DNA from: an uncultured Nocardia sp.
GTDB lineage: Bacteria; Actinomycetota; Actinomycetes; Mycobacteriales; Mycobacteriaceae
Reading direction: 5' to 3'
DNA length: 64,000 nucleotides
Assembly (NCBI GenBank): GCA_966435935.1
Contig: CBJNFW010000003.1
Coordinates: 24,224 to 88,223, forward strand
The stretch's first letter is position 1; each line of letters begins with the position of its first letter. Positions 1-64,000 of this stretch are shown one piece after another. Below the pieces are notes generated by a model that was given only the letters and a program-made list of their open reading frames with translations, made no database searches and was not told the origin of the DNA. Position numbers and translations under genes: made by a program.

Positions 1-1175
1 CAGTCACCCGAATGCTGGTTCGTGCCGTGATCACGCATATCGGATTCGTCGTCGCCGCGGGAGTAGGCGTCCTTGCGCGCCGTGGTGATCTGCGCGGAGG
101 TCAGCGATCCGCCCCCGGCGCTCGCGGCGAGGTACATGCCGTCGAAACACTGTGCCTGCAACTCGATCCGGCGTGAGACCTCCATGCCCTTCGAAGTCCG
201 CACGCCCGCGTTGTACTCGTCTTCGTGCGCCTTGCCCAGAATGCCCGCCTGCTCCTGGACGTGATGTCCGTACTCGTGCGCGAAGACCGAAAGATAACGC
301 TCCCAATGATTTCCGATCACATCGGTCTGGATGTGATCCAACGGGATGTAGATGGTCTGATTCGCGTTGCAGTAGAACGCGGCGAAATTGCTCGTGCTGC
401 CCGTGCAGGGCGTCGTGAGCCCGGTCGTACTCGCGCTCACGTTCAGCACCGGCGGGGTGAACGGCAGATTCGCCTTGGCCAGCACCGGTTTCCAAGCCGC
501 GGCAAGGCACGTGGCGGCGCTCTCGAAGAACTTCCGAGCCTGGTCGACCTGGGTGCTCCAGCTCGCGTAGGGGCAATTCGCCTCGCTCACCGCGGTTCCC
601 GGACCGGCCAGGATGGGGTTGTCACCGGTCGCGGCGACTCCGAGGGTCTTCGTCGAGGTGGGGTAGGTGGTGTAGGGACCCGCCGGGGACGTGCTGGTGT
701 TGTCGATCGTGGCGTGCAGCCCGAGCCGGACCAGCGCACCGGCGACGACGATCACGACCACGACTACCAGCGCGCCGATCGCCCCGCCGCCCGACCCGCG
801 CGGGGGACGTCCGGGCGGAGGCCCGTACGGCATCCGGCCCATCGGCGGCCCGTAGGCCGCGGGCCGGACCCCGGCCGGACCGTACGGCCCCGGCGGCATC
901 CGGCCGCCGTATCCCGGCGGTCGCGGCGGTGCGGCGTAGCCCGGCTGCTGGGGATGACCCGACGGCCTGCCGTACTGCGGCGGCACCGGTTGCGGTGGAT
1001 AACCAGGCTGTTGGGGATAACCGACCGGCTGGTGCCGGCCAGGCTGGGGATTGCCGTGATGCTGTGGATAACTCGGACCGCGTCCGTATCCCGGCGGATT
1101 TCCCGGTTGCGGACCGTGCGGCCCGGCCGGACCGCCGGGCATACCGGGACCGGTCCCGTAGGGTGGTCGGCTCAC
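1..1175 (-). CDS. neutral zinc metallopeptidase (YpfJ / Rv2575-like), membrane anchored; 3' end runs off the window
   Basis: Absent from the ORF track because there is no in-window stop. My translation of the minus strand from GTG 1175 (in-frame ATG at 1142) gives a Pro/Gly-rich N-terminus, one TM helix (GAIGALVVVVVIVVAGALV, phase checked at 725), then FYCNANQTIYIPLD and VFAHEYGHHVQEQ (HEYGH at 278-264, phase checked). Confidence 0.8.
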   Translation of the reverse strand, partial: MSRPPYGTGPGMPGGPAGPHGPQPGNPPGYGRGPSYPQHHGNPQPGRHQPVGYPQQPGYPPQPVPPQYGRPSGHPQQPGYAAPPRPPGYGGRMPPGPYGPAGVRPAAYGPPMGRMPYGPPPGRPPRGSGGGAIGALVVVVVIVVAGALVRLGLHATIDNTSTSPAGPYTTYPTSTKTLGVAATGDNPILAGPGTAVSEANCPYASWSTQVDQARKFFESAATCLAAAWKPVLAKANLPFTPPVLNVSASTTGLTTPCTGSTSNFAAFYCNANQTIYIPLDHIQTDVIGNHWERYLSVFAHEYGHHVQEQAGILGKAHEDEYNAGVRTSKGMEVSRRIELQAQCFDGMYLAASAGGGSLTSAQITTARKDAYSRGDDESDMRDHGTNQHSGD

Positions 1176-1250
1176 TCCCCCGCGCCCCCGTCTCTCGGTC
1201 AACTGATTAGCTGATGCCGAAGAATACCAAGCTGTCTATGCTGTTGCCCC

Positions 1251-2858
1251 ATGCTGATTTTTCGGGGGGGCGCTCTCGGCGCCGTGACGCTGGCTCTTGC
1301 CGGGATGTTACTGACAGCACCTCCCGCACAGGCACAGGCACCGGCCGACGGGGTGGCGATTGCGGCCGATGTGAAACTCAGCAGAGACGGGAATCTGGAA
1401 GTCACCGAGCAGGTGACCGTTCCGCGGGACGGGGAGTTCCGGATGGCGCTGCCGCTGCGAGTCGCGTTGGGCGACAAGGGCGGTGAGCGCCGGTTCAAGG
1501 TCAGTGACATCTCCGGCACCGGACCGGGTTCGGCGAAGGTGAGCGGCGAAGTGTTCACCGTCGACGCGCCCGCCGGGACGTCCTCGTTCCGATATACCGT
1601 GCACAACACGGTCAGCGATGCGCCGGGCACCCAGATTTTCCGCTGGACCGGCGTCCTGCAATCCGATGTGGCCTCTTTCGATGCCACGTTGATCAGCCCC
1701 AGTTATCGGATGGGCATCATCGACTGCAAGGTCGGACCGCAGGCCGGCGCGCACAGATGTGACGCCACCGTCGAACCCGACGGCGTGCTGACGCTGCACG
1801 AAACCAACCTGCGCAGAGGCGATGTCGTCGATGTCACCCTGCAACTACCGCCCGGGACCGTACCCGCCAACGCCGATGTCACCGATGGAGGTTCGCGGGG
1901 GGCGTTCTCGATCACCGCGCCGGTGCTGATCGCCTTCGGTGTGCTGATCGCGGCTCTGGCCGCGCTGACCGGATTCGTGCTGTGGTCGCGTCGTCAGGAC
2001 GCGGCGGCCCTGCGCGGCGGCGAGGCGGTGGATCCCGTGCAGCGCAAGGGAAGTAAGGCACAGTTCGTTTCCCCGGACGGTGTGCTGCCCGGCGAGGCCG
2101 GTCTGCTGCTCGACAATTCCGTCGACGCGGCCGATCTCGCCTCGACCGTCGTGGATCTCGCTGTGCGCCGGTACATCTGGGTCGCACCGGTCGGTGATTC
2201 CGATTGGCGCATCACCCGTCTCAATCCGGCCGACGAGCAGTTGCGCGAGTTCGAGCGCGAGGTGTACCGCGCTGTCCTGCCGGACGGCATGGAGTCGATT
2301 CTGTTGTCGGAGTTGCGCGGTCGCGCGTCCGGCGAACCCGCCCGCGCGGCACTGCGGGCCGACGCTCTGGCGCACGGCATCCTGATCGACCGCAAACGCC
2401 GCGGCCTGACGTTCGGACTGGGCGCGATACTCCTGGTCGTCGGCATCGCCGCAACGGTCGGGCTGGCGATCTCGGGCGGGTACGCGCTGGTCGGCGTCGC
2501 GATCGGCCTCGGCGGCGTGGCCGCGTTGCTGTTGCCCGCCTACCTCCCGGCCCGCACGGCCGCCGGGCGCGCGCTGGCCGGGCGGGTGCGCGGCCTGCAA
2601 CGGGGACTCGAAACGATGCAGGTCGAGCTGGTGCCACCGGCCGAACGGGAGCAGGTGTTCTCACGCGGGCTGCCGTACACGATCATCGGCGCCCGCTCCG
2701 ACAACTGGATCCGCACCTTCCGCGAGATCGATCTGTCCGCCGATCGCGAACCGGGCCTCTACTGGTTCGGCGGATTCGAGCAGGATCGGGATCTCAGCCG
2801 GTTCGCGGCGCATTTCCCGTATTTCATCACCGCCTTGGAAGGGCTGTTCGCGAAGTAG
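1251..2858 (+). CDS. DUF2207 domain-containing membrane protein
   Basis: Signal peptide (LTAPPAQAQA), N-terminal extracytoplasmic domain, central and C-terminal TM segments, and the C-terminal WFGGFE...F motif typical of DUF2207. Divergent from the metallopeptidase gene. Confidence 0.8.
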   Translation: MLIFRGGALGAVTLALAGMLLTAPPAQAQAPADGVAIAADVKLSRDGNLEVTEQVTVPRDGEFRMALPLRVALGDKGGERRFKVSDISGTGPGSAKVSGEVFTVDAPAGTSSFRYTVHNTVSDAPGTQIFRWTGVLQSDVASFDATLISPSYRMGIIDCKVGPQAGAHRCDATVEPDGVLTLHETNLRRGDVVDVTLQLPPGTVPANADVTDGGSRGAFSITAPVLIAFGVLIAALAALTGFVLWSRRQDAAALRGGEAVDPVQRKGSKAQFVSPDGVLPGEAGLLLDNSVDAADLASTVVDLAVRRYIWVAPVGDSDWRITRLNPADEQLREFEREVYRAVLPDGMESILLSELRGRASGEPARAALRADALAHGILIDRKRRGLTFGLGAILLVVGIAATVGLAISGGYALVGVAIGLGGVAALLLPAYLPARTAAGRALAGRVRGLQRGLETMQVELVPPAEREQVFSRGLPYTIIGARSDNWIRTFREIDLSADREPGLYWFGGFEQDRDLSRFAAHFPYFITALEGLFAK

Positions 2859-2864
2859 GCCCGT

Positions 2865-3416
2865 TCAGCGGGCGCGCAGGCCGTCCAGCACGATTTCCAT
2901 TGTGCGACGGGCGGTTTCGGCGTACGACTCGTCCGGGAAGACGAACACCTGCAGCGTCATCAGCGCGGCGATGTCACGGGAGGTGATGTCGGCGCGCAGG
3001 TCGCCGGACGCCTGGGCCCGGGCGGTCATATTCTCGACGTGGGCGGCGATCTTGCCGCGCACCTCGGTCAGCGCGGGATCGCTGCGGATATCGGCATGCA
3101 GTGTCGGCTCGATGGCCGCGGCCAACGCGCCCAGGCGCATCTCGGCGCATTCGCGCAGGAACCGGCACAGGGTCGACCACGCGCTCTCCTCGTCCTGGAT
3201 GGCGGTGGCCGCCAGATCCGCCAGACCGGACAGATAGGCGTGTGCGGCGGCGGTGATCAGCGCACCGCGATCGGGAAACCGGCGATACAGGGTGCCGACG
3301 CCGACGCCGGCGCGGTCGGCGATCTCCTTCATCGGCACCTCGACGCCCTGCTCCAGGAAGACGACCTGCGCGGCCGCCAGGATCTGATCGCGGTTACTGC
3401 GCGCATCGGACCGCAC
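2865..3416 (-). CDS. TetR/AcrR family transcriptional regulator
   Basis: HTH signature RDQILAAAQVVFLEQGVEVPMKEIADRAGVGVGTLYRRFPDRGALI. Start moved to in-frame GTG 3416 (VRSDARSN) because the track N-terminus would run through the shared promoter region. Confidence 0.85.
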   Translation of the reverse strand: MRSDARSNRDQILAAAQVVFLEQGVEVPMKEIADRAGVGVGTLYRRFPDRGALITAAAHAYLSGLADLAATAIQDEESAWSTLCRFLRECAEMRLGALAAAIEPTLHADIRSDPALTEVRGKIAAHVENMTARAQASGDLRADITSRDIAALMTLQVFVFPDESYAETARRTMEIVLDGLRAR

Positions 3417-3473
3417 TCCACACACCTCCGGAAACAAGTGGACGATTTTCTTCCGGTTAGTGTACCGTGGGAG

Positions 3474-3496
3474 AAGTGGACGAAAGTCGTCCACTT
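3474..3496. promoter_or_regulatory. candidate TetR operator (perfect 10-bp inverted repeat)
   Basis: AAGTGGACGA-AAG-TCGTCCACTT between the divergent TetR and monooxygenase genes, 19 nt upstream of ATG 3515. A further direct copy of the half-site AAGTGGACGA lies at 3436-3445. Confidence 0.5.
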
Positions 3497-3514
3497 ATCG
3501 CGGAGGTTCTCGAC

Positions 3515-4627
3515 ATGAACTACAGCGTGCTGATCTCCGGCGCCGGAGTCGCCGGTTCGACATTGGCGTATTGGCTTGCGCGAGAAGGTTTCACGGTGAC
3601 CGTCGCGGAGCGCGCGACCGGACAGCGCTCCAGCGGCAATCCGGTCGACGTCAAGGGCCCCGCGCTCGCGGTGGTCGAGCAGATGGGTATCGAGCCCAGG
3701 TTGCGGGCCGCCGCGACGGCCGTGCGGCGAATCGCCTTCCTCGACGGGTCGGGACGCGAACGTGCGTCGATGAACATGAACTCGATCCAAGGCTCACCCG
3801 ACGGACGCGAAATCGAGATCGCCCGAGCCGATCTCGCCGCGGCGCTGCTCTCGACCGCACAGGACAGCGCCGAAATCCTCTGGGGCGAAACGATCACCGG
3901 ACTCACGCAGCGCGCGGACGGGGTCGAGGTCACCTTCGAGCACAGTGCGCCCGCCCGGTTCGATCTGGTCGTCGGGGCGGACGGACTGCATTCGGGCGTA
4001 CGCCGGCTGGCCTTCGGCCCGGAGCGCGAGTTCATCCGGCACATGGGCATGTTCGTCGCCACCCTGCCGGTCGACCGCACCCTCGCCGGGGGGCACGCCG
4101 TGGCCATGTACAACGCGCCCGGCCGATCCTTCAGCGTTCATCCGGCACATGGAATCCCGTTGGCGGCGTTCATCTTCCGGCACGCGCCCGTGCCCGCCCT
4201 CGACCACCGCGACCTTACCGCGCACAAGCGTCTGGTCACCGAGACGTACACCGGACGGCTGGGCATGTTCGAGGACTTCCTCGACCAGCTCGCCGACGCC
4301 GAGGACATGTACTTCGACTCGGTCGCTCAGGTCCGCCTGCCATCCTGGACGAACGGCCGGATCACGCTGATCGGCGACGCGGCCTCCAGCCTGTCCCTGT
4401 TCGGCGACGGCTCCACCCTGGCCATCGCCGCCGCGCACACCTTGGCCGAGGAACTCGCCCGAACCCCCGGCGACCCTACCGCCGCCCTCCAGCGATACGA
4501 ACGCCGTCACCGCACCCTGCTGCGGCCCAAGCAGCGCGGCTTCGCCCTGGCGAGCCGACTTCTCGTTCCCCGCTCCCGGCCCGCGATAGTGTTGCGCAAC
4601 ACCGCCGTTCGCGCCCTCGCCCGCTAA
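3515..4627 (+). CDS. FAD-dependent monooxygenase/oxidoreductase (group A flavoprotein type)
   Basis: MNYSVLISGAGVAGSTLAYWLAREGFTVTVAERA dinucleotide fold, DLVVGADGLHSGVR and GDAASSLSLFGDGSTLA motifs. GGAGG RBS at 3502-3506, so the start is at 3515 rather than 3467. Confidence 0.85.
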   Translation: MNYSVLISGAGVAGSTLAYWLAREGFTVTVAERATGQRSSGNPVDVKGPALAVVEQMGIEPRLRAAATAVRRIAFLDGSGRERASMNMNSIQGSPDGREIEIARADLAAALLSTAQDSAEILWGETITGLTQRADGVEVTFEHSAPARFDLVVGADGLHSGVRRLAFGPEREFIRHMGMFVATLPVDRTLAGGHAVAMYNAPGRSFSVHPAHGIPLAAFIFRHAPVPALDHRDLTAHKRLVTETYTGRLGMFEDFLDQLADAEDMYFDSVAQVRLPSWTNGRITLIGDAASSLSLFGDGSTLAIAAAHTLAEELARTPGDPTAALQRYERRHRTLLRPKQRGFALASRLLVPRSRPAIVLRNTAVRALAR

Positions 4628-4796
4628 CCCTCGACTACGCCCACCCGAACGCCGCAGACTCCGGACGAGGGCCCGGATGTCCCGGTCACCCACGGGGCAA
4701 CCGCAGCTCTGGGTAACCGCGACAGGCGAGCGTCCGGTGGTCCGGGCGGGAGGTACCACGCGGAACCGCCTCGGTTGATCGGGCCCCGGCCCCGCC

Positions 4797-4825
4797 GAAG
4801 CGGAACGGAGGCCAGGATTACTGCC
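4797..4825. repeat. interspersed short element, copy F
   Basis: Minus-sense GGCAGTAATCCTGGCCTCCGTTCCGCTTC. The TAA stop of the ROK gene (4820-4818) lies inside it. Alignable with the copies at 28144-28200, 41254-41284, 42652-42682 and 30648-30683. Confidence 0.55.
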
Positions 4826-6074
4826 TGGTGGCGCGGCGCATGGCCGAGATGGGGTCGGCGTAGAAGACGCTCAGCGAGGTGACCGCGGCGGCGTGTTCCT
4901 GGACGCGGCCGCCGAAGCGGCTGATGCGCAGGTCGGCGGGCGGGAGATTGGTGTTCTCGGCGAATGCCTGTGCTACCCGGTCGACTCCGGGGCGGTAGCC
5001 GGTGAATGCCTGGCCGCCCAGCACAACTCGGTCCGGGTTGAACATGTCGCGGATGAGAGCCGCTGTGCGCCCGAGGATTTCGGCGCGCTCGTCGAGCATC
5101 GCACGCGCGGCGTCCGAGCCGGAATCCGCGGCGCGGTACAGGTCCGCGATCACCGGGCGGCGGGGAGCCTCGCGGCGGGGCACGATTCCGGCGCGCACCG
5201 CGCGGCCCAGGATCGCGGCCTCACCGACCGTGGCCTCCAAGCAGCCGCGACGTCCGCAGGCGCATTCGATATCGGAACCGGTGGGCAGGTGCGCGATGGA
5301 ACCGGGCCCGCTGGCGGGAGTGTGCACCCGATCGTGCAGGGTGACCGCGACGCCGGCGGTCTCCCGCGCGTAGATGTACAGACTGCTGCCCGGACGCTGC
5401 TGTTCACCGGGCGCGAGCAGCAACTCCGCCGCGGCCATCGCCTCCACGTGCGCGGATATCGAGACCGGCAGGTCGAGCACGGTGGCGAACACCGCGGCAA
5501 CGGGCGCGGCCTGCCAGCCCAGACGCGGATGATCGACCACCCCGGCGGCCGGATCGACTCGTCCGGCCAGCGCGACGCCGGTCCACAGCGGGCGACGGCG
5601 CGGCAGCCGATCCAGGAACGCCTTGGCGCTGCGGGCGATGATGGTCAGCGCGGCGTCCTGGCCGACCTGCGGCGTGGCGATCTCCAGTCCGCCGAGGATG
5701 CGGCCGGACAGATCCGCGGCGATGATCCGGGTCACCGTGGCCCCGATGTGCACGCCCAGCGTGGCGAAGGTGTCGGTATCGACCTCGAACGGGATGCGCG
5801 GGCGTCCGACCGCCCCCGACGCGGTCAGATCGGCGCGCTCGCGCAGCAGTCCCGTCGAAAGCAGCGCGGACACTTGGCGATTCACCGTCGCGATGCTGGA
5901 ACCCGTTGTCTGCGCGGCGGAATCGCGAAAGATCGGGCCGCGCGTGGCGGCACGCAGAACGGCGGCGGCGGGGTTGTCGGAGATGCGCAGTTCCGGCGGT
6001 ACCGCGGGACGCGCGGATACGACCCGGACGGGCGCGGTAGTGGTCGACGGTCGCTCGATGGTGGGGATCGTCAT
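4818..6074 (-). CDS. ROK family transcriptional regulator
   Basis: N-terminal wHTH (SIATVNRQVSALLSTGLLRE) followed by a ROK sugar-kinase-like fold with the CxCGxxGC zinc motif (CACGRRGCLE). ATG 6074 has an AAGGA RBS. Confidence 0.85.
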   Translation of the reverse strand: MTIPTIERPSTTTAPVRVVSARPAVPPELRISDNPAAAVLRAATRGPIFRDSAAQTTGSSIATVNRQVSALLSTGLLRERADLTASGAVGRPRIPFEVDTDTFATLGVHIGATVTRIIAADLSGRILGGLEIATPQVGQDAALTIIARSAKAFLDRLPRRRPLWTGVALAGRVDPAAGVVDHPRLGWQAAPVAAVFATVLDLPVSISAHVEAMAAAELLLAPGEQQRPGSSLYIYARETAGVAVTLHDRVHTPASGPGSIAHLPTGSDIECACGRRGCLEATVGEAAILGRAVRAGIVPRREAPRRPVIADLYRAADSGSDAARAMLDERAEILGRTAALIRDMFNPDRVVLGGQAFTGYRPGVDRVAQAFAENTNLPPADLRISRFGGRVQEHAAAVTSLSVFYADPISAMRRATRQ

Positions 6075-6331
6075 TTCGAAATCCTTGTTGAAAGCCCGCG
6101 CGGGGCTGTATTCGGCAACGACAACAAGGCAGTGAGAAGGGCCCGGACAGAACGCGACCGGCCGTCACGAACGAGCAGGAGCGGTTCTCAGCTGCGCGGC
6201 CGAGAGCAACACAGCTCCCGCTGCCGCGGCAGCCGCACACCGAGCGCAACGGTCACGTAGGTGACCTCAGCGGCATTCGATCGGCTGGAGAACATGGTTG
6301 AGAACGTTATCATCCCAGGTGTGGTGGACGC

Positions 6332-6379
6332 CAGACCAAGTGGTCTGCATGCATTCCGCTCAACGAGATTCGAATCTCG
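6332..6379. promoter_or_regulatory. cluster of three palindromes (candidate GntR/HutC or ROK operators)
   Basis: CAGACCAAGTGGTCTG (6332-6347, 7/8 arms, AGACCA/TGGTCT half-sites like HutC-family sites), TGCATGCA (6347-6354) and the perfect 16-mer CGAGATTCGAATCTCG (6364-6379), all inside the 483-bp ROK/GntR divergent region. Confidence 0.35.
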
Positions 6380-6557
6380 CGGCCCGGTTGCCGGGGTGGC
6401 GCAATGGCCGAAATCACTCCCGTTTCGGCAGGCCGCCGCGATCGATGTGCGGCGCATTACCCGAAGGCGCACGCACCCGTCCCGAACATCGGCCCGGGAT
6501 CGCGGCGATATCCCATTACTCTCGGAAACCGCTGGTCACAGGCGGAAGGAGGATGAG

Positions 6558-7325
6558 TTGACGCCGCAACCGACGCCACTGCGCACCCCTGCCCGCCGAG
6601 CCGATCGCGCCCGTCAGGTCGCCGATGTACTGCGCCAGCAGATTCACGCGCAGACCTTCGCGCACACCTTGCCCAGCGAGAGCGAGCTCGCCGCCGAATT
6701 CGCGGTCTCACGCAACACCGTGCGCGACGCCCTCGCACTGCTCAAGGACGAGGGCCTCATCGAACGCGCGCCGAAGGTGGGCACCCATATCGCGCAGCGC
6801 AAGTACGAGCACGGGCTGGACGCGTTGCGCGGCCTGAAGGAGACCCTGCGCGGCCACGGCGAGGTCCGCAACGAGGTGCGCGTGGTCTCCCGGGTGACTC
6901 CGCCACCGGCCGTGGCACGCCGATTGGACCTGGGTCCGGGCGAGCAGGCGGTGTACATCGAGCGGCTGCGCTATCTCGGCGACCTGCCGCTGAGTCTGGA
7001 CCTGACCTATCTCGCGCCCGATATCGGCTCCGAGGTGATCACCCGGGACCTGGAGACCAACGACGTATTCGCCCTCATCGAGGAGATCAGCGGCGGCCCA
7101 TTGGGTTCGGCCGATCTGGTGCTCGAGGCGATCACCGCGGACCCGCACTCCGCGGCCGCCCTGCAGATGCCCGAGGGCGGCGCACTGCTGCTCCTGGAAC
7201 GACTGACCCGGCTCGACGACGGCCGCCCGGTGGACCTCGAGTACATCCGGCTGCGCGGCGACCGAATCACCATGCGCGGCAGCCTCGTCCGGCCCGCGGA
7301 AAGCAGCGATTGGAGGCTGATCTGA
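6558..7325 (+). CDS. GntR family transcriptional regulator, HutC/UTRA subfamily
   Basis: wHTH LPSESELAAEFAVSRNTVRDALALLKDEGLIERAPKVGTHI plus a UTRA-type C-terminal domain. Start set at in-frame TTG 6558, preceded by GGAAGGAGG; the track start at 6261 would add ~100 non-family residues. Confidence 0.8.
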   Translation: MTPQPTPLRTPARRADRARQVADVLRQQIHAQTFAHTLPSESELAAEFAVSRNTVRDALALLKDEGLIERAPKVGTHIAQRKYEHGLDALRGLKETLRGHGEVRNEVRVVSRVTPPPAVARRLDLGPGEQAVYIERLRYLGDLPLSLDLTYLAPDIGSEVITRDLETNDVFALIEEISGGPLGSADLVLEAITADPHSAAALQMPEGGALLLLERLTRLDDGRPVDLEYIRLRGDRITMRGSLVRPAESSDWRLI

Positions 7326-7553
7326 ATGGCCCTGGTGAACCAGCGCGCCGACGTCCCGGTGACCATCGACGAATCCCTGTGTATCGAGGGGTGCACACTC
7401 TGCGTCGAGATATGTCCGCTCGATTCGCTGGCGATCAACCCGGACAACGGCAAGGCGTTCATGCACGTGGACGAGTGTTGGTACTGCGGCCCGTGCGCGG
7501 CCCGCTGCCCCACCGGCGCCGTCACCGTCAACATGCCCTTCCTGCTGCGCTGA
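7326..7553 (+). CDS. 2x[4Fe-4S] ferredoxin, AprB-like (lacks the AprB C-terminal tail)
   Basis: Two cluster motifs, CIEGCTLCVEICP and CWYCGPCAARCP. The spacer INPDNGKAFMHVDE resembles the N-terminal domain of the APS reductase beta subunit as I remember it. The ATG directly abuts the GntR stop. Confidence 0.75.
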   Translation: MALVNQRADVPVTIDESLCIEGCTLCVEICPLDSLAINPDNGKAFMHVDECWYCGPCAARCPTGAVTVNMPFLLR

Positions 7554-7602
7554 TTCGCGCACCGAGATCGCCGTCGCGCGAACAGTATTCCGAGGAATTT
7601 CG

Positions 7603-9030
7603 ATGAAATATCGTCCTGCCCGCGTCATCGCGGGTTTGTCCGCCATGGCTCTGATCGCCGCCGGCTGCTCACTCGAGTCCGCCTCGTCCGGGAATACCGT
7701 CCGGGTCGTGGTGGGCTACCAATCCAAGACCATCAATACCGTCACCGCCGGAACATTACTGCGGGCCAAGGGCTTTCTCGAACAGCGGCTGGCGAAGCTG
7801 ACCGCCGCGGGCGGCCCGAAATATCAGGTCGAATGGCAGGATTACGACACCGGTGCGCCGATCACCGCGCAGATGGTCGCGGAGAAGATCGATATCGGCT
7901 CGATGGGCGACTACCCGTTGCTGATCAACGGTTCACGCACCCAGGTGAGTGAACAATCCCGCACCGAATTGGTGTCGGTCACCGGATACCAGCCCAAGGG
8001 CTCGCTCAATATGGTTGTGGTGCCGCCGAATTCGCCGATCGAGTCGTTGCGGGACCTGGCCGGGAAGAAGGTGTCCGCGAGTGTCGGATCGGCCGGTGAC
8101 GGCACGTTGCGCCAGGCACTCACCCGGGCGGGCATCGATCCGAAATCCGGTGTGCAGATCCTGAACCAGCAGCCGCAGATCGGGGCTTCGGCCCTGGATT
8201 CCGGCCAGGTGCAGGCGCTTTCGCAGTTCGTCGCGTGGCCCGGACTGCTGGTCTTCCAGAACAAGGCGCAATTGCTGTACGACGGCGCGGAATTGAATGT
8301 GCCCACCTTCCACGGCGTCGTCGCGCGACGGGATTACGCGAAACAGCATCCCGAGGTGCTCGACGCGTTCTTGCAGGCACAGCTGGATGCCACCGATTTC
8401 CTGCACGCGAAGCCGCTCGAATCCGCCGAAACAGTGGCGCACGACACCGGGCTGCCGGCCGAGGTGGTGTACCTCTACAACGGTCCCGGCGGCACCTCCT
8501 TCGATACTCCGCTGAAAACACCGCTGATCCAGGCGTTGCAGGGTGATATCCCCTATCTGAAGTCGATCGGCGATTTCGCGGACCTGGACGTGAACGGATT
8601 CGTCGACGACGCGCCACTGCGAAAGGCATTCGGCGAGCGCGGTATCGACTACGACAAGGCGGTCGCGAACTTCGCCGATCCCGCGCCGATCACCGGCACC
8701 GATCCAGTGGCGAATCGTCCGGTCACCGATCCCGCGCTGGCCGGGGAGATCTGGTTCGACGGTCAGGAGGCGACCCAGCCCGCGGCCGATCCGACCGCTC
8801 TGCTGCGCGCGGTGAAAGCGGCTCGGGCACAGGGGCGGAAGGTTCGCGAGGCCTACGTTCCCGATGCCGAACTGGGCACGCGCTGGTTCGCCGACAAGGC
8901 CCTGTGGGTACGCGACGGGCAGACCTATCTGCCGTTCACCACATCGGCGGCGGTGCGGCGTTATCTGAGCGCGCATCCGGGCAGCGCGCAACTGTCCTAC
9001 GATCAGGCGATCGACGAGGTGCAGTCGTGA
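7603..9030 (+). CDS. ABC transporter substrate-binding lipoprotein, NitT/TauT (SsuA-like) family, with extra C-terminal domain
   Basis: Lipobox LIAAGC. Body resembles the aliphatic sulfonate/taurine binding-protein fold (VVVGYQSKTINTV..., GSMGDYPLL, VSASVGSAGD). At 475 aa it is ~130 aa longer than typical family members. Confidence 0.8.
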   Translation: MKYRPARVIAGLSAMALIAAGCSLESASSGNTVRVVVGYQSKTINTVTAGTLLRAKGFLEQRLAKLTAAGGPKYQVEWQDYDTGAPITAQMVAEKIDIGSMGDYPLLINGSRTQVSEQSRTELVSVTGYQPKGSLNMVVVPPNSPIESLRDLAGKKVSASVGSAGDGTLRQALTRAGIDPKSGVQILNQQPQIGASALDSGQVQALSQFVAWPGLLVFQNKAQLLYDGAELNVPTFHGVVARRDYAKQHPEVLDAFLQAQLDATDFLHAKPLESAETVAHDTGLPAEVVYLYNGPGGTSFDTPLKTPLIQALQGDIPYLKSIGDFADLDVNGFVDDAPLRKAFGERGIDYDKAVANFADPAPITGTDPVANRPVTDPALAGEIWFDGQEATQPAADPTALLRAVKAARAQGRKVREAYVPDAELGTRWFADKALWVRDGQTYLPFTTSAAVRRYLSAHPGSAQLSYDQAIDEVQS

Positions 9031-9929
9031 ACGCCCCGGTCTCCACTCGTATCGACTCGGATGCAGCGGCGCCAGCGGTCATCCCGGCGTCACCGGCCGC
9101 GGCCACGCGCGAATCCGTCGCAAGCACAACGGGTCCGGGCGAACGCGCCCGGGTGTGGCGTTCGCGGGCGATCCGGACGGCGTCCGTAATCGCGGTCGTC
9201 CTGGCATGGCAGTTGTTGACCGCCAATCACATTCGCCTGTGGGTGCGATTCGACACCCTGCCGACGGTCACGCAGATCGTGCGCGCCTTCGGACATCAGC
9301 TCGGGACCACGACGTACTGGCTGGACCTCGGGCAGTCGGTGATCCGGATCCTGAGCGGATTCGTACTCGCGGCACTGGCGGGAGTGGCATCCGGTGTGGC
9401 CCTGGGACGTTCGCGGCTGTTCGCCGATATCTTCGGGCCGCTGACCGAACTGGCCCGGCCCATACCGGCGATCGCGATCGTGCCGGTGGCCATTCTGCTG
9501 TTCCCCACCGACGAGGCCGGGATCGTGTTCATCACCTTCCTGGCCGCGTATTTCCCGATCATGGTCAGCACTCGGCACGCGGTGCGGGCGCTGCCGGTGA
9601 TCTGGGAGGATTCGGTGCGCACCCTCGGCGGCAGCCGCTGGGACGTGCTGGCGCGAGTCGTGCTGCCCGGCAGTCTGCCTGGGGTGTTCGGCGGGTTGTC
9701 GGTGGGTATCGGCGTGGCCTGGATCTGCGTGGTGTCGGCCGAAATGATCTCGGGCCGGCTGGGTGTGGGATATCGGACCTGGCAGGCGTACACGATCGTG
9801 GACTATCCGGGCGTGTTCGTCGGCATCATCACCATCGGGGTGCTGGGCTTCGCGACATCGGCGGCGGTCGAGCTGCTGGGACGCCGGGCCACCGCATGGC
9901 TTCCCCGGGCGGGAGCGGAGACGAAATGA
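9027..9929 (+). CDS. ABC transporter permease (SsuC/TauC-like)
   Basis: Six predicted TM segments and an EAA-like loop (TRHAVRALPVIWEDSVRTLGGSRWDVLARVVLPG). Start at GTG 9027 overlapping the SBP stop (GTGA). Confidence 0.85.
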   Translation: MNAPVSTRIDSDAAAPAVIPASPAAATRESVASTTGPGERARVWRSRAIRTASVIAVVLAWQLLTANHIRLWVRFDTLPTVTQIVRAFGHQLGTTTYWLDLGQSVIRILSGFVLAALAGVASGVALGRSRLFADIFGPLTELARPIPAIAIVPVAILLFPTDEAGIVFITFLAAYFPIMVSTRHAVRALPVIWEDSVRTLGGSRWDVLARVVLPGSLPGVFGGLSVGIGVAWICVVSAEMISGRLGVGYRTWQAYTIVDYPGVFVGIITIGVLGFATSAAVELLGRRATAWLPRAGAETK

Positions 9930-10696
9930 GCGAGTCCCGTGGTACCGCAATGAATCTCCGGCTGGATAGGGTCGAGCTGCGCTATTCCGGAACACCGGTG
10001 ATCAGCGAGCTGACGCTGGATATCCGGCCGGGCGAGATTCTCGTGCTGACCGGCCCGTCGGGCTGCGGTAAATCGACCGTCCTGCGCGCGCTGGCCGGAC
10101 TGCTGCCCGCACGTTCGGGCCGCGTCCTGGCCGACGGCGAACTCGTCACCGGGCCGTCGCGCGATCGCGCGATGGTTTTCCAGGACAACGCGTTACTGCC
10201 GTGGCGCACGGTTCGCTCGAATATCGAACTGGCCCTGCGGCTGCGCGGTGAGCCACGCGCCGGGCGGCGCACGCGGGCCGAACGATGGATCGACGAGGTC
10301 GGCCTGACCGGATTCGGGAAATACCTGCCCAAGGATCTGTCCGGCGGTATGCGCCAACGTGTCCAGCTCGCCCGCGGCCTGGCCGGTGCGCCCCGCGCGG
10401 TGCTGATGGACGAACCGTTCGGTGCGCTGGACGCACCCACCCGGGCCACCATGCAGCGTCTGCTCGTGGACACCTGGCGGGCGCACCCGACCACGGTCGT
10501 CTTCGTCACGCACGATGTCGACGAGGCGCTGCTGCTGGGTGATCGGATCGCCGTACTCGACCGCGCCGCCCTTCCGGTGCGCGCGCTGCTGGACATTCCG
10601 CGGCCCCGCGATCCGGACGTCGACCGCGCCGCGCTGCGCGCCGAAATCCTTGCCGCCCTGGATCGTTCGGATGATCCGGTCCCGGCTCACCGCTGA
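9926..10696 (+). CDS. ABC transporter ATP-binding protein (SsuB/TauB-like)
   Basis: Walker A GPSGCGKST, signature LSGGMRQRV, Walker B VLMDEPFGALD. ATG 9926 overlaps the permease stop (ATGA). Confidence 0.9.
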   Translation: MSESRGTAMNLRLDRVELRYSGTPVISELTLDIRPGEILVLTGPSGCGKSTVLRALAGLLPARSGRVLADGELVTGPSRDRAMVFQDNALLPWRTVRSNIELALRLRGEPRAGRRTRAERWIDEVGLTGFGKYLPKDLSGGMRQRVQLARGLAGAPRAVLMDEPFGALDAPTRATMQRLLVDTWRAHPTTVVFVTHDVDEALLLGDRIAVLDRAALPVRALLDIPRPRDPDVDRAALRAEILAALDRSDDPVPAHR

Positions 10697-10720
10697 CCAC
10701 CGCCACTTGGAGCACCGCTG

Positions 10721-13417
10721 ATGAAGATTCCCGACCTGGCCGATACCGTCCGGCTCGACTGCGATGTGCTGGTGATCGGCGGCGGCACCGCCGGAACCAT
10801 GGCCGCGCTCACCGCGGCCGAGAACGGCGCGAACGTGCTGCTGCTGGAGAAGGCGCACGTGCGGCATTCCGGCGCGCTGGCGATGGGGATGGACGGGGTC
10901 AACAATGCCGTGGTCCCCGGTAAGGCCGAACCGGAGGACTACGTCGCCGAGATCACCCGCGCCAACGATGGAATCGTCAACCAGCGCACCATCTATCAGA
11001 CCGCCACCCGCGGCTTCGCGATGGTGCAGCGGCTCGAGCGGTACGGGGTGAAGTTCGAGAAGGACGCCTACGGCGAATACGCGGTGCGCCGGGTGCATCG
11101 CTCCGGCTCGTACGTGCTGCCGATGCCCGAGGGCAAGGACGTCAAGAAGGCCCTGTATCGCGTTCTGCGACAACGCAAGATGCGCGAGAAGATCCGGATC
11201 GAGAATCGGCTGATGCCGGTGCGCGTGCTCACCGACGGCGGCCGCGCGGTCGGTGCGGCCGCGTTGAACACGCGCACCGGCGAATTCGTCGCCGTCGGCG
11301 CGAAGGCGGTGATCCTGGCGACCGGGCCGTGCGGGCGGCTCGGCCTGCCCGCGTCGGGATATCTGTACGGCACGTACGAGAATCCGACCAACGCCGGGGA
11401 CGGGTATTCGATGGCCTACCACGCGGGCGCGGAGCTCTCGGGCATCGAATGTTTCCAGATCAACCCGCTGATCAAGGATTACAACGGTCCGGCCTGCGCC
11501 TACGTCGCCAATCCGTTCGGCGGCTACCAGGTCAATGCCGCCGGTGAGCGGTTCGTCGACTCGGACTACTGGTCCGGGCAGATGATGAGCGAGGTCAAGC
11601 ACGAGATCGAATCCGCCCGGGGCCCGATCTATCTGAAGGTTTCCCATCTGCCCGACGAGACGCTCACCGCGCTGGAGGGGATCCTGCACACCACCGAGCG
11701 GCCCACCCGCGGCACCTTCCACGCCAATCGCGGTCACGACTACCGGACCCATGACATCGAGATGCACATCTCCGAGATCGGCTTGTGCAGTGGGCATTCC
11801 GCCTCGGGCGTCTGGGTGGACGAGCACGCTCGCACGACCGTGCCGGGGCTCTACGCGGCTGGAGACCTGGCCTGCGTACCGCACAATTACATGATCGGCG
11901 CCTTCGTCTACGGCGATCTGGCCGGTGAACACGCCGCGAGCACCCGCGCGGATATCGCGGCGCCGCGGGAACTTCCGGCCGATCAGCTGGCCGAGGCGCA
12001 CGAACTGATGTACCGCCCGCTGCGCGATCCGGACGGGCCGCCGCAGCAGCAGGTGGAGTACAAACTCCGCCGCTTCGTGAACGACTATGTGGCACCGCCG
12101 AAGACGGCGACGAAACTGTCCCTGGCGATCGAGACGTTCGAGCGGATGAGCCGCGAGATCGCGGAGATGGGCGCGACCACGCCGCACGAGCTGATGCGTT
12201 GCGCGGAAGTGAGTTTCATCCGCGACTGCGCCGAGATGGCGGCCCGTTCCTCGCTGACCCGCACCGAATCCCGTTGGGGCCTCTACCATGAGCGCGCCGA
12301 TCTGCCCGAGCGCGACGACGAGCAGTGGCACTATCACCTGAACCTGCGCAAGGGCGCGGACGGGACGATGGAATTCCTGAAACGCCCGGTCGCGCCGTAT
12401 TTCGTGCCGGTGCCCGAACTCGCCGGACGATCGAGCGCATCCGAGGCCCCCGAACTCGTCGCCCAACCCGGCCTGATCACCGGTCCGCCGCGCACGGCCG
12501 CGGCCGGCCCGGGCGTCGCGCGAACACGGACCGCCACGGCCGATGTAGACGCCGCCGACGAGGTCGCGCCCGCGATCGCGCGGTTGCTCGGCCTGGACGC
12601 GCCGAGCCTGGCCGACCTGTATCCCTACCTCGCCGATGCCGACCCGCGCGTGCGCGCCACCGCGGTGTCGGTCCTGACCGAGGGCACGCCGGACGGTTTC
12701 GCCGACGCGTTGATCGCCGCCCTCGCCGATCCGGCCGCCGCGGTCCGCGCCGCCGCTCTGGCCGGACTCCGTGAGCTGGTCGAAATCCTGCCTGCCACAA
12801 CGGGTCTGGCCGCACATGCGGAATCACCCGATCCGCTCGTGCGGGCCGGTGTGGTGGATCTGCTGCGTGCGCTGCGGGCGGGTTCGGCCGAACTGTTCAG
12901 CAAGGCCGTCGTGGACGACGATCACCGCGTGCGGATCGAAGGGGTGCGCGCCCTGGTCTCGATCGACGACTGGACCGCGCTGACCACCGCCGCACACGAC
13001 GAGAACCGCGAGGTTCGCATCACCGCCGCGCAGGGGCTGGCCACCGTCGGACAGGGCGGCGCGGACACCGTGCGCGAGCTGACCGCCGACCGCGATCCGC
13101 TGGTCCGCGCCGCGGCCCTCACCGCTCTGTCCCGGCTCGGCTCCCCGGCCGACGCACCCGTGCTCACCACCGCCCTCGCCGATTCGGCCTGGCAGATCCG
13201 TGCGGGCGCGGTCCGCGGCTGGACCGCCCTCGGACCCGACCTCGCCGCGGGCCCACTGCATACCGCCCTGTCGGACCCGCATCCCGACGTCCGCAAGGCC
13301 GCGGTTCTGACCCTGGGCCTGTGGCCCGAGCACGCCGGCGCCCGCGACGCGCTGCGGCAGGCCGTCGACGATTCCGACGCCGACGTCCGGGCGTACGCGC
13401 GTCGGGCGCTGGGTTGA
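10721..13417 (+). CDS. AprA-like FAD flavoprotein fused to a C-terminal HEAT-repeat domain
   Basis: N-terminal ~590 aa: DVLVIGGGTAGTMAAL, SGALAMGMDGVNNAV, GDGYSMAYHAGAEL, FQINPLIKDYNGPACAY (APS reductase alpha / fumarate-reductase flavoprotein superfamily). C-terminal ~280 aa: nine ~31-aa repeats of the D..p.VR..A...L type. GGAG RBS at 10709. Confidence 0.8.
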   Translation: MKIPDLADTVRLDCDVLVIGGGTAGTMAALTAAENGANVLLLEKAHVRHSGALAMGMDGVNNAVVPGKAEPEDYVAEITRANDGIVNQRTIYQTATRGFAMVQRLERYGVKFEKDAYGEYAVRRVHRSGSYVLPMPEGKDVKKALYRVLRQRKMREKIRIENRLMPVRVLTDGGRAVGAAALNTRTGEFVAVGAKAVILATGPCGRLGLPASGYLYGTYENPTNAGDGYSMAYHAGAELSGIECFQINPLIKDYNGPACAYVANPFGGYQVNAAGERFVDSDYWSGQMMSEVKHEIESARGPIYLKVSHLPDETLTALEGILHTTERPTRGTFHANRGHDYRTHDIEMHISEIGLCSGHSASGVWVDEHARTTVPGLYAAGDLACVPHNYMIGAFVYGDLAGEHAASTRADIAAPRELPADQLAEAHELMYRPLRDPDGPPQQQVEYKLRRFVNDYVAPPKTATKLSLAIETFERMSREIAEMGATTPHELMRCAEVSFIRDCAEMAARSSLTRTESRWGLYHERADLPERDDEQWHYHLNLRKGADGTMEFLKRPVAPYFVPVPELAGRSSASEAPELVAQPGLITGPPRTAAAGPGVARTRTATADVDAADEVAPAIARLLGLDAPSLADLYPYLADADPRVRATAVSVLTEGTPDGFADALIAALADPAAAVRAAALAGLRELVEILPATTGLAAHAESPDPLVRAGVVDLLRALRAGSAELFSKAVVDDDHRVRIEGVRALVSIDDWTALTTAAHDENREVRITAAQGLATVGQGGADTVRELTADRDPLVRAAALTALSRLGSPADAPVLTTALADSAWQIRAGAVRGWTALGPDLAAGPLHTALSDPHPDVRKAAVLTLGLWPEHAGARDALRQAVDDSDADVRAYARRALG

Positions 13418-13515
13418 GCGAGCATCCGCACACGCCGCCGATCACAGAGTGACCACAGAAATCCGGGATACGCTCCGACGCACATCCATTCACCAGCCGC
13501 GCTAGGAGCGTCCCC

Positions 13516-14739
13516 ATGATCCGGAATCCGCACCGTATCCGCCGCGGCGCTGCCGCCCTGGCCGTGGCCGGCGTCGGGCTGGGGGCCGCATTGGCCCCGT
13601 CGGCCGCCGCGGCACCGCTGCCCAGCATGCCGGTGGGCGCGCTGAGCTACACCGTCGATGTGAACCAGCCCGGCGCGAGCCCGGGATACATCTACTACAC
13701 GAGCGGGGTCAGTGCCGCGGCACTGGTGCCCGGGTTGGGGCAGGCGCTGTCGATCATTCCGCAGGCCGCGCCCGCCAATGTGGTGATGGACAAAGCCGGG
13801 CACGAGGTGTGGCGATACACCCCGCCCAAGGGTCAGGACGTGTCGAACTTCCGGACGCAGACCTACCAGGGCAAGCGGGTGCTGACCTGGTGGCAGGGCA
13901 GCACCGTCGGCGGGCACGGCACGGGCACCGACTACATCGCCGACGAACACGGCCACGTCATCGAAACCCTCGGTGCCGGAGACGGTTCCGGTTCCGATGT
14001 GCACGAGTTCCGGCTGACGCCGGACGGCCGCGCGCTGATCACCTCCTACCGGGAGGTCGGCGCGGACCTGAGCGCGATCGGCGGACCGAAGAACGGCCGG
14101 ATGTACGACACCGTCGCCTCGGTGGTCGATGTCGCCAGCAAGAAGGTGCTGTTCCAGTGGAGTGCCGCCCAGCACGTGCCGCTCACCGATACCACCGCTG
14201 GCACCTCGTCACCCGGTTCCGCGGTCTACGACCCGTACCACATGAATTCGATCGCGCTCGACCCGCAAGGGAATCTGGTGATCTCGATGCGCGACACCTC
14301 CGCGGTGTACGACGTCGACATCCACACCGGGAAGATCCGCTGGCAGCTCGGCGGTAAGCATTCCACCCTGGCCATGGGCCCCGGAGTGCAGTTCGCCTTC
14401 CAGCACGACGCCGAATTCGACGGGCCCGATACGATCCGGCTGTTCAACGACAATTCCAGCGGTCAGCAGACGTTGGGTGTGTCGAGTGTGCAGTGGATCC
14501 ATATCGATACCGCTGCGCACCGGGCGACGTTGGTGCGCAACCAGACTCACCCGAGCAACCTGGTCGCGATGGCGATGGGTAACGCCCAGGGCCTGCCGGG
14601 CGGCAACACGCTGGTGGGCTGGGGTATGGCTCCGCACATCTCGGAGTTCACCCCGTCGGGCGCGCTGGTCTACGACGCCGCGTTGCCGATGGGCACGTAC
14701 CGCGCGTACCTGGAGGATTGGGCGCCCAGCGCGAAATAG
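13516..14739 (+). CDS. secreted aryl-sulfotransferase (ASST) family protein
   Basis: Signal peptide with RIRRGAAALAVAG (Tat-like). Beta-propeller ASST-type segments (GSDVHEFRLTPDGRALIT, YDPYHMNSIALDPQGNLVIS, FQHDAEF). AGGAG RBS at 13504. Confidence 0.8.
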   Translation: MIRNPHRIRRGAAALAVAGVGLGAALAPSAAAAPLPSMPVGALSYTVDVNQPGASPGYIYYTSGVSAAALVPGLGQALSIIPQAAPANVVMDKAGHEVWRYTPPKGQDVSNFRTQTYQGKRVLTWWQGSTVGGHGTGTDYIADEHGHVIETLGAGDGSGSDVHEFRLTPDGRALITSYREVGADLSAIGGPKNGRMYDTVASVVDVASKKVLFQWSAAQHVPLTDTTAGTSSPGSAVYDPYHMNSIALDPQGNLVISMRDTSAVYDVDIHTGKIRWQLGGKHSTLAMGPGVQFAFQHDAEFDGPDTIRLFNDNSSGQQTLGVSSVQWIHIDTAAHRATLVRNQTHPSNLVAMAMGNAQGLPGGNTLVGWGMAPHISEFTPSGALVYDAALPMGTYRAYLEDWAPSAK

Positions 14740-15017
14740 GTTCTCGCGCAGGCACTCTTGCCGTGCGTCAGCGATGTCCGGCAGGCGGCCTCGCCCGCCG
14801 GACCGGCGCTGGCTGCGAATCCCGCTGGGCGGCAGCGTATCGCGGGAACGCTGGATCCAGCGGACGCGATCATCGTCGGCGGAGGGCCACGACGCCAGGA
14901 GCAGCGGCCGCGCTTACCCCGGCTGATCACCGGGCGATCGCCGCAACCCCCATCGGCGGACGCCCGATACCATCGATTGCCGAACAGCCGCCGAACGAAT
15001 TGTCGCGAATTCGGCGG

Positions 15018-16166
15018 TCAGGCCGCGCGCACGTGCGAGAGCCCCCATTCCTGCGCGAGTAGGCGGTGCGAGGCGAGCCGGTCCTCGTGCCGGTGGGTGA
15101 CGCTGGTGATCACCAGTTCGTCCGCGCCGGTGAGCTGTTGCAGTGCGCTCAGGCGGGCGGTCACCTCGGCGGGCGTGCCGACGAACTGTGTGGTGATCCG
15201 GTCCCGCACCAGGCGTTGCTGCTGCTCGGACAGCGGCTCGGCGGTATCGGGGTCCTGATAGTCGGCCGCACCCGCCCCACTGCGAATGCTGTACACCCAG
15301 TGGCCGTAGGTGGAGGCGAGATGTTCGGCCTTCGCGTGCTCCTCCGCCACGACGACGTCCGCGGACACCACCAGATACGGCTTCGGGTACCGCGCCGACG
15401 GCCGGAATGATTCCCGGTACGCCGCAACGGTTTCCAGAATCGTGCCCGGAGAGACATGGTAATTCGCCGCGAACGGCAGCCCCAGACGTCCGGCGAGCCT
15501 GGCGCTCTCACCGCCGCTGCTGCCGAACAGCCACAGTTCGATCTGCGCGTCCTCACCCGGAACCGCGTGCAGGACAACGCCTTCGTCGGACCGGTACCCG
15601 TCGTCGAGGAAGGCGCGGATCTGCTCGACCTGCTCGGTGTAGTCCAGCGGCCGGGCACCGGGCAGCGTCAGTACCTGCAGGCCGGCCTGTAGACGAGCAG
15701 TGTTCAGCAACTGCCCGGGGCTGAACGGAGGCGGGATCACCACACCGTCCCGGACCTCGATCGGCCGCTCGGGGGTGCGGACCGGCGGAACACCGGCCGA
15801 GCGGATCTGATCGGCACGGTGACCCGAGCGCCCCAAGCCCAGATCGAGGCGTCCCGGATACAGCGCGTCGATCGTCCCGAACCCTTCCACCACCGAGGCG
15901 GAGGTGTGATGCCCCAGCTGCACCGCCGCCGACCCCACTCGGATCGTCTCGGTGGCCGCCGCGATCAGCCCGATCAACGTCACCGGCGACGAACTCGCCA
16001 CCCGCACGAAATGGTGCTCCGCCACCCAGAACCGCCGATACCCCCAGCTCTCGGCCCGCTGCGCCAGCTCGATGGTATTCCGGATCGCCTGGCGCGGTGT
16101 GGATCCCGCGCTGACCGGGGACAGATCCAGCACCGACAACGGGACGCGCCCGCCCGAGATCGTCAC
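15018..16166 (-). CDS. LLM class flavin-dependent oxidoreductase (luciferase-like monooxygenase)
   Basis: LSVLDLSPV...GYRRFWVAEHH...IRVGSAAVQLGHH...GRLDLGLGRS signature of luciferase-like monooxygenases. GTG start overlaps the DUF1684 stop (GTGA). Confidence 0.85.
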   Translation of the reverse strand: MTISGGRVPLSVLDLSPVSAGSTPRQAIRNTIELAQRAESWGYRRFWVAEHHFVRVASSSPVTLIGLIAAATETIRVGSAAVQLGHHTSASVVEGFGTIDALYPGRLDLGLGRSGHRADQIRSAGVPPVRTPERPIEVRDGVVIPPPFSPGQLLNTARLQAGLQVLTLPGARPLDYTEQVEQIRAFLDDGYRSDEGVVLHAVPGEDAQIELWLFGSSGGESARLAGRLGLPFAANYHVSPGTILETVAAYRESFRPSARYPKPYLVVSADVVVAEEHAKAEHLASTYGHWVYSIRSGAGAADYQDPDTAEPLSEQQQRLVRDRITTQFVGTPAEVTARLSALQQLTGADELVITSVTHRHEDRLASHRLLAQEWGLSHVRAA

Positions 16167-16969
16167 GACCGCACCTCCGGCCGCGGATCGCGTTCGCCCG
16201 CCTCGACGGCCACGTCGAGCCGGTTCTCCGGCGGCGCGATCGGGCAGGTCGCGTAATCGGTGAAGGCACAGGGCAGATTCTGTGCCCGATTGAAGTCCAG
16301 CCGGACCGCGCCGCCGGATCCCGGCGTCCCGATCGGCAGCGACCGCGCGCCCGGGTAGGTGCTCACACCGCTGGTCCGATCGGTGAACAGCAGGCGCAGA
16401 CCGGTTTCCGGGTCGCCGAAGGCGATGACCGTGTGCTCCCGCGCGTCGAGGAAGAAGCGCACGGTGCCCGCCGCCGGATGATGGTGTTCCAGGCCCTCGA
16501 CCACCGCACCGGTGGTGACGGTCCGTGCGGTCTCGTAGGGGGTGAACTCACCCACCGCCACCCAGCGCGAATCCGGTGGGAAGGAGGGGATTCCGGTGAA
16601 CGCCGCAAGGCCGGGTGCGGCAGGATCGTGAACGCGCAAGGCATAGCGGCCGGTACGGCGGATCACCTCGACGAGCCGGTCACCCACGCGCACTTCGATT
16701 CCGGGAGCGCCCTCACCCGGGGTGAGCGTCGCGCGGCCGGTGAGCGCGAGTCCATCCAGGGTGTAGCCGTCGGCGGAAGCGGTTGTCAGCACGACGGTTT
16801 CGCCTTCGACGCGCCAACCGCCCGGCAGCCCCTCGACGCTCTCCTGGGCCTCGCCCAGCCAGTGCAATCCGGTCAGGCTCAGCCAGCCCAGCGGTTCCCG
16901 GGCCCACGCCTCGCGTTCGGCGTGCCAGGTGTGCCACTGTTGTTCGAATTCGGTGGTCGCCGTGGTCAT
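16163..16969 (-). CDS. DUF1684 domain-containing protein
   Basis: [11 protein letters not shown]...[13 protein letters not shown] ... [21 protein letters not shown], characteristic of DUF1684. ATG overlaps the upstream ATPase stop (ATGA). Confidence 0.85.
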
Positions 16970-18606
16970 GACACTGGTACTCCTTCGTTGCGGGGGTGGG
17001 AGAGCGCATCGGACGGGTCGCGCCCGCCCGGGACGGCCGACAACAGCTCGCGGGTGTATTCGTGCGCGGGTTGATCGAACAGCGCTGCGGTATAGCCGGT
17101 TTCGACGATGCGTCCGGCGCGCATCACCGCCACGCGGTCACTGACCCGGCGCACCACGGCCAGGTCGTGGGAGATGAACAGGTAACTGAGCGACAGCTCG
17201 CGTTGCAGGCGCTCGAGCAGTTCCAGGATCTGCGCCTGAACCGAGACATCGAGCGCGGAAACCGGTTCGTCGAGCACCACCAGTTCCGGGCGCAGCGCCA
17301 GCGCACGGGCGATCGCCACCCGCTGACGCTGCCCGCCGGAGAGTTCGGCGGGCAGCCGATCCCGGTGATCCGCCGGCAGCGCCACCTGCTCGAGCAGTTC
17401 ACCGACCTGTTCGCGGCGCGATCCTTTATCGCCGATCCGGAAGGCGCGCAACGGTTCCGCGATGCTCTGGCCGACGGTCAGCTTGGGGTTCAGCGACGCG
17501 TACGGATTCTGATAGACGACCTGCACGCGCCGCCGGAACTCACGCAGCCGCGCGCCGCGCAGCTCGCCGACGTCGCTGCCGTCGAAGCTGATCGTGCCGG
17601 AATCGGGTCGTTCCAGCAGCGTCAGGATGCGGGCCGTGGTGCTCTTGCCGGAGCCGGATTCACCGACCAGTGCGAGTGTTTCACCACGATCGATGTGCAC
17701 CGTGACGTCGTCGACCGCAGTGAGCCTGCCGCGAGCGCCGGTCCGGAAGGTGCGGCGCAGTCCGGTAGCCGACAGCAGCGGCGTGGCGGCCCGTGGACGG
17801 ACCGAACGTGTGGGCGCGTCCAGCGTCGGCACCGAATCCAGCAGGCGTCGAGTGTATTCGTGCCGCGGATTGCCGAGAACCTCTGCGGTACGGCCGGATT
17901 CGACGATTTCGCCGCGGCGCATCACCACGATGCGGTCCGCGCGATCGGCCGCCACTGCGAGATCGTGGGTGATCAGCAGGACGGCGGTGCCGGATTCGGC
18001 GGTGCGCTCGGCGAGGTGGTCCAGGATGCGGCGCTGCACGGTGACGTCCAGCGCGCTGGTCGGTTCGTCGGCGATCACCAGTTCCGGACCGCAGGCCAGG
18101 GCGATGCCGATCAAAACCCGCTGCCGCTGGCCGCCCGAAAGGTCCTGTGGGTATTGGCGCGCACGCAGTTCCGGCCGGTCCAGTCCGGCCGTGGCGAGAA
18201 TCCGCACCGCCTGTGCTCGCGCGGTGCGGCGAGTCGCCCGGCCGTGGATGCGCAGCGACTCGGCAACCTGATCGCCGATGCGCAGCACCGGATTCAGCGA
18301 GACGCCCGGATCCTGTGGCACCAAACCGATCCGGGCGCCACGGATCGTCTGCAGGTGTCGCGGCGAGGCGTCATCGATCCGCTCACCCGCGAATGTGATC
18401 CGTCCGCCCGTCACCGCGCCGCCGCGCAGCAACCCGATCACCGCATGCGCGAAAGTCGACTTGCCCGAACCGGATTCGCCCACCAGCGCGACGGTCTCCC
18501 CCTGCGAGACCGTCAGCGACGCACCCGCGACGGCGAGCACCGGCCCGCCGCTTCCGGCATACTCCACCCGCAGGTCGGCCACCCGCAGCAGCGCTTCCTC
18601 GCTCAT
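16966..18606 (-). CDS. ABC transporter ATP-binding protein, duplicated ATPase (DppD/DppF-type fusion)
   Basis: Two complete NBDs (GESGSGKST twice, LSGGQRQRV twice, DEPTSALD and DEPVSALD). Start set at ATG 18606 (MSEEALLRV), 4 nt after the permease stop, with a GGAG RBS. Confidence 0.85.
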
Positions 18607-18610
18607 TCCC

Positions 18611-19639
18611 TCACTCCGCATCTCCACTCGGCACCTGCGAACGCCGCGACCGCTCGCGGCCCGTGTCGCCGCTCGCGCGGGCACCGGGTGCGCGGAACGA
18701 ATGCCGGGTACGGCGCCGAAGGGCGAGACTTCCGGGGCGGCGCTCAGTGCCGGAGCGGACGCCGAAGATACCGCCGATCCGCTGGGCGGACAGCACAACC
18801 GCGACGATGACCAGGCCGGGCAGCGTGGTCATCCACCACGCGGTGGCCAGGTAGTCGCGGCCGCCGGCGATCAGCGATCCCCATTCCGGCGTCGGCGGGC
18901 GGGCGCCGTAGCCGAGGAAACTCAGCGAGGACACCGCCAGGACGGCCACCCCGAATTCCACCGCCACCAGCGCGGCGACCGGCTCGTAGGCATTGCGCAG
19001 CACATGCCGCGACAACACACCGGGCCAGCGCACTCCCGCGGCGAAGGCCGCTTCCACGTACGGCGCGCGCCGCACCCGGACCACCTCGGACCGCATCACC
19101 CGGGCGAAGGTGGGTACCAGCGCGACACCCACCGCGATCGCGACGTTGCGGGTGCCGAAGCCGAGCGCGGTGACCAGAACCAGTGCGCTCAACAGCTCCG
19201 GAATCGACAGCAGCACATCGACGACGCGCATGATCGCGGCGTCGGTCCGGCCGCCGAGCGCACCGGCGAGCAGACCCAGCAGCGAGCCCGCGAGCAGGCC
19301 GATCAGCACCGCGAAAACCGTTGCGGTGACCGATAACGCGGTGGCGTGCACGACCCGCGTGTAGACGTCGCGGCCCAGATTGTCGGTACCGAACCAATGC
19401 CGACCGCTCGGACCGCGCAACTTCTCCGCCGGAACACCGCGCAACGGGTCGCCCCCGGCGAACAGCGACGGCCACACCGCCCAGCCGAGTACGACCAGCA
19501 GCACGATCGCCGGGAGCAGCACGGATCGTCCGGAACGCAGCGCCGCGCGCACATCGGGGACGAATCCGCGTGCGGCTGGCGTATCCGGATCCACGTCCAG
19601 TCGAGCCAGAACCGCTGTGCCACCGAATCTTTCACTCAT
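18611..19639 (-). CDS. ABC transporter permease (DppC/OppC-like)
   Basis: [18 protein letters not shown] motif plus BPD-transporter TM core. Start uncertain: ATG 19639 (GAGGTG RBS) is preferred, GTG 19666 is possible. Confidence 0.8.
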
Positions 19640-19678
19640 ACCCGCACCTCGAGCCATACCACCCACTCGCGAACCCGG

Positions 19679-20695
19679 TCATCCGGCCACGCCCTGACGG
19701 TCGATCTCCGAAGCCTCGATTCCGGACGCCGCCGCGCCCTCCGCCTCGGCGCGCCCGCGCCGGAACTCTTGTCGCACCCGGGGATCCAGGACCGGATGAA
19801 TCAGGTCGACCGCGAGGTTGACCAGCGCGTAGGCCAGCGCGGTCAGCAGCACCACACCCTGCACGACCGGAATGTCCTCGGCGAGTACGGCGGTCTGGGT
19901 CAACCGGCCGATTCCGGCGCGCGAGAACACCGTCTCCACCACCACCGATCCGGCCAGCACGGTGCCGACCCACACCCCGGCCACGGCCAGCGCGGGGGCC
20001 AGTGCGGGCCGCAGCACATGATGTATCTGCACCCACCAGCGCGAGGCGCCCTTGGCGAACGCCACCTCGACGAAGCTCTGCCGCCACACCCCGGCCAGAC
20101 CGGTGTACAGGACCTGGGCGATGACCGCGCCGACCGGAATCGCCAGGGTCACCGCGGGCAGCACCGTCCCGGCGAACCCGGTGCCGCCGAACGCGGGTAC
20201 CAGTCGCAGCCGGAACGAGAAGAGTTGCAGCAGGAGCAATCCCACCCAGAAGGTAGGCGCCGAGGCGCCCACCGGCGGCACGGCGGTCAACAACCCGCGC
20301 AGCCGGGGCCGTTCGGTGTACGCGGCGGCCAGCGCGAGCGCGGCGCCGAAGACGAGCGCCAGCGTCAGCGCCAGCGCCGCCAGCGCGAGCGTCGAGGGCA
20401 GAGCCTGGCCGAGCGCACCGGTGACGCTCTGCCCGGTGCTCAGCGAATGCCCGAGGTCACCGTGCAGCGCGTGCTCCAGCGCGGTCCAATACTGTTGCCA
20501 GACCGGCTTGTCCAGCCCGTACCGCGCCCGCAGCTCGGCCACGGCCGCCGGGTCCACCTGCACTCCGGGATTCGCCCCGATCGCCAACTGGACCGGATCG
20601 GCGGGCAGCAGATACAGCACACCGAAGGTCACGGTGAACGCCGCCCACAACACGCCGATCGCCTGCAGCACTCGCGCGGCGACATAGCGGATCAT
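19679..20695 (-). CDS. ABC transporter permease (DppB/OppB-like)
   Basis: MIRYVAARVLQAIGVLWAAFTVTFGVLYLLPADP is the canonical N-terminus. ATG 20695 has a GGGGGA RBS; the track start at 20941 is an over-extension. Confidence 0.85.
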   Translation of the reverse strand: MIRYVAARVLQAIGVLWAAFTVTFGVLYLLPADPVQLAIGANPGVQVDPAAVAELRARYGLDKPVWQQYWTALEHALHGDLGHSLSTGQSVTGALGQALPSTLALAALALTLALVFGAALALAAAYTERPRLRGLLTAVPPVGASAPTFWVGLLLLQLFSFRLRLVPAFGGTGFAGTVLPAVTLAIPVGAVIAQVLYTGLAGVWRQSFVEVAFAKGASRWWVQIHHVLRPALAPALAVAGVWVGTVLAGSVVVETVFSRAGIGRLTQTAVLAEDIPVVQGVVLLTALAYALVNLAVDLIHPVLDPRVRQEFRRGRAEAEGAAASGIEASEIDRQGVAG

Positions 20696-21005
20696 CGAAT
20701 CCCCCTGCGATACGGCAGTTTCGGGGACCACCCCAGGGCACACTCGACACGCGGCCCGCGTTCGACTCGCCGAAAGCGACTCGAAGTCGCGCGCCGGACG
20801 CCGGAGGCCGGAAAGCCCAGGCCCGGCACGGCTGTGGCACCATTGCCCAACTCCCGAACCATTTCCTCGGGGCCGGACCAACTTACGGCCCGCATGCGCA
20901 TCATGCCCGAACGGCTCGCGCGGCGCGATACTTCCGCGCATCCGAACAGCGACTCATAATCCGTTCGCACGCAGTGGCGTCCACTATCTACCCGGCTCCC
21001 GTAGT

Positions 21006-22079
21006 TCATCGAACGGCCTCCTCGGCGAGATACCGCTGGGCGCCCAGCGCACGGCTGGGTATCCGCGCGCGGAGTACCGGCGCGACCTCGGCCTGGAACA
21101 GTTCCAGGCTCGCGCGGTGCTGCGCGGGGGTCAGGCCGTCGCTGTCGGCGCTGAGGTGGATGGCTTCGTGGCCGAATCGCTCGTGGTAGCGCAGCACCTT
21201 GTCGACGACCTGTTGCGGGCTGCCGATCAGGGCGGAGCTGCGGTCGATGAAATCCTCGACGGTCTCGAAGACGGTCGGGAGTCGGTGTGCGCGGGCCGCT
21301 GCCTGGCGCGCGGCGAAGATCGGCCGGTACGCGCGCAGCGCGGCCTGGGAATCGCGGGCGACATAGAACCCGGCCGTCCCGGCGCCGACCAGCGCCCGAG
21401 CCGGATCGTGACCGTGCGCGGCCCAGCGCTGCCGGTAGTACTCGATCAGTTCGGCATACGGTTCGATGGGGTTGGTGACGTTGGCCGAGAACAGCGGATC
21501 ACCGTGCAACGCGGCCAATTCCACCGATTCTCGGCTGGTGGCGCTGCCGTGCCAGATCCGCAGCCGCGACTGCAGCGGCCGGGGCAGCGCCTTGGCCTCG
21601 GTCAGGGCGGGACGGAACCGGCCCGCCCAAGTGACGCTCTCGCTCTCCCACAACCTGCGGAACAGCTCGTAACCCTCGCGGTTGCGCTCCCACTGGTCCT
21701 GGGACGTGACGTGGAACAGTTTCGCCTGCGCCGCGCCGTTGCCCTTGCCGATGATGAGCTCGAGCCGCCCGCCCGAGAGATTGTCCAGCGTCGAGTAGTC
21801 CTCGAAGGCGCGCACCGGGTCCAGCAGGCTCAATGTGGTGACCCCGGTGAACAGCGCGATATGCGAGGTCACCGCGGCGATATGACTCAGCACGACCGGG
21901 GGCGCGGCCGAGATGAACGGATCCTCGTGCCGCTCACCGACCGCGAAACCGTCGTAGCCGAGTTCCTCGGCCAGTCGGGCACTCTCGACCACTCGGCGCA
22001 GGCGCTGCGCCGGGGTCTCGGTGGCACCGGTCAGCGGATCGGGTTGATGGGTGATGAGGGTCAGCAGCAGGAACTTCAT
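21006..22079 (-). CDS. LLM class flavin-dependent oxidoreductase
   Basis: MKFLLLTLITH...ELGYDGFAVGERHE...LSGGRLELIIGKGN luciferase-like monooxygenase signature. GGAGG RBS in the 33-nt gap after the upstream ATPase gene. Confidence 0.85.
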   Translation of the reverse strand: MKFLLLTLITHQPDPLTGATETPAQRLRRVVESARLAEELGYDGFAVGERHEDPFISAAPPVVLSHIAAVTSHIALFTGVTTLSLLDPVRAFEDYSTLDNLSGGRLELIIGKGNGAAQAKLFHVTSQDQWERNREGYELFRRLWESESVTWAGRFRPALTEAKALPRPLQSRLRIWHGSATSRESVELAALHGDPLFSANVTNPIEPYAELIEYYRQRWAAHGHDPARALVGAGTAGFYVARDSQAALRAYRPIFAARQAAARAHRLPTVFETVEDFIDRSSALIGSPQQVVDKVLRYHERFGHEAIHLSADSDGLTPAQHRASLELFQAEVAPVLRARIPSRALGAQRYLAEEAVR

Positions 22080-22112
22080 CCGTGGCGAACCTCCGCGAAT
22101 CGACTGGTCGGC

Positions 22113-22931
22113 TCAGAGCACATGGGCGAGAAAGGCTTTCGTGCGCGGGTGGGCAGGCTGGTCGAGTACCTGCGCGGGCGGGCCCTGCTCGACGATCCGC
22201 CCGTCGTCCATCAGCACCACGGTGTCGGCCACCTCGCGGGCGAATCCGATCTCGTGCGTGACGATCACCAGCGTGGAACCGTCGCGGGCCAGATCGCGGA
22301 TGACGTCGAGCACCTCGCCGACCAGCTCCGGATCCAGCGCCGAGGTGGGCTCGTCGAACAGCACCACCCGCGGGCGCAGGGCCAGCGCACGCGCGATCGC
22401 GACCCGCTGCTGCTGTCCGCCGGACAACCTGCGCGGATAGTCTCGAGCCTTGTCCGCGAGCCCGACCCGGTCGAGCAGCTCCGCGGCCTCGGCGCGCGCC
22501 TGCGCACGCGGCCGGCGTTGTGCGGAGATCGGTGCCAGCGCAACGTTTTCCAGCACGGTGAGGTGCGGAAACAGGTTGAAGTTCTGGAAGACGAAGCCGA
22601 TTCGCGAACGCTGCCGCAGGATCTCGCGTTCGCTCAGCTCACGCAGGGCCGCGCCGCTGCGGCGGTATCCGACCAGTTCGCCGCTGACCCGAACCGAGCC
22701 GGCGTCCACCTTCTCTAGATGATTGATGGTGCGCAGCAATGTCGATTTACCCGAGCCCGACGGTCCCAGGATCACCGTCACCTCACCCGGCCGCACCGCC
22801 AGATCGATGCCGCGCAGCACCTCGTGCGAGCCGAAATGCTTACGCACGCCGCGCAGTTCGACCGCATAGTCGCTCCGCGACGCCGACGCGGTAGCCGCCT
22901 TTTCGCCCGCCGCGGATACCGTCTCGTTCAC
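22113..22931 (-). CDS. amino acid ABC transporter ATP-binding protein
   Basis: [43 protein letters not shown], polar-amino-acid type. GTG 22931 overlaps the permease stop (GTGA); the 560-aa track ORF is an over-extension. Confidence 0.9.
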   Translation of the reverse strand: MNETVSAAGEKAATASASRSDYAVELRGVRKHFGSHEVLRGIDLAVRPGEVTVILGPSGSGKSTLLRTINHLEKVDAGSVRVSGELVGYRRSGAALRELSEREILRQRSRIGFVFQNFNLFPHLTVLENVALAPISAQRRPRAQARAEAAELLDRVGLADKARDYPRRLSGGQQQRVAIARALALRPRVVLFDEPTSALDPELVGEVLDVIRDLARDGSTLVIVTHEIGFAREVADTVVLMDDGRIVEQGPPAQVLDQPAHPRTKAFLAHVL

Positions 22932-23869
22932 ACTCGCTCCTCGGTGATCTCGGCGACCTTCGCGCGAATTCGCTGCCACGGCGTAGGGGGCAGTTCCCGC
23001 TGAGCGCCCTTCGCGAAATGCCGTTCGATGTAGTACTGCACGACGCTCAGCACGCTGGTGAGCACGATGTACCAGACCGTGGCCACCATGAGCAGCGGCA
23101 CCACCCGGCCGTTGCGGCCGTAGATCACCTGGACCTGATAGAACAGCTCCGCGATGGCCATCACCGAGACGATCGAGGTGCCTTTGAACAGGCTGATCAC
23201 CTCGTTCGCGGCATTGGGCAGAATGCCCCGCATCGCCTGTGGCGCAACGATGGTGAAGAACTGCCGCCGCCACGGCAACCCGAGTGATTTCGCCGCTTCC
23301 AGCTGTCCGGGATCCACCGAGATGATGCCGGCGCGGATGATCTCGGCCGAATAGGCTCCCTGATGCAGTGCCAGCCCGATCACCGCCGCGGTGAACCCGC
23401 TGATCACGCCGTTCACATCGAACGCGAAAAATGCGGGGCCGAAGGGAATTCCGATCGATATCCGCTTGTAGAGGTAAGCGATGTTGAACCAGAACAACAG
23501 CTGCACGATGAGCGGAATGGATCGGAAAGCCCATACATAGGCCCACGCGATCACTTGCAACACAGGGATTTTCGACAATCGCGCGACGGCGATCCAGACA
23601 CCGAGGAGAAATCCGAACAACGTTCCCCAGAAGGTCAGCTCGAGCGTGACGCGCATCGCCGACAGTACCGACTTCGCGGTGAAGTACTGCCCGAACGTCG
23701 GCCAGTCCCACCCCGGATTGGTGACCAGGCCGTGCGCGAACTGCGCGACCACGACCAGTGCCAGCACCGCGACGAGCCAACGCCACGGGTGCCAAGTGCG
23801 CGCGACCGGCAGGGCCCCCTCATCGGCCTCCGGTACCGGCGGACTGCCGACAGCGGTCACTGTGCTCAT
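22928..23869 (-). CDS. amino acid ABC transporter permease (His/Glu/Gln/Arg/opine family)
   Basis: TLELTFWGTLFGFLLGVWIAVARLS...AFRSIPLIVQLLFWF...EAAKSLGL motif. GGAGGA RBS before ATG 23869. Confidence 0.85.
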   Translation of the reverse strand: MSTVTAVGSPPVPEADEGALPVARTWHPWRWLVAVLALVVVAQFAHGLVTNPGWDWPTFGQYFTAKSVLSAMRVTLELTFWGTLFGFLLGVWIAVARLSKIPVLQVIAWAYVWAFRSIPLIVQLLFWFNIAYLYKRISIGIPFGPAFFAFDVNGVISGFTAAVIGLALHQGAYSAEIIRAGIISVDPGQLEAAKSLGLPWRRQFFTIVAPQAMRGILPNAANEVISLFKGTSIVSVMAIAELFYQVQVIYGRNGRVVPLLMVATVWYIVLTSVLSVVQYYIERHFAKGAQRELPPTPWQRIRAKVAEITEERV

Positions 23870-24116
23870 GAAATCCTCCAGCGATCCCGCGGTAGCGCTC
23901 GCACCCGGCGGCGGCGAGCCGCTGCATCGACGCTAGAACAGCAGCGTCCGGCTGTCGGTACTCCTGCTCAGCGTGAATTGAACTGTTGGTCCGGGCACGC
24001 GCGGCCTGGATCGGGCGCGCGGGAGTTCTATGTACACTATTGTTCGCAATGAGCTGACACCCATCCGGACATGATCAGAACAACGCCGTTTTCAACCAGC
24101 TCGGAGGAGTGCGTCC

Positions 24117-24980
24117 ATGAAGGATCTGAACGGCCGCCTGTGCCTGATCACCGGCGCGGCCAGTGGTATCGGGCGGGCGACCGCCATCGCCGCGGCCGAC
24201 CGGGGTATGCGCCTGTTCCTCACCGACATCTCCGAGGACGGGCTGAACGACACGGTCGCGCGGATCCGTGCCACCGGCGGCGAGGTACTCGACGCGCAGG
24301 CCCTGGACATCGCCGATTACGAGGCGGTGCGCGCGTGGGCCGAACGGATCCACGGGCGGTATCCGAGCCTGGACGTGGTGATGAACATCGCCGGCATCGC
24401 CATCTGGGGCACTGTGGAGAATCTGGAACACCGGCACTGGCGCTCCGTGGTCGAGGTCAACCTGATGGGTCCTATCCACGTCATCGAGAGTTTCCTGCCG
24501 CCGATGGTTCGCGCCGGACGCGGGGGACATCTGGTCAACGTCTCCTCGGCCGCCGGGCTGCTCGCGCTGCCCTGGCACGCGGCCTACAGCGCCAGCAAGT
24601 TCGGTTTGCGCGGCATCTCCGACGTGCTCCGCTTCGACCTCGAGCGGCATGACATCGGGGTGAGCCTGGTCGTCCCGGGCGCGGTGCGCACACCGCTGGT
24701 GGGCACGGTGCAGGTGGTCGGCGTCGATCGCGACGATCCTCGGGTCAAACGGCTGACCGGCCTGTTCGAAGGCCACGCCGCGACACCGGAACAGGTGGCC
24801 GAGCGGATTCTGTCCGGCGTCGAACGCAACCGCTATCTGGTGCACACCTCGGCGGATATCCGGATCGGCTACTGGTTCGCCCGCAAATTCGCGCTGCCCT
24901 ACGAGATCGCCATGCGACTGGCCAACCGGCAGTTCAGCCGCCTGCTCGACGCGCAGCGCCGGAGTGCGGTGTCGCGCTGA
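24117..24980 (+). CDS. SDR family oxidoreductase
   Basis: TGAASGIGRA cofactor motif, NIAGI, catalytic YSASK. GGAGGAG RBS. Confidence 0.9.
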   Translation: MKDLNGRLCLITGAASGIGRATAIAAADRGMRLFLTDISEDGLNDTVARIRATGGEVLDAQALDIADYEAVRAWAERIHGRYPSLDVVMNIAGIAIWGTVENLEHRHWRSVVEVNLMGPIHVIESFLPPMVRAGRGGHLVNVSSAAGLLALPWHAAYSASKFGLRGISDVLRFDLERHDIGVSLVVPGAVRTPLVGTVQVVGVDRDDPRVKRLTGLFEGHAATPEQVAERILSGVERNRYLVHTSADIRIGYWFARKFALPYEIAMRLANRQFSRLLDAQRRSAVSR

Positions 24981-24992
24981 GCAATTCGACGA

Positions 24993-25724
24993 TCACATCT
25001 GAGCCAGGCAGACGACGAACTTGCGCTGCTTGTAGACCACGCCGTGGTTCGCGTCGGTGCAGGTGTTCACATCCGCGGTATTGCGGTTGATCGCCTGCAC
25101 CCGCATCGTGCCGGGGCCCGCGGTGCAGTCGGTCGGGGTCGCGGAATTGCCCGAGACCGCCATGCAGCGCCCGACTTCCCAGTCGGTGTCCAGGCAGAGC
25201 GTGTCCTTCGCGCCGCCGGGCAGCGTCTGCGACACCGACCGATCCGAATCGCTCGGGCACTGCCCGCCCGAACCCGCCTTGCTGTTCACCCGATAGGCGG
25301 AATTCGAACTGCCGCAAGAGGTTTTGGTCACCGAACCGTCCGAGCCGACCCCGGCCACACAGTCGCCCGCGGAGACCGGGTCCGCGGTGTCGCGCTGGTT
25401 CGCACCCCTGCTGCTAGTCGGCGCCGGAGTGGAGGTGGGGGTAGCCGTGGCCGAGGAGGCGGCGGCCAGCGGCGGCAGCGGCGCGATGGTGGTACCGGGC
25501 TTGGCGGCCGGCGATTTGGGGCCGGTCGTCCTGGCCGTGTGCGACGCCGTGGGCGTCGTGGTCTCGGCACTCGCCGCCGAGGTCTGCGAGGCACTGGCGT
25601 CGGCCGCGTTCACATGGTGGCCGCCCACCGACAGCGCAGCGAAGATCAGGCAAGCCATCGCCAGGCCGGAAGCAATCACGAAGCCCACCAGGATGATTCC
25701 GGCGTGGACACGACGACGCGGCAC
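24993..25724 (-). CDS. membrane-anchored secreted protein with Ser/Thr/Pro/Ala linker and Cys-rich C-terminal domain
   Basis: GTG 25724 with GGAGGA RBS. N-terminal TM (GIILVGFVIASGLAMACLIFAAL), a ~90-aa STPA-rich linker, then a ~120-aa domain with paired Cys (GDCV, TSCG, GQCP, TLCLD, GRCM, TDCT, NTCT, VVCL). Possibly LppU/SCO3870-like, not verified. Confidence 0.6.
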   Translation of the reverse strand: MPRRRVHAGIILVGFVIASGLAMACLIFAALSVGGHHVNAADASASQTSAASAETTTPTASHTARTTGPKSPAAKPGTTIAPLPPLAAASSATATPTSTPAPTSSRGANQRDTADPVSAGDCVAGVGSDGSVTKTSCGSSNSAYRVNSKAGSGGQCPSDSDRSVSQTLPGGAKDTLCLDTDWEVGRCMAVSGNSATPTDCTAGPGTMRVQAINRNTADVNTCTDANHGVVYKQRKFVVCLAQM

Positions 25725-26015
25725 GAAACCGTCCTCCAGAGCTGTAACACTTCGAATCCGTATCGCGAGATTCCAAGTTTGAACACACGTGTTTTGCGAT
25801 CACACAGTGCATACACCACCTGCGACGGCATACGCGAATTGTGAAGCTGCATATTTTTACTCGGAACCGGGTACGCACCTTTGCATATAACAATTCAATA
25901 ACGATGCCGGGCGGGCTCTCGCGTATAGCCATGTCTGCCAACAGGCTTCGGACCCGGTACAGTCATTCGCCGTCCGGCTGCTCATGCCGGCGGTAGGCTC
26001 CGATAGGAAATCTGT

Positions 26016-26642
26016 ATGAAGTTCGGCAAGTTCGCCGCAACCGCACTTCTCGCGGTTGTGACGGTGGGGATCGCCGCGGGGACGGCGAACGCGAGCCCAT
26101 CGGCACCCCATTCCCCCACAGTGGCCAAACAGACCACGGCCTCCGGCGTCGACCACGGCGTCGCGTATCACTCGGTCCTGTCGGACCTGTCGCACAAGCT
26201 GACGACCGTCGTGGACAAGGGCCGGTTCGAGCTCGCCGCGAACGGCACCGAGGTCGATCTGAAGAACACTGACGGCACCGCCCTCGCCAAGGTGCCGCTG
26301 GCGTTCCGGATCAACGGCGGCACACTGCATCTCGCGCAGCAGATCAGCGCGGACGGGCACCAGCTCGTCCTGGAGCCGAAAGCTCCCAGCGCCAAGGACA
26401 TCGGTGAGTTGCGGCCGGTCAACTCGATGGCCCGGCTGATGGCCGAGATCAACAAGAACATCGTCGGCGTGGTCGTCGGCGGCGTGCTCGGCGGCCTGAT
26501 CGGCGCCGTGTGCGGATTCTTCTTCCTGAGCTGGCTCACCGGGCCCGTCGGCCTGCTGATCGGTGCGATCGGCGGCGGATACGCCATGGGCGGGCAGCCG
26601 TTCATGGACGCGGTCACCGCGGTGCTGTCCGGCCGGCCCTGA
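26016..26642 (+). CDS. secreted protein with C-terminal glycine-zipper membrane segment (distant paralogue of 35086 and 36029)
   Basis: Signal peptide (AAGTANASP), beta-rich domain with the G.FEL.ANG motif, and a C-terminus IVGVVVGGVLGGLIGAVCGFFFLSWLTGPVGLLIGAIGGGYAMGG. Confidence 0.65.
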   Translation: MKFGKFAATALLAVVTVGIAAGTANASPSAPHSPTVAKQTTASGVDHGVAYHSVLSDLSHKLTTVVDKGRFELAANGTEVDLKNTDGTALAKVPLAFRINGGTLHLAQQISADGHQLVLEPKAPSAKDIGELRPVNSMARLMAEINKNIVGVVVGGVLGGLIGAVCGFFFLSWLTGPVGLLIGAIGGGYAMGGQPFMDAVTAVLSGRP

Positions 26643-26783
26643 TCGCACACCCGCGAGCCCGCGGCCTCGGCACGAGGTCGCGGGCGCTGCGCTGGGACGT
26701 TGCGCGCCCGCGCATTTCGTGGCTCAATGCGAAGGGGCGGCCCCTACCTGCCGCCCGTCCGCATCGACCTCGAGGGTTCGCTG

Positions 26784-27431
26784 ATGACCGGGCACGAGCA
26801 CGTCTGGATCCGCACCGGGGATCCGGCGATGGTCGAATTGCGGGATCCGTTGTCGCGGTGTGCGGTTGGCATCGTCCGTCCCGACGAGAGCGAGTTACCC
26901 GGCGAGTTCCTGGTCGAACTCGAGACCCTGGTGTTCCAGTGGGAGAACGTCAACACCCAGGCATCCGCCGACGCCTATCTGGCCCTGCGCGGACCGGACG
27001 AGCGAATCGATCTCCTGCGCGGTCTCAGCTGGTTGTGCGCGCTCTGGGCAGTGGTGTGTGAAACCAGGCTCGGCAAATCCGCAGACAACATCATTCGCGA
27101 CCTCGATTACCGGGGTGGCAGACGGGTCATCCGCAGCGCCGACCAGGAACGACTCTGGGAAAATCTCACGCAGCGAGTGCGTTTGGGCGCACTCGCGGCA
27201 TTGACCGAGGATCCCCGGGCGGTGGCGGCCTACCACACGGCCTGCACCGAACCGGCCGGGATCGCCGCGGATCTGATCCAGCACACCCTCATTCACCTCG
27301 ACGGATTCAGCCAGGACATGCAACGGCACGGCCTGACCGCGCGGGGCCTGGCTGCCGGTGTCATCGCCCATACCCGGCCGAGTACGGGTCCCCGGAAGCG
27401 CCTGTGTTTCCGGCCAGCGCACCCGATCTGA
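26784..27431 (+). CDS. hypothetical protein (no family recognised)
   Basis: Open frame with G/C-biased third positions. ATG 26784 is preceded by GAGGG. No motif I can assign. Confidence 0.45.
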   Translation: MTGHEHVWIRTGDPAMVELRDPLSRCAVGIVRPDESELPGEFLVELETLVFQWENVNTQASADAYLALRGPDERIDLLRGLSWLCALWAVVCETRLGKSADNIIRDLDYRGGRRVIRSADQERLWENLTQRVRLGALAALTEDPRAVAAYHTACTEPAGIAADLIQHTLIHLDGFSQDMQRHGLTARGLAAGVIAHTRPSTGPRKRLCFRPAHPI

Positions 27432-27529
27432 TCCGAACGGGTGTTTTCCCAGCTGTGGGCATGCGCCCGCACACGTGATCGATCTCACCAACGACACGAA
27501 GGGCGACACGCCCGGCCGCATCCGGCCGA

Positions 27530-28045
27530 CTACCCGGCGGCGCGCAACTCCTCGGCGTGCAAACGGCGGTACCGACTGCCGTGGAAGACCAGTGGATCGA
27601 TATCGGCACGGGTGGCCAGGCGCTGGATGTGCACCAGCACCACCTGGTGATCCCCCGCGGGCACCTGCGCGTGCACGGTCCCCTCGATCCACGCGGACGC
27701 ACCCTCGACGAATACCGCGTGTCCGGTTCCGCGATGCAGCCCCACCCCCGCGAACCGGTCGCCCGTGCGCGACCCGAACGACCGCGCCGCATCCTGCTGA
27801 TCCGTCCCGAGCAGACTCAATCCGAGATGGCTGGCCCGCGACAACAGCGGCCACGTCGAGGAACTGTTCTGCACGCAGAACGACGCCAGCGGCGGCTCGA
27901 GCGATACCGGCACGAACGTACTCACCGCCAATCCGTAACGCACGCCGTCGATTTCGGCGCAGACGGTCACCACCCCGCTGGGAAAGGCGGCGAAGGCGGC
28001 ACGCAAACCGGCGGCGTCGGCGGGAATCTCCTGCAGTTCGGACAT
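27530..28045 (-). CDS. flavin reductase (NAD(P)H:FMN oxidoreductase, HpaC/SsuE-functional analogue)
   Basis: LRAAFAAFPSGVVTVCAEIDGVRYGLAVSTFVPVSLEPPLASFCV...GDHQVVLVHI flavin_reduct fold. Start at ATG 28045 (MSELQEIP); the track start at 28336 overlaps sfnB. Confidence 0.85.
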   Translation of the reverse strand: MSELQEIPADAAGLRAAFAAFPSGVVTVCAEIDGVRYGLAVSTFVPVSLEPPLASFCVQNSSSTWPLLSRASHLGLSLLGTDQQDAARSFGSRTGDRFAGVGLHRGTGHAVFVEGASAWIEGTVHAQVPAGDHQVVLVHIQRLATRADIDPLVFHGSRYRRLHAEELRAAG

Positions 28046-28143
28046 GGGGTACCTCTCTGTTCTGGCGGAGCGGAACATGGATCGCCTGCGTTCCGCCCAA
28101 CCCAAGCAACGCCCACCCGAAGGCCGGGGCCCGCCCGGTCCTG

Positions 28144-28200
28144 GAAGCGGAGGCCGAAGATACAGCCACGCCGTAGCGAAGCGGAGGCCAAAATTACAGC
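28144..28200. repeat. interspersed short element, tandem copies A and B
   Basis: Minus-sense GGCTGTATCTTCGGCCTCCGCTTC (28167-28144) and GCTGTAATTTTGGCCTCCGCTTC (28200-28178), 34-nt period. The sfnB TAA stop (28196-28194) lies inside copy B. Confidence 0.6.
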
Positions 28201-29414
28201 ACTCCATGTAAGGGCGGCGGGGTGTCGTGCAGCAGGGCGCGGCCCAAGTGCTGGTACTTCCAGCGCACCGGATCATGCAGGGTATGGGTGCGGGCGTTGC
28301 GCCAGAAATGGTCCAGATTGAGATCCGCTGCGGCACTGCGTGTTCCGCTGACCTCGAACAGGGCGGCGGACACCTCGGTCGCGGCCCGGTCGGCGAGGAT
28401 CTTGGCCGCCGCCACCGCGAGCGAGGCCCGCGCGACGACGTCCTGTCCCGGATCCGGGCTCGCGGTGGCGGCGTCCACGGCCAGTCCGGCGGCGGTCAGG
28501 GTGGCCTCGGCGGCGGTCACCGCGACCGACAGCTCACCGATGCGCTGAATCAGCAGTGGATCGTCGATGGCGCGTTCGACCCGCGCCTCGAACCACGGAC
28601 GACTACTGGTGCGCACGAATTGTGTTGCCGCGCCGAGTGCTCCGCGCGCGATACCGGCATCGATCGCCACGTGCAGCAATTGGGCGAACGCCCCGTATCC
28701 GGTCGGTGCGCGCACCGCCGAATCCCGGGCGACGAGTTGCCCGGCCTCGACCCGGACACCGTCGAATCGGACCGTGCCACTGCCGGTCGTGCGCTGCCCC
28801 AAGCCATTCCAGTCGTCGACGATCTCGACGCCCGGACTGCTCGCCGGGAGGAATGCCACGTACTCCCCCGGGCGCAGTCCGGTGCGTCCCTCCGGATCGT
28901 CCAGCCGGGCCAGCACCGCGAGAATTCCCGCGAAAAGCGAACCGGTGCAGTAGTACTTGGTTCCGTCGACGCGCAACCCCGGCCCATCCGGACGCAGCGT
29001 GGTGGCCACCTCGGCAACCGTCGCGCCACCCCGTTCGGACTGGGCGTTGGCGATCTGCGCACTGTCGAGCACCTGCGCGAAATACCGCTGCCGCTGATCC
29101 GGCGATCCGGCCAGCCGCAGCAAATTCAGATAGACGAAGTGACTGTGCGGAATCTGCGCGATATTGGGGTCCGCGACCGCGAGAGTTCGCACCACTTCGG
29201 CCAATTCACTCGGCGGCAGATCCGCGCCGCCGTGCGCGGCGGGGACGGTGACGGCCAGCAGTCCGCTGGCCGCCAGCCGCTCCACCTCGCCATAGGGCAA
29301 CTGCCGCAAGCGGTCCCGCTCCGCGGCGGTAACGGCGAACTGCGCCGCCAGCTCCCGCGCCACCTGCCGGGCGTGCCCGGCGGAGGTGATGCGTTGTGCC
29401 GCTGTGGCCGTCAT
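28194..29414 (-). CDS. sfnB: SfnB-family sulfur-acquisition oxidoreductase (acyl-CoA dehydrogenase fold)
   Basis: ACAD-like fold, N-terminus ...ARELAAQFAVTAAERDRLRQLPYGEVERLAASGLLAVTVP. Immediately downstream of, and overlapping by 1 nt with, the sfnG homologue. Confidence 0.8.
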   Translation of the reverse strand: MTATAAQRITSAGHARQVARELAAQFAVTAAERDRLRQLPYGEVERLAASGLLAVTVPAAHGGADLPPSELAEVVRTLAVADPNIAQIPHSHFVYLNLLRLAGSPDQRQRYFAQVLDSAQIANAQSERGGATVAEVATTLRPDGPGLRVDGTKYYCTGSLFAGILAVLARLDDPEGRTGLRPGEYVAFLPASSPGVEIVDDWNGLGQRTTGSGTVRFDGVRVEAGQLVARDSAVRAPTGYGAFAQLLHVAIDAGIARGALGAATQFVRTSSRPWFEARVERAIDDPLLIQRIGELSVAVTAAEATLTAAGLAVDAATASPDPGQDVVARASLAVAAAKILADRAATEVSAALFEVSGTRSAAADLNLDHFWRNARTHTLHDPVRWKYQHLGRALLHDTPPPLHGVL

Positions 29415-30529
29415 CAGCCCGCCACAGCCGCCGGAGCGCGCTGCGCCTCGAGTTCGCGCACCAGCGGCAACACCCGCTGCCCGAAATACTCGATCTCCTC
29501 CTGGAAGTGCAGGAATCCGCCCAGGATCAGATCGACGCCGCGATCGCGGTACGCCACGATACGCTCGGCGATCTGCTCAGGCGTGCCGATCAGCCCCGTC
29601 CGGAAACCATCGTTGTACTGCACCAGATCCTCGAACGTGGAATCGGCCCACATCCCCTTGCGGTCCCCGGTCGAGGCCCCGGCCTGTTGCACGGCGTCCC
29701 GGAACCCTTCCACCGCAGGCTTGTTGGCCTTGGCGATGATCTCGCGGAGGGTGTCGTGCGCCTCCTTCTCGGTGTCGCGGGCGATGATGAACCCGTTGAG
29801 CCCGAACTTCACCTCGCGATCGTGCGCCCGCGCCACGGCCCGCAGATCGTCCAATTGTTCGGTGACACCGTCGAAATCCTTGCCGTTGGAGAAATACCAG
29901 TCGGCGAAACGTCCGCCGTTGCGGCGGGCAGCGGTGGAGTTACCGCCTTGGAAGAGTTCGGGATTCGGCCGCTCCGGCGTGTTCAGCGGTTTGGGCTTGA
30001 GCGTGAAATCGCGAATCCGGTAGAAGTCGCCGCCGTAATCGACCGCGTCCTCGGTCCAGATCTTGCGAATCACCTCGAGGAATTCCGCACTGCGCCGGTA
30101 TCTTTCGTCGTGTTCGAGCCACGGTTCGCCCAGCGCCCGGAACTCACCGGCGAACCAACCCGAGACGACGTTGATCGCGAATCGCCCATTGGACAGGTGA
30201 TCCGCCGTCGCGCCGAATTTCGCCAGCACCGCCGGATGCCACAGACCCGGGTGGATCGCAGCGATGACCTTGAGCCGCTCGGTGGCGCCGAGCAACGCCA
30301 GACTGAACGAGGTCGACTCGTGCTGGAACTCCGCACCGTACGAGGCGGTGTAGCGAACCTGGGACAGCGCGTACTCGAAGCCGTTGTTCTCCGCGGTGCG
30401 GGCCAGCTTCTTGTTGTATTCGAAATCCCACGACGTGCGCTGCTCGATATCGCTCGTGACCAGGCCGCCACTGACATTGGGCACCCAGTAGGCGAACCGG
30501 GTCTGCTCGGCAATCTTTTCGGTACTCAC
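29414..30529 (-). CDS. sfnG: FMNH2-dependent dimethylsulfone monooxygenase SfnG
   Basis: FAYWVPNVSGGLVTS...YNKKLARTAENNGFEYALSQVRY...GRFAINVVSGWF...GIPEQ-type LLM C-terminus matches SfnG as I know it. Start at GTG 30529 with a GGGAGCAGGA RBS. Confidence 0.85.
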   Translation of the reverse strand: MSTEKIAEQTRFAYWVPNVSGGLVTSDIEQRTSWDFEYNKKLARTAENNGFEYALSQVRYTASYGAEFQHESTSFSLALLGATERLKVIAAIHPGLWHPAVLAKFGATADHLSNGRFAINVVSGWFAGEFRALGEPWLEHDERYRRSAEFLEVIRKIWTEDAVDYGGDFYRIRDFTLKPKPLNTPERPNPELFQGGNSTAARRNGGRFADWYFSNGKDFDGVTEQLDDLRAVARAHDREVKFGLNGFIIARDTEKEAHDTLREIIAKANKPAVEGFRDAVQQAGASTGDRKGMWADSTFEDLVQYNDGFRTGLIGTPEQIAERIVAYRDRGVDLILGGFLHFQEEIEYFGQRVLPLVRELEAQRAPAAVAG

Positions 30530-30647
30530 TCCTGCTCCCAGTGGTGTCGGCCGGATCCTGCGCCCTCGTTGACCGGGCACCGCGTGCGCCCTTCACTTCA
30601 GCACCACGCGTTGCCCGGCACGAGGTTTTGAATCAGCGGTATTTTTG

Positions 30648-30794
30648 GATGTGTTCGCGGCCTCCGCTTCGCTCCCCGCTCCGTCGGTCCGGAATCGACC
30701 CGGGCCGCGGCCTTCGGAGTTGACGTTGTCCGGAGCGAGCGAGCCTGGGTGAATGACGGCGAGGCGTGGAAGCGGGGGGCGAAGCTCGGGTAGG
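30648..30794. repeat. composite of interspersed-element copies (E, H, G) forming a long imperfect hairpin
   Basis: E (30648-30683) GATGTGTTCGCGGCCTCCGCTTCGCTCCCCGCTCCG. Inverted degenerate copies H (30730-30759) and G (30768-30794). Arms GCTTCGCTCCCCGCTCCG and CGGAGCGAGCGAGC can pair across ~47 nt. Confidence 0.5.
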
Positions 30795-32168
30795 TCAGGA
30801 GACCTGGGCGGCCGCGCTGTACGTCGAACGCTCGAAGCGGCCGGCCGGGGCGAATTCGGCCAGCACGTCGTCGGCCTTGGCGCCGGTTACCTGTTCGATG
30901 TACTCGTCCGCCGCCGCCACGGTGTCGATGCCGAGGAACGGCTGCGGGCGGTGCAGCAGGGAGACCAGCGCGGAGGCGAACTTCTTGTTCACCGCGGCGG
31001 CCGGGAAGAACCGGTTGGCGACGTCGCCCAGTTCCGGATCACTCAGGAACAGCCGGGTCGCGTGACTGGCCGCATCGGACCGGAAGTTCAGGAAGTCCTG
31101 GTATTGCGCCTCGAGCCAGGCGCGATCGAACGCACCCTCGTGTGCCGCCGCGGCCGCGACCAGGCGCTGCGCCTGGACGAGTCCGCTCTGGGCACCCTGT
31201 CCGGCGATCGGGTCGTAGGCCACCGCGGTATCGCCGAGCGCGGCCACCAGATGTCCGTTCGCGGTCGTCCCGACGCCCTTGCGCACCACCGGACGCACCG
31301 CGCCCTTCAGCCACGAGTGCGGATCGTCCTCGAGCACCTGGGTGGAGAGCACCTCGGGCAGGTCCCAGTCGATGTAGTCGCGGTACAGCTCCTTGACGAT
31401 CTGATGCGCCGAGGCCGCGGAATCGGCGGCCGAGAAACGCTTGTCCCAGTCGCTGCCGGGCCGTGCCCAGCCCAGGAAGACCCAGGTCAGCCCGGCGTCC
31501 TTGTGCAGATACGGACCCCACCACGCCTCCCCCTGCTCGGCGAAGATCGAGAACAGGCTGTGTGCCCCGCCGGCCGGGCTCCGATGCGCGAAAACCTCTG
31601 GGCCGGTACCCAATCCGGTGAGCGTGACGGTCAGCACCTTGCGTTGCGGCTCGGAGTACACGGTGCGGTCGGTGTCCACCTCGAACAGGTCCGCGAGGCC
31701 GCCGCGACCGGTGGCGACGAGAGTCAGATCGTTGGCGGCGGCGATCTCGTCCAGCTTCTGCGGCGTCACCTGCTCGACCACGAATCGACCGCCACGCTCC
31801 GCGAACGCGGTCAGCCGCTCGTCGGCCTTGAGCCGGGTGTCCACCGCGAGACCGACGAATCCGTCGAAATCCCCGTCGAAGCCGATCAATTCGGCGTTCT
31901 CCGGCCCGGCGATACGCACGCTGAGCCCGGTGTGATTGGGCGCGCGATCGACATAGGTGTCCAGCCCGAGCGCGGCCTCGGCGGCCTGCGCCTCACCGAA
32001 CCCCAGCGCGGTGCCGGTGGCGGGGACGTCATCGCGCAGACTCTTCTGATCGCGATCACTGTAGATGGTGACTTGGAAGCCGGCGTCCAGGAGGCCGAGC
32101 GCGGCGGTAGCACCGGTCTGCCCGGCGCCGATGACAGCGGCTGTGCGAGGCGAATTCTGTTCGGTCAT
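30795..32168 (-). CDS. StyA/indole-monooxygenase-like FAD-dependent monooxygenase
   Basis: AVIGAGQTGATAALGLLDAGFQVTIYSDR, EPQRKVLTVTL and GDTAVAYDPIAGQGAQSG align by eye with the styrene monooxygenase StyA motifs. Start at ATG 32168 (MTEQNSP). Confidence 0.7.
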   Translation of the reverse strand: MTEQNSPRTAAVIGAGQTGATAALGLLDAGFQVTIYSDRDQKSLRDDVPATGTALGFGEAQAAEAALGLDTYVDRAPNHTGLSVRIAGPENAELIGFDGDFDGFVGLAVDTRLKADERLTAFAERGGRFVVEQVTPQKLDEIAAANDLTLVATGRGGLADLFEVDTDRTVYSEPQRKVLTVTLTGLGTGPEVFAHRSPAGGAHSLFSIFAEQGEAWWGPYLHKDAGLTWVFLGWARPGSDWDKRFSAADSAASAHQIVKELYRDYIDWDLPEVLSTQVLEDDPHSWLKGAVRPVVRKGVGTTANGHLVAALGDTAVAYDPIAGQGAQSGLVQAQRLVAAAAAHEGAFDRAWLEAQYQDFLNFRSDAASHATRLFLSDPELGDVANRFFPAAAVNKKFASALVSLLHRPQPFLGIDTVAAADEYIEQVTGAKADDVLAEFAPAGRFERSTYSAAAQVS

Positions 32169-32270
32169 AACGAAATTCTGCAATCGAGCGGCTCCGCGGA
32201 AGAGTGTTGTAATCACCGAGAACCAATCTGTGGAACCGGTTCGCCTCATTCGTTGTCACAGCGAAAAGCG

Positions 32271-32305
32271 CCCGAATTGTGAATTCGACATTTTCACAAT
32301 TCGGG
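32271..32305 (-). terminator. intrinsic terminator-like hairpin after the DszA-like gene
   Basis: Perfect 13-bp arms CCCGAATTGTGAA / TTCACAATTCGGG with a 9-nt loop. On the minus strand it is followed by CGCTTTTCGC. Lies 7 nt downstream of the stop at 32312. Confidence 0.6.
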
Positions 32306-32311
32306 CCCGAT

Positions 32312-33745
32312 TCAGGATTTCGCGGCGGCCGTGAGATCCGGGCGACGCACCGAGGCCGGATATGCCGTGGAACCCGGGCCGTCCAGGCGGTACCGCGCGC
32401 CCCGATGCTCACGCGGCAGCCGGTCACCCGCACCGAACAGGGCGTTGCGCAGCGTGCCCGGCACATACTCCGTCGGGTAGGCGCCCCGTTCGGTCAGCAC
32501 CGGAATCACGTGCCGCACAATATCTTCGAAGCTTCCCGGGGTGATCGCGTAGGCGAGGTTGAATCCGTCCACATCGGTCTGTTCGACCCATTCCTGCAGC
32601 CGATCGGCCACCGACTCGCCAGAGCCGACGAACACCGGTCCCATACCGCCGATCCCGGCCCAGCGCGCGATATCGCGCACGGTCCATTCCCGGCCGTCGT
32701 CGTCGAACTCCTGGAAAGCCGATACCGCCGACTGAATGGCATTGCTGTGCACCTGGCCGATCGGATCGTCCAGGTCGTATTCGGACAGATCGATCCCCAT
32801 CCACCCGGACATGAACACCAGCCCGCCCTCGACGCTCGCGTACTCCAGGTATTCCCGGTGCTTGCGTTCGGCGGCATCGTCGGTGGCATCGGTGATGATG
32901 GTGGCCAGCGCGTAGATCCGCGCCGCATACGGGTCGCGCCCGGCCTCCCGCAGCGCCGCCCGGATGCGCGAGACAATCTGTCCCAGAACGCGTTTCGACG
33001 GCGCCGCGACGAAGATCGCCTCGGCGTTCTCCGCGGCGAACCGGGTGCCTCGGGTGGATGCCCCGGCCTGGTAGATCACCGGTGTGCGCTGCGGCGAGGG
33101 CTCGGACAGATGGATTCCCGGAACCGTGTAATGCGTGCCGTAATGCCCGATATGGTGCACCTTGCCGGGATCCACGTAGATCCCGGCCTCGGCGTCGCGC
33201 ACCACCGCGTCCTCCTCCCAGGAGCCCTCCCAGAGCTTGTAGAGCACCTCGAGATATTCGTCGGCCCGGTCGTAGCGGTCGTCGTGGTCGAGTTGGTCCG
33301 CCGCACCGAAATTCCTCGCGGCCGAGGGCAGATACCCCGTCACCACATTCCAGCCCAGGCGTCCGCCGGTGAGATGGTCCAGCGTGGACAGCCGCCGGGC
33401 GAACGGGTAGGGATGCTCGAAACCCGTGCCGGTCGTGATGCCGAAGCCGAGATGCGTTGTGACAGCGGCCATCGCGGAGACCAGCAGCAGCGGATCGGAC
33501 AGCGGGATCTGCGCGCCCTGCCGCAGCGCGGCGGTGTCGTCACCGCCGTAGACGTCGTAGGTGCCCAGCACGTCGGCGATGAAGATGCCGTCGAATCGCC
33601 CGCGCTCGAGCAGTTTCGCGATTTCGGTCCAGTAGCTCAGTTCGGTGTACCGGTGCGACTGGTCCTGTGGGTGACGCCACAGCCCCGGGGATTGGTGCGC
33701 AACGCAATTCATGTCGAAGGCGTTGAACCTGATCCGCCGGGTCAT
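32312..33745 (-). CDS. NtaA/SnaA/DszA-family FMN-dependent monooxygenase
   Basis: RFNAFDMNCVAHQSPGLWRHP...DGIFIADVLG...GRLGWNVVTGY...DHDDRYDRADEYLEV, the hallmark of the nitrilotriacetate monooxygenase A / DszA group. Confidence 0.85.
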   Translation of the reverse strand: MTRRIRFNAFDMNCVAHQSPGLWRHPQDQSHRYTELSYWTEIAKLLERGRFDGIFIADVLGTYDVYGGDDTAALRQGAQIPLSDPLLLVSAMAAVTTHLGFGITTGTGFEHPYPFARRLSTLDHLTGGRLGWNVVTGYLPSAARNFGAADQLDHDDRYDRADEYLEVLYKLWEGSWEEDAVVRDAEAGIYVDPGKVHHIGHYGTHYTVPGIHLSEPSPQRTPVIYQAGASTRGTRFAAENAEAIFVAAPSKRVLGQIVSRIRAALREAGRDPYAARIYALATIITDATDDAAERKHREYLEYASVEGGLVFMSGWMGIDLSEYDLDDPIGQVHSNAIQSAVSAFQEFDDDGREWTVRDIARWAGIGGMGPVFVGSGESVADRLQEWVEQTDVDGFNLAYAITPGSFEDIVRHVIPVLTERGAYPTEYVPGTLRNALFGAGDRLPREHRGARYRLDGPGSTAYPASVRRPDLTAAAKS

Positions 33746-34962
33746 TTCCCGGCCTCCTGGGTTCCGCGCGCGCCCGCACTCCAGGCGAAGGGCAGGGCGG
33801 TTCCGTTGAGCAGGTGATCGCCGATGGCACGGGCCTTCTGGATCGCCGGATTGTGCACCGAGATGGTGCGGGCGTTGCGCCAGTGCCGATCCAGCCGCAG
33901 CTGCTCGGACACGATCGACGCGCCGCCGACCTCGAACAACTTGGTAGTGGCCGCCAGCACGATATCGATCACGCCCAGCTGCGCCTGCGCGGCCGCGAGT
34001 TCCAGTGCCACCAGCGCGTTCTCATCGCTGGCACCGGAATCGAGCACCTCGTCCAGCCGATCGGCCACGGCCAGCACGGTGGCGCGGGCGGTGAACGCCG
34101 CGGCCGAGAGCTGGCCGATCACCTGCTGCACCAGCGGATCCTCCCGCGGCAGATCGGCGGCGGCGTGCGTGTAGGTGCGGGTGCGTTCGGAAACCCAGGC
34201 GCGCACGTCGAGTTCGGCGCGCTGGGCGATGCCCGCCAGCACGGCGAGCTGCACCAGCTGCAGGTAGGCGGTGGCGTAGGTGGCCCCCGGCCCGCCGTAC
34301 CCCGGCCCGAGGATCCGGTCCTCGGCGACCGCGACGTTATCGAATTCGGTTGTGCCGCTTGCGGTCAGCCGCTGTCCGAAACCATCCCAGTCGTCGTGCT
34401 GCCGGACTCCGTCGGCGTCGGCGTCGACCAGGATCGAAACCCGCTCGCCGTCCTTGTCCGCCGCCACCAGGATGTGATCGGCGTACAGCGAACCCGTGCT
34501 GTAGTACTTCACGCCGTTCAACCGCCAGCCCGAACCCTCGGGCGTCAGGGCCGTCCGGTACCGATCCACCGCGCCCACGCCGGGTTCGGTGATCGCGTTG
34601 CCGACCAACGTTCCGTTCGCCACCGCCCGCAGCCACTTCTGGCCGGTCGCGGACGACTGTGCCAGCAGCTGATCCTCGACGAACGAGAAGTGCACCCGAA
34701 GGGCTTGTGGCAGATTCGATTCCGCCGCGGCGAGATCGATCAGCAAGCCGAACAGCTGACGCGCGCTCGCACCGTAGCCGCCGAATTCGACGGGCACCCG
34801 CAGCGCGCCGAACTTCGCCTCGCGCAGCCAGCCCACCTCCTCGTACGGCAGGCGGCGGTCGATCTCGCGCTGTAGGGCGCCGGCGGCGATCCGGTCGAAG
34901 ATGGGCGCGAAGATCTCGGTGAGCTCGCGATCGGTGGTGGTGCGTGCGGCGGTGGAGGTCAT
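33742..34962 (-). CDS. acyl-CoA dehydrogenase-fold monooxygenase (DszC/SfnB-like)
   Basis: ACAD fold (GNAITEPGVGAV...WRLNGVKYYSTGSLYADHILV...DDWDGFGQRLTASGT). Start at ATG 34962. Overlaps the DszA-like start by 4 nt. Confidence 0.8.
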   Translation of the reverse strand: MTSTAARTTTDRELTEIFAPIFDRIAAGALQREIDRRLPYEEVGWLREAKFGALRVPVEFGGYGASARQLFGLLIDLAAAESNLPQALRVHFSFVEDQLLAQSSATGQKWLRAVANGTLVGNAITEPGVGAVDRYRTALTPEGSGWRLNGVKYYSTGSLYADHILVAADKDGERVSILVDADADGVRQHDDWDGFGQRLTASGTTEFDNVAVAEDRILGPGYGGPGATYATAYLQLVQLAVLAGIAQRAELDVRAWVSERTRTYTHAAADLPREDPLVQQVIGQLSAAAFTARATVLAVADRLDEVLDSGASDENALVALELAAAQAQLGVIDIVLAATTKLFEVGGASIVSEQLRLDRHWRNARTISVHNPAIQKARAIGDHLLNGTALPFAWSAGARGTQEAGK

Positions 34963-35085
34963 ACCCGAACGATCACCCGAACACCGATTTCGCTCACGGT
35001 TTACGCGCAGCCGGATCGAAACACACCGGGGACGCACGCCGCGGGGCCCCGCCCGGATTCCGGACGGGGCCCCGCGGATTCGAAA

Positions 35086-35787
35086 TTACTTCGCCGGGGT
35101 GAACGGCGCGTTGATCGTCTGGAAGTACTGCACCGCGGCCGCGATCGCGACCGGTGCGGTCACCAGCAGCTGGCCCGCGAGGGTGCCCAGCGCGCCGACG
35201 GCGATGATGCCGCCGAGGCAGCCGATCGCGGCGGCCGGGATGAACGCACCGAACAGGCCGATGATGGCCGCGGAGGACACGGTCGCACCCGCGATGCCGC
35301 CGAGCACACAGCCCACGGCGCCACCGGCCAGACCGCCGACCAGGGTGCCGATGGTGGCACCGGTGGCGATGGTGTCCTTCATGCGGTTCCAGGCCGCCTG
35401 CTCACGGTCGTACGGGGTCTTCCACGGCGCGGTGTTCTGATACGGCAGATCGACCGGCTTGTAGACCGCGTGCTGCATGTCGAACTGCGGGGTCAGCGTC
35501 GCGGTGTGGCCCGCGATGTTCGCGGCGATCGGGAATTCGAAATCGTCGACCCGGACCTTCAAATCGGTTCCGGCGACAGTCTTTCCGTTGGCGGCCTTGA
35601 TCTTGAAGACGCCGTTCTCGACATCCATGGAACCGGCGTCGGTCTGGACGACCGATGCGGTCGGCGTGGTCCACGCCTTGAAGTTGACCGCCTCCGGCGC
35701 ACTCTGCTGCGGAGCGGCGTTGACGCCTCCGGCGGTGACGCCGAGTGCCGTTGTCACGAGAGCCGCGACCACCGCGAACTTCCTCAT
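35086..35787 (-). CDS. secreted protein with C-terminal glycine-zipper membrane domain, tandem paralogue 1
   Basis: Signal peptide MRKFAVVAALVTTALGVTAGGVNA, beta-rich domain (ENGVFKIKAANGKTVAG), then ~90 aa of GxxxG/AxxxG repeats ending INAPFTPAK. Start at ATG 35787 (GTG 35793 possible). Confidence 0.7.
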   Translation of the reverse strand: MRKFAVVAALVTTALGVTAGGVNAAPQQSAPEAVNFKAWTTPTASVVQTDAGSMDVENGVFKIKAANGKTVAGTDLKVRVDDFEFPIAANIAGHTATLTPQFDMQHAVYKPVDLPYQNTAPWKTPYDREQAAWNRMKDTIATGATIGTLVGGLAGGAVGCVLGGIAGATVSSAAIIGLFGAFIPAAAIGCLGGIIAVGALGTLAGQLLVTAPVAIAAAVQYFQTINAPFTPAK

Positions 35788-36028
35788 CTTCACTTTATTT
35801 GTTCCCTCATCATCGAACAACAGGACTGAGGCGCTGCACCGCCTCCGTATCCGGCAGATCTCCGGCACGGAATCCGCGAGGCGCCGACGCACAGAGCCTC
35901 ACTCCGGACCCGCCTCGCGCCGGTCTGCATTCCTGCGCGAGGCGGTGTCCCCCCGGTGCGTTGGCACCGGGTCGGATCCACCGATCGAGTCGCCGCCGAG
36001 CTCAGTGGCGACTCGATAACGGTGAATG

Positions 36029-36733
36029 TTACTTCGCCGGAGTAAACGGCGCGTTGATCGTGGTGAAATACTGAATTGCAGCGGCAACCGCCACCGGAGC
36101 GGTCACGAGCAATTGTCCCGCGAGCGTGCCCAGCGCCCCGACCGCGATGATGCCACCGAAGCAACCGATGGCCGCGGCGGGCAGAAACGCGCCGAACAGA
36201 CCGACGATCGCCGCCGCGGCGACGGTCGCGCCGGCGATACCGCCGAGCACACAGCCCACGGCGCCACCGGCCAGACCGCCGACCAGGGTGCCGATGGTGG
36301 CGCCGGCACTGATGGTGCTCGTCAACCGGTTCCACGCGGCAAGCTCACGGTCGTACGGGGTCTTGAACGGCGCGGTGTTCTGATACGGCAGATCCACCGG
36401 CTTGTACACCGCGTGCTGCACGTCGAACCGCGGCGTCAGCGTCGCGGTCCGACCGGCGATATCCGCGGCGATCGGAAAGACGAAATCGTCCACCCGGAAA
36501 GACAATTCGGTTCCGGCCAAGGTCTTGCCGTTGGCTGCCTTGATCTCGAATACCCCGTCGTGCACATCCAGCGATCCGGCATCGGTGGAGATGATCGTCG
36601 AGGTCTTGGTGGTGGTCGCCTTGTAGTCGACCACGCCCTCGGAACCGCCGGACGTGGCCGAAGCCACCCCGCAAGACAATCCCAACGCCGTGACGACCAG
36701 GGTCGCGACAACCGCGGCCTTGTTCATTTTCAT
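36029..36733 (-). CDS. secreted protein with C-terminal glycine-zipper membrane domain, tandem paralogue 2
   Basis: Colinear with 35086-35787. By manual alignment the last ~124 aa differ at only ~15 positions. Shares the upstream motif TTCGATGATGAGGGAA and the same 3' end (TTACTTCGCCGG.GT.AACGGCGCGTTGATCGT). Confidence 0.7.
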   Translation of the reverse strand: MKMNKAAVVATLVVTALGLSCGVASATSGGSEGVVDYKATTTKTSTIISTDAGSLDVHDGVFEIKAANGKTLAGTELSFRVDDFVFPIAADIAGRTATLTPRFDVQHAVYKPVDLPYQNTAPFKTPYDRELAAWNRLTSTISAGATIGTLVGGLAGGAVGCVLGGIAGATVAAAAIVGLFGAFLPAAAIGCFGGIIAVGALGTLAGQLLVTAPVAVAAAIQYFTTINAPFTPAK

Positions 36734-37014
36734 GGTTTTTCCCTCATCATCGAATCGCGACGCCGCGCGGCTGTGGTCACATCCACGACCGGCGTCGCGA
36801 GGAATTCGGCGGAGTTCGCCGAAAAACAGCCGCTCGCAAGCACCGCGAGCGACTCACAGGAAGCCTGGAGATCGGGCTACGGTCCAGCCAGGTTAAGAAA
36901 CACCCAGATTTCAACCGGTGACGCCCAGGCTCGGCCTGGGCAGTATCGGGGTGTTGGATCGCCGACCTACGGCCGTCGACCGCCCGTGCTCCGTCTTGAA
37001 AGGGTTGCGCTCGA

Positions 37015-38166
37015 ATGAGCTTGAATTTCCATTGGTTCCTGCCCACCTACGGTGATTCCCGCAACCTGGTCGCGGGCGGCCACGGCACCTCGATGTCGGG
37101 CGACCGCCCCGCCTCGCTGCGCTACCTCAACCAGATCGCCGGGGCCGCCGAGGAGAACGGCTTCGAGGCCGTGCTCACCCCGACCGGGGCCTGGTGTGAG
37201 GACGCCTGGCTCACCACGGCCATGCTGGTGGAGACGACCGAGACACTGAAATTCCTGGTCGCGTTCCGTCCCGGCGTGGTGAGCCCGACCCTGGCCGCGC
37301 AGATGGCCGGAACCTTCCAGCGTCATTCGCGCGGCCGACTGCTGCTCAACGTCGTCACCGGCGGCGAACCGCACGAACAGCAGGCGTACGGCGACTTCCT
37401 GGACAAGGACCAGCGGTACGAGCGCACCGGAGAATTTCTGCACATCGTGCGCGAACTGTGGGGTGCGCGCGAGCCGGTCAGCTTCGAGGGCAAGCACCTC
37501 CAGATCCGCAACGCCCTGCTCAACAACCACCCGGACCCGATCCCGCCGGTGTTCTTCGGCGGTTCGTCGGCTCCCGCCGGCCCGATCGCCGCCCAGTACG
37601 CGGACACCTATCTGACCTGGGGCGAGCCGCTTTTCGCGGTGAGCAAGAAACTCGAATGGATCCGCCGCCTGGCGGTGGACCACGGCCGCAAGCTCGACTA
37701 CGGCCTGCGCATCCACGTCATCTCGCGGGACACCTCCGAACAGGCCTGGGCCGAGGCCGACCGGCTGCTCGAGGCGGTCGATCCCGCGGATATCGAACGC
37801 GTGCAAGCGAATCTGGCCAAGAGCGAGTCCGAGGGCCAGCGCCGGATGCTCGAATTGCACGGCGGCGCAACCGATCGGCTGGAGATCGCGCCGAATCTAT
37901 GGGCGGGCGTGGGGCTGGTGCGCGGCGGCGCCGGCACCGCGCTGGTCGGATCGCACGAAGAGGTCGCCGAGCGCCTGATCGAATATTCGCGCCTGGGGAT
38001 CACGCAGTTCATCCTCTCGGGTTATCCCCATGTGGAGGAGGCGTACTGGTTCGGCGAGGGCGTTTTGCCGATTCTGGAGCGCCGCGGTCTGTGGAAGCAC
38101 CCCACCCGGCGAGTGCGTCCCGTGGCGACCACCCCGTTCGCCACGGCGGCGGCCAGCAGCAGCTGA
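37015..38166 (+). CDS. ssuD: FMNH2-dependent alkanesulfonate monooxygenase SsuD
   Basis: MSLNFHWFLPTYGDSR...GFEAVLTPTGAWCEDAW...RLLLNVVTGGE...FGGSS...SGYPHVEEAYWFGEGVLP matches the SsuD pattern closely. Confidence 0.9.
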   Translation: MSLNFHWFLPTYGDSRNLVAGGHGTSMSGDRPASLRYLNQIAGAAEENGFEAVLTPTGAWCEDAWLTTAMLVETTETLKFLVAFRPGVVSPTLAAQMAGTFQRHSRGRLLLNVVTGGEPHEQQAYGDFLDKDQRYERTGEFLHIVRELWGAREPVSFEGKHLQIRNALLNNHPDPIPPVFFGGSSAPAGPIAAQYADTYLTWGEPLFAVSKKLEWIRRLAVDHGRKLDYGLRIHVISRDTSEQAWAEADRLLEAVDPADIERVQANLAKSESEGQRRMLELHGGATDRLEIAPNLWAGVGLVRGGAGTALVGSHEEVAERLIEYSRLGITQFILSGYPHVEEAYWFGEGVLPILERRGLWKHPTRRVRPVATTPFATAAASSS

Positions 38167-38188
38167 GTCCCGCGCAGACATCGCAGGC

Positions 38189-38216
38189 GGCGACCGTCCC
38201 ACCCCGGGCGGTCGCC
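38189..38216 (+). terminator. hairpin downstream of ssuD
   Basis: GGCGACCG / CGGTCGCC 8-bp stem with a 12-nt loop, 23 nt after the ssuD stop, followed by GTTGTCGTAT (weak T tract). Confidence 0.4.
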
Positions 38217-38671
38217 GTTGTCGTATCCGCGACGCGCGAGATGGATCGGGTCACGGCACGATACCCCGTATTCGCCGCCGTTCTCAGAATTGGGAACATT
38301 CGAATTCGATTACTCGTCGGTAATGTTTTACAACGGTCCTGAAATATTGTCTGCTCGATCACAAGAATTCTCTTCCGGCGACGATCGAGCATACCGCGGC
38401 GGACCGTCGCCACCGTATGCCGCATCCCGAAAGGCACTGAGACACAATGGTATCAGCAGGTCAACGGCACGCATTCCACGTTCCGAAACATCCGGATTTT
38501 ACTGTGCCCGGAGTCTCCCTGGGATTCGAACCACGTTGTACTCCACAGGAGAACCGGACTACCGTGAACGAGGCAATGGTCGCCGCCGCTCATTGTCATG
38601 AACCACTGAAATGAACACGCACAGCGCCATTCACGAGATGGGATTCCGGAGAAAAACTCCCGATATCAGCG

Positions 38672-39451
38672 GTGCGGAAAACAATGACTGGAACAATGAC
38701 CTCTTCGACACCCTGGCATGTTCACGACGACTCGGAAAACCTCCCCGCGCCGCCGGTCCGGCACACCAGCCTTGTGACACAAAGTATTTCGTCCGCACGA
38801 GCCGACAAGGGCTACGTGGCCGCGGCCATAGCGGCGGCACTCGCCCTGATCCTGATGTTCCAGCCGTGGCTCACCGCATCGGGCCCGAACGGGCGGCTGC
38901 GTTCGGATGCGTTCGGCCGAATAGACGGTGCGACAAGAAGTTTCGACGACTGGTACACGGACGGCTACAGCCAGCCGAGTGTCAGCGGCGTCTGGGCGGT
39001 CCTGGCCACGCTGGCGGCGGTGGTGACCATCAGCGCGGTGCTGATGTACCTGCGAATCCGCACCGACGCGCTGTCCTATCTGGTCCTCGGCTCGTCCCTG
39101 GCCACCGCCATGTTCGTCCTGGCCGACCTGCTCTACCTCAGCGGCAAGGCCCCGGAACTGCGCACGATGGTTCAGGGCGCACACGGATTCGGCGATGGCC
39201 TCGGCAGCCTGCTCGGCCTGTTCCTGGGCGGTGACGGCACCTCCGGGTACGGCACCCACGAAGTCGCCAGCGCGGGCCTGGATCCCGCCGCGATGCTCTG
39301 CGGCGCGGCGGCATTCGGCGGCGCGGTGGCCGCGATCGCCTCGGGCGTTCGCAAGCACACCTGGTACACGATGCGGCTGGTGCGGCAGCGGGTGAAAACC
39401 CTGCCGGCGCATGATGTTCGCGACGAGCGGACGATCATCACCGTCGCCTGA
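38672..39451 (+). CDS. hypothetical integral membrane protein
   Basis: About four predicted TM helices (YVAAAIAAALALILMF, VWAVLATLAAVVTISAVLMYL, LSYLVLGSSLATAMFVLADLLYL, AMLCGAAAFGGAVAAIASGV). Start uncertain (GTG 38672, ATG 38684 or 38696). No family recognised. Confidence 0.55.
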   Translation: MRKTMTGTMTSSTPWHVHDDSENLPAPPVRHTSLVTQSISSARADKGYVAAAIAAALALILMFQPWLTASGPNGRLRSDAFGRIDGATRSFDDWYTDGYSQPSVSGVWAVLATLAAVVTISAVLMYLRIRTDALSYLVLGSSLATAMFVLADLLYLSGKAPELRTMVQGAHGFGDGLGSLLGLFLGGDGTSGYGTHEVASAGLDPAAMLCGAAAFGGAVAAIASGVRKHTWYTMRLVRQRVKTLPAHDVRDERTIITVA

Positions 39452-39629
39452 TTCCGGTACGGTCACCGGCCCGCCCCGACGATCACGAGGCCGCCGGACC
39501 GGATCACGACCTTCGGCAACAACGCGGTCGCCGCGACTCCTCATCGCCAGGACGTTGCGGCGATCGCGTCATCCGGAACTAGCTGTCGGCCAAGAGTTTT
39601 CACATATGCACCGGGCCCGATGACGGAAC

Positions 39630-40208
39630 TCACACCTTCTTCTTCGCGGCGGCCTTCTGTTCCTTCTTGAACGCCCGCACCTCGAGCAACGTCTCCCCGT
39701 CCACGATATCGGCCGCCGAACGCCGCGAGTTCTGCTCCGAATACGCCCCCGCTGCCTTCTCCCACCCGCTCGGCCGCACCCCGAGCTGTTTGCCCAGCAG
39801 CGCGAGGAAGATCCGGGCCTTCTGATCCCCGTACCCCGGCAGATCCTTCAGCCGCCGCAGCACCTCGGCGCCGTCCGGATCGCCGTGCGTCCAGATCCGC
39901 TCGGTCCGCCCGTCGTAGTTCTCGATGACGTATCGAGCCAGCTCCTGCGCGCGCCGCGCCATCGACCGCCCGTACCGGTGAATCGCGGGCGGCGTTGCCG
40001 CCAACTCCTCGAACTCGGCCGGATCCGCCTCGGCGATCTTGCGGATATCGAATCCGCCCATCCGCTCGGCGAGTTTGCGCGGCCCCCGGAACGCGTGTTC
40101 GAGCGGATACTGCTGATCGAGCATCATCCCCAGTAGCAGTGCGAACGGATCCGCCGACAGAAGCCGATCCGCTTCGGGTTCCTGCGCGAGACACAGCTGA
40201 TGGGCCAT
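39630..40208 (-). CDS. HhH-GPD-type base excision DNA repair protein
   Basis: EADRLLSADPFALLLGMMLDQQ...LKDLPGYGDQKARIFLALLGKQLGV helix-hairpin-helix, with a Lys-rich tail. Start at ATG 40208 (MAHQLCLAQEPE). Confidence 0.8.
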   Translation of the reverse strand: MAHQLCLAQEPEADRLLSADPFALLLGMMLDQQYPLEHAFRGPRKLAERMGGFDIRKIAEADPAEFEELAATPPAIHRYGRSMARRAQELARYVIENYDGRTERIWTHGDPDGAEVLRRLKDLPGYGDQKARIFLALLGKQLGVRPSGWEKAAGAYSEQNSRRSAADIVDGETLLEVRAFKKEQKAAAKKKV

Positions 40209-40275
40209 GCGGCCATTATGACGCCTGCCGATTCGAAACCGGCGAGTAGCCGGGTGCGCCGCGTAGGCTCGGCGC

Positions 40276-41166
40276 ATGCCTGACACTCTGGTGACACCCC
40301 CCACAGTGGACAAGGCGCCGAAAGACAGAACGGCAAGTTATATGGCGCCCACACACAGCACCACGAACCCTGCCCGCCGACCGGATCGATTCGACCGCGA
40401 GGGGCATGATCAACTCATCGATGTCCGCGATCTACAGGCCGCCCTGCCCGGTATCGCGCGACTGCGGTCCTGGGCCCACGAGGCCCTGGGCGTGCGACCC
40501 GGCGAAAGCGCGGTCGACATCGGTTCCGGCACCGGATCGGAGGTCCTGACCTTCGCCGACGCGGTCGGCCCGACCGGCCACGCCGTCGGCGTGGAACCCG
40601 ATCCGAATCTGCTGGCCGCCGCCGAACGCAATGCCGCCGAGGCCGGCTCGGCCGCGCGGTTCGTCACCGGCGACGCCTACGGCCTGCCGTTCGGCGCGGG
40701 ATCGTTCGACGCGGCCCTGTGCGAGCGCGTCTTCCAGCATCTGACCGCCCCCACCCGCGCGACCACCGAGATCGCCCGGGTACTGCGGCCCGGCGGCCGG
40801 GTCGTGGTGACCGACAGCGATTGGGGCACCGCCATCGTGCATCCGGGCGACCGGAAGGTGGTGCACGAGGTGATCGAGACGCTGATCAGCAATACCACCA
40901 ATCCGTTCGCCGGGCGTCGCCTGCACGGACAGTTGCAGCAGGCCGGGCTGATCGTCGACGAGGTCGGCTCGTACGCGCTGGTCCAGGACGCCGGAATCGG
41001 CGCGGGCGCGCTCGTCGCACGCATTTCGGCGATGGCGGTGGCGCGCGGCGCGATCACCGAACAGCAGCGTGAGCAGTTGCTCGACGATCTGCGGGCGGGC
41101 GCGGAATCCGGCGACATCCACCTGTCGGTGACCATGTTCGCGGTCCTGGCGCACAAACCCGAATAG
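40276..41166 (+). CDS. class I SAM-dependent methyltransferase
   Basis: Motif I VDIGSGTGSE, post-I GVEPD, LRPGGRVVV. N-terminus uncertain (ATG 40276 or 40342). Confidence 0.8.
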   Translation: MPDTLVTPPTVDKAPKDRTASYMAPTHSTTNPARRPDRFDREGHDQLIDVRDLQAALPGIARLRSWAHEALGVRPGESAVDIGSGTGSEVLTFADAVGPTGHAVGVEPDPNLLAAAERNAAEAGSAARFVTGDAYGLPFGAGSFDAALCERVFQHLTAPTRATTEIARVLRPGGRVVVTDSDWGTAIVHPGDRKVVHEVIETLISNTTNPFAGRRLHGQLQQAGLIVDEVGSYALVQDAGIGAGALVARISAMAVARGAITEQQREQLLDDLRAGAESGDIHLSVTMFAVLAHKPE

Positions 41167-41171
41167 CCGAC

Positions 41172-41199
41172 GTCCGCTGCGGCATACGCCGCAGCGGAC
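41172..41199 (+). terminator. perfect 12-bp hairpin after the methyltransferase gene
   Basis: GTCCGCTGCGGC-ATAC-GCCGCAGCGGAC, 6 nt after the TAG stop. No T tract. Confidence 0.5.
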
Positions 41200-41208
41200 C
41201 TGGAAGAC

Positions 41209-41284
41209 GCTGAGAGCCAATCGAACCCGCCGCAGCTGAGACAATCGAACCCGCCGGAGCGGAGCGAAGGCCAAAGATACAGCT
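41209..41284. repeat. two tandem 22-24-nt repeats plus interspersed-element copy C
   Basis: GCTGAGAGCCAATCGAACCCGCCG (41209-41232) and GCTGAGACAATCGAACCCGCCG (41235-41256). Copy C in minus sense is AGCTGTATCTTTGGCCTTCGCTCCGCTCCGG (41284-41254), abutting the aminotransferase TAG stop. Confidence 0.55.
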
Positions 41285-42574
<1,290 letters not shown>

Positions 42575-42651
42575 TCAACAGCCTTTCCAAGCAGCTTGGG
42601 GATTGGTTCGGACGCGGCCCGCGCCGGTCCAGCCGTCCACGTTACTCGGGT

Positions 42652-42682
42652 GCTGTGTCTTCTGCCTCCGCTTCGCTCCGGC
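42652..42682. repeat. interspersed short element, copy D (plus orientation)
   Basis: GCTGTGTCTTCTGCCTCCGCTTCGCTCCGGC in the divergent intergenic region. Confidence 0.55.
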
Positions 42683-42689
42683 TGTTGTT

Positions 42690-42885
42690 GGCGTCGTCCT
42701 GGGTGGACGAGCCAGGGTGATCATCGGGGGATTCTCGACCCCATCGGCACATGTTCGGGCGGTAAGACGGGCCGTTGACCTGGTGTCGGCGTTGTTCGAG
42801 GTGGGTGGACCGGGTGATCACCGGGGGTATTTCTCGAGGCCGTCGTCGCGTTTCCGAGCGGTTAGCGGGCCGCGTACTCGGCGCG
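42690..42885. repeat. ~98-bp tandem duplication (2 diverged units) carrying GGTGATCA(C/T)C palindromes
   Basis: Unit 1 starts GGCGTCGTCC at 42690, unit 2 starts GGCGTTGTTC at 42788. Conserved cores are CCAGGGTGATCATCGGGGGATTCTCGA (42712-) and CCGGGTGATCACCGGGGGTATTTCTCGA (42810-). GGTGATCACC (42813-42822) is a perfect palindrome. Confidence 0.6.
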
Positions 42886-43140
42886 GCGTGTGGGGACCCC
42901 CGTGAATATAAGGGGACCCCGCGCACCCGGCAGAGCCCGTTGACCCTTGCTGCCTTCCGGCCCTGGGGGAGTTCACAGGATGCGCGCCGCGCGGGATCCG
43001 TCGACCAGTGTAGCCACTCGCCGCGATTCGGCCCGCATTCGCCCCCGCCAAACGCGGGAGACGCGGGAGCGGTGGAGTCGCTACGATCTGTCCGACATTC
43101 CGAGGGGGCTTCGGCTACCGCAACCGGAGGGAAGGAAAAT

Positions 43141-44145
43141 ATGACGGACAACACCCCGCCGCAGGACGAGCCGCCCAACGACTCCAATCAATGGTGGTCC
43201 ACACCGGCCAGCACCGGTTCGAGTACGCCGCTCACCGGCACCGATCCGACCATCCTGGGCGGCAGCCAGGGCTATGGCGCCGCGGGCTACGCCCAGCAGC
43301 CGTACACCCCGCAGCCCTACAACCCGCAGCCCTATGCCCAGTCCGCGTCGCAGCCGACCGCGATCCCGCAGCCGCCCTCGCAGCCGACGCCGCAACCGGT
43401 CGTCCAACCGCAGATGGGCTACACCGGACAGCAGCACCAGCCGCAGTACACCGGTGGCTATCCACAGCAGCCGTCCTTCGCGCCGAGGCCGCCGCAGAAG
43501 AGCAACGCCGCGCTGTGGGTCATCGGCGGCGTGGTGGGCCTGGTGATCGTCATCGGGGTCGTGATCGGCATCGTGGCCGTTGCCGGTGGTGACGACAGCT
43601 CCAACTCGGTACTCGGCAAGAACAAGATCGACGGCGACTACAGCATGGCCAACGTCACCAACGCCTGCAGCCTGGTCGACCTGACGGTGCTGAGCAAATG
43701 GGCGCCGACGGCCAAACCCAACCCGACGCACACCGAGCGCGCACCCGACAGCAGCATCGGCGGCGGCTCGCTGGATTGCGACGGCACCTACGAGGGCGCG
43801 GGCAAATACAGCACCGACAGCTCGCAACTGTCCCTGAACGTGGAGTTCCAGAGCAAATACGGTTCGCCCGACTACAACATGTGGAAGGACACCGACACCA
43901 AGACCACCGGCAGCGGTCGCAGCTCCGGGGACATTAGCGGTATCGGCCAGCAGGCCTACTACGCCATCGAGCAGCGCAACTACTCCAGCTTCAACGTGCT
44001 CAACTACACCTGCGCGACGATGGACTCCAACGTCTCGGTGAAGATCGAGCTGCGCATCGACGCCGACAGCGCCCCCAGCACCGAACAGGCCGGAACCACC
44101 TGCGAGGACCAGCTCAAAAAGGTCCTCACCGGGCTGCACAAATGA
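43141..44145 (+). CDS. single-pass membrane protein with Pro/Gln/Tyr-rich N-terminus and Cys-containing extracytoplasmic domain (possibly DUF3558-like)
   Basis: ATG 43141 is preceded by GGAGGGAAGGAAAAT. ~110-aa PQY-rich tail, TM ALWVIGGVVGLVIVIGVVIGIVAVA, then a domain starting NACSLVDLTVL with 4 Cys. The track start at 42775 is an over-extension. Confidence 0.7.
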   Translation: MTDNTPPQDEPPNDSNQWWSTPASTGSSTPLTGTDPTILGGSQGYGAAGYAQQPYTPQPYNPQPYAQSASQPTAIPQPPSQPTPQPVVQPQMGYTGQQHQPQYTGGYPQQPSFAPRPPQKSNAALWVIGGVVGLVIVIGVVIGIVAVAGGDDSSNSVLGKNKIDGDYSMANVTNACSLVDLTVLSKWAPTAKPNPTHTERAPDSSIGGGSLDCDGTYEGAGKYSTDSSQLSLNVEFQSKYGSPDYNMWKDTDTKTTGSGRSSGDISGIGQQAYYAIEQRNYSSFNVLNYTCATMDSNVSVKIELRIDADSAPSTEQAGTTCEDQLKKVLTGLHK

Positions 44146-44209
44146 TCCCGCACCCCCTCCGACAGGCCGGTTTGGTGCCCGGAGGGGGTCAGCCGGTATA
44201 TTCCTGACC

Positions 44210-44294
44210 GGAGGATTCGCCTAGTGGCCTATGGCGCTCGCCTGGAACGCGGGTTGGGTTAACGCCCTCAGGGGTTCAAATCCCCTATCCTCCG
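44210..44294 (+). tRNA. tRNA-Ser (anticodon GGA)
   Basis: Hand-folded cloverleaf: acceptor GGAGGAT/ATCCTCC, anticodon stem CTCGC/GCGGG with loop CTGGAAC, long variable arm (GGGTTAACGCCC), T arm AGGGG-TTCAAAT-CCCCT, discriminator G, no encoded CCA. Confidence 0.9.
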
Positions 44295-44302
44295 CTGTTG
44301 AC

Positions 44303-44342
44303 AGCCCTGGTCTGAGACTCCGATTCGGTCTCGGCCAGGGCT
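44303..44342. terminator. long hairpin between tRNA-Ser and the convergent TetR gene
   Basis: AGCCCTGGTCTGAGAC / GGTCTCGGCCAGGGCT, ~15 bp with one bulge and a 9-nt loop. Could terminate both convergent transcripts. Confidence 0.55.
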
Positions 44343-44350
44343 TCGTCAAT

Positions 44351-44935
44351 TCAACGGGACGACGGGGTGGATGCCCCGGCCATCGCGAGTACGTCGTGGA
44401 CCAGTCGGTCCGCATAGTCCCGGTCGGCGGCCAGACCGAAGACCACGTGGTGGTACATCGGCGCGATCACGTGATCGAGGATCTGCCGCTCGGTCGGCAC
44501 CCGTTCCCCGCGCGCCCGTGCCCGGTCCAGCATCTGCCCGGCCTGCGTGCGGCGCTGCTCCCAGCACGGGCAGAGGCCCACCTCGTCCCGGGCGGAGATC
44601 ATGGCCCGCAGGTAGCGCGTGCGGCGCGGTTGGGTGATGTCGTCGACCACGATCCCGGCCCACGCCGAGAGGTCACCGCGCAGCGACCCGGTGTCCGGCA
44701 GTTCGTCGCCGTCCTTGGTGAGCGCGGCGACGGCGACCTCCTCCAGCAGCGTGTCCAGGTCACCCCAGCGGCGATAGATGCTGGTCGGATTGACGCCTGC
44801 CCGGGTGGCCAGCAGCGGGATGGTGATGCGGTCCGCCTTGCCCTCGCCCATGAGCTGGCCGACGGCGGTGTAGACGGCGTCCCGGACCTTCGCACTGCGC
44901 CCGCCCGGCCGCCGGGCTGGTGTGGTGGCCGACAT
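44351..44935 (-). CDS. TetR/AcrR family transcriptional regulator
   Basis: HTH VRDAVYTAVGQLMGEGKADRITIPLLATRAGVNPTSIYRRWGD. Divergent from the MFS gene. Confidence 0.85.
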   Translation of the reverse strand: MSATTPARRPGGRSAKVRDAVYTAVGQLMGEGKADRITIPLLATRAGVNPTSIYRRWGDLDTLLEEVAVAALTKDGDELPDTGSLRGDLSAWAGIVVDDITQPRRTRYLRAMISARDEVGLCPCWEQRRTQAGQMLDRARARGERVPTERQILDHVIAPMYHHVVFGLAADRDYADRLVHDVLAMAGASTPSSR

Positions 44936-44988
44936 GCGGCCATTATTGCAGAGGCCTTTGTTTTAAGGGTCGCCCCGTGTACCGTCAG

Positions 44989-45012
44989 CTAAAGCAATAA
45001 CCTTTGCTTTAG
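44989..45012. promoter_or_regulatory. candidate TetR operator
   Basis: Perfect 9-bp arms CTAAAGCAA-TAACCT-TTGCTTTAG in the 95-bp TetR/MFS divergent region, 19 nt upstream of the MFS ATG. Confidence 0.5.
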
Positions 45013-45030
45013 TCGACGTGGGGGTTCTCC

Positions 45031-46209
45031 ATGCTGATCGCTCCGACAACCCGGCGCATGCCCTCCGGGATGGCCACCGTCCTGCCCGCGGCGACCATGC
45101 TGACGTTCCTCGCCGCGTCCAGCGCGCCGACCCCGCTCTACCGCGTCTACCAAGCGCATTGGTCGTTTTCCTCCGGCATGCTGACAGTGATCTTCGGCGT
45201 CTACGCGGTGTGCCTGCTGCTGGCGCTGCTGACCGTCGGGTCGCTGTCCGACCACGTGGGACGCCGCCCGGTGATCCTCGCCGCCATCGCGCTCGACGCG
45301 GTGGCCATGCTGGTGTTCAGCACCGCGGACGGCGTTCCGTTGCTGATCGCGGCGCGCATGGTGCAGGGCATCGCGACCGGCGCGGCAACCGGTGCGCTGG
45401 CCGCCGCCATCCTGGACGCGGAACGACCGCACGGGCCGATCGTGAACAGCGTTGCTCCGGTGGCGGGTCTGGCCGTCGGCGGACTCGGTTCCGCGGCGCT
45501 CGTCCAGTTCCTGCCGTGGCCGCGCCAAACCGTGTACCTGCTGCTGATCGTGTTGTTCGCGATCGAGGCGATCGGCACGATCCTGGCGACCGAGACCTCG
45601 CCGATGATGCCCGGCGCGCGGCAGTCGCTGCGGCCGAAGGTCGGCGTCCCGGCCGTAGCGCGGAACGCGTTCGCGGCCACCGCGCTACTGGACATCGCGG
45701 CATGGGCGTTGAGCGGCTTCTACCTCTCGCTCGGCCCGAGCCTGGTGCGTGTGGTCACCGGCTCGAACTCGATCCTGCTCGGCGGGTTGCTGGTCTTCAC
45801 GCTGGCCGGGGTGGGCGCGGCGGCGATCTGGCTGCTGCGCACGGTCGCGGCCGCCCGGGTGATGCGCTTCGCGGCCGCCGCGCTGGCGGCCGGGATCGCG
45901 GTGACCATCGTGGCCGTCCAAAGCCGTTCACCGGCAACGCTTTTCGTGGGCACGGTGATCGCCGGGATCGGCTTCGGAGCCAGCTTTCAGGGCATCACCC
46001 GCACCGTCTTCCCGCTCGCCCCGGCCACCGAACGTGGCAAGCTCGTCGCCGCGTTCTACGTACTCAGCTACCTCGCATTCTGCGTCCCGGCCGTCGCGGC
46101 GGGCGTCATCGCGACCAGCGCCGGCCTGCTGACCACCGCGACCGGCTACGGCATCGTGCTGATCGCGCTCGCGGTCACGGCACTGATTCCCTGGCGGTCG
46201 CGGGGATGA
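45031..46209 (+). CDS. MFS transporter
   Basis: 12-TM-like hydrophobic profile. MFS motif A region GSLSDHVGRRPVIL. Confidence 0.85.
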   Translation: MLIAPTTRRMPSGMATVLPAATMLTFLAASSAPTPLYRVYQAHWSFSSGMLTVIFGVYAVCLLLALLTVGSLSDHVGRRPVILAAIALDAVAMLVFSTADGVPLLIAARMVQGIATGAATGALAAAILDAERPHGPIVNSVAPVAGLAVGGLGSAALVQFLPWPRQTVYLLLIVLFAIEAIGTILATETSPMMPGARQSLRPKVGVPAVARNAFAATALLDIAAWALSGFYLSLGPSLVRVVTGSNSILLGGLLVFTLAGVGAAAIWLLRTVAAARVMRFAAAALAAGIAVTIVAVQSRSPATLFVGTVIAGIGFGASFQGITRTVFPLAPATERGKLVAAFYVLSYLAFCVPAVAAGVIATSAGLLTTATGYGIVLIALAVTALIPWRSRG

Positions 46210-46300
46210 ACCCGGGAGTGCCGCACTCGACACGACCACGGCGCCGGGCAAGGATTGCGGTCAGGTCGACCAACCGCTTGCCATTCGTGGGAGGAAATCC

Positions 46301-46627
46301 GTGTACTACTTCGTGCGGGCCGACAACCCCCGGCCCACGTTCCATCTGGACATGACCGAGTCCGAGCGCGAGATCATGTCGAAACACGTCGCGTACTGGA
46401 CCGAACAGGCGAAAGAAGGGGTCTCCGTCGTCTTCGGACCCGTCGCCGATCCCGCGGGTTTCTTCGGGATCGGTGTCTACAAGGTCGACGACGAGGACCA
46501 CATGCGCCGGCTTCTCGCCCGAGACCCCGCCAAGGACCTGCTGACTTTCGAGATCCTGCCCATGGCCGGCGCGGTCGTCGGCCACGAGGTCCGGAATCCG
46601 GACCCGCATACGACGCCGGAATCCTAG
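46301..46627 (+). CDS. YciI family protein
   Basis: MYYFVRADNPRP...H..YW........VVFGPV.DP...FGIGVYKVDDEDHMRRLLARDP, typical YCII-related domain. Confidence 0.8.
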   Translation: MYYFVRADNPRPTFHLDMTESEREIMSKHVAYWTEQAKEGVSVVFGPVADPAGFFGIGVYKVDDEDHMRRLLARDPAKDLLTFEILPMAGAVVGHEVRNPDPHTTPES

Positions 46628-46628
46628 G

Positions 46629-47351
46629 TTGGTTCATCGGGGTGCTGTTGGAAATAGCTATCTGGTGAGCGTTGCGTCTACTCCTTCTTCCGGCGACCGG
46701 ATCCCCCTGTCGCTGCCGGAACAAACCGCGGGGTACCAGCCTCCGGCAGGAAGTTTTCGTTTCTGGTTCGCCACCCACCGCTGGGAATGGTCGCCCGAGA
46801 TCTACCGGATGCACGGCTACCAACCGGGCGAGATCGAGCCGACCACCGAACTGCTGCTCGCGCACAAGCATCCCGACGACCGCGAATTCGTCGCCGAGGC
46901 CATCACCCGCTCCGAGAGCCAGGGCGAACCGTTCTCCAGCCGCCACCGGTTCATCGACACTCACGGCGTCGAGCACTCGGTAATGGTGGTGGCCGACCGC
47001 ATTCTGGACGAGGATGGCGATCCGGCCGGGACCGCCGGGTTCTACATCGACCTGTCCGACACCATCGCCGACGCCGAACGCGAAACCTACGGGCAACGCA
47101 TCCCCGAGATCGTCGAGGCACGCGCGGTGATCGAACAGGCCAAAGCCATCCTGATGCACATGTACCGGATCAACGCCAACCAAGCGTTCAGCGTCCTGAT
47201 CTGGCGCTCACAGGAAACCAACACCAAACTGCGCGACCTTGCCGAACAGCTCATCGCCGAACTCCCCACGGTCCCGCCACCGGATCCGGCGGCCGTGACC
47301 GCGTTCGACCACATCCTGCTCACCCTCCACGAACGCATCCCGACCGACTGA
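46629..47351 (+). CDS. PAS and ANTAR domain-containing protein (RNA-binding antiterminator-type regulator)
   Basis: PAS-like WEWSPEIYRMHGYQPGEIEPTTELLLAHKHPDD...HRFIDTHG. ANTAR motif IEQAKAILMHMYRINANQAFSVLIWRSQETNTKLRDLAEQL. Start uncertain (TTG 46629 or GTG 46665). Confidence 0.8.
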   Translation: MVHRGAVGNSYLVSVASTPSSGDRIPLSLPEQTAGYQPPAGSFRFWFATHRWEWSPEIYRMHGYQPGEIEPTTELLLAHKHPDDREFVAEAITRSESQGEPFSSRHRFIDTHGVEHSVMVVADRILDEDGDPAGTAGFYIDLSDTIADAERETYGQRIPEIVEARAVIEQAKAILMHMYRINANQAFSVLIWRSQETNTKLRDLAEQLIAELPTVPPPDPAAVTAFDHILLTLHERIPTD

Positions 47352-47563
47352 ACTCGGACTGCGGCCGATCCCTTCGGGATTCGATCCACGTTCGGTAAAG
47401 CCATGCCCGCCGGGCGGCCGAAAGCAGTCGGCCGCAACAAGACCGAGATGTAGCGACGGCCGGCGGGCTGGAACGCACCGGCCGGGTACCGGGCCCGCCG
47501 CACGGATGGGCGCGGGATGACGAACTCCGTGCACGGGTCGGCAACCGTGTCCTGAGCCATACA

Positions 47564-47905
47564 GTGGCCACCATGAGCGCAGCGCGAGTGTGGACGGTAA
47601 CCTCGACGACCCCTACCGAAGACGACGCACGGACCGTCGCGAAAGCTGTTGTGGCCGAACGTCTTGCCGCAGGAGCCGAGATCACCGGCCCTGCGGTATC
47701 GGTGTTCTGGCACCTCGGCGAACTCGGCGAAGGGCAAGAGTGGCGGGTCTCGCTGCGCACCTGCGCGACCGCGCGGGACCGTCTCGCCGCGCGGATCGCG
47801 GAACTACACCCGTGGGCCAGCCCCGAGATCACAGCGACACCTGTCGAATGGTGCTCGGACACCTACGCGGAATGGGTCGAGCGCACTACCGCCGCACAGG
47901 TATAG
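47564..47905 (+). CDS. cutA: divalent-cation tolerance protein CutA
   Basis: VTSTTPTEDDARTVAKAVVAERLAAGAEI...VSVFWH.GE......W.VSLRT......L..RI.ELHPWASPEI matches the CutA1 pattern. Confidence 0.8.
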   Translation: MATMSAARVWTVTSTTPTEDDARTVAKAVVAERLAAGAEITGPAVSVFWHLGELGEGQEWRVSLRTCATARDRLAARIAELHPWASPEITATPVEWCSDTYAEWVERTTAAQV

Positions 47906-48486
47906 GCGCACGAGCCCGATGCCGTGCGGCGTCGGGTCCGGCGCTCCAGCTGTCGCGCAGCGCGGGCAACCTCGCGCACCCGAGCGACGGGCGACAGCAG
48001 CGCACGACTTATGAACGGAAACAACGACTTTCGCGTCGGCGCCAAGCGTCCGACCCCAGGCTTGCCCGACAGATTCTCCACCGACTGAGCTTTGAGCAGT
48101 CGACACGAAGGCTCTCCGTGTTCCGTCGCCGCGTTGACCAATGTGCCATCGACGACGCCACGTAAGCCGGCGGCGAGTCCGGCGGCGAACCACCGAGGTC
48201 GCCATCGTCGTCGACGGGCACGAACACCGGGAACCGATCGGCGACGACGGGCTCGTGTCCGTGATCACGCGGATCCGGGCCGACGAGCCGGGCGTGATCG
48301 CATACACCCGCGACGGTCGCGCCGTGACGGCGATACATTGATGCGGTGGACGACTATGTCCGCAAATCCTGTCCGGGGCACGGAGTCGTCGGACCGTTGC
48401 GAAGGCGACCACCTGATGCCACGTAAGAGTTGAATGGCATAAGGCCCAACCTGTTCGCGCGCGATACCTCACGACCAAGGAGTGAT

Positions 48487-48867
48487 GTGAACGGCGGTTG
48501 TATTTGCGGCAATATTCGGTTTTCCGCCAGCGGCGAGCCGGATTTCCCTCATCTGTGCTCGTGTCCGCACTGTCAGGGGCTTTCGGGGGCTCCGGTGATG
48601 GCATGGGTCGGTTTTCCGGAGGAAGGATTCGCGTGGACCGGGCCCGGCGGGGAACCCACGTGGTTCCAGACGTATCCCGCGACCGGCACGCAACCGGCGA
48701 TCGAACGTGGCTTCTGTCCGAAATGCGGTGCGTCGGTCGCGTCCAGGGGAGATGAGGCCGAGTTCGTGGGGGTCACGATCATGGCGCTCGACGATCACTC
48801 CGGACTCGTCCCCGAGCATCAGTCGTTCAAGGACAACGCCGTTCCGTGGCTGGACCCGCTGGCCTGA
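48487..48867 (+). CDS. GFA family protein (CENP-V/glutathione-dependent formaldehyde-activating fold)
   Basis: GGCICGNIRF...CSCPHCQ...FCPKCG Zn-binding Cys pattern. GTG 48487 follows AAGGAG. Confidence 0.8.
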   Translation: MNGGCICGNIRFSASGEPDFPHLCSCPHCQGLSGAPVMAWVGFPEEGFAWTGPGGEPTWFQTYPATGTQPAIERGFCPKCGASVASRGDEAEFVGVTIMALDDHSGLVPEHQSFKDNAVPWLDPLA

Positions 48868-48962
48868 CGTGACATCTTGCGGGGACAGTCGATCTGGGGA
48901 ATATCCACCTTCTTGTCCGGGCGGTGACAGTCGTGGCGGGTCGGCGAACAGTCGGGGTCGAA

Positions 48963-50498
48963 TCAGGAGCGCAGAGCCGTCGTGGTCTCGGTGAGCGCGG
49001 TATCGAGTAGTTCGGCGTAGGCGTCGATGTCCGGGACGACGTCCGGGTCGGCGTGGATCGAAACGGTGACGGTATCGCCGAGACCGTGGATGCCGTGGGT
49101 GAGGTGCATGACCGTGCCGAGGGCGGGGAATCCCGCGGTCCAGTGGACCCGGCCGTTGCCGAAGGTCAGGTCGGCGGGGCCGCGGTTGACGCTGGAGATT
49201 ACGGTGTGGCCGGAAAGGGTTTCGGGGGTGAGGTCGAGGGGGTAGCCGGCGATGTCGCGGCGGAGTATGGGGGCGGGAATCACCTCGGTGACCCCGTTTC
49301 GGGCGGCCATGACGGGGTGCAGGGCACGTGCGCGGCGGGCGGCCAGGTCGGCTGCGATGCGGGTGGCTCGACGGTGGGGGTCGGGTTCGTCCACGGGTAG
49401 TTCGACGGCCAAGTCCACATAGTTGTTTCGGGGACGGCGGCCTTCGGGTACGCAAATACGGCGCAGGCGTTGCGGGGCGCGGGCCCGGAATCTCGCAAGC
49501 TGCGCATCGGGCAGTGCCATCGAAACCTGTGCGCCCAGAAGCACATTCGGCTCGCCGTGCTCGGCCAGATAACGGGACAGAGCCTGGGCTATCGCCGTCG
49601 CGGCCACCACGGTCACGGTGTGGCCGGGGACACGCAGATCCTCGCGGACCATCATGCGGACCGCGTGGGATCTCGGCGCGGGCGGGTGGTTGATCCGGGT
49701 GATCGGCAATTCCGTTGCCGGCGGCGGTATTTCGCCTCGAACGGTGAGTTCTTCCAGTTTCCGACAGGCACGTTCCGCACCCAGTCCGCGAATCACCGTA
49801 CGCACCATCGCGATCGGCATACCCAACAGCGCTACGGCCTCGCCGAGCTGGAGTGACGCGGCGAAGGCGCCGACAGCAGCTGTGCGCGCCGAACTGCCCA
49901 AAACCTTGCGCAGCGCCACTGCCCCCTTCGGGGTAAATCTCGCGGAAACCGATCGAAACATATTGCACGCCAAACTGATCGACGCTCCCTGCGGCCCTTC
50001 GCCCCCCGACCGATCCGGAGTCGACCGCGACCCTTTCCCCTCACTCCACAACGCCCGCGCGATCTCGGCCGACCGCCGCCCGTCGGCCAACGCATGCGAA
50101 ATCTGCAACACCGCGATCAACGCGGGCGAAACACCACCCGGCGCATCACGAATCCCACGAAACAGATGTAAACGCCACGGATGCTCATCGGCCCGGACGC
50201 CTTGTATCAGCAAATCTCCCAGTGCCGCAACGGCATTCGGCCAATCCGGAGCGTCCAGGACAGGTTCGGTGATCTGCCCGGCCGAGACGTCGCACGGCAC
50301 CCATTCCGGATAAGCGAACCGGCGTTCCCGCAACCGCACACACAGATCGGGGATACCGGCCGCCCGGACCAGCACCTCGTCCCGCAGCCGCTCGAACGAT
50401 TGCCCGGTGTCGGCGAAGCAGTACAGCAGGAACAGATCGTTGACCGCCCGATGGGACAGCCAGTATCTCGTCGCATCCTGCGGCGCCAGCGAAGTCAC
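48963..50498 (-). CDS. WS/DGAT-family O-acyltransferase-like protein with variant active-site motif
   Basis: Length and layout of wax ester synthase/DGAT. The condensation-type motif reads SHALADG (50099-50079) instead of HHxxxDG. C-terminal NRGP...TFGNG-like region. Confidence 0.7.
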
Positions 50499-50615
50499 CC
50501 GTCGACGATATCCATCACCGACAACGGCCGGAAAACGCCATCGATCCGGGTATCACGAAGTGCTACGCTCTGTAGTAGACGATTTACCCATCTCTCCCGG
50601 GGCGGGGTGACTGCC

Positions 50616-52247
50616 ATGGCAGTACCAGAAGGCCGGATCGGCCGAATGCTCGCCGGACAGGCCGATTCGGCGGATCAGCGATATCGGGCGGCCAATTTCG
50701 CGAAACGTTCCATCAACAAGGTCTTTCCGACGCACTGGTCGTTCCTGCTCGGCGAGATCGCGCTCTACAGCTTCGTCATCCTGCTGCTGTCGGGCATCTA
50801 CCTGACCTTGTTCTTCGATCCGTCGATGACCGAGGTGATCTATCACGGCGCATATCAGCCACTGCGCGGCGTTTCCATGTCGCGCGCCTACGAATCGGCC
50901 CTGAACATCACCTTCGACGTGCGCGGCGGATTGTTCGTGCGACAGGTACACCATTGGGCTGCACTGCTTTTCACCGCCTCGATGATCGTGCACCTGTGCC
51001 GGGTCTTCTTCACCGGCGCGTTCCGCAAACCGCGCGAGGGCAATTGGGTGATCGGCTCGGTGCTGTTGATACTGGCCATGTTCGAGGGATTCTTCGGCTA
51101 TTCGCTCCCCGACGACCTGCTGTCCGGCACGGGCCTGCGCGCTGCCTTCGCGGGCATCACGATGAGCACGCCGGTGGTCGGAACCTGGTTGCACTGGTTG
51201 ATGTTCGGCGGCGATTTCCCCGGGACGATCATCATTCCGCGCCTGTACATCGCGCACGTGCTGCTGCTGCCCGGAATCATGCTGGCGCTGATCGCGGCCC
51301 ATGTGGCCCTGGTCTGGTATCAGAAGCACACCCAGTTCCCCGGACCCGCGCGCACCGAACGCAACGTCGTCGGCGCCCGGATCGTCCCGGTATTCGCCGC
51401 GGATCAGGGCGCGTTCTTCATGTTCACGCTCGGCATCGTCGCGCTGATGGGCGGGGTCCTGCAGATCAATCCGATCTGGAATATGGGCCCCTACAACCCA
51501 TCCCAGGTGTCGGCGGGCACCCAGCCCGATTTCTACATGATGTGGACCGACGGATTCCTGCGCCTGTTCCCGGCCTGGGAGCTGTACCCGCTCGGGCACA
51601 CCGTTCCCGGGCCCGTCGCGGTCGCGGTGATGATGGTGGTCGTCTTCGGGCTGCTGACCGGGTATCCGTGGATCGAGAAACGCCTCAGCAGGGATCGCGC
51701 AGCGCACAATCTGCTGCAACGCCCCCGCGATGTCCCGGTGCGCACCGCGATCGGCGCGATGGCGCTGACGTTCTATCTGGTCCTGACCCTGGCCTGCGTG
51801 AACGATATCATCGCCCTGAAATTCGACATTTCGCTCAACGCGACCACCTGGATATTCCGGATCGGCCTGCTGATCGCGCCGCCGCTGGCCTACCTGCTCG
51901 CCTACCGGATGTGCATCGCCCTGCAGCGCAGCGATCGCGCGGTACTCGAGCACGGCATCGAGACCGGAATCGTGCGCCGGCTGCCGCACGGTGAATACAT
52001 CGAGATCCATCAGCCGCTGGGCCCGGTCGACGAGCACGGGCAACCGATTCCGCTGGAATATCAGGGAGCGGCGATTCCGAAGAAAATGAACCGGTTGGGT
52101 CTTTCCGGCAAACCCGGCCGCGGCAGCTTCCTGCGAGCTGATCCGCAGGTGGAGGCCACACAACTGGAGGCAGCTGACCGCAATCGCGAGCACGAGCAAC
52201 TCGCCGTGCTGCGAAGTCGCCTCGAAGACCCTGGAAACGAGCGCTGA
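50616..52247 (+). CDS. qcrB: cytochrome bc1 complex cytochrome b subunit (QcrB), stand-alone copy
   Basis: Near-colinear by eye with M. tuberculosis QcrB ([98 protein letters not shown]). Start at ATG 50616 (GTG 50607 possible). Confidence 0.9.
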
Positions 52248-52262
52248 TCCGCCACACGCGAA

Positions 52263-52288
52263 GGCCCCGAGCCGCACGGCCCGGGGCC
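52263..52288. terminator. hairpin between convergent qcrB and DUF397 genes
   Basis: GGCCCCG / CGGGGCC 7-bp stem with a 12-nt loop. Confidence 0.4.
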
Positions 52289-52312
52289 CGATGTGTCGAT
52301 TATTATCGGCCG

Positions 52313-52570
52313 TCAGGCTCGCCCCGACAGCCGACCCGTCACCCCCGCGACGAACGCGTCCCATTCGCCGGGAGTGAACCCCAGCACCGGACCGCGGCCG
52401 TGGTCCTTGGTGTCGCGCAGGGCGACATTGCCGTCACCGAGAAAGGCCACCTCGACACAATTTCCATCGGGACCACTGTGTCTGCTCTTGAACCACACGG
52501 CGTCGGTCGTATCAACCTTCACAGCACTTGCTCCTTCACTGCTTCGAGCCTGAGAATTTGCTGACTTCAT
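52313..52570 (-). CDS. DUF397 domain-containing protein
   Basis: WFKSRHSGPDGNCVEVAFLGDGNVALRDTKDHGRGPVLGFTPGEWDAFVAGV is the DUF397 signature. Start at ATG 52570 with a GGGGAA RBS. Confidence 0.75.
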   Translation of the reverse strand: MKSANSQARSSEGASAVKVDTTDAVWFKSRHSGPDGNCVEVAFLGDGNVALRDTKDHGRGPVLGFTPGEWDAFVAGVTGRLSGRA

Positions 52571-52872
52571 TCGTTCCCCATAACCACGCCTGCACGGCGC
52601 AGTCTGCACACTGCATGACTCGCGGTGCGTGTCCACTTTCCGCACCTTGCGGGGCTCTCGCTCCCGTTGTGCACCCTAGCAGGTTTCCGCAATGTTGCGC
52701 TGTCCTCTTTTCGAATCCAATCGTGCATATCTTCCCAGACCGGACCCATCGAATTTGTTTGCACAATTATAGCCAGCAAATATTTCCGCGGCCGGGCAAA
52801 CATTATGAGGTACATAATTCGTCGGATGTTCCGCGCACCGATCCGCCCGGACCGTCACCCGCGGCGACCACC

Positions 52873-53364
52873 GTGGATCATGGAGCCGTGGTGGAACGCG
52901 ATCGAGACGATGCCGGACATGCCCGCAATGCCCGACCCCGTGACCGTTTCGGGCGCCCGCTACCACTCGGCAGCCCCGGTGTGGAGCGGATTCCCGACGA
53001 TCTCGAACTCACGCCGAACCAGACGCTGGACTACGCGCAGCGACTACTGGACGACGGTCTGGCTTTCAACGCGCACGAGGTTCTGGAGGCCGCATGGAAG
53101 AGCGGGCCGTTCGCCGAAAGGATGCTGTGGCAGGGGCTGGCCCAATACGCGGTCGGGCTCACCCATATCCAGCGCGGTAATCCGAAGGGGGCGAGAACCT
53201 TGCTCGAGCGGGCAGTCGGGCGTCTGCAGGCCGCGGAACCGTTGCCCTACGAGATCGACGGCGCAGGTCTGCGCACACATGCCGAGCGTCTGCTGGCGGA
53301 TCTGTCCGCCGGCCGCGAGATCCGCGAGGACGATCTGATTCCTCGTCTACGGGGATTGACATGA
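52873..53364 (+). CDS. DUF309 domain-containing protein
   Basis: GLAFNAHEVLEAAWKSGPFAERMLWQGLAQYAVGLTHIQRGNPKGARTLLERA is the DUF309 core. Start uncertain (in-frame GTG at 52873, 52888 or 52891). Stop overlaps the gluQ ATG (ATGA). Confidence 0.7.
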   Translation: MDHGAVVERDRDDAGHARNARPRDRFGRPLPLGSPGVERIPDDLELTPNQTLDYAQRLLDDGLAFNAHEVLEAAWKSGPFAERMLWQGLAQYAVGLTHIQRGNPKGARTLLERAVGRLQAAEPLPYEIDGAGLRTHAERLLADLSAGREIREDDLIPRLRGLT

Positions 53365-54281
53365 ACGCACACCACGGCGCCGGCCGATTCGCGCCCAGCC
53401 CCTCGGGCGATCTGCATCTGGGCAACCTGCGCACCGCACTGCTGGCGTGGCTGTTCGCCCGCTCCACCGGACGCGCCTTCGGCGTCCGGATCGAGGATCT
53501 GGACCGGGTACGCCCCGGTGCGGCCGAACGTCAACTGGCCGATCTGGCCGCACTCGGCCTGGACTGGGACGGGCCGGTGGTCCGGCAGTCCGAGCGCCTG
53601 GCACTGCACCACGCCGCCATCGATCGGCTCACCGCCGCCGGGCTGACCTACGAATGTTATTGCACCCGAAGGGAAATTCAGCAGGCAGCGCGGGCCCCGC
53701 ACGGTCCGATGGGCGCGTATCCGGGTACCTGCCGGAAGCTGTCCGACGAAGAACGCGCCGCCCGACGAGCCGAGGGGCGACCCGCGGCCCTGCGATTGCG
53801 CTCGGAGACAACCGAGTTCGAGATCATCGACGGGCTGCGCGGCCGATATCGCGGGCTCGTGGACGATTTCGTGCTGCGTCGCGGCGACGGTGTCCCGGCC
53901 TACAATCTGGCGGTCGTGGTCGACGACGCGGAGCAGGGCGTCGATCAGGTCGTCCGCGGTGACGATCTGCTGCCGTCCACGCCGCGCCAGGCCTATCTGG
54001 CCACGCTGCTCGGCGCGAATGTGCCACGGTACGCGCATGTTCCACTCGTGCTCAATCGCGACGGCAAACGATTGGCCAAGCGCGACGGAGCCGTGACGCT
54101 CACCGATCGGCGCACTCTGGGCGAGTCACCGCAACAGGTGTTCGCGCTGCTGGCGCGCTCGCTCGGATATCGGGCAAACCACCCGCACGAATTGCTCGAG
54201 CAGTTCCGGCCCGCAGTGTTGCCGACCACACCGTGGATCTTCGCTCCTGGTGATGTGGTGGAACCGAGCCGAAATCCGTAA
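53361..54281 (+). CDS. gluQ: tRNA glutamyl-Q(34) synthetase GluQRS
   Basis: GRFAPSPSGDLHLGNLRTALLAWL (HIGH-type), CYCTRREI...C zinc cluster, YNLAVVVDD, LAKRDG (KMSKS-like). Truncated GluRS-like length of 306 aa. Confidence 0.9.
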   Translation: MNAHHGAGRFAPSPSGDLHLGNLRTALLAWLFARSTGRAFGVRIEDLDRVRPGAAERQLADLAALGLDWDGPVVRQSERLALHHAAIDRLTAAGLTYECYCTRREIQQAARAPHGPMGAYPGTCRKLSDEERAARRAEGRPAALRLRSETTEFEIIDGLRGRYRGLVDDFVLRRGDGVPAYNLAVVVDDAEQGVDQVVRGDDLLPSTPRQAYLATLLGANVPRYAHVPLVLNRDGKRLAKRDGAVTLTDRRTLGESPQQVFALLARSLGYRANHPHELLEQFRPAVLPTTPWIFAPGDVVEPSRNP

Positions 54282-54331
54282 CGTACGCCGAGTCCGAAGC
54301 CACGACCACTTCTACGAGGACTACGCGAAAT

Positions 54332-55138
54332 ATGACAAGCGGTGGGTACGACCCCAACCAATACCCCCAGGGCCAGGGCGGCCAGCCGTACGGTCAGCCG
54401 TACCCGCAGGCCGGTCAGCCCTACCCGGGCCAGCCGGACTACGGACAGCAGCAGCAGCCGTACGGCCAGCAACCGTACCCGCAGGGGGGACAGCCGTATC
54501 CGCAGGGGGCACCGCAGAACCCTTACGGACAGCAGCAGCCGTACGGGCAGCAAACCGGCGGACAGCCGTATCCGCAGCAGGATCCCTACGGGCAGCAGCA
54601 GCCTTACGGTCAACAGCAGCCCTACGGTCAACAGCCGGGATACGGCGCGCCGGGTGCGCCCGGTTTTCCCGGGGCGCCCTCGATTCCGGGTCTGCCGCCG
54701 GGGACGCAGCCCGGTGATCTGGGCACCCGGATCGGCGCGCGCGTGATCGACAGCATCATCGTCGCGATTCCGGGATACATCTTCTTCTTCCTCATCCGGC
54801 TGGGTATGGGCACCAATATCGCCGGTGAACTGGTCGGCGGGTTGCTCCTGGGCCTGGTGGGCGTGCTGTACTACGTGCTGATGGAGTCCACGCAGGGCTA
54901 CACGCTCGGGAAGAAGATCCTCGGGCTCCGGGTCCTGGGGCCGAACGGCGCGCCGAAGCCCGATTTCCAGCAGGCGCTGATCCGCAACCTGTACGCGGTC
55001 TGCAACCTGCTGTTCTGCATCGGGGAGATCGCCGCGCTGGTCATCATCATCGTCATGATGGTCACCGTCGAGCAGTCCCCCATCAAGCAGGGCTGGCACG
55101 ACCGGATCGCCGGCGGCACCCAGGTCATCAAGGGCTGA
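54332..55138 (+). CDS. RDD family membrane protein with Gln/Pro/Tyr/Gly-rich N-terminal repeats
   Basis: ~115 aa of (G)QQ(Q)PYGQQ-type repeats, then the RDD core (RIGARVIDSIIV..., GKKILGLRV, GWHDRIAGG). Confidence 0.8.
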   Translation: MTSGGYDPNQYPQGQGGQPYGQPYPQAGQPYPGQPDYGQQQQPYGQQPYPQGGQPYPQGAPQNPYGQQQPYGQQTGGQPYPQQDPYGQQQPYGQQQPYGQQPGYGAPGAPGFPGAPSIPGLPPGTQPGDLGTRIGARVIDSIIVAIPGYIFFFLIRLGMGTNIAGELVGGLLLGLVGVLYYVLMESTQGYTLGKKILGLRVLGPNGAPKPDFQQALIRNLYAVCNLLFCIGEIAALVIIIVMMVTVEQSPIKQGWHDRIAGGTQVIKG

Positions 55139-55216
55139 GACCGACGACCCGGCTCACGGCGAAATACCGAGGGGCGCATCCGATCACGGGTGCGCCCCTC
55201 GTCGTTGTCCCGGCGC

Positions 55217-55708
55217 TCAATAGGTGTTCGAAGAACTGTTCGCGATGACGACGAAGACGATGACGAAGTAGGCGATGACCAGGACGATGATCCCGATCCC
55301 GATCCAGATTCCGGCCAATGCCATGCCGCGGCCGTCCTGATTGCGCTGCCTGATCTGGTTCAGCGCGACGAATCCCAGGATCACCCCGACGATCGAGGTC
55401 ACACCGCAGGTCGCCAGGCCGGCCAGCGAGGTGACCAGCGAGGCGATGGCCATACCGTTCGAGCTGCGCACCGGCGGATAGCCGCCGTAGGGCTGATATC
55501 CGGGCGCGGGGTAGGGCTGCTGCGGCACCGGCTGCTGGGGATAGCTCGGATACGACTGCGCCTGTGGCGGCGGCGCGGCCGGGTACTGCGGATTCGAGTT
55601 GTAGGACGGCGGAGGCGGCGGCGCGGACGGATGGCCCCCCGACTCCGACGACACACCTTCGCCGCCGTACTGCTTCCACCACTCGTCGGAATCGCCGGGA
55701 TTCGTCAT
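55217..55708 (-). CDS. DUF4190 domain-containing membrane protein with Pro-rich N-terminus
   Basis: Pro/Gln/Tyr-rich ~80 aa, then NGMAIASLVTSLAGL...GVILGFVALNQI......GRGMALAGIWIGIG, typical of DUF4190. Confidence 0.75.
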   Translation of the reverse strand: MTNPGDSDEWWKQYGGEGVSSESGGHPSAPPPPPSYNSNPQYPAAPPPQAQSYPSYPQQPVPQQPYPAPGYQPYGGYPPVRSSNGMAIASLVTSLAGLATCGVTSIVGVILGFVALNQIRQRNQDGRGMALAGIWIGIGIIVLVIAYFVIVFVVIANSSSNTY

Positions 55709-55757
55709 TCGTCCAGCCTATTCGAAGTCACCCTGCTCCCGGTATCGTCAGTACCTC

Positions 55758-56531
55758 GTGAGCGAAACAAGACAAACGCCGGAAATCGACGAGTCTGGAC
55801 ACCCCGCGGCCGAACACGCGTCGTTCGCCCGGGCCGTGGGGAGTCCTTACACCCTGATCGTGGTGCTCTTCACCACCACCCTGATGATCTCGAACATCTG
55901 CGCCACCAAGGGCGTCCAATTCTTCGGCGGGCACCATCTGTCCCTCGGACCGCTCGAGATCTTGCCGATCACCACCGACGGCGCGTTCTTCCTATTCCCC
56001 TTGGCCTACGTTATCGGCGACATCCTCAGTGAGGTGTACGGCTTCAAGGCCGCCCGCCGGACCATCTACTACGGCTTCGGCATGCTGGCGCTGATGGTGC
56101 TGTGCTTCTGGATCGCCATCGGCCTGCCCGCGGCCGACTTCTACAGCAACCAGGACGCCTTCCGCACCGTCGCCGGGACCACCCCGCAGTTGGTCGCCGC
56201 GGGCCTGGCCGGATACGTCGTCGGCCAGTTCCTGAACTCGGTGACGCTGGTCCTGATCAAGGAACGCACCAAGGAGAAGCATCTGTGGGCCCGCCTGCTG
56301 GGCTCCACCGTCGCGGGCGAATTCGGCGACACCCTGATCTTCTGCTCGATCGCCGCGACCGCCATCGGCATCAACACCTGGGGCGCGTTCCTGAATTACG
56401 TTCTGGTGGGCTTCATCTGGAAGACCCTCTGCGAGGTCATCGTCATGCCGATCAGCTACCGCTGCATCGCCTTCCTGAAGAAGCGCGAGCCGAGCTACGG
56501 CCCGTTGGACCGCCCGGCGTTGTACAGCTGA
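55758..56531 (+). CDS. yhhQ: queuosine precursor transporter (YhhQ/DUF165 family)
   Basis: LMISNICATK, FLFPLAYVIGDILSEVYGFKAARR, VAGEFGDTLIF, characteristic of the YhhQ family. GTG start. Confidence 0.85.
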   Translation: MSETRQTPEIDESGHPAAEHASFARAVGSPYTLIVVLFTTTLMISNICATKGVQFFGGHHLSLGPLEILPITTDGAFFLFPLAYVIGDILSEVYGFKAARRTIYYGFGMLALMVLCFWIAIGLPAADFYSNQDAFRTVAGTTPQLVAAGLAGYVVGQFLNSVTLVLIKERTKEKHLWARLLGSTVAGEFGDTLIFCSIAATAIGINTWGAFLNYVLVGFIWKTLCEVIVMPISYRCIAFLKKREPSYGPLDRPALYS

Positions 56532-56637
56532 TCAGAATTACAAACGACCACCCGACATCGATCCCGGTCCCAGTACACGGACCGCCTGCCTCGTCCCTGC
56601 TGCCACAGTGTTGCGCTTCAGGGCGAAAATCAGCCCT

Positions 56638-56703
56638 AAAAGCAACAAAAGCAGCCATCCACATGCGGTGTATGCCCAAAAAGCAACAGAAGTGGGCATA
56701 CAC
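56638..56703 (+). promoter_or_regulatory. direct repeats plus a perfect 11-bp hairpin spanning the fic start codon
   Basis: AAAAGCAACAAAAG (56638-56651) and AAAAGCAACAGAAG (56679-56692). GTGTATGCCCA (56668-56678) pairs with TGGGCATACAC (56693-56703). ATG 56672 lies in the 5' arm and the second repeat forms the loop. Confidence 0.4.
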
Positions 56704-57892
56704 TTTCATTGTGCACCCCGAAATGTTCGCCGACAGCCCTACGGGCTTCCTTGTGCCCATAAATGGAACGGACCAGCGGTGGGGGTCGTGGTCCCATGTC
56801 GCGTTCGTCCCAGAACAGCTACCCACCGAGACTCCCGAGCTGAGCACGCCAACGTTCAACGCGGTCGCGAACGCTCGAGCCGCCCTGGCTGCACTGGACG
56901 CATCCGCCCGCCAGCTACCCAACCCGGCATTGTTGCGCCAGCCCACACTGCGACAGGAGGCACAGAGCACCTCCGCCCTGGAAGGAACCTACGCACCACT
57001 GGAGGAGGTGCTGGGCGTGGATGCCGACGAGCGTCCGGCCGATGCGGCGATGCGGGAGGTCTTCAACTACGTCATCGCGGCCGAGCATGCGTTCGCTTGG
57101 GTCGACGACGGACGGCCACTCACCATCGGGATGCTCGAGTCGATGCAGGGAATCCTGGTCGACGGCACATCCGCCGATACCAGCCAAGCCGGACGTATCC
57201 GAACCTCACAGGTGGTGATCGGTAGCCACCGTGGCGCGCACGTGCGCGATGCTCGGTTCATTCCACCACCCCCAGGTATCGATTTCGAAGGCCGGGTTCG
57301 AGACTGCATCGACTGGCTCATGCACCCCGGCGATGCGATCGATCCCCTGGTGCGAGCGGGGATGGCGCACTATCAGTTCGAAACCCTGCATCCGTTCAAC
57401 GACGGCAACGGGCGTATCGGTCGCCTGCTCATCGTGCTGCAGTTGCACATGTCGGGAGTGCTGTCGGAACCGACGCTCACGGTTTCCCCCTGGTTCGAAG
57501 CCCGCCGCGCCGAGTACTACGACCGCCTGCTCGCGGTCAGCACGAAGGGCGATTGGGATGGATGGATCAAATTCTTCGCAACGGGTGTGGGCGCGGCGGC
57601 GAATTCCACCGGGAGGCAACTCACGGACCTGATGCGGGTGCAGCACGAACTGAAGACCAGGGTGCGCAAGGCCGGTTTGCGCGCGGAAAACGCTGTGCGA
57701 CTGGTTGATTACGCACTCGCCCAACCGATCTTCACCATTCGCAACGTGAGTCAGCACCTCGACGTGACCCCAGCCCGCGCCAGAACCTTGGTGGCCCAAC
57801 TGGTCGCCGCCGATGTCCTCCGCCAGTACGACAACAGCTCCTACGGGCGACGCTTCACCGCACCCGACATACTCGCCATCTTGCTGCGATGA
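56672..57892 (+). CDS. Fic family protein (class II: intramolecular inhibitory motif plus HPFxDGNGRxxR)
   Basis: Fic motif HPFNDGNGRIGR. N-terminal inhibitory-type motif TSALEG [(S/T)xxxE(G/N)]. C-terminal wHTH-like tail. Start at ATG 56672 or 56663. Visibly lower G+C and mixed third positions compared with its neighbours. Confidence 0.85.
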   Translation: MPKKQQKWAYTFIVHPEMFADSPTGFLVPINGTDQRWGSWSHVAFVPEQLPTETPELSTPTFNAVANARAALAALDASARQLPNPALLRQPTLRQEAQSTSALEGTYAPLEEVLGVDADERPADAAMREVFNYVIAAEHAFAWVDDGRPLTIGMLESMQGILVDGTSADTSQAGRIRTSQVVIGSHRGAHVRDARFIPPPPGIDFEGRVRDCIDWLMHPGDAIDPLVRAGMAHYQFETLHPFNDGNGRIGRLLIVLQLHMSGVLSEPTLTVSPWFEARRAEYYDRLLAVSTKGDWDGWIKFFATGVGAAANSTGRQLTDLMRVQHELKTRVRKAGLRAENAVRLVDYALAQPIFTIRNVSQHLDVTPARARTLVAQLVAADVLRQYDNSSYGRRFTAPDILAILLR

Positions 57893-57956
57893 ACTGAGCA
57901 GTAGCGCTCACCTGGAAAATCGTCCCGAGTCCGAAGATGCTGGGCGAGTCGGCGAC

Positions 57957-59369
<1,413 letters not shown>

Positions 59370-59404
59370 TCAACGAGCAACCTCGTCGGGGTGCCCATCA
59401 AGTC

Positions 59405-61345
59405 CTACACCGCGTCGAGTGAATCCTCCAGGTCCTGGTCGGTCGCGGCGCCGGCGAACTGGGCGCGGTAGAGCTGGTAGTAGTGCCCTCGGGTGGCCAG
59501 CAGTTCGGTGTGGGTGCCCTGTTCCACGATGCGGCCGGAATCCATGACTATGATCAGGTCGGCATCGCGAATGGTCGAAAGACGGTGCGCGATAACGAAA
59601 CTCGTGCGGTCGCGGCGCAGCGCCGCCATCGCGTTCTGGACCAGCAGTTCGGTGCGGGTGTCGACCGAGCTGGTGGCCTCGTCCAGGATCAGGATCGACG
59701 GTTTGGCCAGGAACGCGCGGGCGATGGTGATGAGCTGCTTCTCCCCGGCGCTGACCCCCGAGCCCTCCTCGTCGATCACCGTGTCGTAGCCGTTGGGCAG
59801 CGAGTGCACGAAACGGTCGACGAAGGCGTCGCGGGCGGCCTCGAGAATCTCCTCCTGGCTCGCCTCCGGATTGCCGTACGCGATGTTCTCCCGGATCGTG
59901 CCGCCGAACAACCAGGTGTCCTGCAACACCATGCCGATCCGCGACCGCAGGTGATCGCGGGTCAGGCGGGTGATATCGACGCCGTCGATGCTGATGACGC
60001 CCTCGTCCACCTCGTAGAACCGCTCCAGCAGATTCACCAGCGTGGTCTTGCCCGCACCGGTCGGGCCGACGATGGCGACCACGTGTCCGGGCTCGGCGAC
60101 CAGCGAAAGGTTCTCGATGATCGGCTTGTCGGCCTCGTACCGGAAGGACACGTCCTCGAACGCCACCCGGCCGCGATCGACCGGACGCGGATCCTCCCGC
60201 ACCGGATCGGCGATCTGCTCGGGCGCATCGAGGATCTCGAAGATCCGCTCGGCCGAGGCCACCCCCGACTGCAGCAGGTTGATCATGGAGCCGATCTGCG
60301 TGAGCGGCTGGCTGAACCCGCGCGAGTACTGGATGAACGCCTGCACCTCACCCAGGGACAGACTGCCCGAAGCCACCCGCAACCCGCCGACCACGGCGAT
60401 GAGCACGTAGTTGAGGTTCCCGACGAACATCATCACCGGCATGATCAGCCCGGAGATGAACTGCGCCCGGAAACTCGCCTCGTAGAGCTTGTCGTTGCGC
60501 TGATCGAACTCCCGGCCCACCTCGCTCATCCGGCCGAACGCCGTGACCACCTCGTGCCCGGTGTACGCCTCCTCGACCTGCGCGTTGACCAGGCCGGTGT
60601 ACTTCCACTGGTTGATGAAATGCGGTTTGGAGCGTTTGGCGATCTGCGCGGTCACCACCACCGCGACCGGCACGGTGAGCAGCGCGATCAGCGCCAGCAG
60701 CGGCGAGATCCAGAACATCATGATCAGGATGCCGATCACCGTAAGCACCGAGGTCACCATCTGGCTCAGCGTCTGCTGCAGGCTCTGCGACATGTTGTCC
60801 ACGTCGTTGGTGACGCGACTGAGCAGATCACCGCGCGGATTGTTGTCGAAATAGCTCAGCGGCAGCCGGTGGATCTTGTCCTCGACTTCGGCGCGCAGCC
60901 GCTTGATCACCCGGTTGATCACCGTGGTGAGCAGATATCCCTGCAACCAGCCGAACACTCCGGCGCAGATGTACAGCACCAGCACCACCAGCAGCACCCG
61001 GCCGACCGCGCCGAAATCCACGCCGGTGCCGGGAATCACGTCCATTCCGGCCAGCATGTCGGCCATGCGGCTCTCGCCGCGCTCGCGCAGGCCGGCGATC
61101 GCCTGATCCTTGGTCAGACCGGCGGGCAGCTGTTTGCCGATCACGCCGTCGAAGATCAGGTTGGTGGCCCGGCCGAGAATCTGCGGGCCGAGGGTATTGA
61201 GCACGACCGCGATCACCGCGAGCACCAGGATCACCGTGACCAGGATCCGGTCCGGCGCCAGGCGCCGCAGCAGCCGCTTCAGCGAAGGGCCGAAGGATTT
61301 CGCCTTGGTTCCGGGTGCGCCCGGACCGGGCATACCGGGTCTCAT
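59405..61345 (-). CDS. ABC exporter, fused permease/ATPase (half-transporter 2 of a heterodimer)
   Basis: Six-TM exporter domain plus NBD (GPTGAGKTT, VSAGEKQLITIARA, LILDEATSSVD). ATG overlaps the upstream partner's stop. Confidence 0.85.
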   Translation of the reverse strand: MRPGMPGPGAPGTKAKSFGPSLKRLLRRLAPDRILVTVILVLAVIAVVLNTLGPQILGRATNLIFDGVIGKQLPAGLTKDQAIAGLRERGESRMADMLAGMDVIPGTGVDFGAVGRVLLVVLVLYICAGVFGWLQGYLLTTVINRVIKRLRAEVEDKIHRLPLSYFDNNPRGDLLSRVTNDVDNMSQSLQQTLSQMVTSVLTVIGILIMMFWISPLLALIALLTVPVAVVVTAQIAKRSKPHFINQWKYTGLVNAQVEEAYTGHEVVTAFGRMSEVGREFDQRNDKLYEASFRAQFISGLIMPVMMFVGNLNYVLIAVVGGLRVASGSLSLGEVQAFIQYSRGFSQPLTQIGSMINLLQSGVASAERIFEILDAPEQIADPVREDPRPVDRGRVAFEDVSFRYEADKPIIENLSLVAEPGHVVAIVGPTGAGKTTLVNLLERFYEVDEGVISIDGVDITRLTRDHLRSRIGMVLQDTWLFGGTIRENIAYGNPEASQEEILEAARDAFVDRFVHSLPNGYDTVIDEEGSGVSAGEKQLITIARAFLAKPSILILDEATSSVDTRTELLVQNAMAALRRDRTSFVIAHRLSTIRDADLIIVMDSGRIVEQGTHTELLATRGHYYQLYRAQFAGAATDQDLEDSLDAV

Positions 61346-63078
61346 CGCGCGGCCTCCTCCGGGCTGTACTGCGATTCCACGATCTCGCGGTACTCACCGC
61401 ACTCGCGCAGCAGTTCGTCGTGGGTACCCTGCCCGACCACCGCGCCGTCCTCCAGCACGATGATCCGATCGGCCTCGCGGACCGTCGAAATCCGTTGTGC
61501 CACAGTGATCACCGCCGCGTCGGCGGTCTCCGGCCGCAATGCCTCGCGCACCCGCGCGTCGGTGGCGACGTCGAGTGCGGAGAAGCAGTCGTCGAACAGG
61601 TAGATCCGGGGTCTGCGCACCAGCGCGCGGGCGATCGCGAGACGCTGGCGCTGACCGCCCGACACCGTGGTGCCGCCCTGCGCCATCGGCGTCTGCAACT
61701 GCTGCGGCATGGCCCGCACGAAGTCCGCCGCCTGGGCGATCTCGAGGGCGTGCCACAACTCCGCGTCGGTGGCCTCGGGTTTGCCGTAGCGCAGATTATC
61801 GGCGATCGTGCCGGTGAACAGGTACGCCTTCTGCGGGACCAGGCCGATCTGGGCGCGCAGCACATCCAGATCGAGCTGCCGCACGTCGACGCCGCCGACC
61901 AGGACCTCCCCGGCGGTCACATCGATCAGGCGCGGAACGAGGTTGATCAACGTGGACTTGCCCGCACCGGTCGAGCCCACGATCGCGACGGTCTGCCCCG
62001 GCTCGACCTGAAACCGCACATCGCGCACCACCGGTTCCTGCGCACCGGGGAAGGTGAATTCGGCCGCGGCGAATTCCACCGAACCGGGATCGCGGCCGAA
62101 GGTTCGCGGCTGCCGGGGCGGAACCACCGAGGACTCTGTGGCCAGCACCGTGGAGATGCGTTCGGCCGAGACCGCCGCGCGCGGGGCCATCATAGCCAGG
62201 AACGAGGCCATCATCACGGCCATCAGGATCTGCATGATGTAGGCCAGCATCGCGGTCAGCGAGCCGACCTGCATGGTTCCGTCGTCGATCGCGTGCCCGC
62301 CGAACCACAGCACCGCCACCGTGGTGACGTTGCTGATCAGCATGACCGCGGGGAACATCAGCGCGCTCAACCGCCCGACGTACAGCGACGCCTTGGTCAG
62401 ATCGGTGTTGGCGAGGTCGAATCGCGCCGTCTCGTGCCGCTCGCGGACGAAGGCGCGCACCACCCGGATACCCGTGATCTGTTCGCGCAGAACACGATTC
62501 ACTCCGTCGATGCGGGACTGCACGGCCCGGAAACCGGGCACCATCCGGGAGATGATCACCGCCATCGTCAGGGCCAGCACCGGCACCGCGACCAGCAGGA
62601 TCCAGGACAACCCCAGGGCCTGTTTCAGCGCCATGACGATGCCGCCGACGCACATGATCGGCGCCATCACCAGGATGGTCACACTCATCACGACCAGCAG
62701 CTGCACCTGCTGAACGTCGTTGGTGTTGCGGGTGATCAGCGAGGGCGCGCCGAACAGCCCGACCTCCCTGGCGGAGAAGGTGCCCACCCGGTGCAGCAGC
62801 GCGGCGCGCATATCGCGCCCGGCGCCCATCGCGGCCTGCGCGCCGAGGTAGACCGAGGTCGCCGAGGCGAGGATCTGCACGCCCGAGACCAGCAGCATCC
62901 ACAGCCCGGTGCGCCAGATGTAGCCGATATCGCCCCTGGTGACGCCGTTATCGATGATGTCGGCGTTCAGCGTGGGCAGGTAGAGCATCGCGATCACCGA
63001 AATCAGCTGCAGCGCGACGACCCCCGCCAGCTGAGCACGATACGGTGCGGCGAAGGTGCGGAGCAGTCGGATCAACAT
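61342..63078 (-). CDS. ABC exporter, fused permease/ATPase (half-transporter 1 of a heterodimer)
   Basis: Six-TM exporter domain plus NBD (GSTGAGKSTL, VSGGQRQRLAIARA, YLFDDCFSALD). Confidence 0.85.
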   Translation of the reverse strand: MLIRLLRTFAAPYRAQLAGVVALQLISVIAMLYLPTLNADIIDNGVTRGDIGYIWRTGLWMLLVSGVQILASATSVYLGAQAAMGAGRDMRAALLHRVGTFSAREVGLFGAPSLITRNTNDVQQVQLLVVMSVTILVMAPIMCVGGIVMALKQALGLSWILLVAVPVLALTMAVIISRMVPGFRAVQSRIDGVNRVLREQITGIRVVRAFVRERHETARFDLANTDLTKASLYVGRLSALMFPAVMLISNVTTVAVLWFGGHAIDDGTMQVGSLTAMLAYIMQILMAVMMASFLAMMAPRAAVSAERISTVLATESSVVPPRQPRTFGRDPGSVEFAAAEFTFPGAQEPVVRDVRFQVEPGQTVAIVGSTGAGKSTLINLVPRLIDVTAGEVLVGGVDVRQLDLDVLRAQIGLVPQKAYLFTGTIADNLRYGKPEATDAELWHALEIAQAADFVRAMPQQLQTPMAQGGTTVSGGQRQRLAIARALVRRPRIYLFDDCFSALDVATDARVREALRPETADAAVITVAQRISTVREADRIIVLEDGAVVGQGTHDELLRECGEYREIVESQYSPEEAAR

Positions 63079-63371
63079 GATGGATGCAGGCTACCGTCTA
63101 CCGGCGACACGGTCGCCGGAGTTTCTCCCGGAGCGGACACATATGGCGCACCCACGTCACAGGCCGGTTCGGCGACACGACCGGCCGCGCGCACGGACTC
63201 ATGTGCGGTCCGGCGCAGAACCCTTGCACCTGAGACACTCCGCACATCGCGGCATCCCATCCATATGCGCACCCGCCCCACTTTCCTACACCACCGATGT
63301 CGTTCCGGCACCGAAACCGCTATTCGGCACACGTCGCACACCAACACCTGGCGGCACCGGATCCCCCTCCC

Positions 63372-63911
63372 TCACAACGGGTTCGGCCGCACAGCGGGAT
63401 CCCGCTCGCCTGCGTCGTCGGCACCTTCGGGGGCCGGACGCCGGGCCCACGCACCGGGATCGGCGGTCAATGTGTGCACGAATTCCGGCAGCTCACCCTC
63501 GGCGATCTGGGCGATCGACACTTCCTCGAGGACCGCGCGGATGTTGACCCGCAACGCAATCCAAACCTCTTGCAACGGTTCGGCCACACCGGAATACCGC
63601 ACGTCCTCGGGACGCTGCCCGCGCACCGAGGCCAGCGGCCCCTCGACCGCGCGGATGACCTCGGCGATGCTGATCCGCTCGGCCGGGCGCGCGAGCCGGT
63701 AACCTCCCTCGGGCCCGCGCCGGCTGGTCAGCAGGCCCGCCCGGCGCAGTTGCGCGGCTGTCGCCTCGAGAATCTTCGGCGGTATGTCCTGCGCCGCCGC
63801 GATGGTTTCCGCTTTCACCGAATCATGATGCGTGCCAAGTGAATCGGATTGCGTACGGGCGATCTCCAGCAGTATCCGGACGGCGTTGTCGACCCGCGGT
63901 GAGATGTGCAC
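63372..63911 (-). CDS. Rrf2 family transcriptional regulator (no cysteine residues)
   Basis: Rrf2 wHTH (ETIAAAQDIPPKILEATAAQLRRAGLLTSRRGPEGGYRLARPAERISIAEVIRAVEG). I find no Cys anywhere in the 179 aa. GTG start 3 nt after the upstream gene's stop. Confidence 0.85.
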   Translation of the reverse strand: MHISPRVDNAVRILLEIARTQSDSLGTHHDSVKAETIAAAQDIPPKILEATAAQLRRAGLLTSRRGPEGGYRLARPAERISIAEVIRAVEGPLASVRGQRPEDVRYSGVAEPLQEVWIALRVNIRAVLEEVSIAQIAEGELPEFVHTLTADPGAWARRPAPEGADDAGERDPAVRPNPL

Positions 63912-63914
63912 GTC

Positions 63915-64000
63915 CTACTCCCCGCCGAGGGCGCCGAGCGCCGCGTTCAACAGCACCCGTTCGATGAGCTCGTCATCGGCGCCGGGGGCGAGCTCGCGCG
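63915..64000 (-). CDS. 3' end of an unidentified gene (partial)
   Basis: Minus-strand frame ...RELAPGADDELIERVLLNAALGALGGE-TAG with strongly G/C-biased third positions. Too short to assign. Confidence 0.4.
   Translation of the reverse strand, partial: RELAPGADDELIERVLLNAALGALGGE

What the first reader, a model, noticed from the sequence alone, without database searches (positions are those of the whole stretch)
6558..14739. APS-reductase-like AprB/AprA pair split around a sulfonate-type ABC importer in a GntR-led operon, followed by a secreted aryl-sulfotransferase
Seen in sequence: the first six genes share one strand with tight junctions, and the seventh follows a 98-nt gap.
- The GntR stop (7323-7325) abuts the ferredoxin ATG at 7326.
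- SBP and permease overlap (GTGA, 9027-9030).
- Permease and ATPase overlap (ATGA, 9926-9929).
- A 24-nt gap with a GGAG RBS precedes the flavoprotein gene.
- The 98-nt gap precedes the ASST gene.

The 75-aa ferredoxin (CVEICPLDSLAINPDNGKAFMHVDECWYCGPCAARCPTGAVT) resembles, from memory, the two-cluster N-terminal domain of dissimilatory AprB, but it lacks the AprB C-terminal tail. The first ~590 aa of the 898-aa flavoprotein carry AprA-type segments (GGGTAG, SGALAMGMDGVNNAV, GDGYSMAYHAGAEL, FQINPLIKDYNGPACAY).

Established knowledge: AprBA works through an FAD-N5-sulfite adduct. It is normally linked to sat/qmo/aprM in sulfate reducers and sulfur oxidisers. Aerobic actinomycetes assimilate sulfate with CysH-type enzymes.

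Inference: the two subunits are separated by a TauT/SsuABC-like importer and sit in a region full of sulfur-starvation enzymes. This pair could therefore be a flavin-sulfite-adduct enzyme acting on an imported organosulfonate, a sulfate ester product, or sulfite. I do not know of such a module having been characterised.
Basis: partly seen in the sequence, partly recalled or inferred. Interest (0 to 1): 0.8.

Follow-up and report, generated by a model that had tools for sequence, protein, structure and literature searches.

The report
AprBA-like flavoenzyme operon with sulfonate-type importer
A Nocardia operon pairs a sulfonate-type importer with a two-subunit iron-sulfur flavoenzyme whose closest solved relative is an archaeal APS-reductase-type PAPS reductase; the same module occurs in several bacterial phyla, I found no study of it, and it may release sulfite from an imported organosulfur compound by reduction.

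Summary
All seven genes and every junction are as described.

**What the pair is**
- The 898-aa flavoprotein is a full-length member of NCBIfam NF010374 (PRK13800).
- Its closest solved relative, by sequence and by fold, is the alpha subunit of the APS-reductase-type PAPS reductase of Methanothermococcus (8A8O). AprA comes next, and SdhA/FrdA/NadB after that.
- In an NJ tree its clade plus an anaerobe sister clade groups with AprA/PAPSR (97/100).
- It is not an APS or PAPS reductase. AprA models score far below cutoff, and the residues that hold APS (Tyr95, Trp234, Arg265) are replaced by other residues that never vary within the clade.
- It is not the published AsfAB arylsulfonate system, which is a 24-30% identical paralogue.

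**The module elsewhere**
- The "split" gene order is only the actinobacterial arrangement of a module found across phyla: flavoprotein, ferredoxin, HEAT protein, usually a ~475-aa SsuA-like ABC importer and a regulator.
- TauE/SafE sulfite exporter genes (three lineages) or FdxA with a reductase gene (two lineages) sometimes lie beside it.
- The sulfotransferase gene is a neighbour only in some Nocardia.

**Reading**
The best reading is ferredoxin-driven reductive release of sulfite from an imported sulfo compound. This is inferred, and the substrate is unknown. I found no characterisation of this clade.

The parts
6364..6409 (.). Conserved non-coding stretch upstream of the GntR gene. It holds a perfect 16-nt palindrome, CGAGATTCGAATCTCG (6364-6379), and an invariant block, GGTGGCGCAATGGCC (6395-6409). 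It is a candidate operator or promoter element.
   Evidence: The palindrome was found. The GATTC.AAT core and the TGGCGCA block are conserved in N. jiangxiensis, N. nova, R. opacus and Tsukamurella. There is no Rfam match and no convincing covariation. Its function was not tested.
6558..7325 (+). GntR/HutC-family regulator (255 aa; winged-helix domain plus UTRA effector domain). It is the first gene of the operon.
   Evidence: Pfam GntR 2.6e-17 and UTRA 4.9e-31. TTG start with a GGAGGA RBS. The same regulator type leads the module in Actinobacteria and in beta-, gamma-proteobacteria and Acidithiobacillia.
7326..7553 (+). 75-aa 2x[4Fe-4S] ferredoxin, the AprB-like beta subunit without the C-terminal tail. 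The cluster motifs are C19-x3-C23-x2-C26-x3-C30-P and C51-W-Y-C54-x2-C57-x3-C61-P.
   Evidence: Pfam Fer4_7 and related models. All eight Cys and Trp52 are invariant in six orthologues from three phyla. Among stand-alone partner subunits the best PDB matches are AprB 3gyx_B (1.8e-10), PAPSR-beta 8a8o_C (7.4e-8) and AprB 1jnr_B (1.2e-7). TIGR02060 aprB scores 29.5 bits against a cutoff of 135.65.
7603..9030 (+). Lipoprotein substrate-binding protein (475 aa) of a NitT/TauT-type ABC importer. It has an SsuA/TauA-like core plus a ~150-aa C-terminal extension.
   Evidence: NMT1 5.6e-16. TIGR01728 SsuA_fam 133.8 bits, below the 163.5 cutoff. The best PDB matches are E. coli SsuA 2x26 (5.8e-16), TauA 6ssy and SsuA 3uif. 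The N-terminus reads ...LIAAGC, which I read as a lipobox in the translation. A ~470-480-aa SBP accompanies the module in most phyla.
9027..9929 (+). ABC permease (about 300 aa).
   Evidence: BPD_transp_1 1e-19. It resembles TauC, SsuC and NtrB, all below cutoff. It overlaps the SBP gene at GTGA.
9926..10696 (+). ABC ATPase (256 aa).
   Evidence: ABC_tran 1.4e-29. The best NCBIfam hit is the taurine ABC ATPase model, 215 bits against a cutoff of 357. It overlaps the permease gene at ATGA.
10721..12490 (+). Catalytic part (residues 1-590) of the 898-aa flavoprotein. This is the AprA/PAPSR-like alpha subunit, with FAD-binding, capping and helical domains.
   Evidence: NF010374/PRK13800 1682 bits (cutoff 1196) and NF006131/PRK08275 869 bits (cutoff 587). 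The AprA models are below cutoff: 266 against 557, and 131 against 642. PDB: 8a8o_A 5.5e-55, 1jnr_A 8.5e-30, SdhA 1.2e-23. AF2 model mean pLDDT 83. Foldseek: 8a8o_A TM 0.88, AprA 0.75-0.77. Clade support in the NJ tree 100/100.
12545..13417 (+). C-terminal HEAT-repeat domain (residues ~609-898) fused to the flavoprotein through a disordered linker. It is a separate ~320-330-aa gene outside Actinobacteria.
   Evidence: HEAT_2 3.2e-30. It is all-helical with pLDDT above 90, and the linker 589-611 has pLDDT below 50. Separate HEAT genes sit next to the pair in Cupriavidus, Acinetobacter, Ralstonia, rhizobia, cyanobacteria and A. caldus.
13516..14739 (+). Secreted aryl-sulfotransferase-like protein (407 aa; I read RRGAAAL as a Tat-like signal). 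It is a lineage-specific neighbour and not part of the conserved module.
   Evidence: Arylsulfotran_2 2.4e-47 and Arylsulfotrans 2.8e-11. Best PDB match 9kf4_A 'Sulfotransferase', 5.9e-53. It occupies the same position in N. jiangxiensis and N. nova, but is absent in N. cyriacigeorgica, R. opacus and Tsukamurella.

Best explanation
Genes 6558-13417 form one operon for uptake and cytoplasmic processing of a single small organosulfur compound.

**Shown**
- The genes are a GntR/HutC regulator, an SsuA/TauA-like lipoprotein ABC importer, and a two-subunit iron-sulfur flavoenzyme.
- The alpha subunit is the 898-aa flavoprotein. The beta subunit is the 75-aa 2x[4Fe-4S] ferredoxin.
- The enzyme belongs to a tightly conserved clade (NCBIfam PRK13800/PRK08275). 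Together with an anaerobe sister clade, this clade is the sister group of the AprA/PAPS-reductase clade.

**Inferred**
- The small ferredoxin sits on the flavoprotein as AprB does, with its invariant Trp52 next to the FAD.
- Electrons come from NAD(P)H through a ferredoxin reductase and a soluble ferredoxin.
- The reduced FAD attacks the sulfur of the imported R-X-SO3(-) compound (a sulfonate, sulfate ester or sulfamate). An N5-sulfite adduct forms and decays to sulfite and R-XH, as in AprBA and MtPAPSR.
- The sulfite is assimilated, or exported by TauE/SafE where that gene is present.
- The HEAT domain, together with DUF971 or Mrp proteins in other phyla, probably serves as a scaffold or Fe-S maturation factor.

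**What it is not**
- The substrate is not APS or PAPS.
- The enzyme is not AsfAB.

The downstream sulfotransferase gene is a Nocardia-specific add-on. It may widen the range of usable aryl sulfates.
For: **Operon structure**
- Start and stop codons abut or overlap, and no internal terminator is predicted.
- The same six genes occur in the same order in R. opacus, three other Nocardia species and Tsukamurella.

**AprBA-type ancestry**
- 8a8o_A is the best match by sequence (E 5.5e-55) and by fold (TM 0.88).
- By HMM score, the AprA-type model NF005331 (266 bits) ranks above TfrA (157), SdhA/FrdA (152), NadB (124) and TcuA (65).
- In the NJ tree, the window clade plus its sister clade plus AprA/PAPSR group together in 97/100 bootstraps, excluding AsfA and other relatives.
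- FAD is predicted to be non-covalent: Gly occupies the SdhA His position.
- AprA Asn74, the His of CSGHSASG and the RGPIYL motif are retained.
- The ferredoxin has eight invariant Cys and an invariant CW(Y/F)C Trp, and it matches AprB and PAPSR-beta.

**Sulfur link**
- The SBP is closest to SsuA and TauA.
- A TauE/SafE sulfite exporter gene lies adjacent in Leptolyngbya, Pseudanabaena and Aquabacterium.
- Sulfonate SBP genes flank the gene in Nostoc.
- An NtaA/DmoA monooxygenase gene and an SsuA gene lie next to the module in Cupriavidus.
- CysNC lies nearby in N. cyriacigeorgica.
- SfnG, SfnB and LLM genes are present in the window.

**Reductive direction**
- FdxA plus ferredoxin-NADP reductase are encoded in the Methylobacterium locus.
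- FdxA plus a 1153-aa FAD oxidoreductase are encoded in the A. caldus locus.

**Precedent**
- MtPAPSR uses the AprA N5 mechanism for assimilation.
- AprAB-like complexes in anaerobes lie next to sulfur-assimilation genes and nitT/tauT transporter genes.
Against: - The Arg that contacts the sulfo group in AprA (Arg265, kept in MtPAPSR) is Leu or Ile in the invariant motif FQINPLIKDYNGPACAYV. Tyr95 is replaced by Glu, and Trp234-Tyr235 by Tyr-Glu. The N5-sulfite chemistry is therefore not guaranteed.
- The sister clade (about 39% identity) sits with GltD-like partners, Tct or TRAP carboxylate transporters and CoA ligases, which is not an obviously sulfur-related setting.
- Roughly 8 of the 20 loci read show no sulfur gene within ~8 kb. 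Examples are R. opacus, Tsukamurella, Ralstonia, Mesorhizobium, Bradyrhizobium and Methylocystis.
- Ralstonia, Mesorhizobium and A. caldus lack the importer beside the pair.
- GNAT and amidase genes lie nearby in Nostoc and Methylocystis, which hints at a nitrogen-containing substrate.
- No expression, binding or activity data exist.
- Subunit contact was not modelled.
- The AF2 model has low confidence in the capping-domain loops.
Confidence: 0.45

Rival explanations
1. The enzyme does classical fumarate-reductase or L-aspartate-oxidase chemistry: hydride transfer at a C-C or C-N bond. Its substrate would be an imported acid, sulfonated (for example cysteate, 3-sulfopropanoate or sulfosuccinate) or not sulfonated at all. 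Any sulfite would be released later by another enzyme, or never.
For: - The protein belongs to the FRD/SDH/NadB superfamily.
- The segment ECFQINPL has the same spacing as the SdhA motif MEFVQFHPT, as I recall that motif, when compared with the alignment.
- The AprA sulfo-binding Arg265 is missing.
- The sister clade is associated with carboxylate transporters, CoA ligases and an NAD(P)H-linked GltD-like partner.
- GNAT, amidase and aminotransferase genes lie nearby in some loci.
Against: - The His/Arg residues that bind dicarboxylates in FRD/SDH (the HPT His and the Arg of HGANRLG) are also absent. That region reads PHNYMIGAF, like AprA PHKFSSGSF.
- The nearest characterised relatives by sequence, fold and tree are AprA and PAPSR.
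- TauE/SafE genes lie directly adjacent in three lineages.
- The SBP is SsuA/TauA-like.
Confidence: 0.25
2. The flavoprotein and ferredoxin form only an electron-transfer chain. They would supply reducing power to a separate desulfonating oxygenase, such as SsuD, SfnG or another LLM-type enzyme. This is the role proposed for AsfA/AsfB in arylsulfonate use.
For: - The gene content has the same logic as asfABC: an FRD-family flavoprotein, a small 2x[4Fe-4S] ferredoxin and an SsuA-like SBP.
- Many LLM monooxygenase genes lie in the window.
- One database entry names the R. wratislaviensis orthologue 'Putative reductase (alkanesulfonate metabolism)'.
Against: - Primer-defined AsfA is only 24-30% identical. 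It scores 76 bits on NF006131 (cutoff 587) and forms a separate clade (99/100) outside the AprA + window group.
- AsfB lacks the CWYC Trp.
- Other Nocardia species carry their own asfAB elsewhere.
- No oxygenase gene is conserved beside the module across phyla.
- Where extra redox genes occur, they are donors (FdxA with FNR), which implies that the flavoenzyme is the terminal acceptor.
- The capping-domain motifs are invariant across phyla, which points to a substrate pocket that is in use.
Confidence: 0.12
3. It is a genuine APS or PAPS reductase that acts in sulfate assimilation alongside CysH.
For: - The best solved relative is MtPAPSR.
- CysNC lies about 3.5 kb upstream in N. cyriacigeorgica.
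Against: - TIGR02061 scores 131 bits against 642, and NF005331 scores 266 against 557.
- Arg265, Tyr95, Trp234 and Glu141/Gln145 are not conserved. The PAPS loop Lys120-Arg121-Ser122 is His-Arg-Ser in the window, and only the His is invariant in the clade.
- No sat, qmo or aprM gene was found among the window genes I scanned.
- A dedicated SsuA-like importer would be pointless for an intracellular nucleotide.
Confidence: 0.03

Closest known systems
APS-reductase-type PAPS reductase of Methanothermococcus thermolithotrophicus (MtPAPSR, PDB 8A8O; Jespersen et al. 2023, PMC10322725), and the 'AprAB-like' complexes of anaerobes (Neukirchen & Sousa 2021, PMC8477390)
   Same: - A two-subunit architecture: an FRD-family FAD alpha subunit plus a short 2x[4Fe-4S] beta subunit without the long AprB tail.
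- The best sequence match (E 5.5e-55, residues 8-556 against 2-550) and the best fold match (TM 0.88).
- An assimilatory rather than respiratory setting.
- nitT/tauT-type ABC genes are reported near the anaerobe versions.
- The Asn74, His398 and RGP-x-YL equivalents are retained, and the ferredoxin carries the Trp.
   Different: - Only about 26-32% identical.
- NF005331 scores below cutoff.
- The catalytic Arg (AprA Arg265), Tyr95 and Trp206/Tyr207 of MtPAPSR are replaced by invariant Leu/Ile, Glu and Tyr/Glu.
- The PAPS 3'-phosphate loop is not conserved.
- The beta subunit is 75 aa against 104 aa.
- A HEAT-repeat partner or domain, a DUF971 or Mrp partner and a dedicated SsuA-like importer are present.
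- The hosts are aerobic Actinobacteria, Proteobacteria and Cyanobacteria, often with the module on plasmids or chromids.
- No sat or APS kinase linkage.
Dissimilatory APS reductase AprBA (A. fulgidus 1JNR/2FJA; D. gigas 3GYX)
   Same: - The same superfamily and domain order.
- Predicted non-covalent FAD.
- The PH-x-(F/Y) segment after the AAGD motif.
- The ferredoxin-domain match to AprB, including the CWxC Trp (the AprB motif is recalled from memory).
- The window clade plus its sister clade groups with the AprA clade in 97/100 NJ bootstraps.
   Different: - TIGR02061 scores 131 bits against 642, and TIGR02060 scores 29.5 against 135.65.
- The AprA insertions (643 aa against about 570 aa) and the AprB tail are absent.
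- The APS-binding residues are not conserved.
- No sat, qmo or aprM context.
AsfA/AsfB(/AsfC) arylsulfonate desulfonation system of Pseudomonas putida S-313 and rhizosphere bacteria (Vermeij et al. 1999, as summarised in PMC4267179)
   Same: - The same gene logic: an FRD-family flavoprotein, a small 2x[4Fe-4S] ferredoxin and an SsuA-like binding protein or ABC transporter.
- The sulfur-scavenging context.
- Also present in Rhodococcus and Nocardia.
   Different: - A distant paralogue: 24-30% identity, 76 bits on NF006131, and a separate clade.
- The published asfA and asfB primers do not fit the window genes. The forward primer matches with 3 mismatches at LSGIEC, and the reverse primer has no site.
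- AsfB reads CQTCFMCE, whereas the window ferredoxin reads CWYCGPCA.
- A LysR regulator, no HEAT partner, and an SBP of about 325-335 aa.
SsuABC / TauABC sulfonate importers (NitT/TauT family)
   Same: - The SBP core is closest to E. coli SsuA (2X26) and TauA.
- The permease and ATPase are closest to TauC/SsuC and TauB.
   Different: - All components score below the equivalog cutoffs.
- The SBP carries a conserved ~150-aa C-terminal extension (475 aa against about 320 aa).
- The ligand is unknown.

Membership tests
NCBIfam NF010374 (PRK13800) / NF006131 (PRK08275): uncharacterised 'fumarate reductase/succinate dehydrogenase flavoprotein subunit' equivalogs | A whole-protein HMM score above the curated cutoff. 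| tested here: met
   NF010374 scores 1682.3 bits (cutoff 1196), covering residues 1-897 of 898. NF006131 scores 869.2 bits (cutoff 587), covering residues 9-566.
Dissimilatory APS reductase AprBA | The alpha subunit scores above the AprA model cutoffs. | tested here: not met
   TIGR02061 scores 130.7 bits against 641.75. NF005331 scores 265.8 against 557.
Dissimilatory APS reductase AprBA | The APS-binding and catalytic residues are present. The A. fulgidus numbering (Asn74, Tyr95, Trp234, Arg265, His398) is recalled from Fritz 2002 and Schiffer 2006, and was mapped through the HMMER and MAFFT alignments. | tested here: not met
   Asn74 and the His of CSGHSASG are kept. Tyr95 is replaced by Glu, Trp234 by Tyr, and Arg265 by Leu or Ile. 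All of these replacements are invariant in the clade.
Dissimilatory APS reductase AprBA | The beta subunit has two [4Fe-4S] clusters and a long C-terminal tail that wraps around AprA. | tested here: not met
   Eight Cys are present, but the protein ends 14 residues after the last Cys (75 aa against 150-166 aa). TIGR02060 scores 29.5 bits against 135.65.
Dissimilatory APS reductase AprBA | Genomic linkage to sat, qmoABC or aprM. | tested here: not met
   None was found among the 27 window genes scanned, nor in any related locus. The only nearby item is CysNC in N. cyriacigeorgica. The window beyond about 36 kb was not scanned.
AprA-type PAPS reductase (MtPAPSR) | The 3'-phosphate-binding loop Lys120-Arg121-Ser122, plus retained AprA catalytic residues (PMC10322725). 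| tested here: not met
   The loop aligns to His-Arg-Ser in the window and to His-His-Met or His-Arg-Val in other clade members, and the alignment is ambiguous here. The catalytic Arg is absent.
AprA-type PAPS reductase (MtPAPSR) | Enzyme activity with PAPS or APS. | not testable with these tools
   This needs the purified alpha-beta complex and a methyl-viologen-coupled assay.
AsfA/AsfB arylsulfonate system | Orthology to the asfA-asfB genes as defined by the published marker primers. | tested here: not met
   - About 65 genomic loci carry both primer sites 1.05-1.15 kb apart.
- Their flavoproteins are 24-30% identical to the window protein.
- They score 76.5 bits on NF006131.
- They form a separate clade in 99/100 bootstraps.
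- The window has only a 3-mismatch forward site and no reverse site.
SsuABC/TauABC sulfonate ABC importer | The components score above the equivalog or subfamily cutoffs. | tested here: not met
   - SBP: 133.8 bits against 163.5 (TIGR01728).
- Permease: 109.7 against 342 (TauC).
- ATPase: 215.4 against 357 (TauB).
- The fold family is nevertheless supported by the PDB matches to SsuA and TauA.
Aryl-sulfate sulfotransferase (ASST) | A Pfam ASST domain above the gathering score. | tested here: met
   PF14269 scores 162.3 bits (cutoff 27) and PF05935 scores 43.5 bits (cutoff 24.2). PDB 9kf4_A 'Sulfotransferase' matches at 5.9e-53. Catalytic residues and activity were not tested.
GntR/HutC subfamily regulators | An N-terminal GntR winged helix plus a C-terminal UTRA domain. 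| tested here: met
   PF00392 scores 62.6 bits and PF07702 scores 107.9 bits. No equivalog (HutC, PhnF and others) reaches its cutoff.

The most novel reading that the evidence does not exclude
The PRK13800/PRK08275 clade would be a previously unrecognised class of oxygen-independent, ferredoxin-dependent "sulfo-group reductases" derived from the APS reductase lineage. These enzymes would let aerobic soil, plant-associated, clinical and cyanobacterial bacteria release sulfite from an imported sulfonate, sulfate ester or sulfamate through a flavin N5-sulfite adduct. A remodelled active site would do this without the AprA Arg, and a dedicated HEAT-repeat partner would assist.
Probability: 0.35. 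Interest if true: 0.8.

Novelty: new variant of a known kind. Interest (0 to 1): 0.62.

Why it matters
[quoted passage not shown] AprBA-type flavin-sulfite chemistry is known only for APS, and recently for PAPS, and mostly in anaerobes.

Here a sister lineage of AprA/PAPSR has its own invariant active site, a HEAT partner and a private sulfonate-type importer. It is spread by plasmids and chromids through Nocardia, Rhodococcus, Burkholderiaceae, rhizobia, Acinetobacter baumannii, Acidithiobacillus and cyanobacteria.

If it reductively cleaves a sulfo compound, it would add a new reaction type to the organosulfur cycle. It would also assign a function to two widely propagated but uninformative annotations ([quoted passage not shown] and "HEAT repeat domain-containing protein"). 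The question is directly testable in tractable hosts.

The work also shows that similarity to the soil marker gene asfA is not evidence of orthology for these proteins.

Tried and rejected
1. **AsfAB orthology, a lead from memory.**
   - I took the published primers from PMC9694294 and searched the window and six loci of the window clade.
   - I then spent the single genome-contig scan on the forward primer.
   - The true asfA-asfB loci turned out to be distant paralogues, so the lead was rejected.

2. **A guess that representatives containing LTGMEF were AsfA.**
   - A tblastn of P0182 against plasmids found only the window clade, at 33% identity.
   - A homologue search with P0138 returned MAGs of anaerobic Thermodesulfobacteriota.
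   - That search did not find AsfA, but it did define the sister clade.

3. **Literature searches for a characterised orthologue.**
   - Seven full-text searches found none for this clade.
   - The Rhodococcus IGTS8 proteomics paper and the Gordonia transcriptome paper do not mention these genes in their main text.

4. **A riboswitch or leader RNA upstream of the GntR gene.**
   - There is no Rfam match.
   - RNAalifold gives a positive (unfavourable) covariation term.
   - I did not pursue this further.

5. **Pocket analysis on the AF2 model.**
   - I did not attempt it. The capping-domain loops (residues 52-58, 205-225, 250-260 and 320-340) have low confidence, and no cofactor or beta subunit could be modelled.

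6. **DOHH-like di-iron HEAT enzyme.**
   - I rejected this by reading the sequence: the HEAT domain has no repeated His-Glu motifs.

7. **NrtA/CmpA-like oxyanion binding protein, suggested by the 475-aa length.**
   - This is not supported. The PDB matches are SsuA and TauA.

Full report
**1. Observation**

The seven ORFs are on the + strand at the coordinates given. Reading the junctions directly confirms each detail:
- The GntR gene starts with TTG at 6558, behind GGAGGA.
- Its TGA at 7323-7325 abuts the ferredoxin ATG at 7326.
- The SBP and permease genes overlap at GTGA (9027-9030).
- The permease and ATPase genes overlap at ATGA (9926-9929).
- A 24-nt spacer containing GGAG precedes the flavoprotein ATG at 10721.
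- A 98-nt gap precedes the sulfotransferase ATG at 13516.

No terminator-like site lies on the + strand within 6000-15100.

Pfam and NCBIfam give these assignments:
- GntR + UTRA.
- A 2x[4Fe-4S] ferredoxin.
- An NMT1/SsuA-like binding protein.
- A BPD_transp_1 permease.
- A TauB-like ATPase.
- FAD_binding_2 + Succ_DH_flav_C + HEAT_2.
- Arylsulfotran_2.

The organism is a Nocardia; the flavoprotein is 94% identical to that of N. jiangxiensis. The window does hold sulfur-scavenging genes: SfnB, SfnG, an NtaA/DmoA-family monooxygenase, a second SfnB-like gene and two LLM oxidoreductases.

**2. What the flavoprotein and ferredoxin are**

The 898-aa protein matches NCBIfam NF010374 (PRK13800) end to end at 1682 bits (cutoff 1196). 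Its first ~566 residues match NF006131 (PRK08275) at 869 bits. Both models carry only a generic name.

The AprA models come next, but far below their cutoffs: NF005331 at 266 bits against 557, and TIGR02061 at 131 against 642. TfrA, SdhA/FrdA, NadB and TcuA score lower still.

Against the PDB, the best sequence match is 8a8o_A, the alpha subunit of the APS-reductase-type PAPS reductase of Methanothermococcus thermolithotrophicus. The match has E 5.5e-55 and aligns residues 8-556 to 2-550. A. fulgidus AprA follows at 8.5e-30 and SdhA at 1e-23.

An AlphaFold2 model (mean pLDDT 83) gives the same order by fold. 8a8o_A has TM 0.88, AprA 0.75-0.77 and FrdA/SdhA 0.70-0.82.

The 75-aa ferredoxin has eight Cys in two motifs. 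Among single-domain partner subunits it matches AprB (3gyx_B, 1.8e-10), PAPSR-beta (7.4e-8) and AfAprB (1.2e-7). It ends 14 residues after the last Cys, so it has no AprB-type tail.

I built an NJ tree from the following sequences:
- the window protein;
- 12 orthologues from other phyla;
- 50%-identity cluster representatives from a full-library search;
- MtPAPSR;
- the N-terminal part of AfAprA;
- nine AsfA proteins.

The bootstrap results were:

| Grouping | Support (of 100) |
|---|---|
| Window clade | 100 |
| Window clade + sister clade (~39% identical) | 99 |
| AprA/PAPSR clade | 99 |
| Window + sister + AprA/PAPSR | 97 |

Caveats: the tree is NJ only, and it contains no SdhA, NadB or TcuA sequences. 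For those families I rely on the HMM and PDB scores.

**3. It is not an APS or PAPS reductase**

I mapped the A. fulgidus residues through the HMMER and MAFFT alignments. The residue numbering is recalled from the AprA structure papers. The alignment numbering reproduces Gln145 of AfAprA and Lys120/Arg121/Ser122 of MtPAPSR as quoted in PMC10322725.

| AprA residue or motif | In the window clade |
|---|---|
| Asn74 | retained |
| His of CSGHSASG | retained |
| RGPIYL motif | retained |
| Tyr95 | Glu (invariant EIT) |
| Trp234-Tyr235 | Tyr-Glu (invariant GTYENP) |
| Arg265 (kept in MtPAPSR) | Leu or Ile, inside the invariant FQINPLIKDYNGPACAYV |

The PAPS 3'-phosphate loop is not conserved. The clade therefore has its own strictly conserved capping-domain site. 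This argues for one specific substrate that is not a sulfonucleotide.

FAD should be non-covalent, because Gly occupies the SdhA His position. The dicarboxylate-binding His and Arg residues of FRD/SDH are also absent; the sequence PHNYMIGAF resembles AprA PHKFSSGSF.

**4. It is not AsfAB**

I recalled the asfRABC arylsulfonate locus, which has a flavoprotein, a ferredoxin and an SsuA-like SBP. The literature confirmed that description.

The published marker primers fit the window only weakly. The forward primer matches with three mismatches at the homologous LSGIEC codons, and the reverse primer has no site. They do not fit the window-clade genes of Variovorax, Cupriavidus, Ralstonia, Acinetobacter or Nostoc either.

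A genome scan with the forward primer returned 120 loci. About 65 of them carry both primer sites 1.05-1.15 kb apart, including Pseudomonas, Paracidovorax, Cupriavidus, Rhodococcus and other Nocardia.

Their flavoproteins are 24-30% identical to the window protein and score 76 bits on NF006131. They form their own clade outside the AprA + window group. Their ferredoxin reads CQTCFMCE rather than CWYCGPCA.

AsfAB is therefore an analogue and a distant paralogue. It is not an orthologue.

**5. The module is conserved across phyla, and the "split" is a permutation**

Contexts read:

| Organism | Gene order or neighbours |
|---|---|
| Tsukamurella, R. opacus, N. cyriacigeorgica, N. jiangxiensis, N. 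nova | The same six genes in the same order as the window |
| Cupriavidus pinatubonensis, Aquabacterium, Burkholderia sp. YI23, Acinetobacter baumannii | GntR - flavoprotein - ferredoxin - SBP (~470-475 aa) - permease - ATPase - separate HEAT protein (Acinetobacter adds DUF971) |
| Ralstonia | GntR - flavoprotein - ferredoxin - HEAT - DUF971, without the transporter |
| A. caldus | GntR - flavoprotein - ferredoxin - HEAT - FdxA - large FAD oxidoreductase, without the transporter |
| Rhizobia (Mesorhizobium, Bradyrhizobium), Methylobacterium | DUF971 - flavoprotein - ferredoxin - HEAT, with Crp/Fnr regulators; the ABC genes lie nearby except in Mesorhizobium |
| Methylocystis | Flavoprotein - ferredoxin - HEAT (no DUF971 or Crp/Fnr listed), with the ABC genes divergent upstream |
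| Cyanobacterial plasmids (Leptolyngbya, Pseudanabaena) | SBP - permease - ATPase, a LysR-NMT1 fusion regulator, then flavoprotein - ferredoxin - HEAT - Mrp/NBP35 |
| Nostoc plasmid | Sulfonate SBP - flavoprotein, then several other genes, then ferredoxin - HEAT - Mrp/NBP35 |

Identity between phyla is 55-64%. The Actinobacteria have simply fused the HEAT protein to the flavoprotein and moved the ferredoxin gene to the front.

The sulfotransferase gene follows only in the window, N. jiangxiensis and N. nova. It is a lineage-specific neighbour.

**6. Clues to function**

*Sulfur:*
- The binding protein is closest to E. coli SsuA, then TauA.
- A TauE/SafE sulfite exporter gene lies directly beside the module in Leptolyngbya, Pseudanabaena (both also with YeiH) and Aquabacterium.
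- Sulfonate SBP genes flank it in Nostoc.
- NtaA/DmoA, acyl-CoA-dehydrogenase-family and SsuA genes follow it in Cupriavidus.
- A TSUP transporter gene and chrA are nearby in Acinetobacter.
- CysNC is nearby in N. cyriacigeorgica.
- By my count, about 12 of the 20 loci read have a sulfur-related neighbour. I computed no background rate.

*Direction of the reaction:*
- Methylobacterium adds FdxA and ferredoxin-NADP reductase to the cluster.
- A. caldus adds FdxA and a 1153-aa FAD oxidoreductase.
- This points to electrons flowing into the enzyme.

*Maturation:*
- DUF971 (GBBH-like_N) and Mrp/NBP35 with an FeS_assembly_P domain suggest dedicated Fe-S handling. This is an inference.

*Against a sulfur role:*
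- The sister clade in anaerobe MAGs sits with a GltD-like Fer4_20/Pyr_redox_2 partner, Tct or TRAP carboxylate transporters and CoA ligases.
- Several loci show no sulfur gene at all.
- GNAT and amidase genes recur in Nostoc and Methylocystis.

**7. Most likely mechanism and rivals**

The best-supported reading (confidence about 0.45) has four steps:
1. The ABC system imports one small sulfo compound.
2. The ferredoxin subunit relays low-potential electrons to FAD through its invariant Trp52.
3. The reduced flavin cleaves the sulfo group as sulfite, by AprBA-type N5 chemistry in a remodelled pocket.
4. The GntR/HutC protein responds to the substrate or a product.

Shown: gene content, ancestry, conservation and neighbourhoods. 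Inferred: subunit contact, direction of the reaction, adduct chemistry and substrate class.

Rivals:
- FRD/NadB-type C-C or C-N redox chemistry on an imported, possibly sulfonated, acid (0.25).
- A pure electron-supply role for an oxygenase, as proposed for AsfAB (0.12).
- A true APS or PAPS reductase (0.03).

**8. Novelty and verdict**

Related knowledge exists:
- AprBA.
- MtPAPSR (PMC10322725).
- "AprAB-like" complexes in 63 anaerobes, proposed to act in sulfur assimilation (PMC8477390).
- AsfAB.

None of my searches found work on this aerobic HEAT-linked clade, although it is common enough to have two NCBIfam equivalog models.

I rate it a new variant of a known kind. The emphasis on the split gene order and on the sulfotransferase does not. 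Interest 0.62.

Noticed in passing
window 6364-6409: A perfect 16-nt palindrome, CGAGATTCGAATCTCG, and an invariant block, GGTGGCGCAATGGCC, lie about 150-190 nt upstream of the GntR start. They are conserved in N. jiangxiensis, N. nova, R. opacus and Tsukamurella. There is no Rfam hit and no covariation support for an RNA. The stretch is a possible operator for the GntR or for the divergent ROK regulator.
   Followed up: partly
window 4818-6074 (- strand): A ROK-family regulator gene is transcribed divergently from the operon. The same arrangement is kept in N. jiangxiensis and N. nova, but not in R. opacus or N. cyriacigeorgica.
   Followed up: no
window 28194-35037 (- strand): A sulfur-acquisition gene block: SfnB (474.7 bits, above cutoff), SfnG dimethylsulfone monooxygenase (627 bits), a StyA-like flavoprotein, an NtaA/DmoA-family monooxygenase and a second SfnB-like gene.
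   Followed up: partly
window 15018-23869 (- strand): An MsnO8-family LLM oxidoreductase, a DUF1684 protein, a fused double ABC ATPase, two peptide-type permeases, a second LLM monooxygenase and a further permease. This looks like another scavenging-type transporter/oxygenase cluster, directly downstream of the ASST gene.
   Followed up: no
L047, L060, L081 (other Nocardia spp.), L024/L039/L064 (Rhodococcus): True asfA-asfB loci, carrying both published primer sites, exist in Nocardia and Rhodococcus. In L047 asfA follows an SBP-ATPase-permease set, an NtaA/DmoA-like monooxygenase gene and a TauD-like gene. These genera can therefore carry both systems.
   Followed up: partly
genome scan loci L007-L126: The asfA forward primer encodes L-S-G-M-E-F, which resembles a motif shared across the FRD/SDH superfamily. 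Only about 65 of the 120 exact matches also carry the asfB reverse primer site (3 or fewer mismatches). The other matches lie in unrelated or other-family genes. This is a caution for using this marker alone.
   Followed up: partly
L135 6403-8439 and L137 6661-8676 (cyanobacterial plasmids): The regulator beside the module is a 670-680-aa fusion of a LysR regulator (HTH + LysR_substrate) with an NMT1/SsuA-like binding domain. This suggests that it senses the same ligand class that the transporter imports.
   Followed up: partly
L138, L139 (sister clade, anaerobe MAGs): The ~39%-identical sister flavoproteins are always followed by a ~535-aa Fer4_20/Pyr_redox_2 (GltD-like) protein instead of a small ferredoxin. 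They sit with GntR/UTRA or IclR regulators, Tct or TRAP-TAXI transporters and ADP-forming CoA ligase genes. This is another uncharacterised system.
   Followed up: partly
L001 14275-18561 (Tsukamurella plasmid): Downstream of the module lie genes for a nucleotidyltransferase, a ThiF-family adenylyltransferase, an MPN/JAB protein and a SAVED-domain protein. This is a CBASS-like anti-phage set. Qat anti-phage genes lie near the module in Methylobacterium (L142).
   Followed up: no
window 13516-14739: The best solved relative of the sulfotransferase-like protein is the recent PDB entry 9kf4/9kf6 'Sulfotransferase' (E 6e-53, residues 47-401). No NCBIfam model matches it.
   Followed up: no
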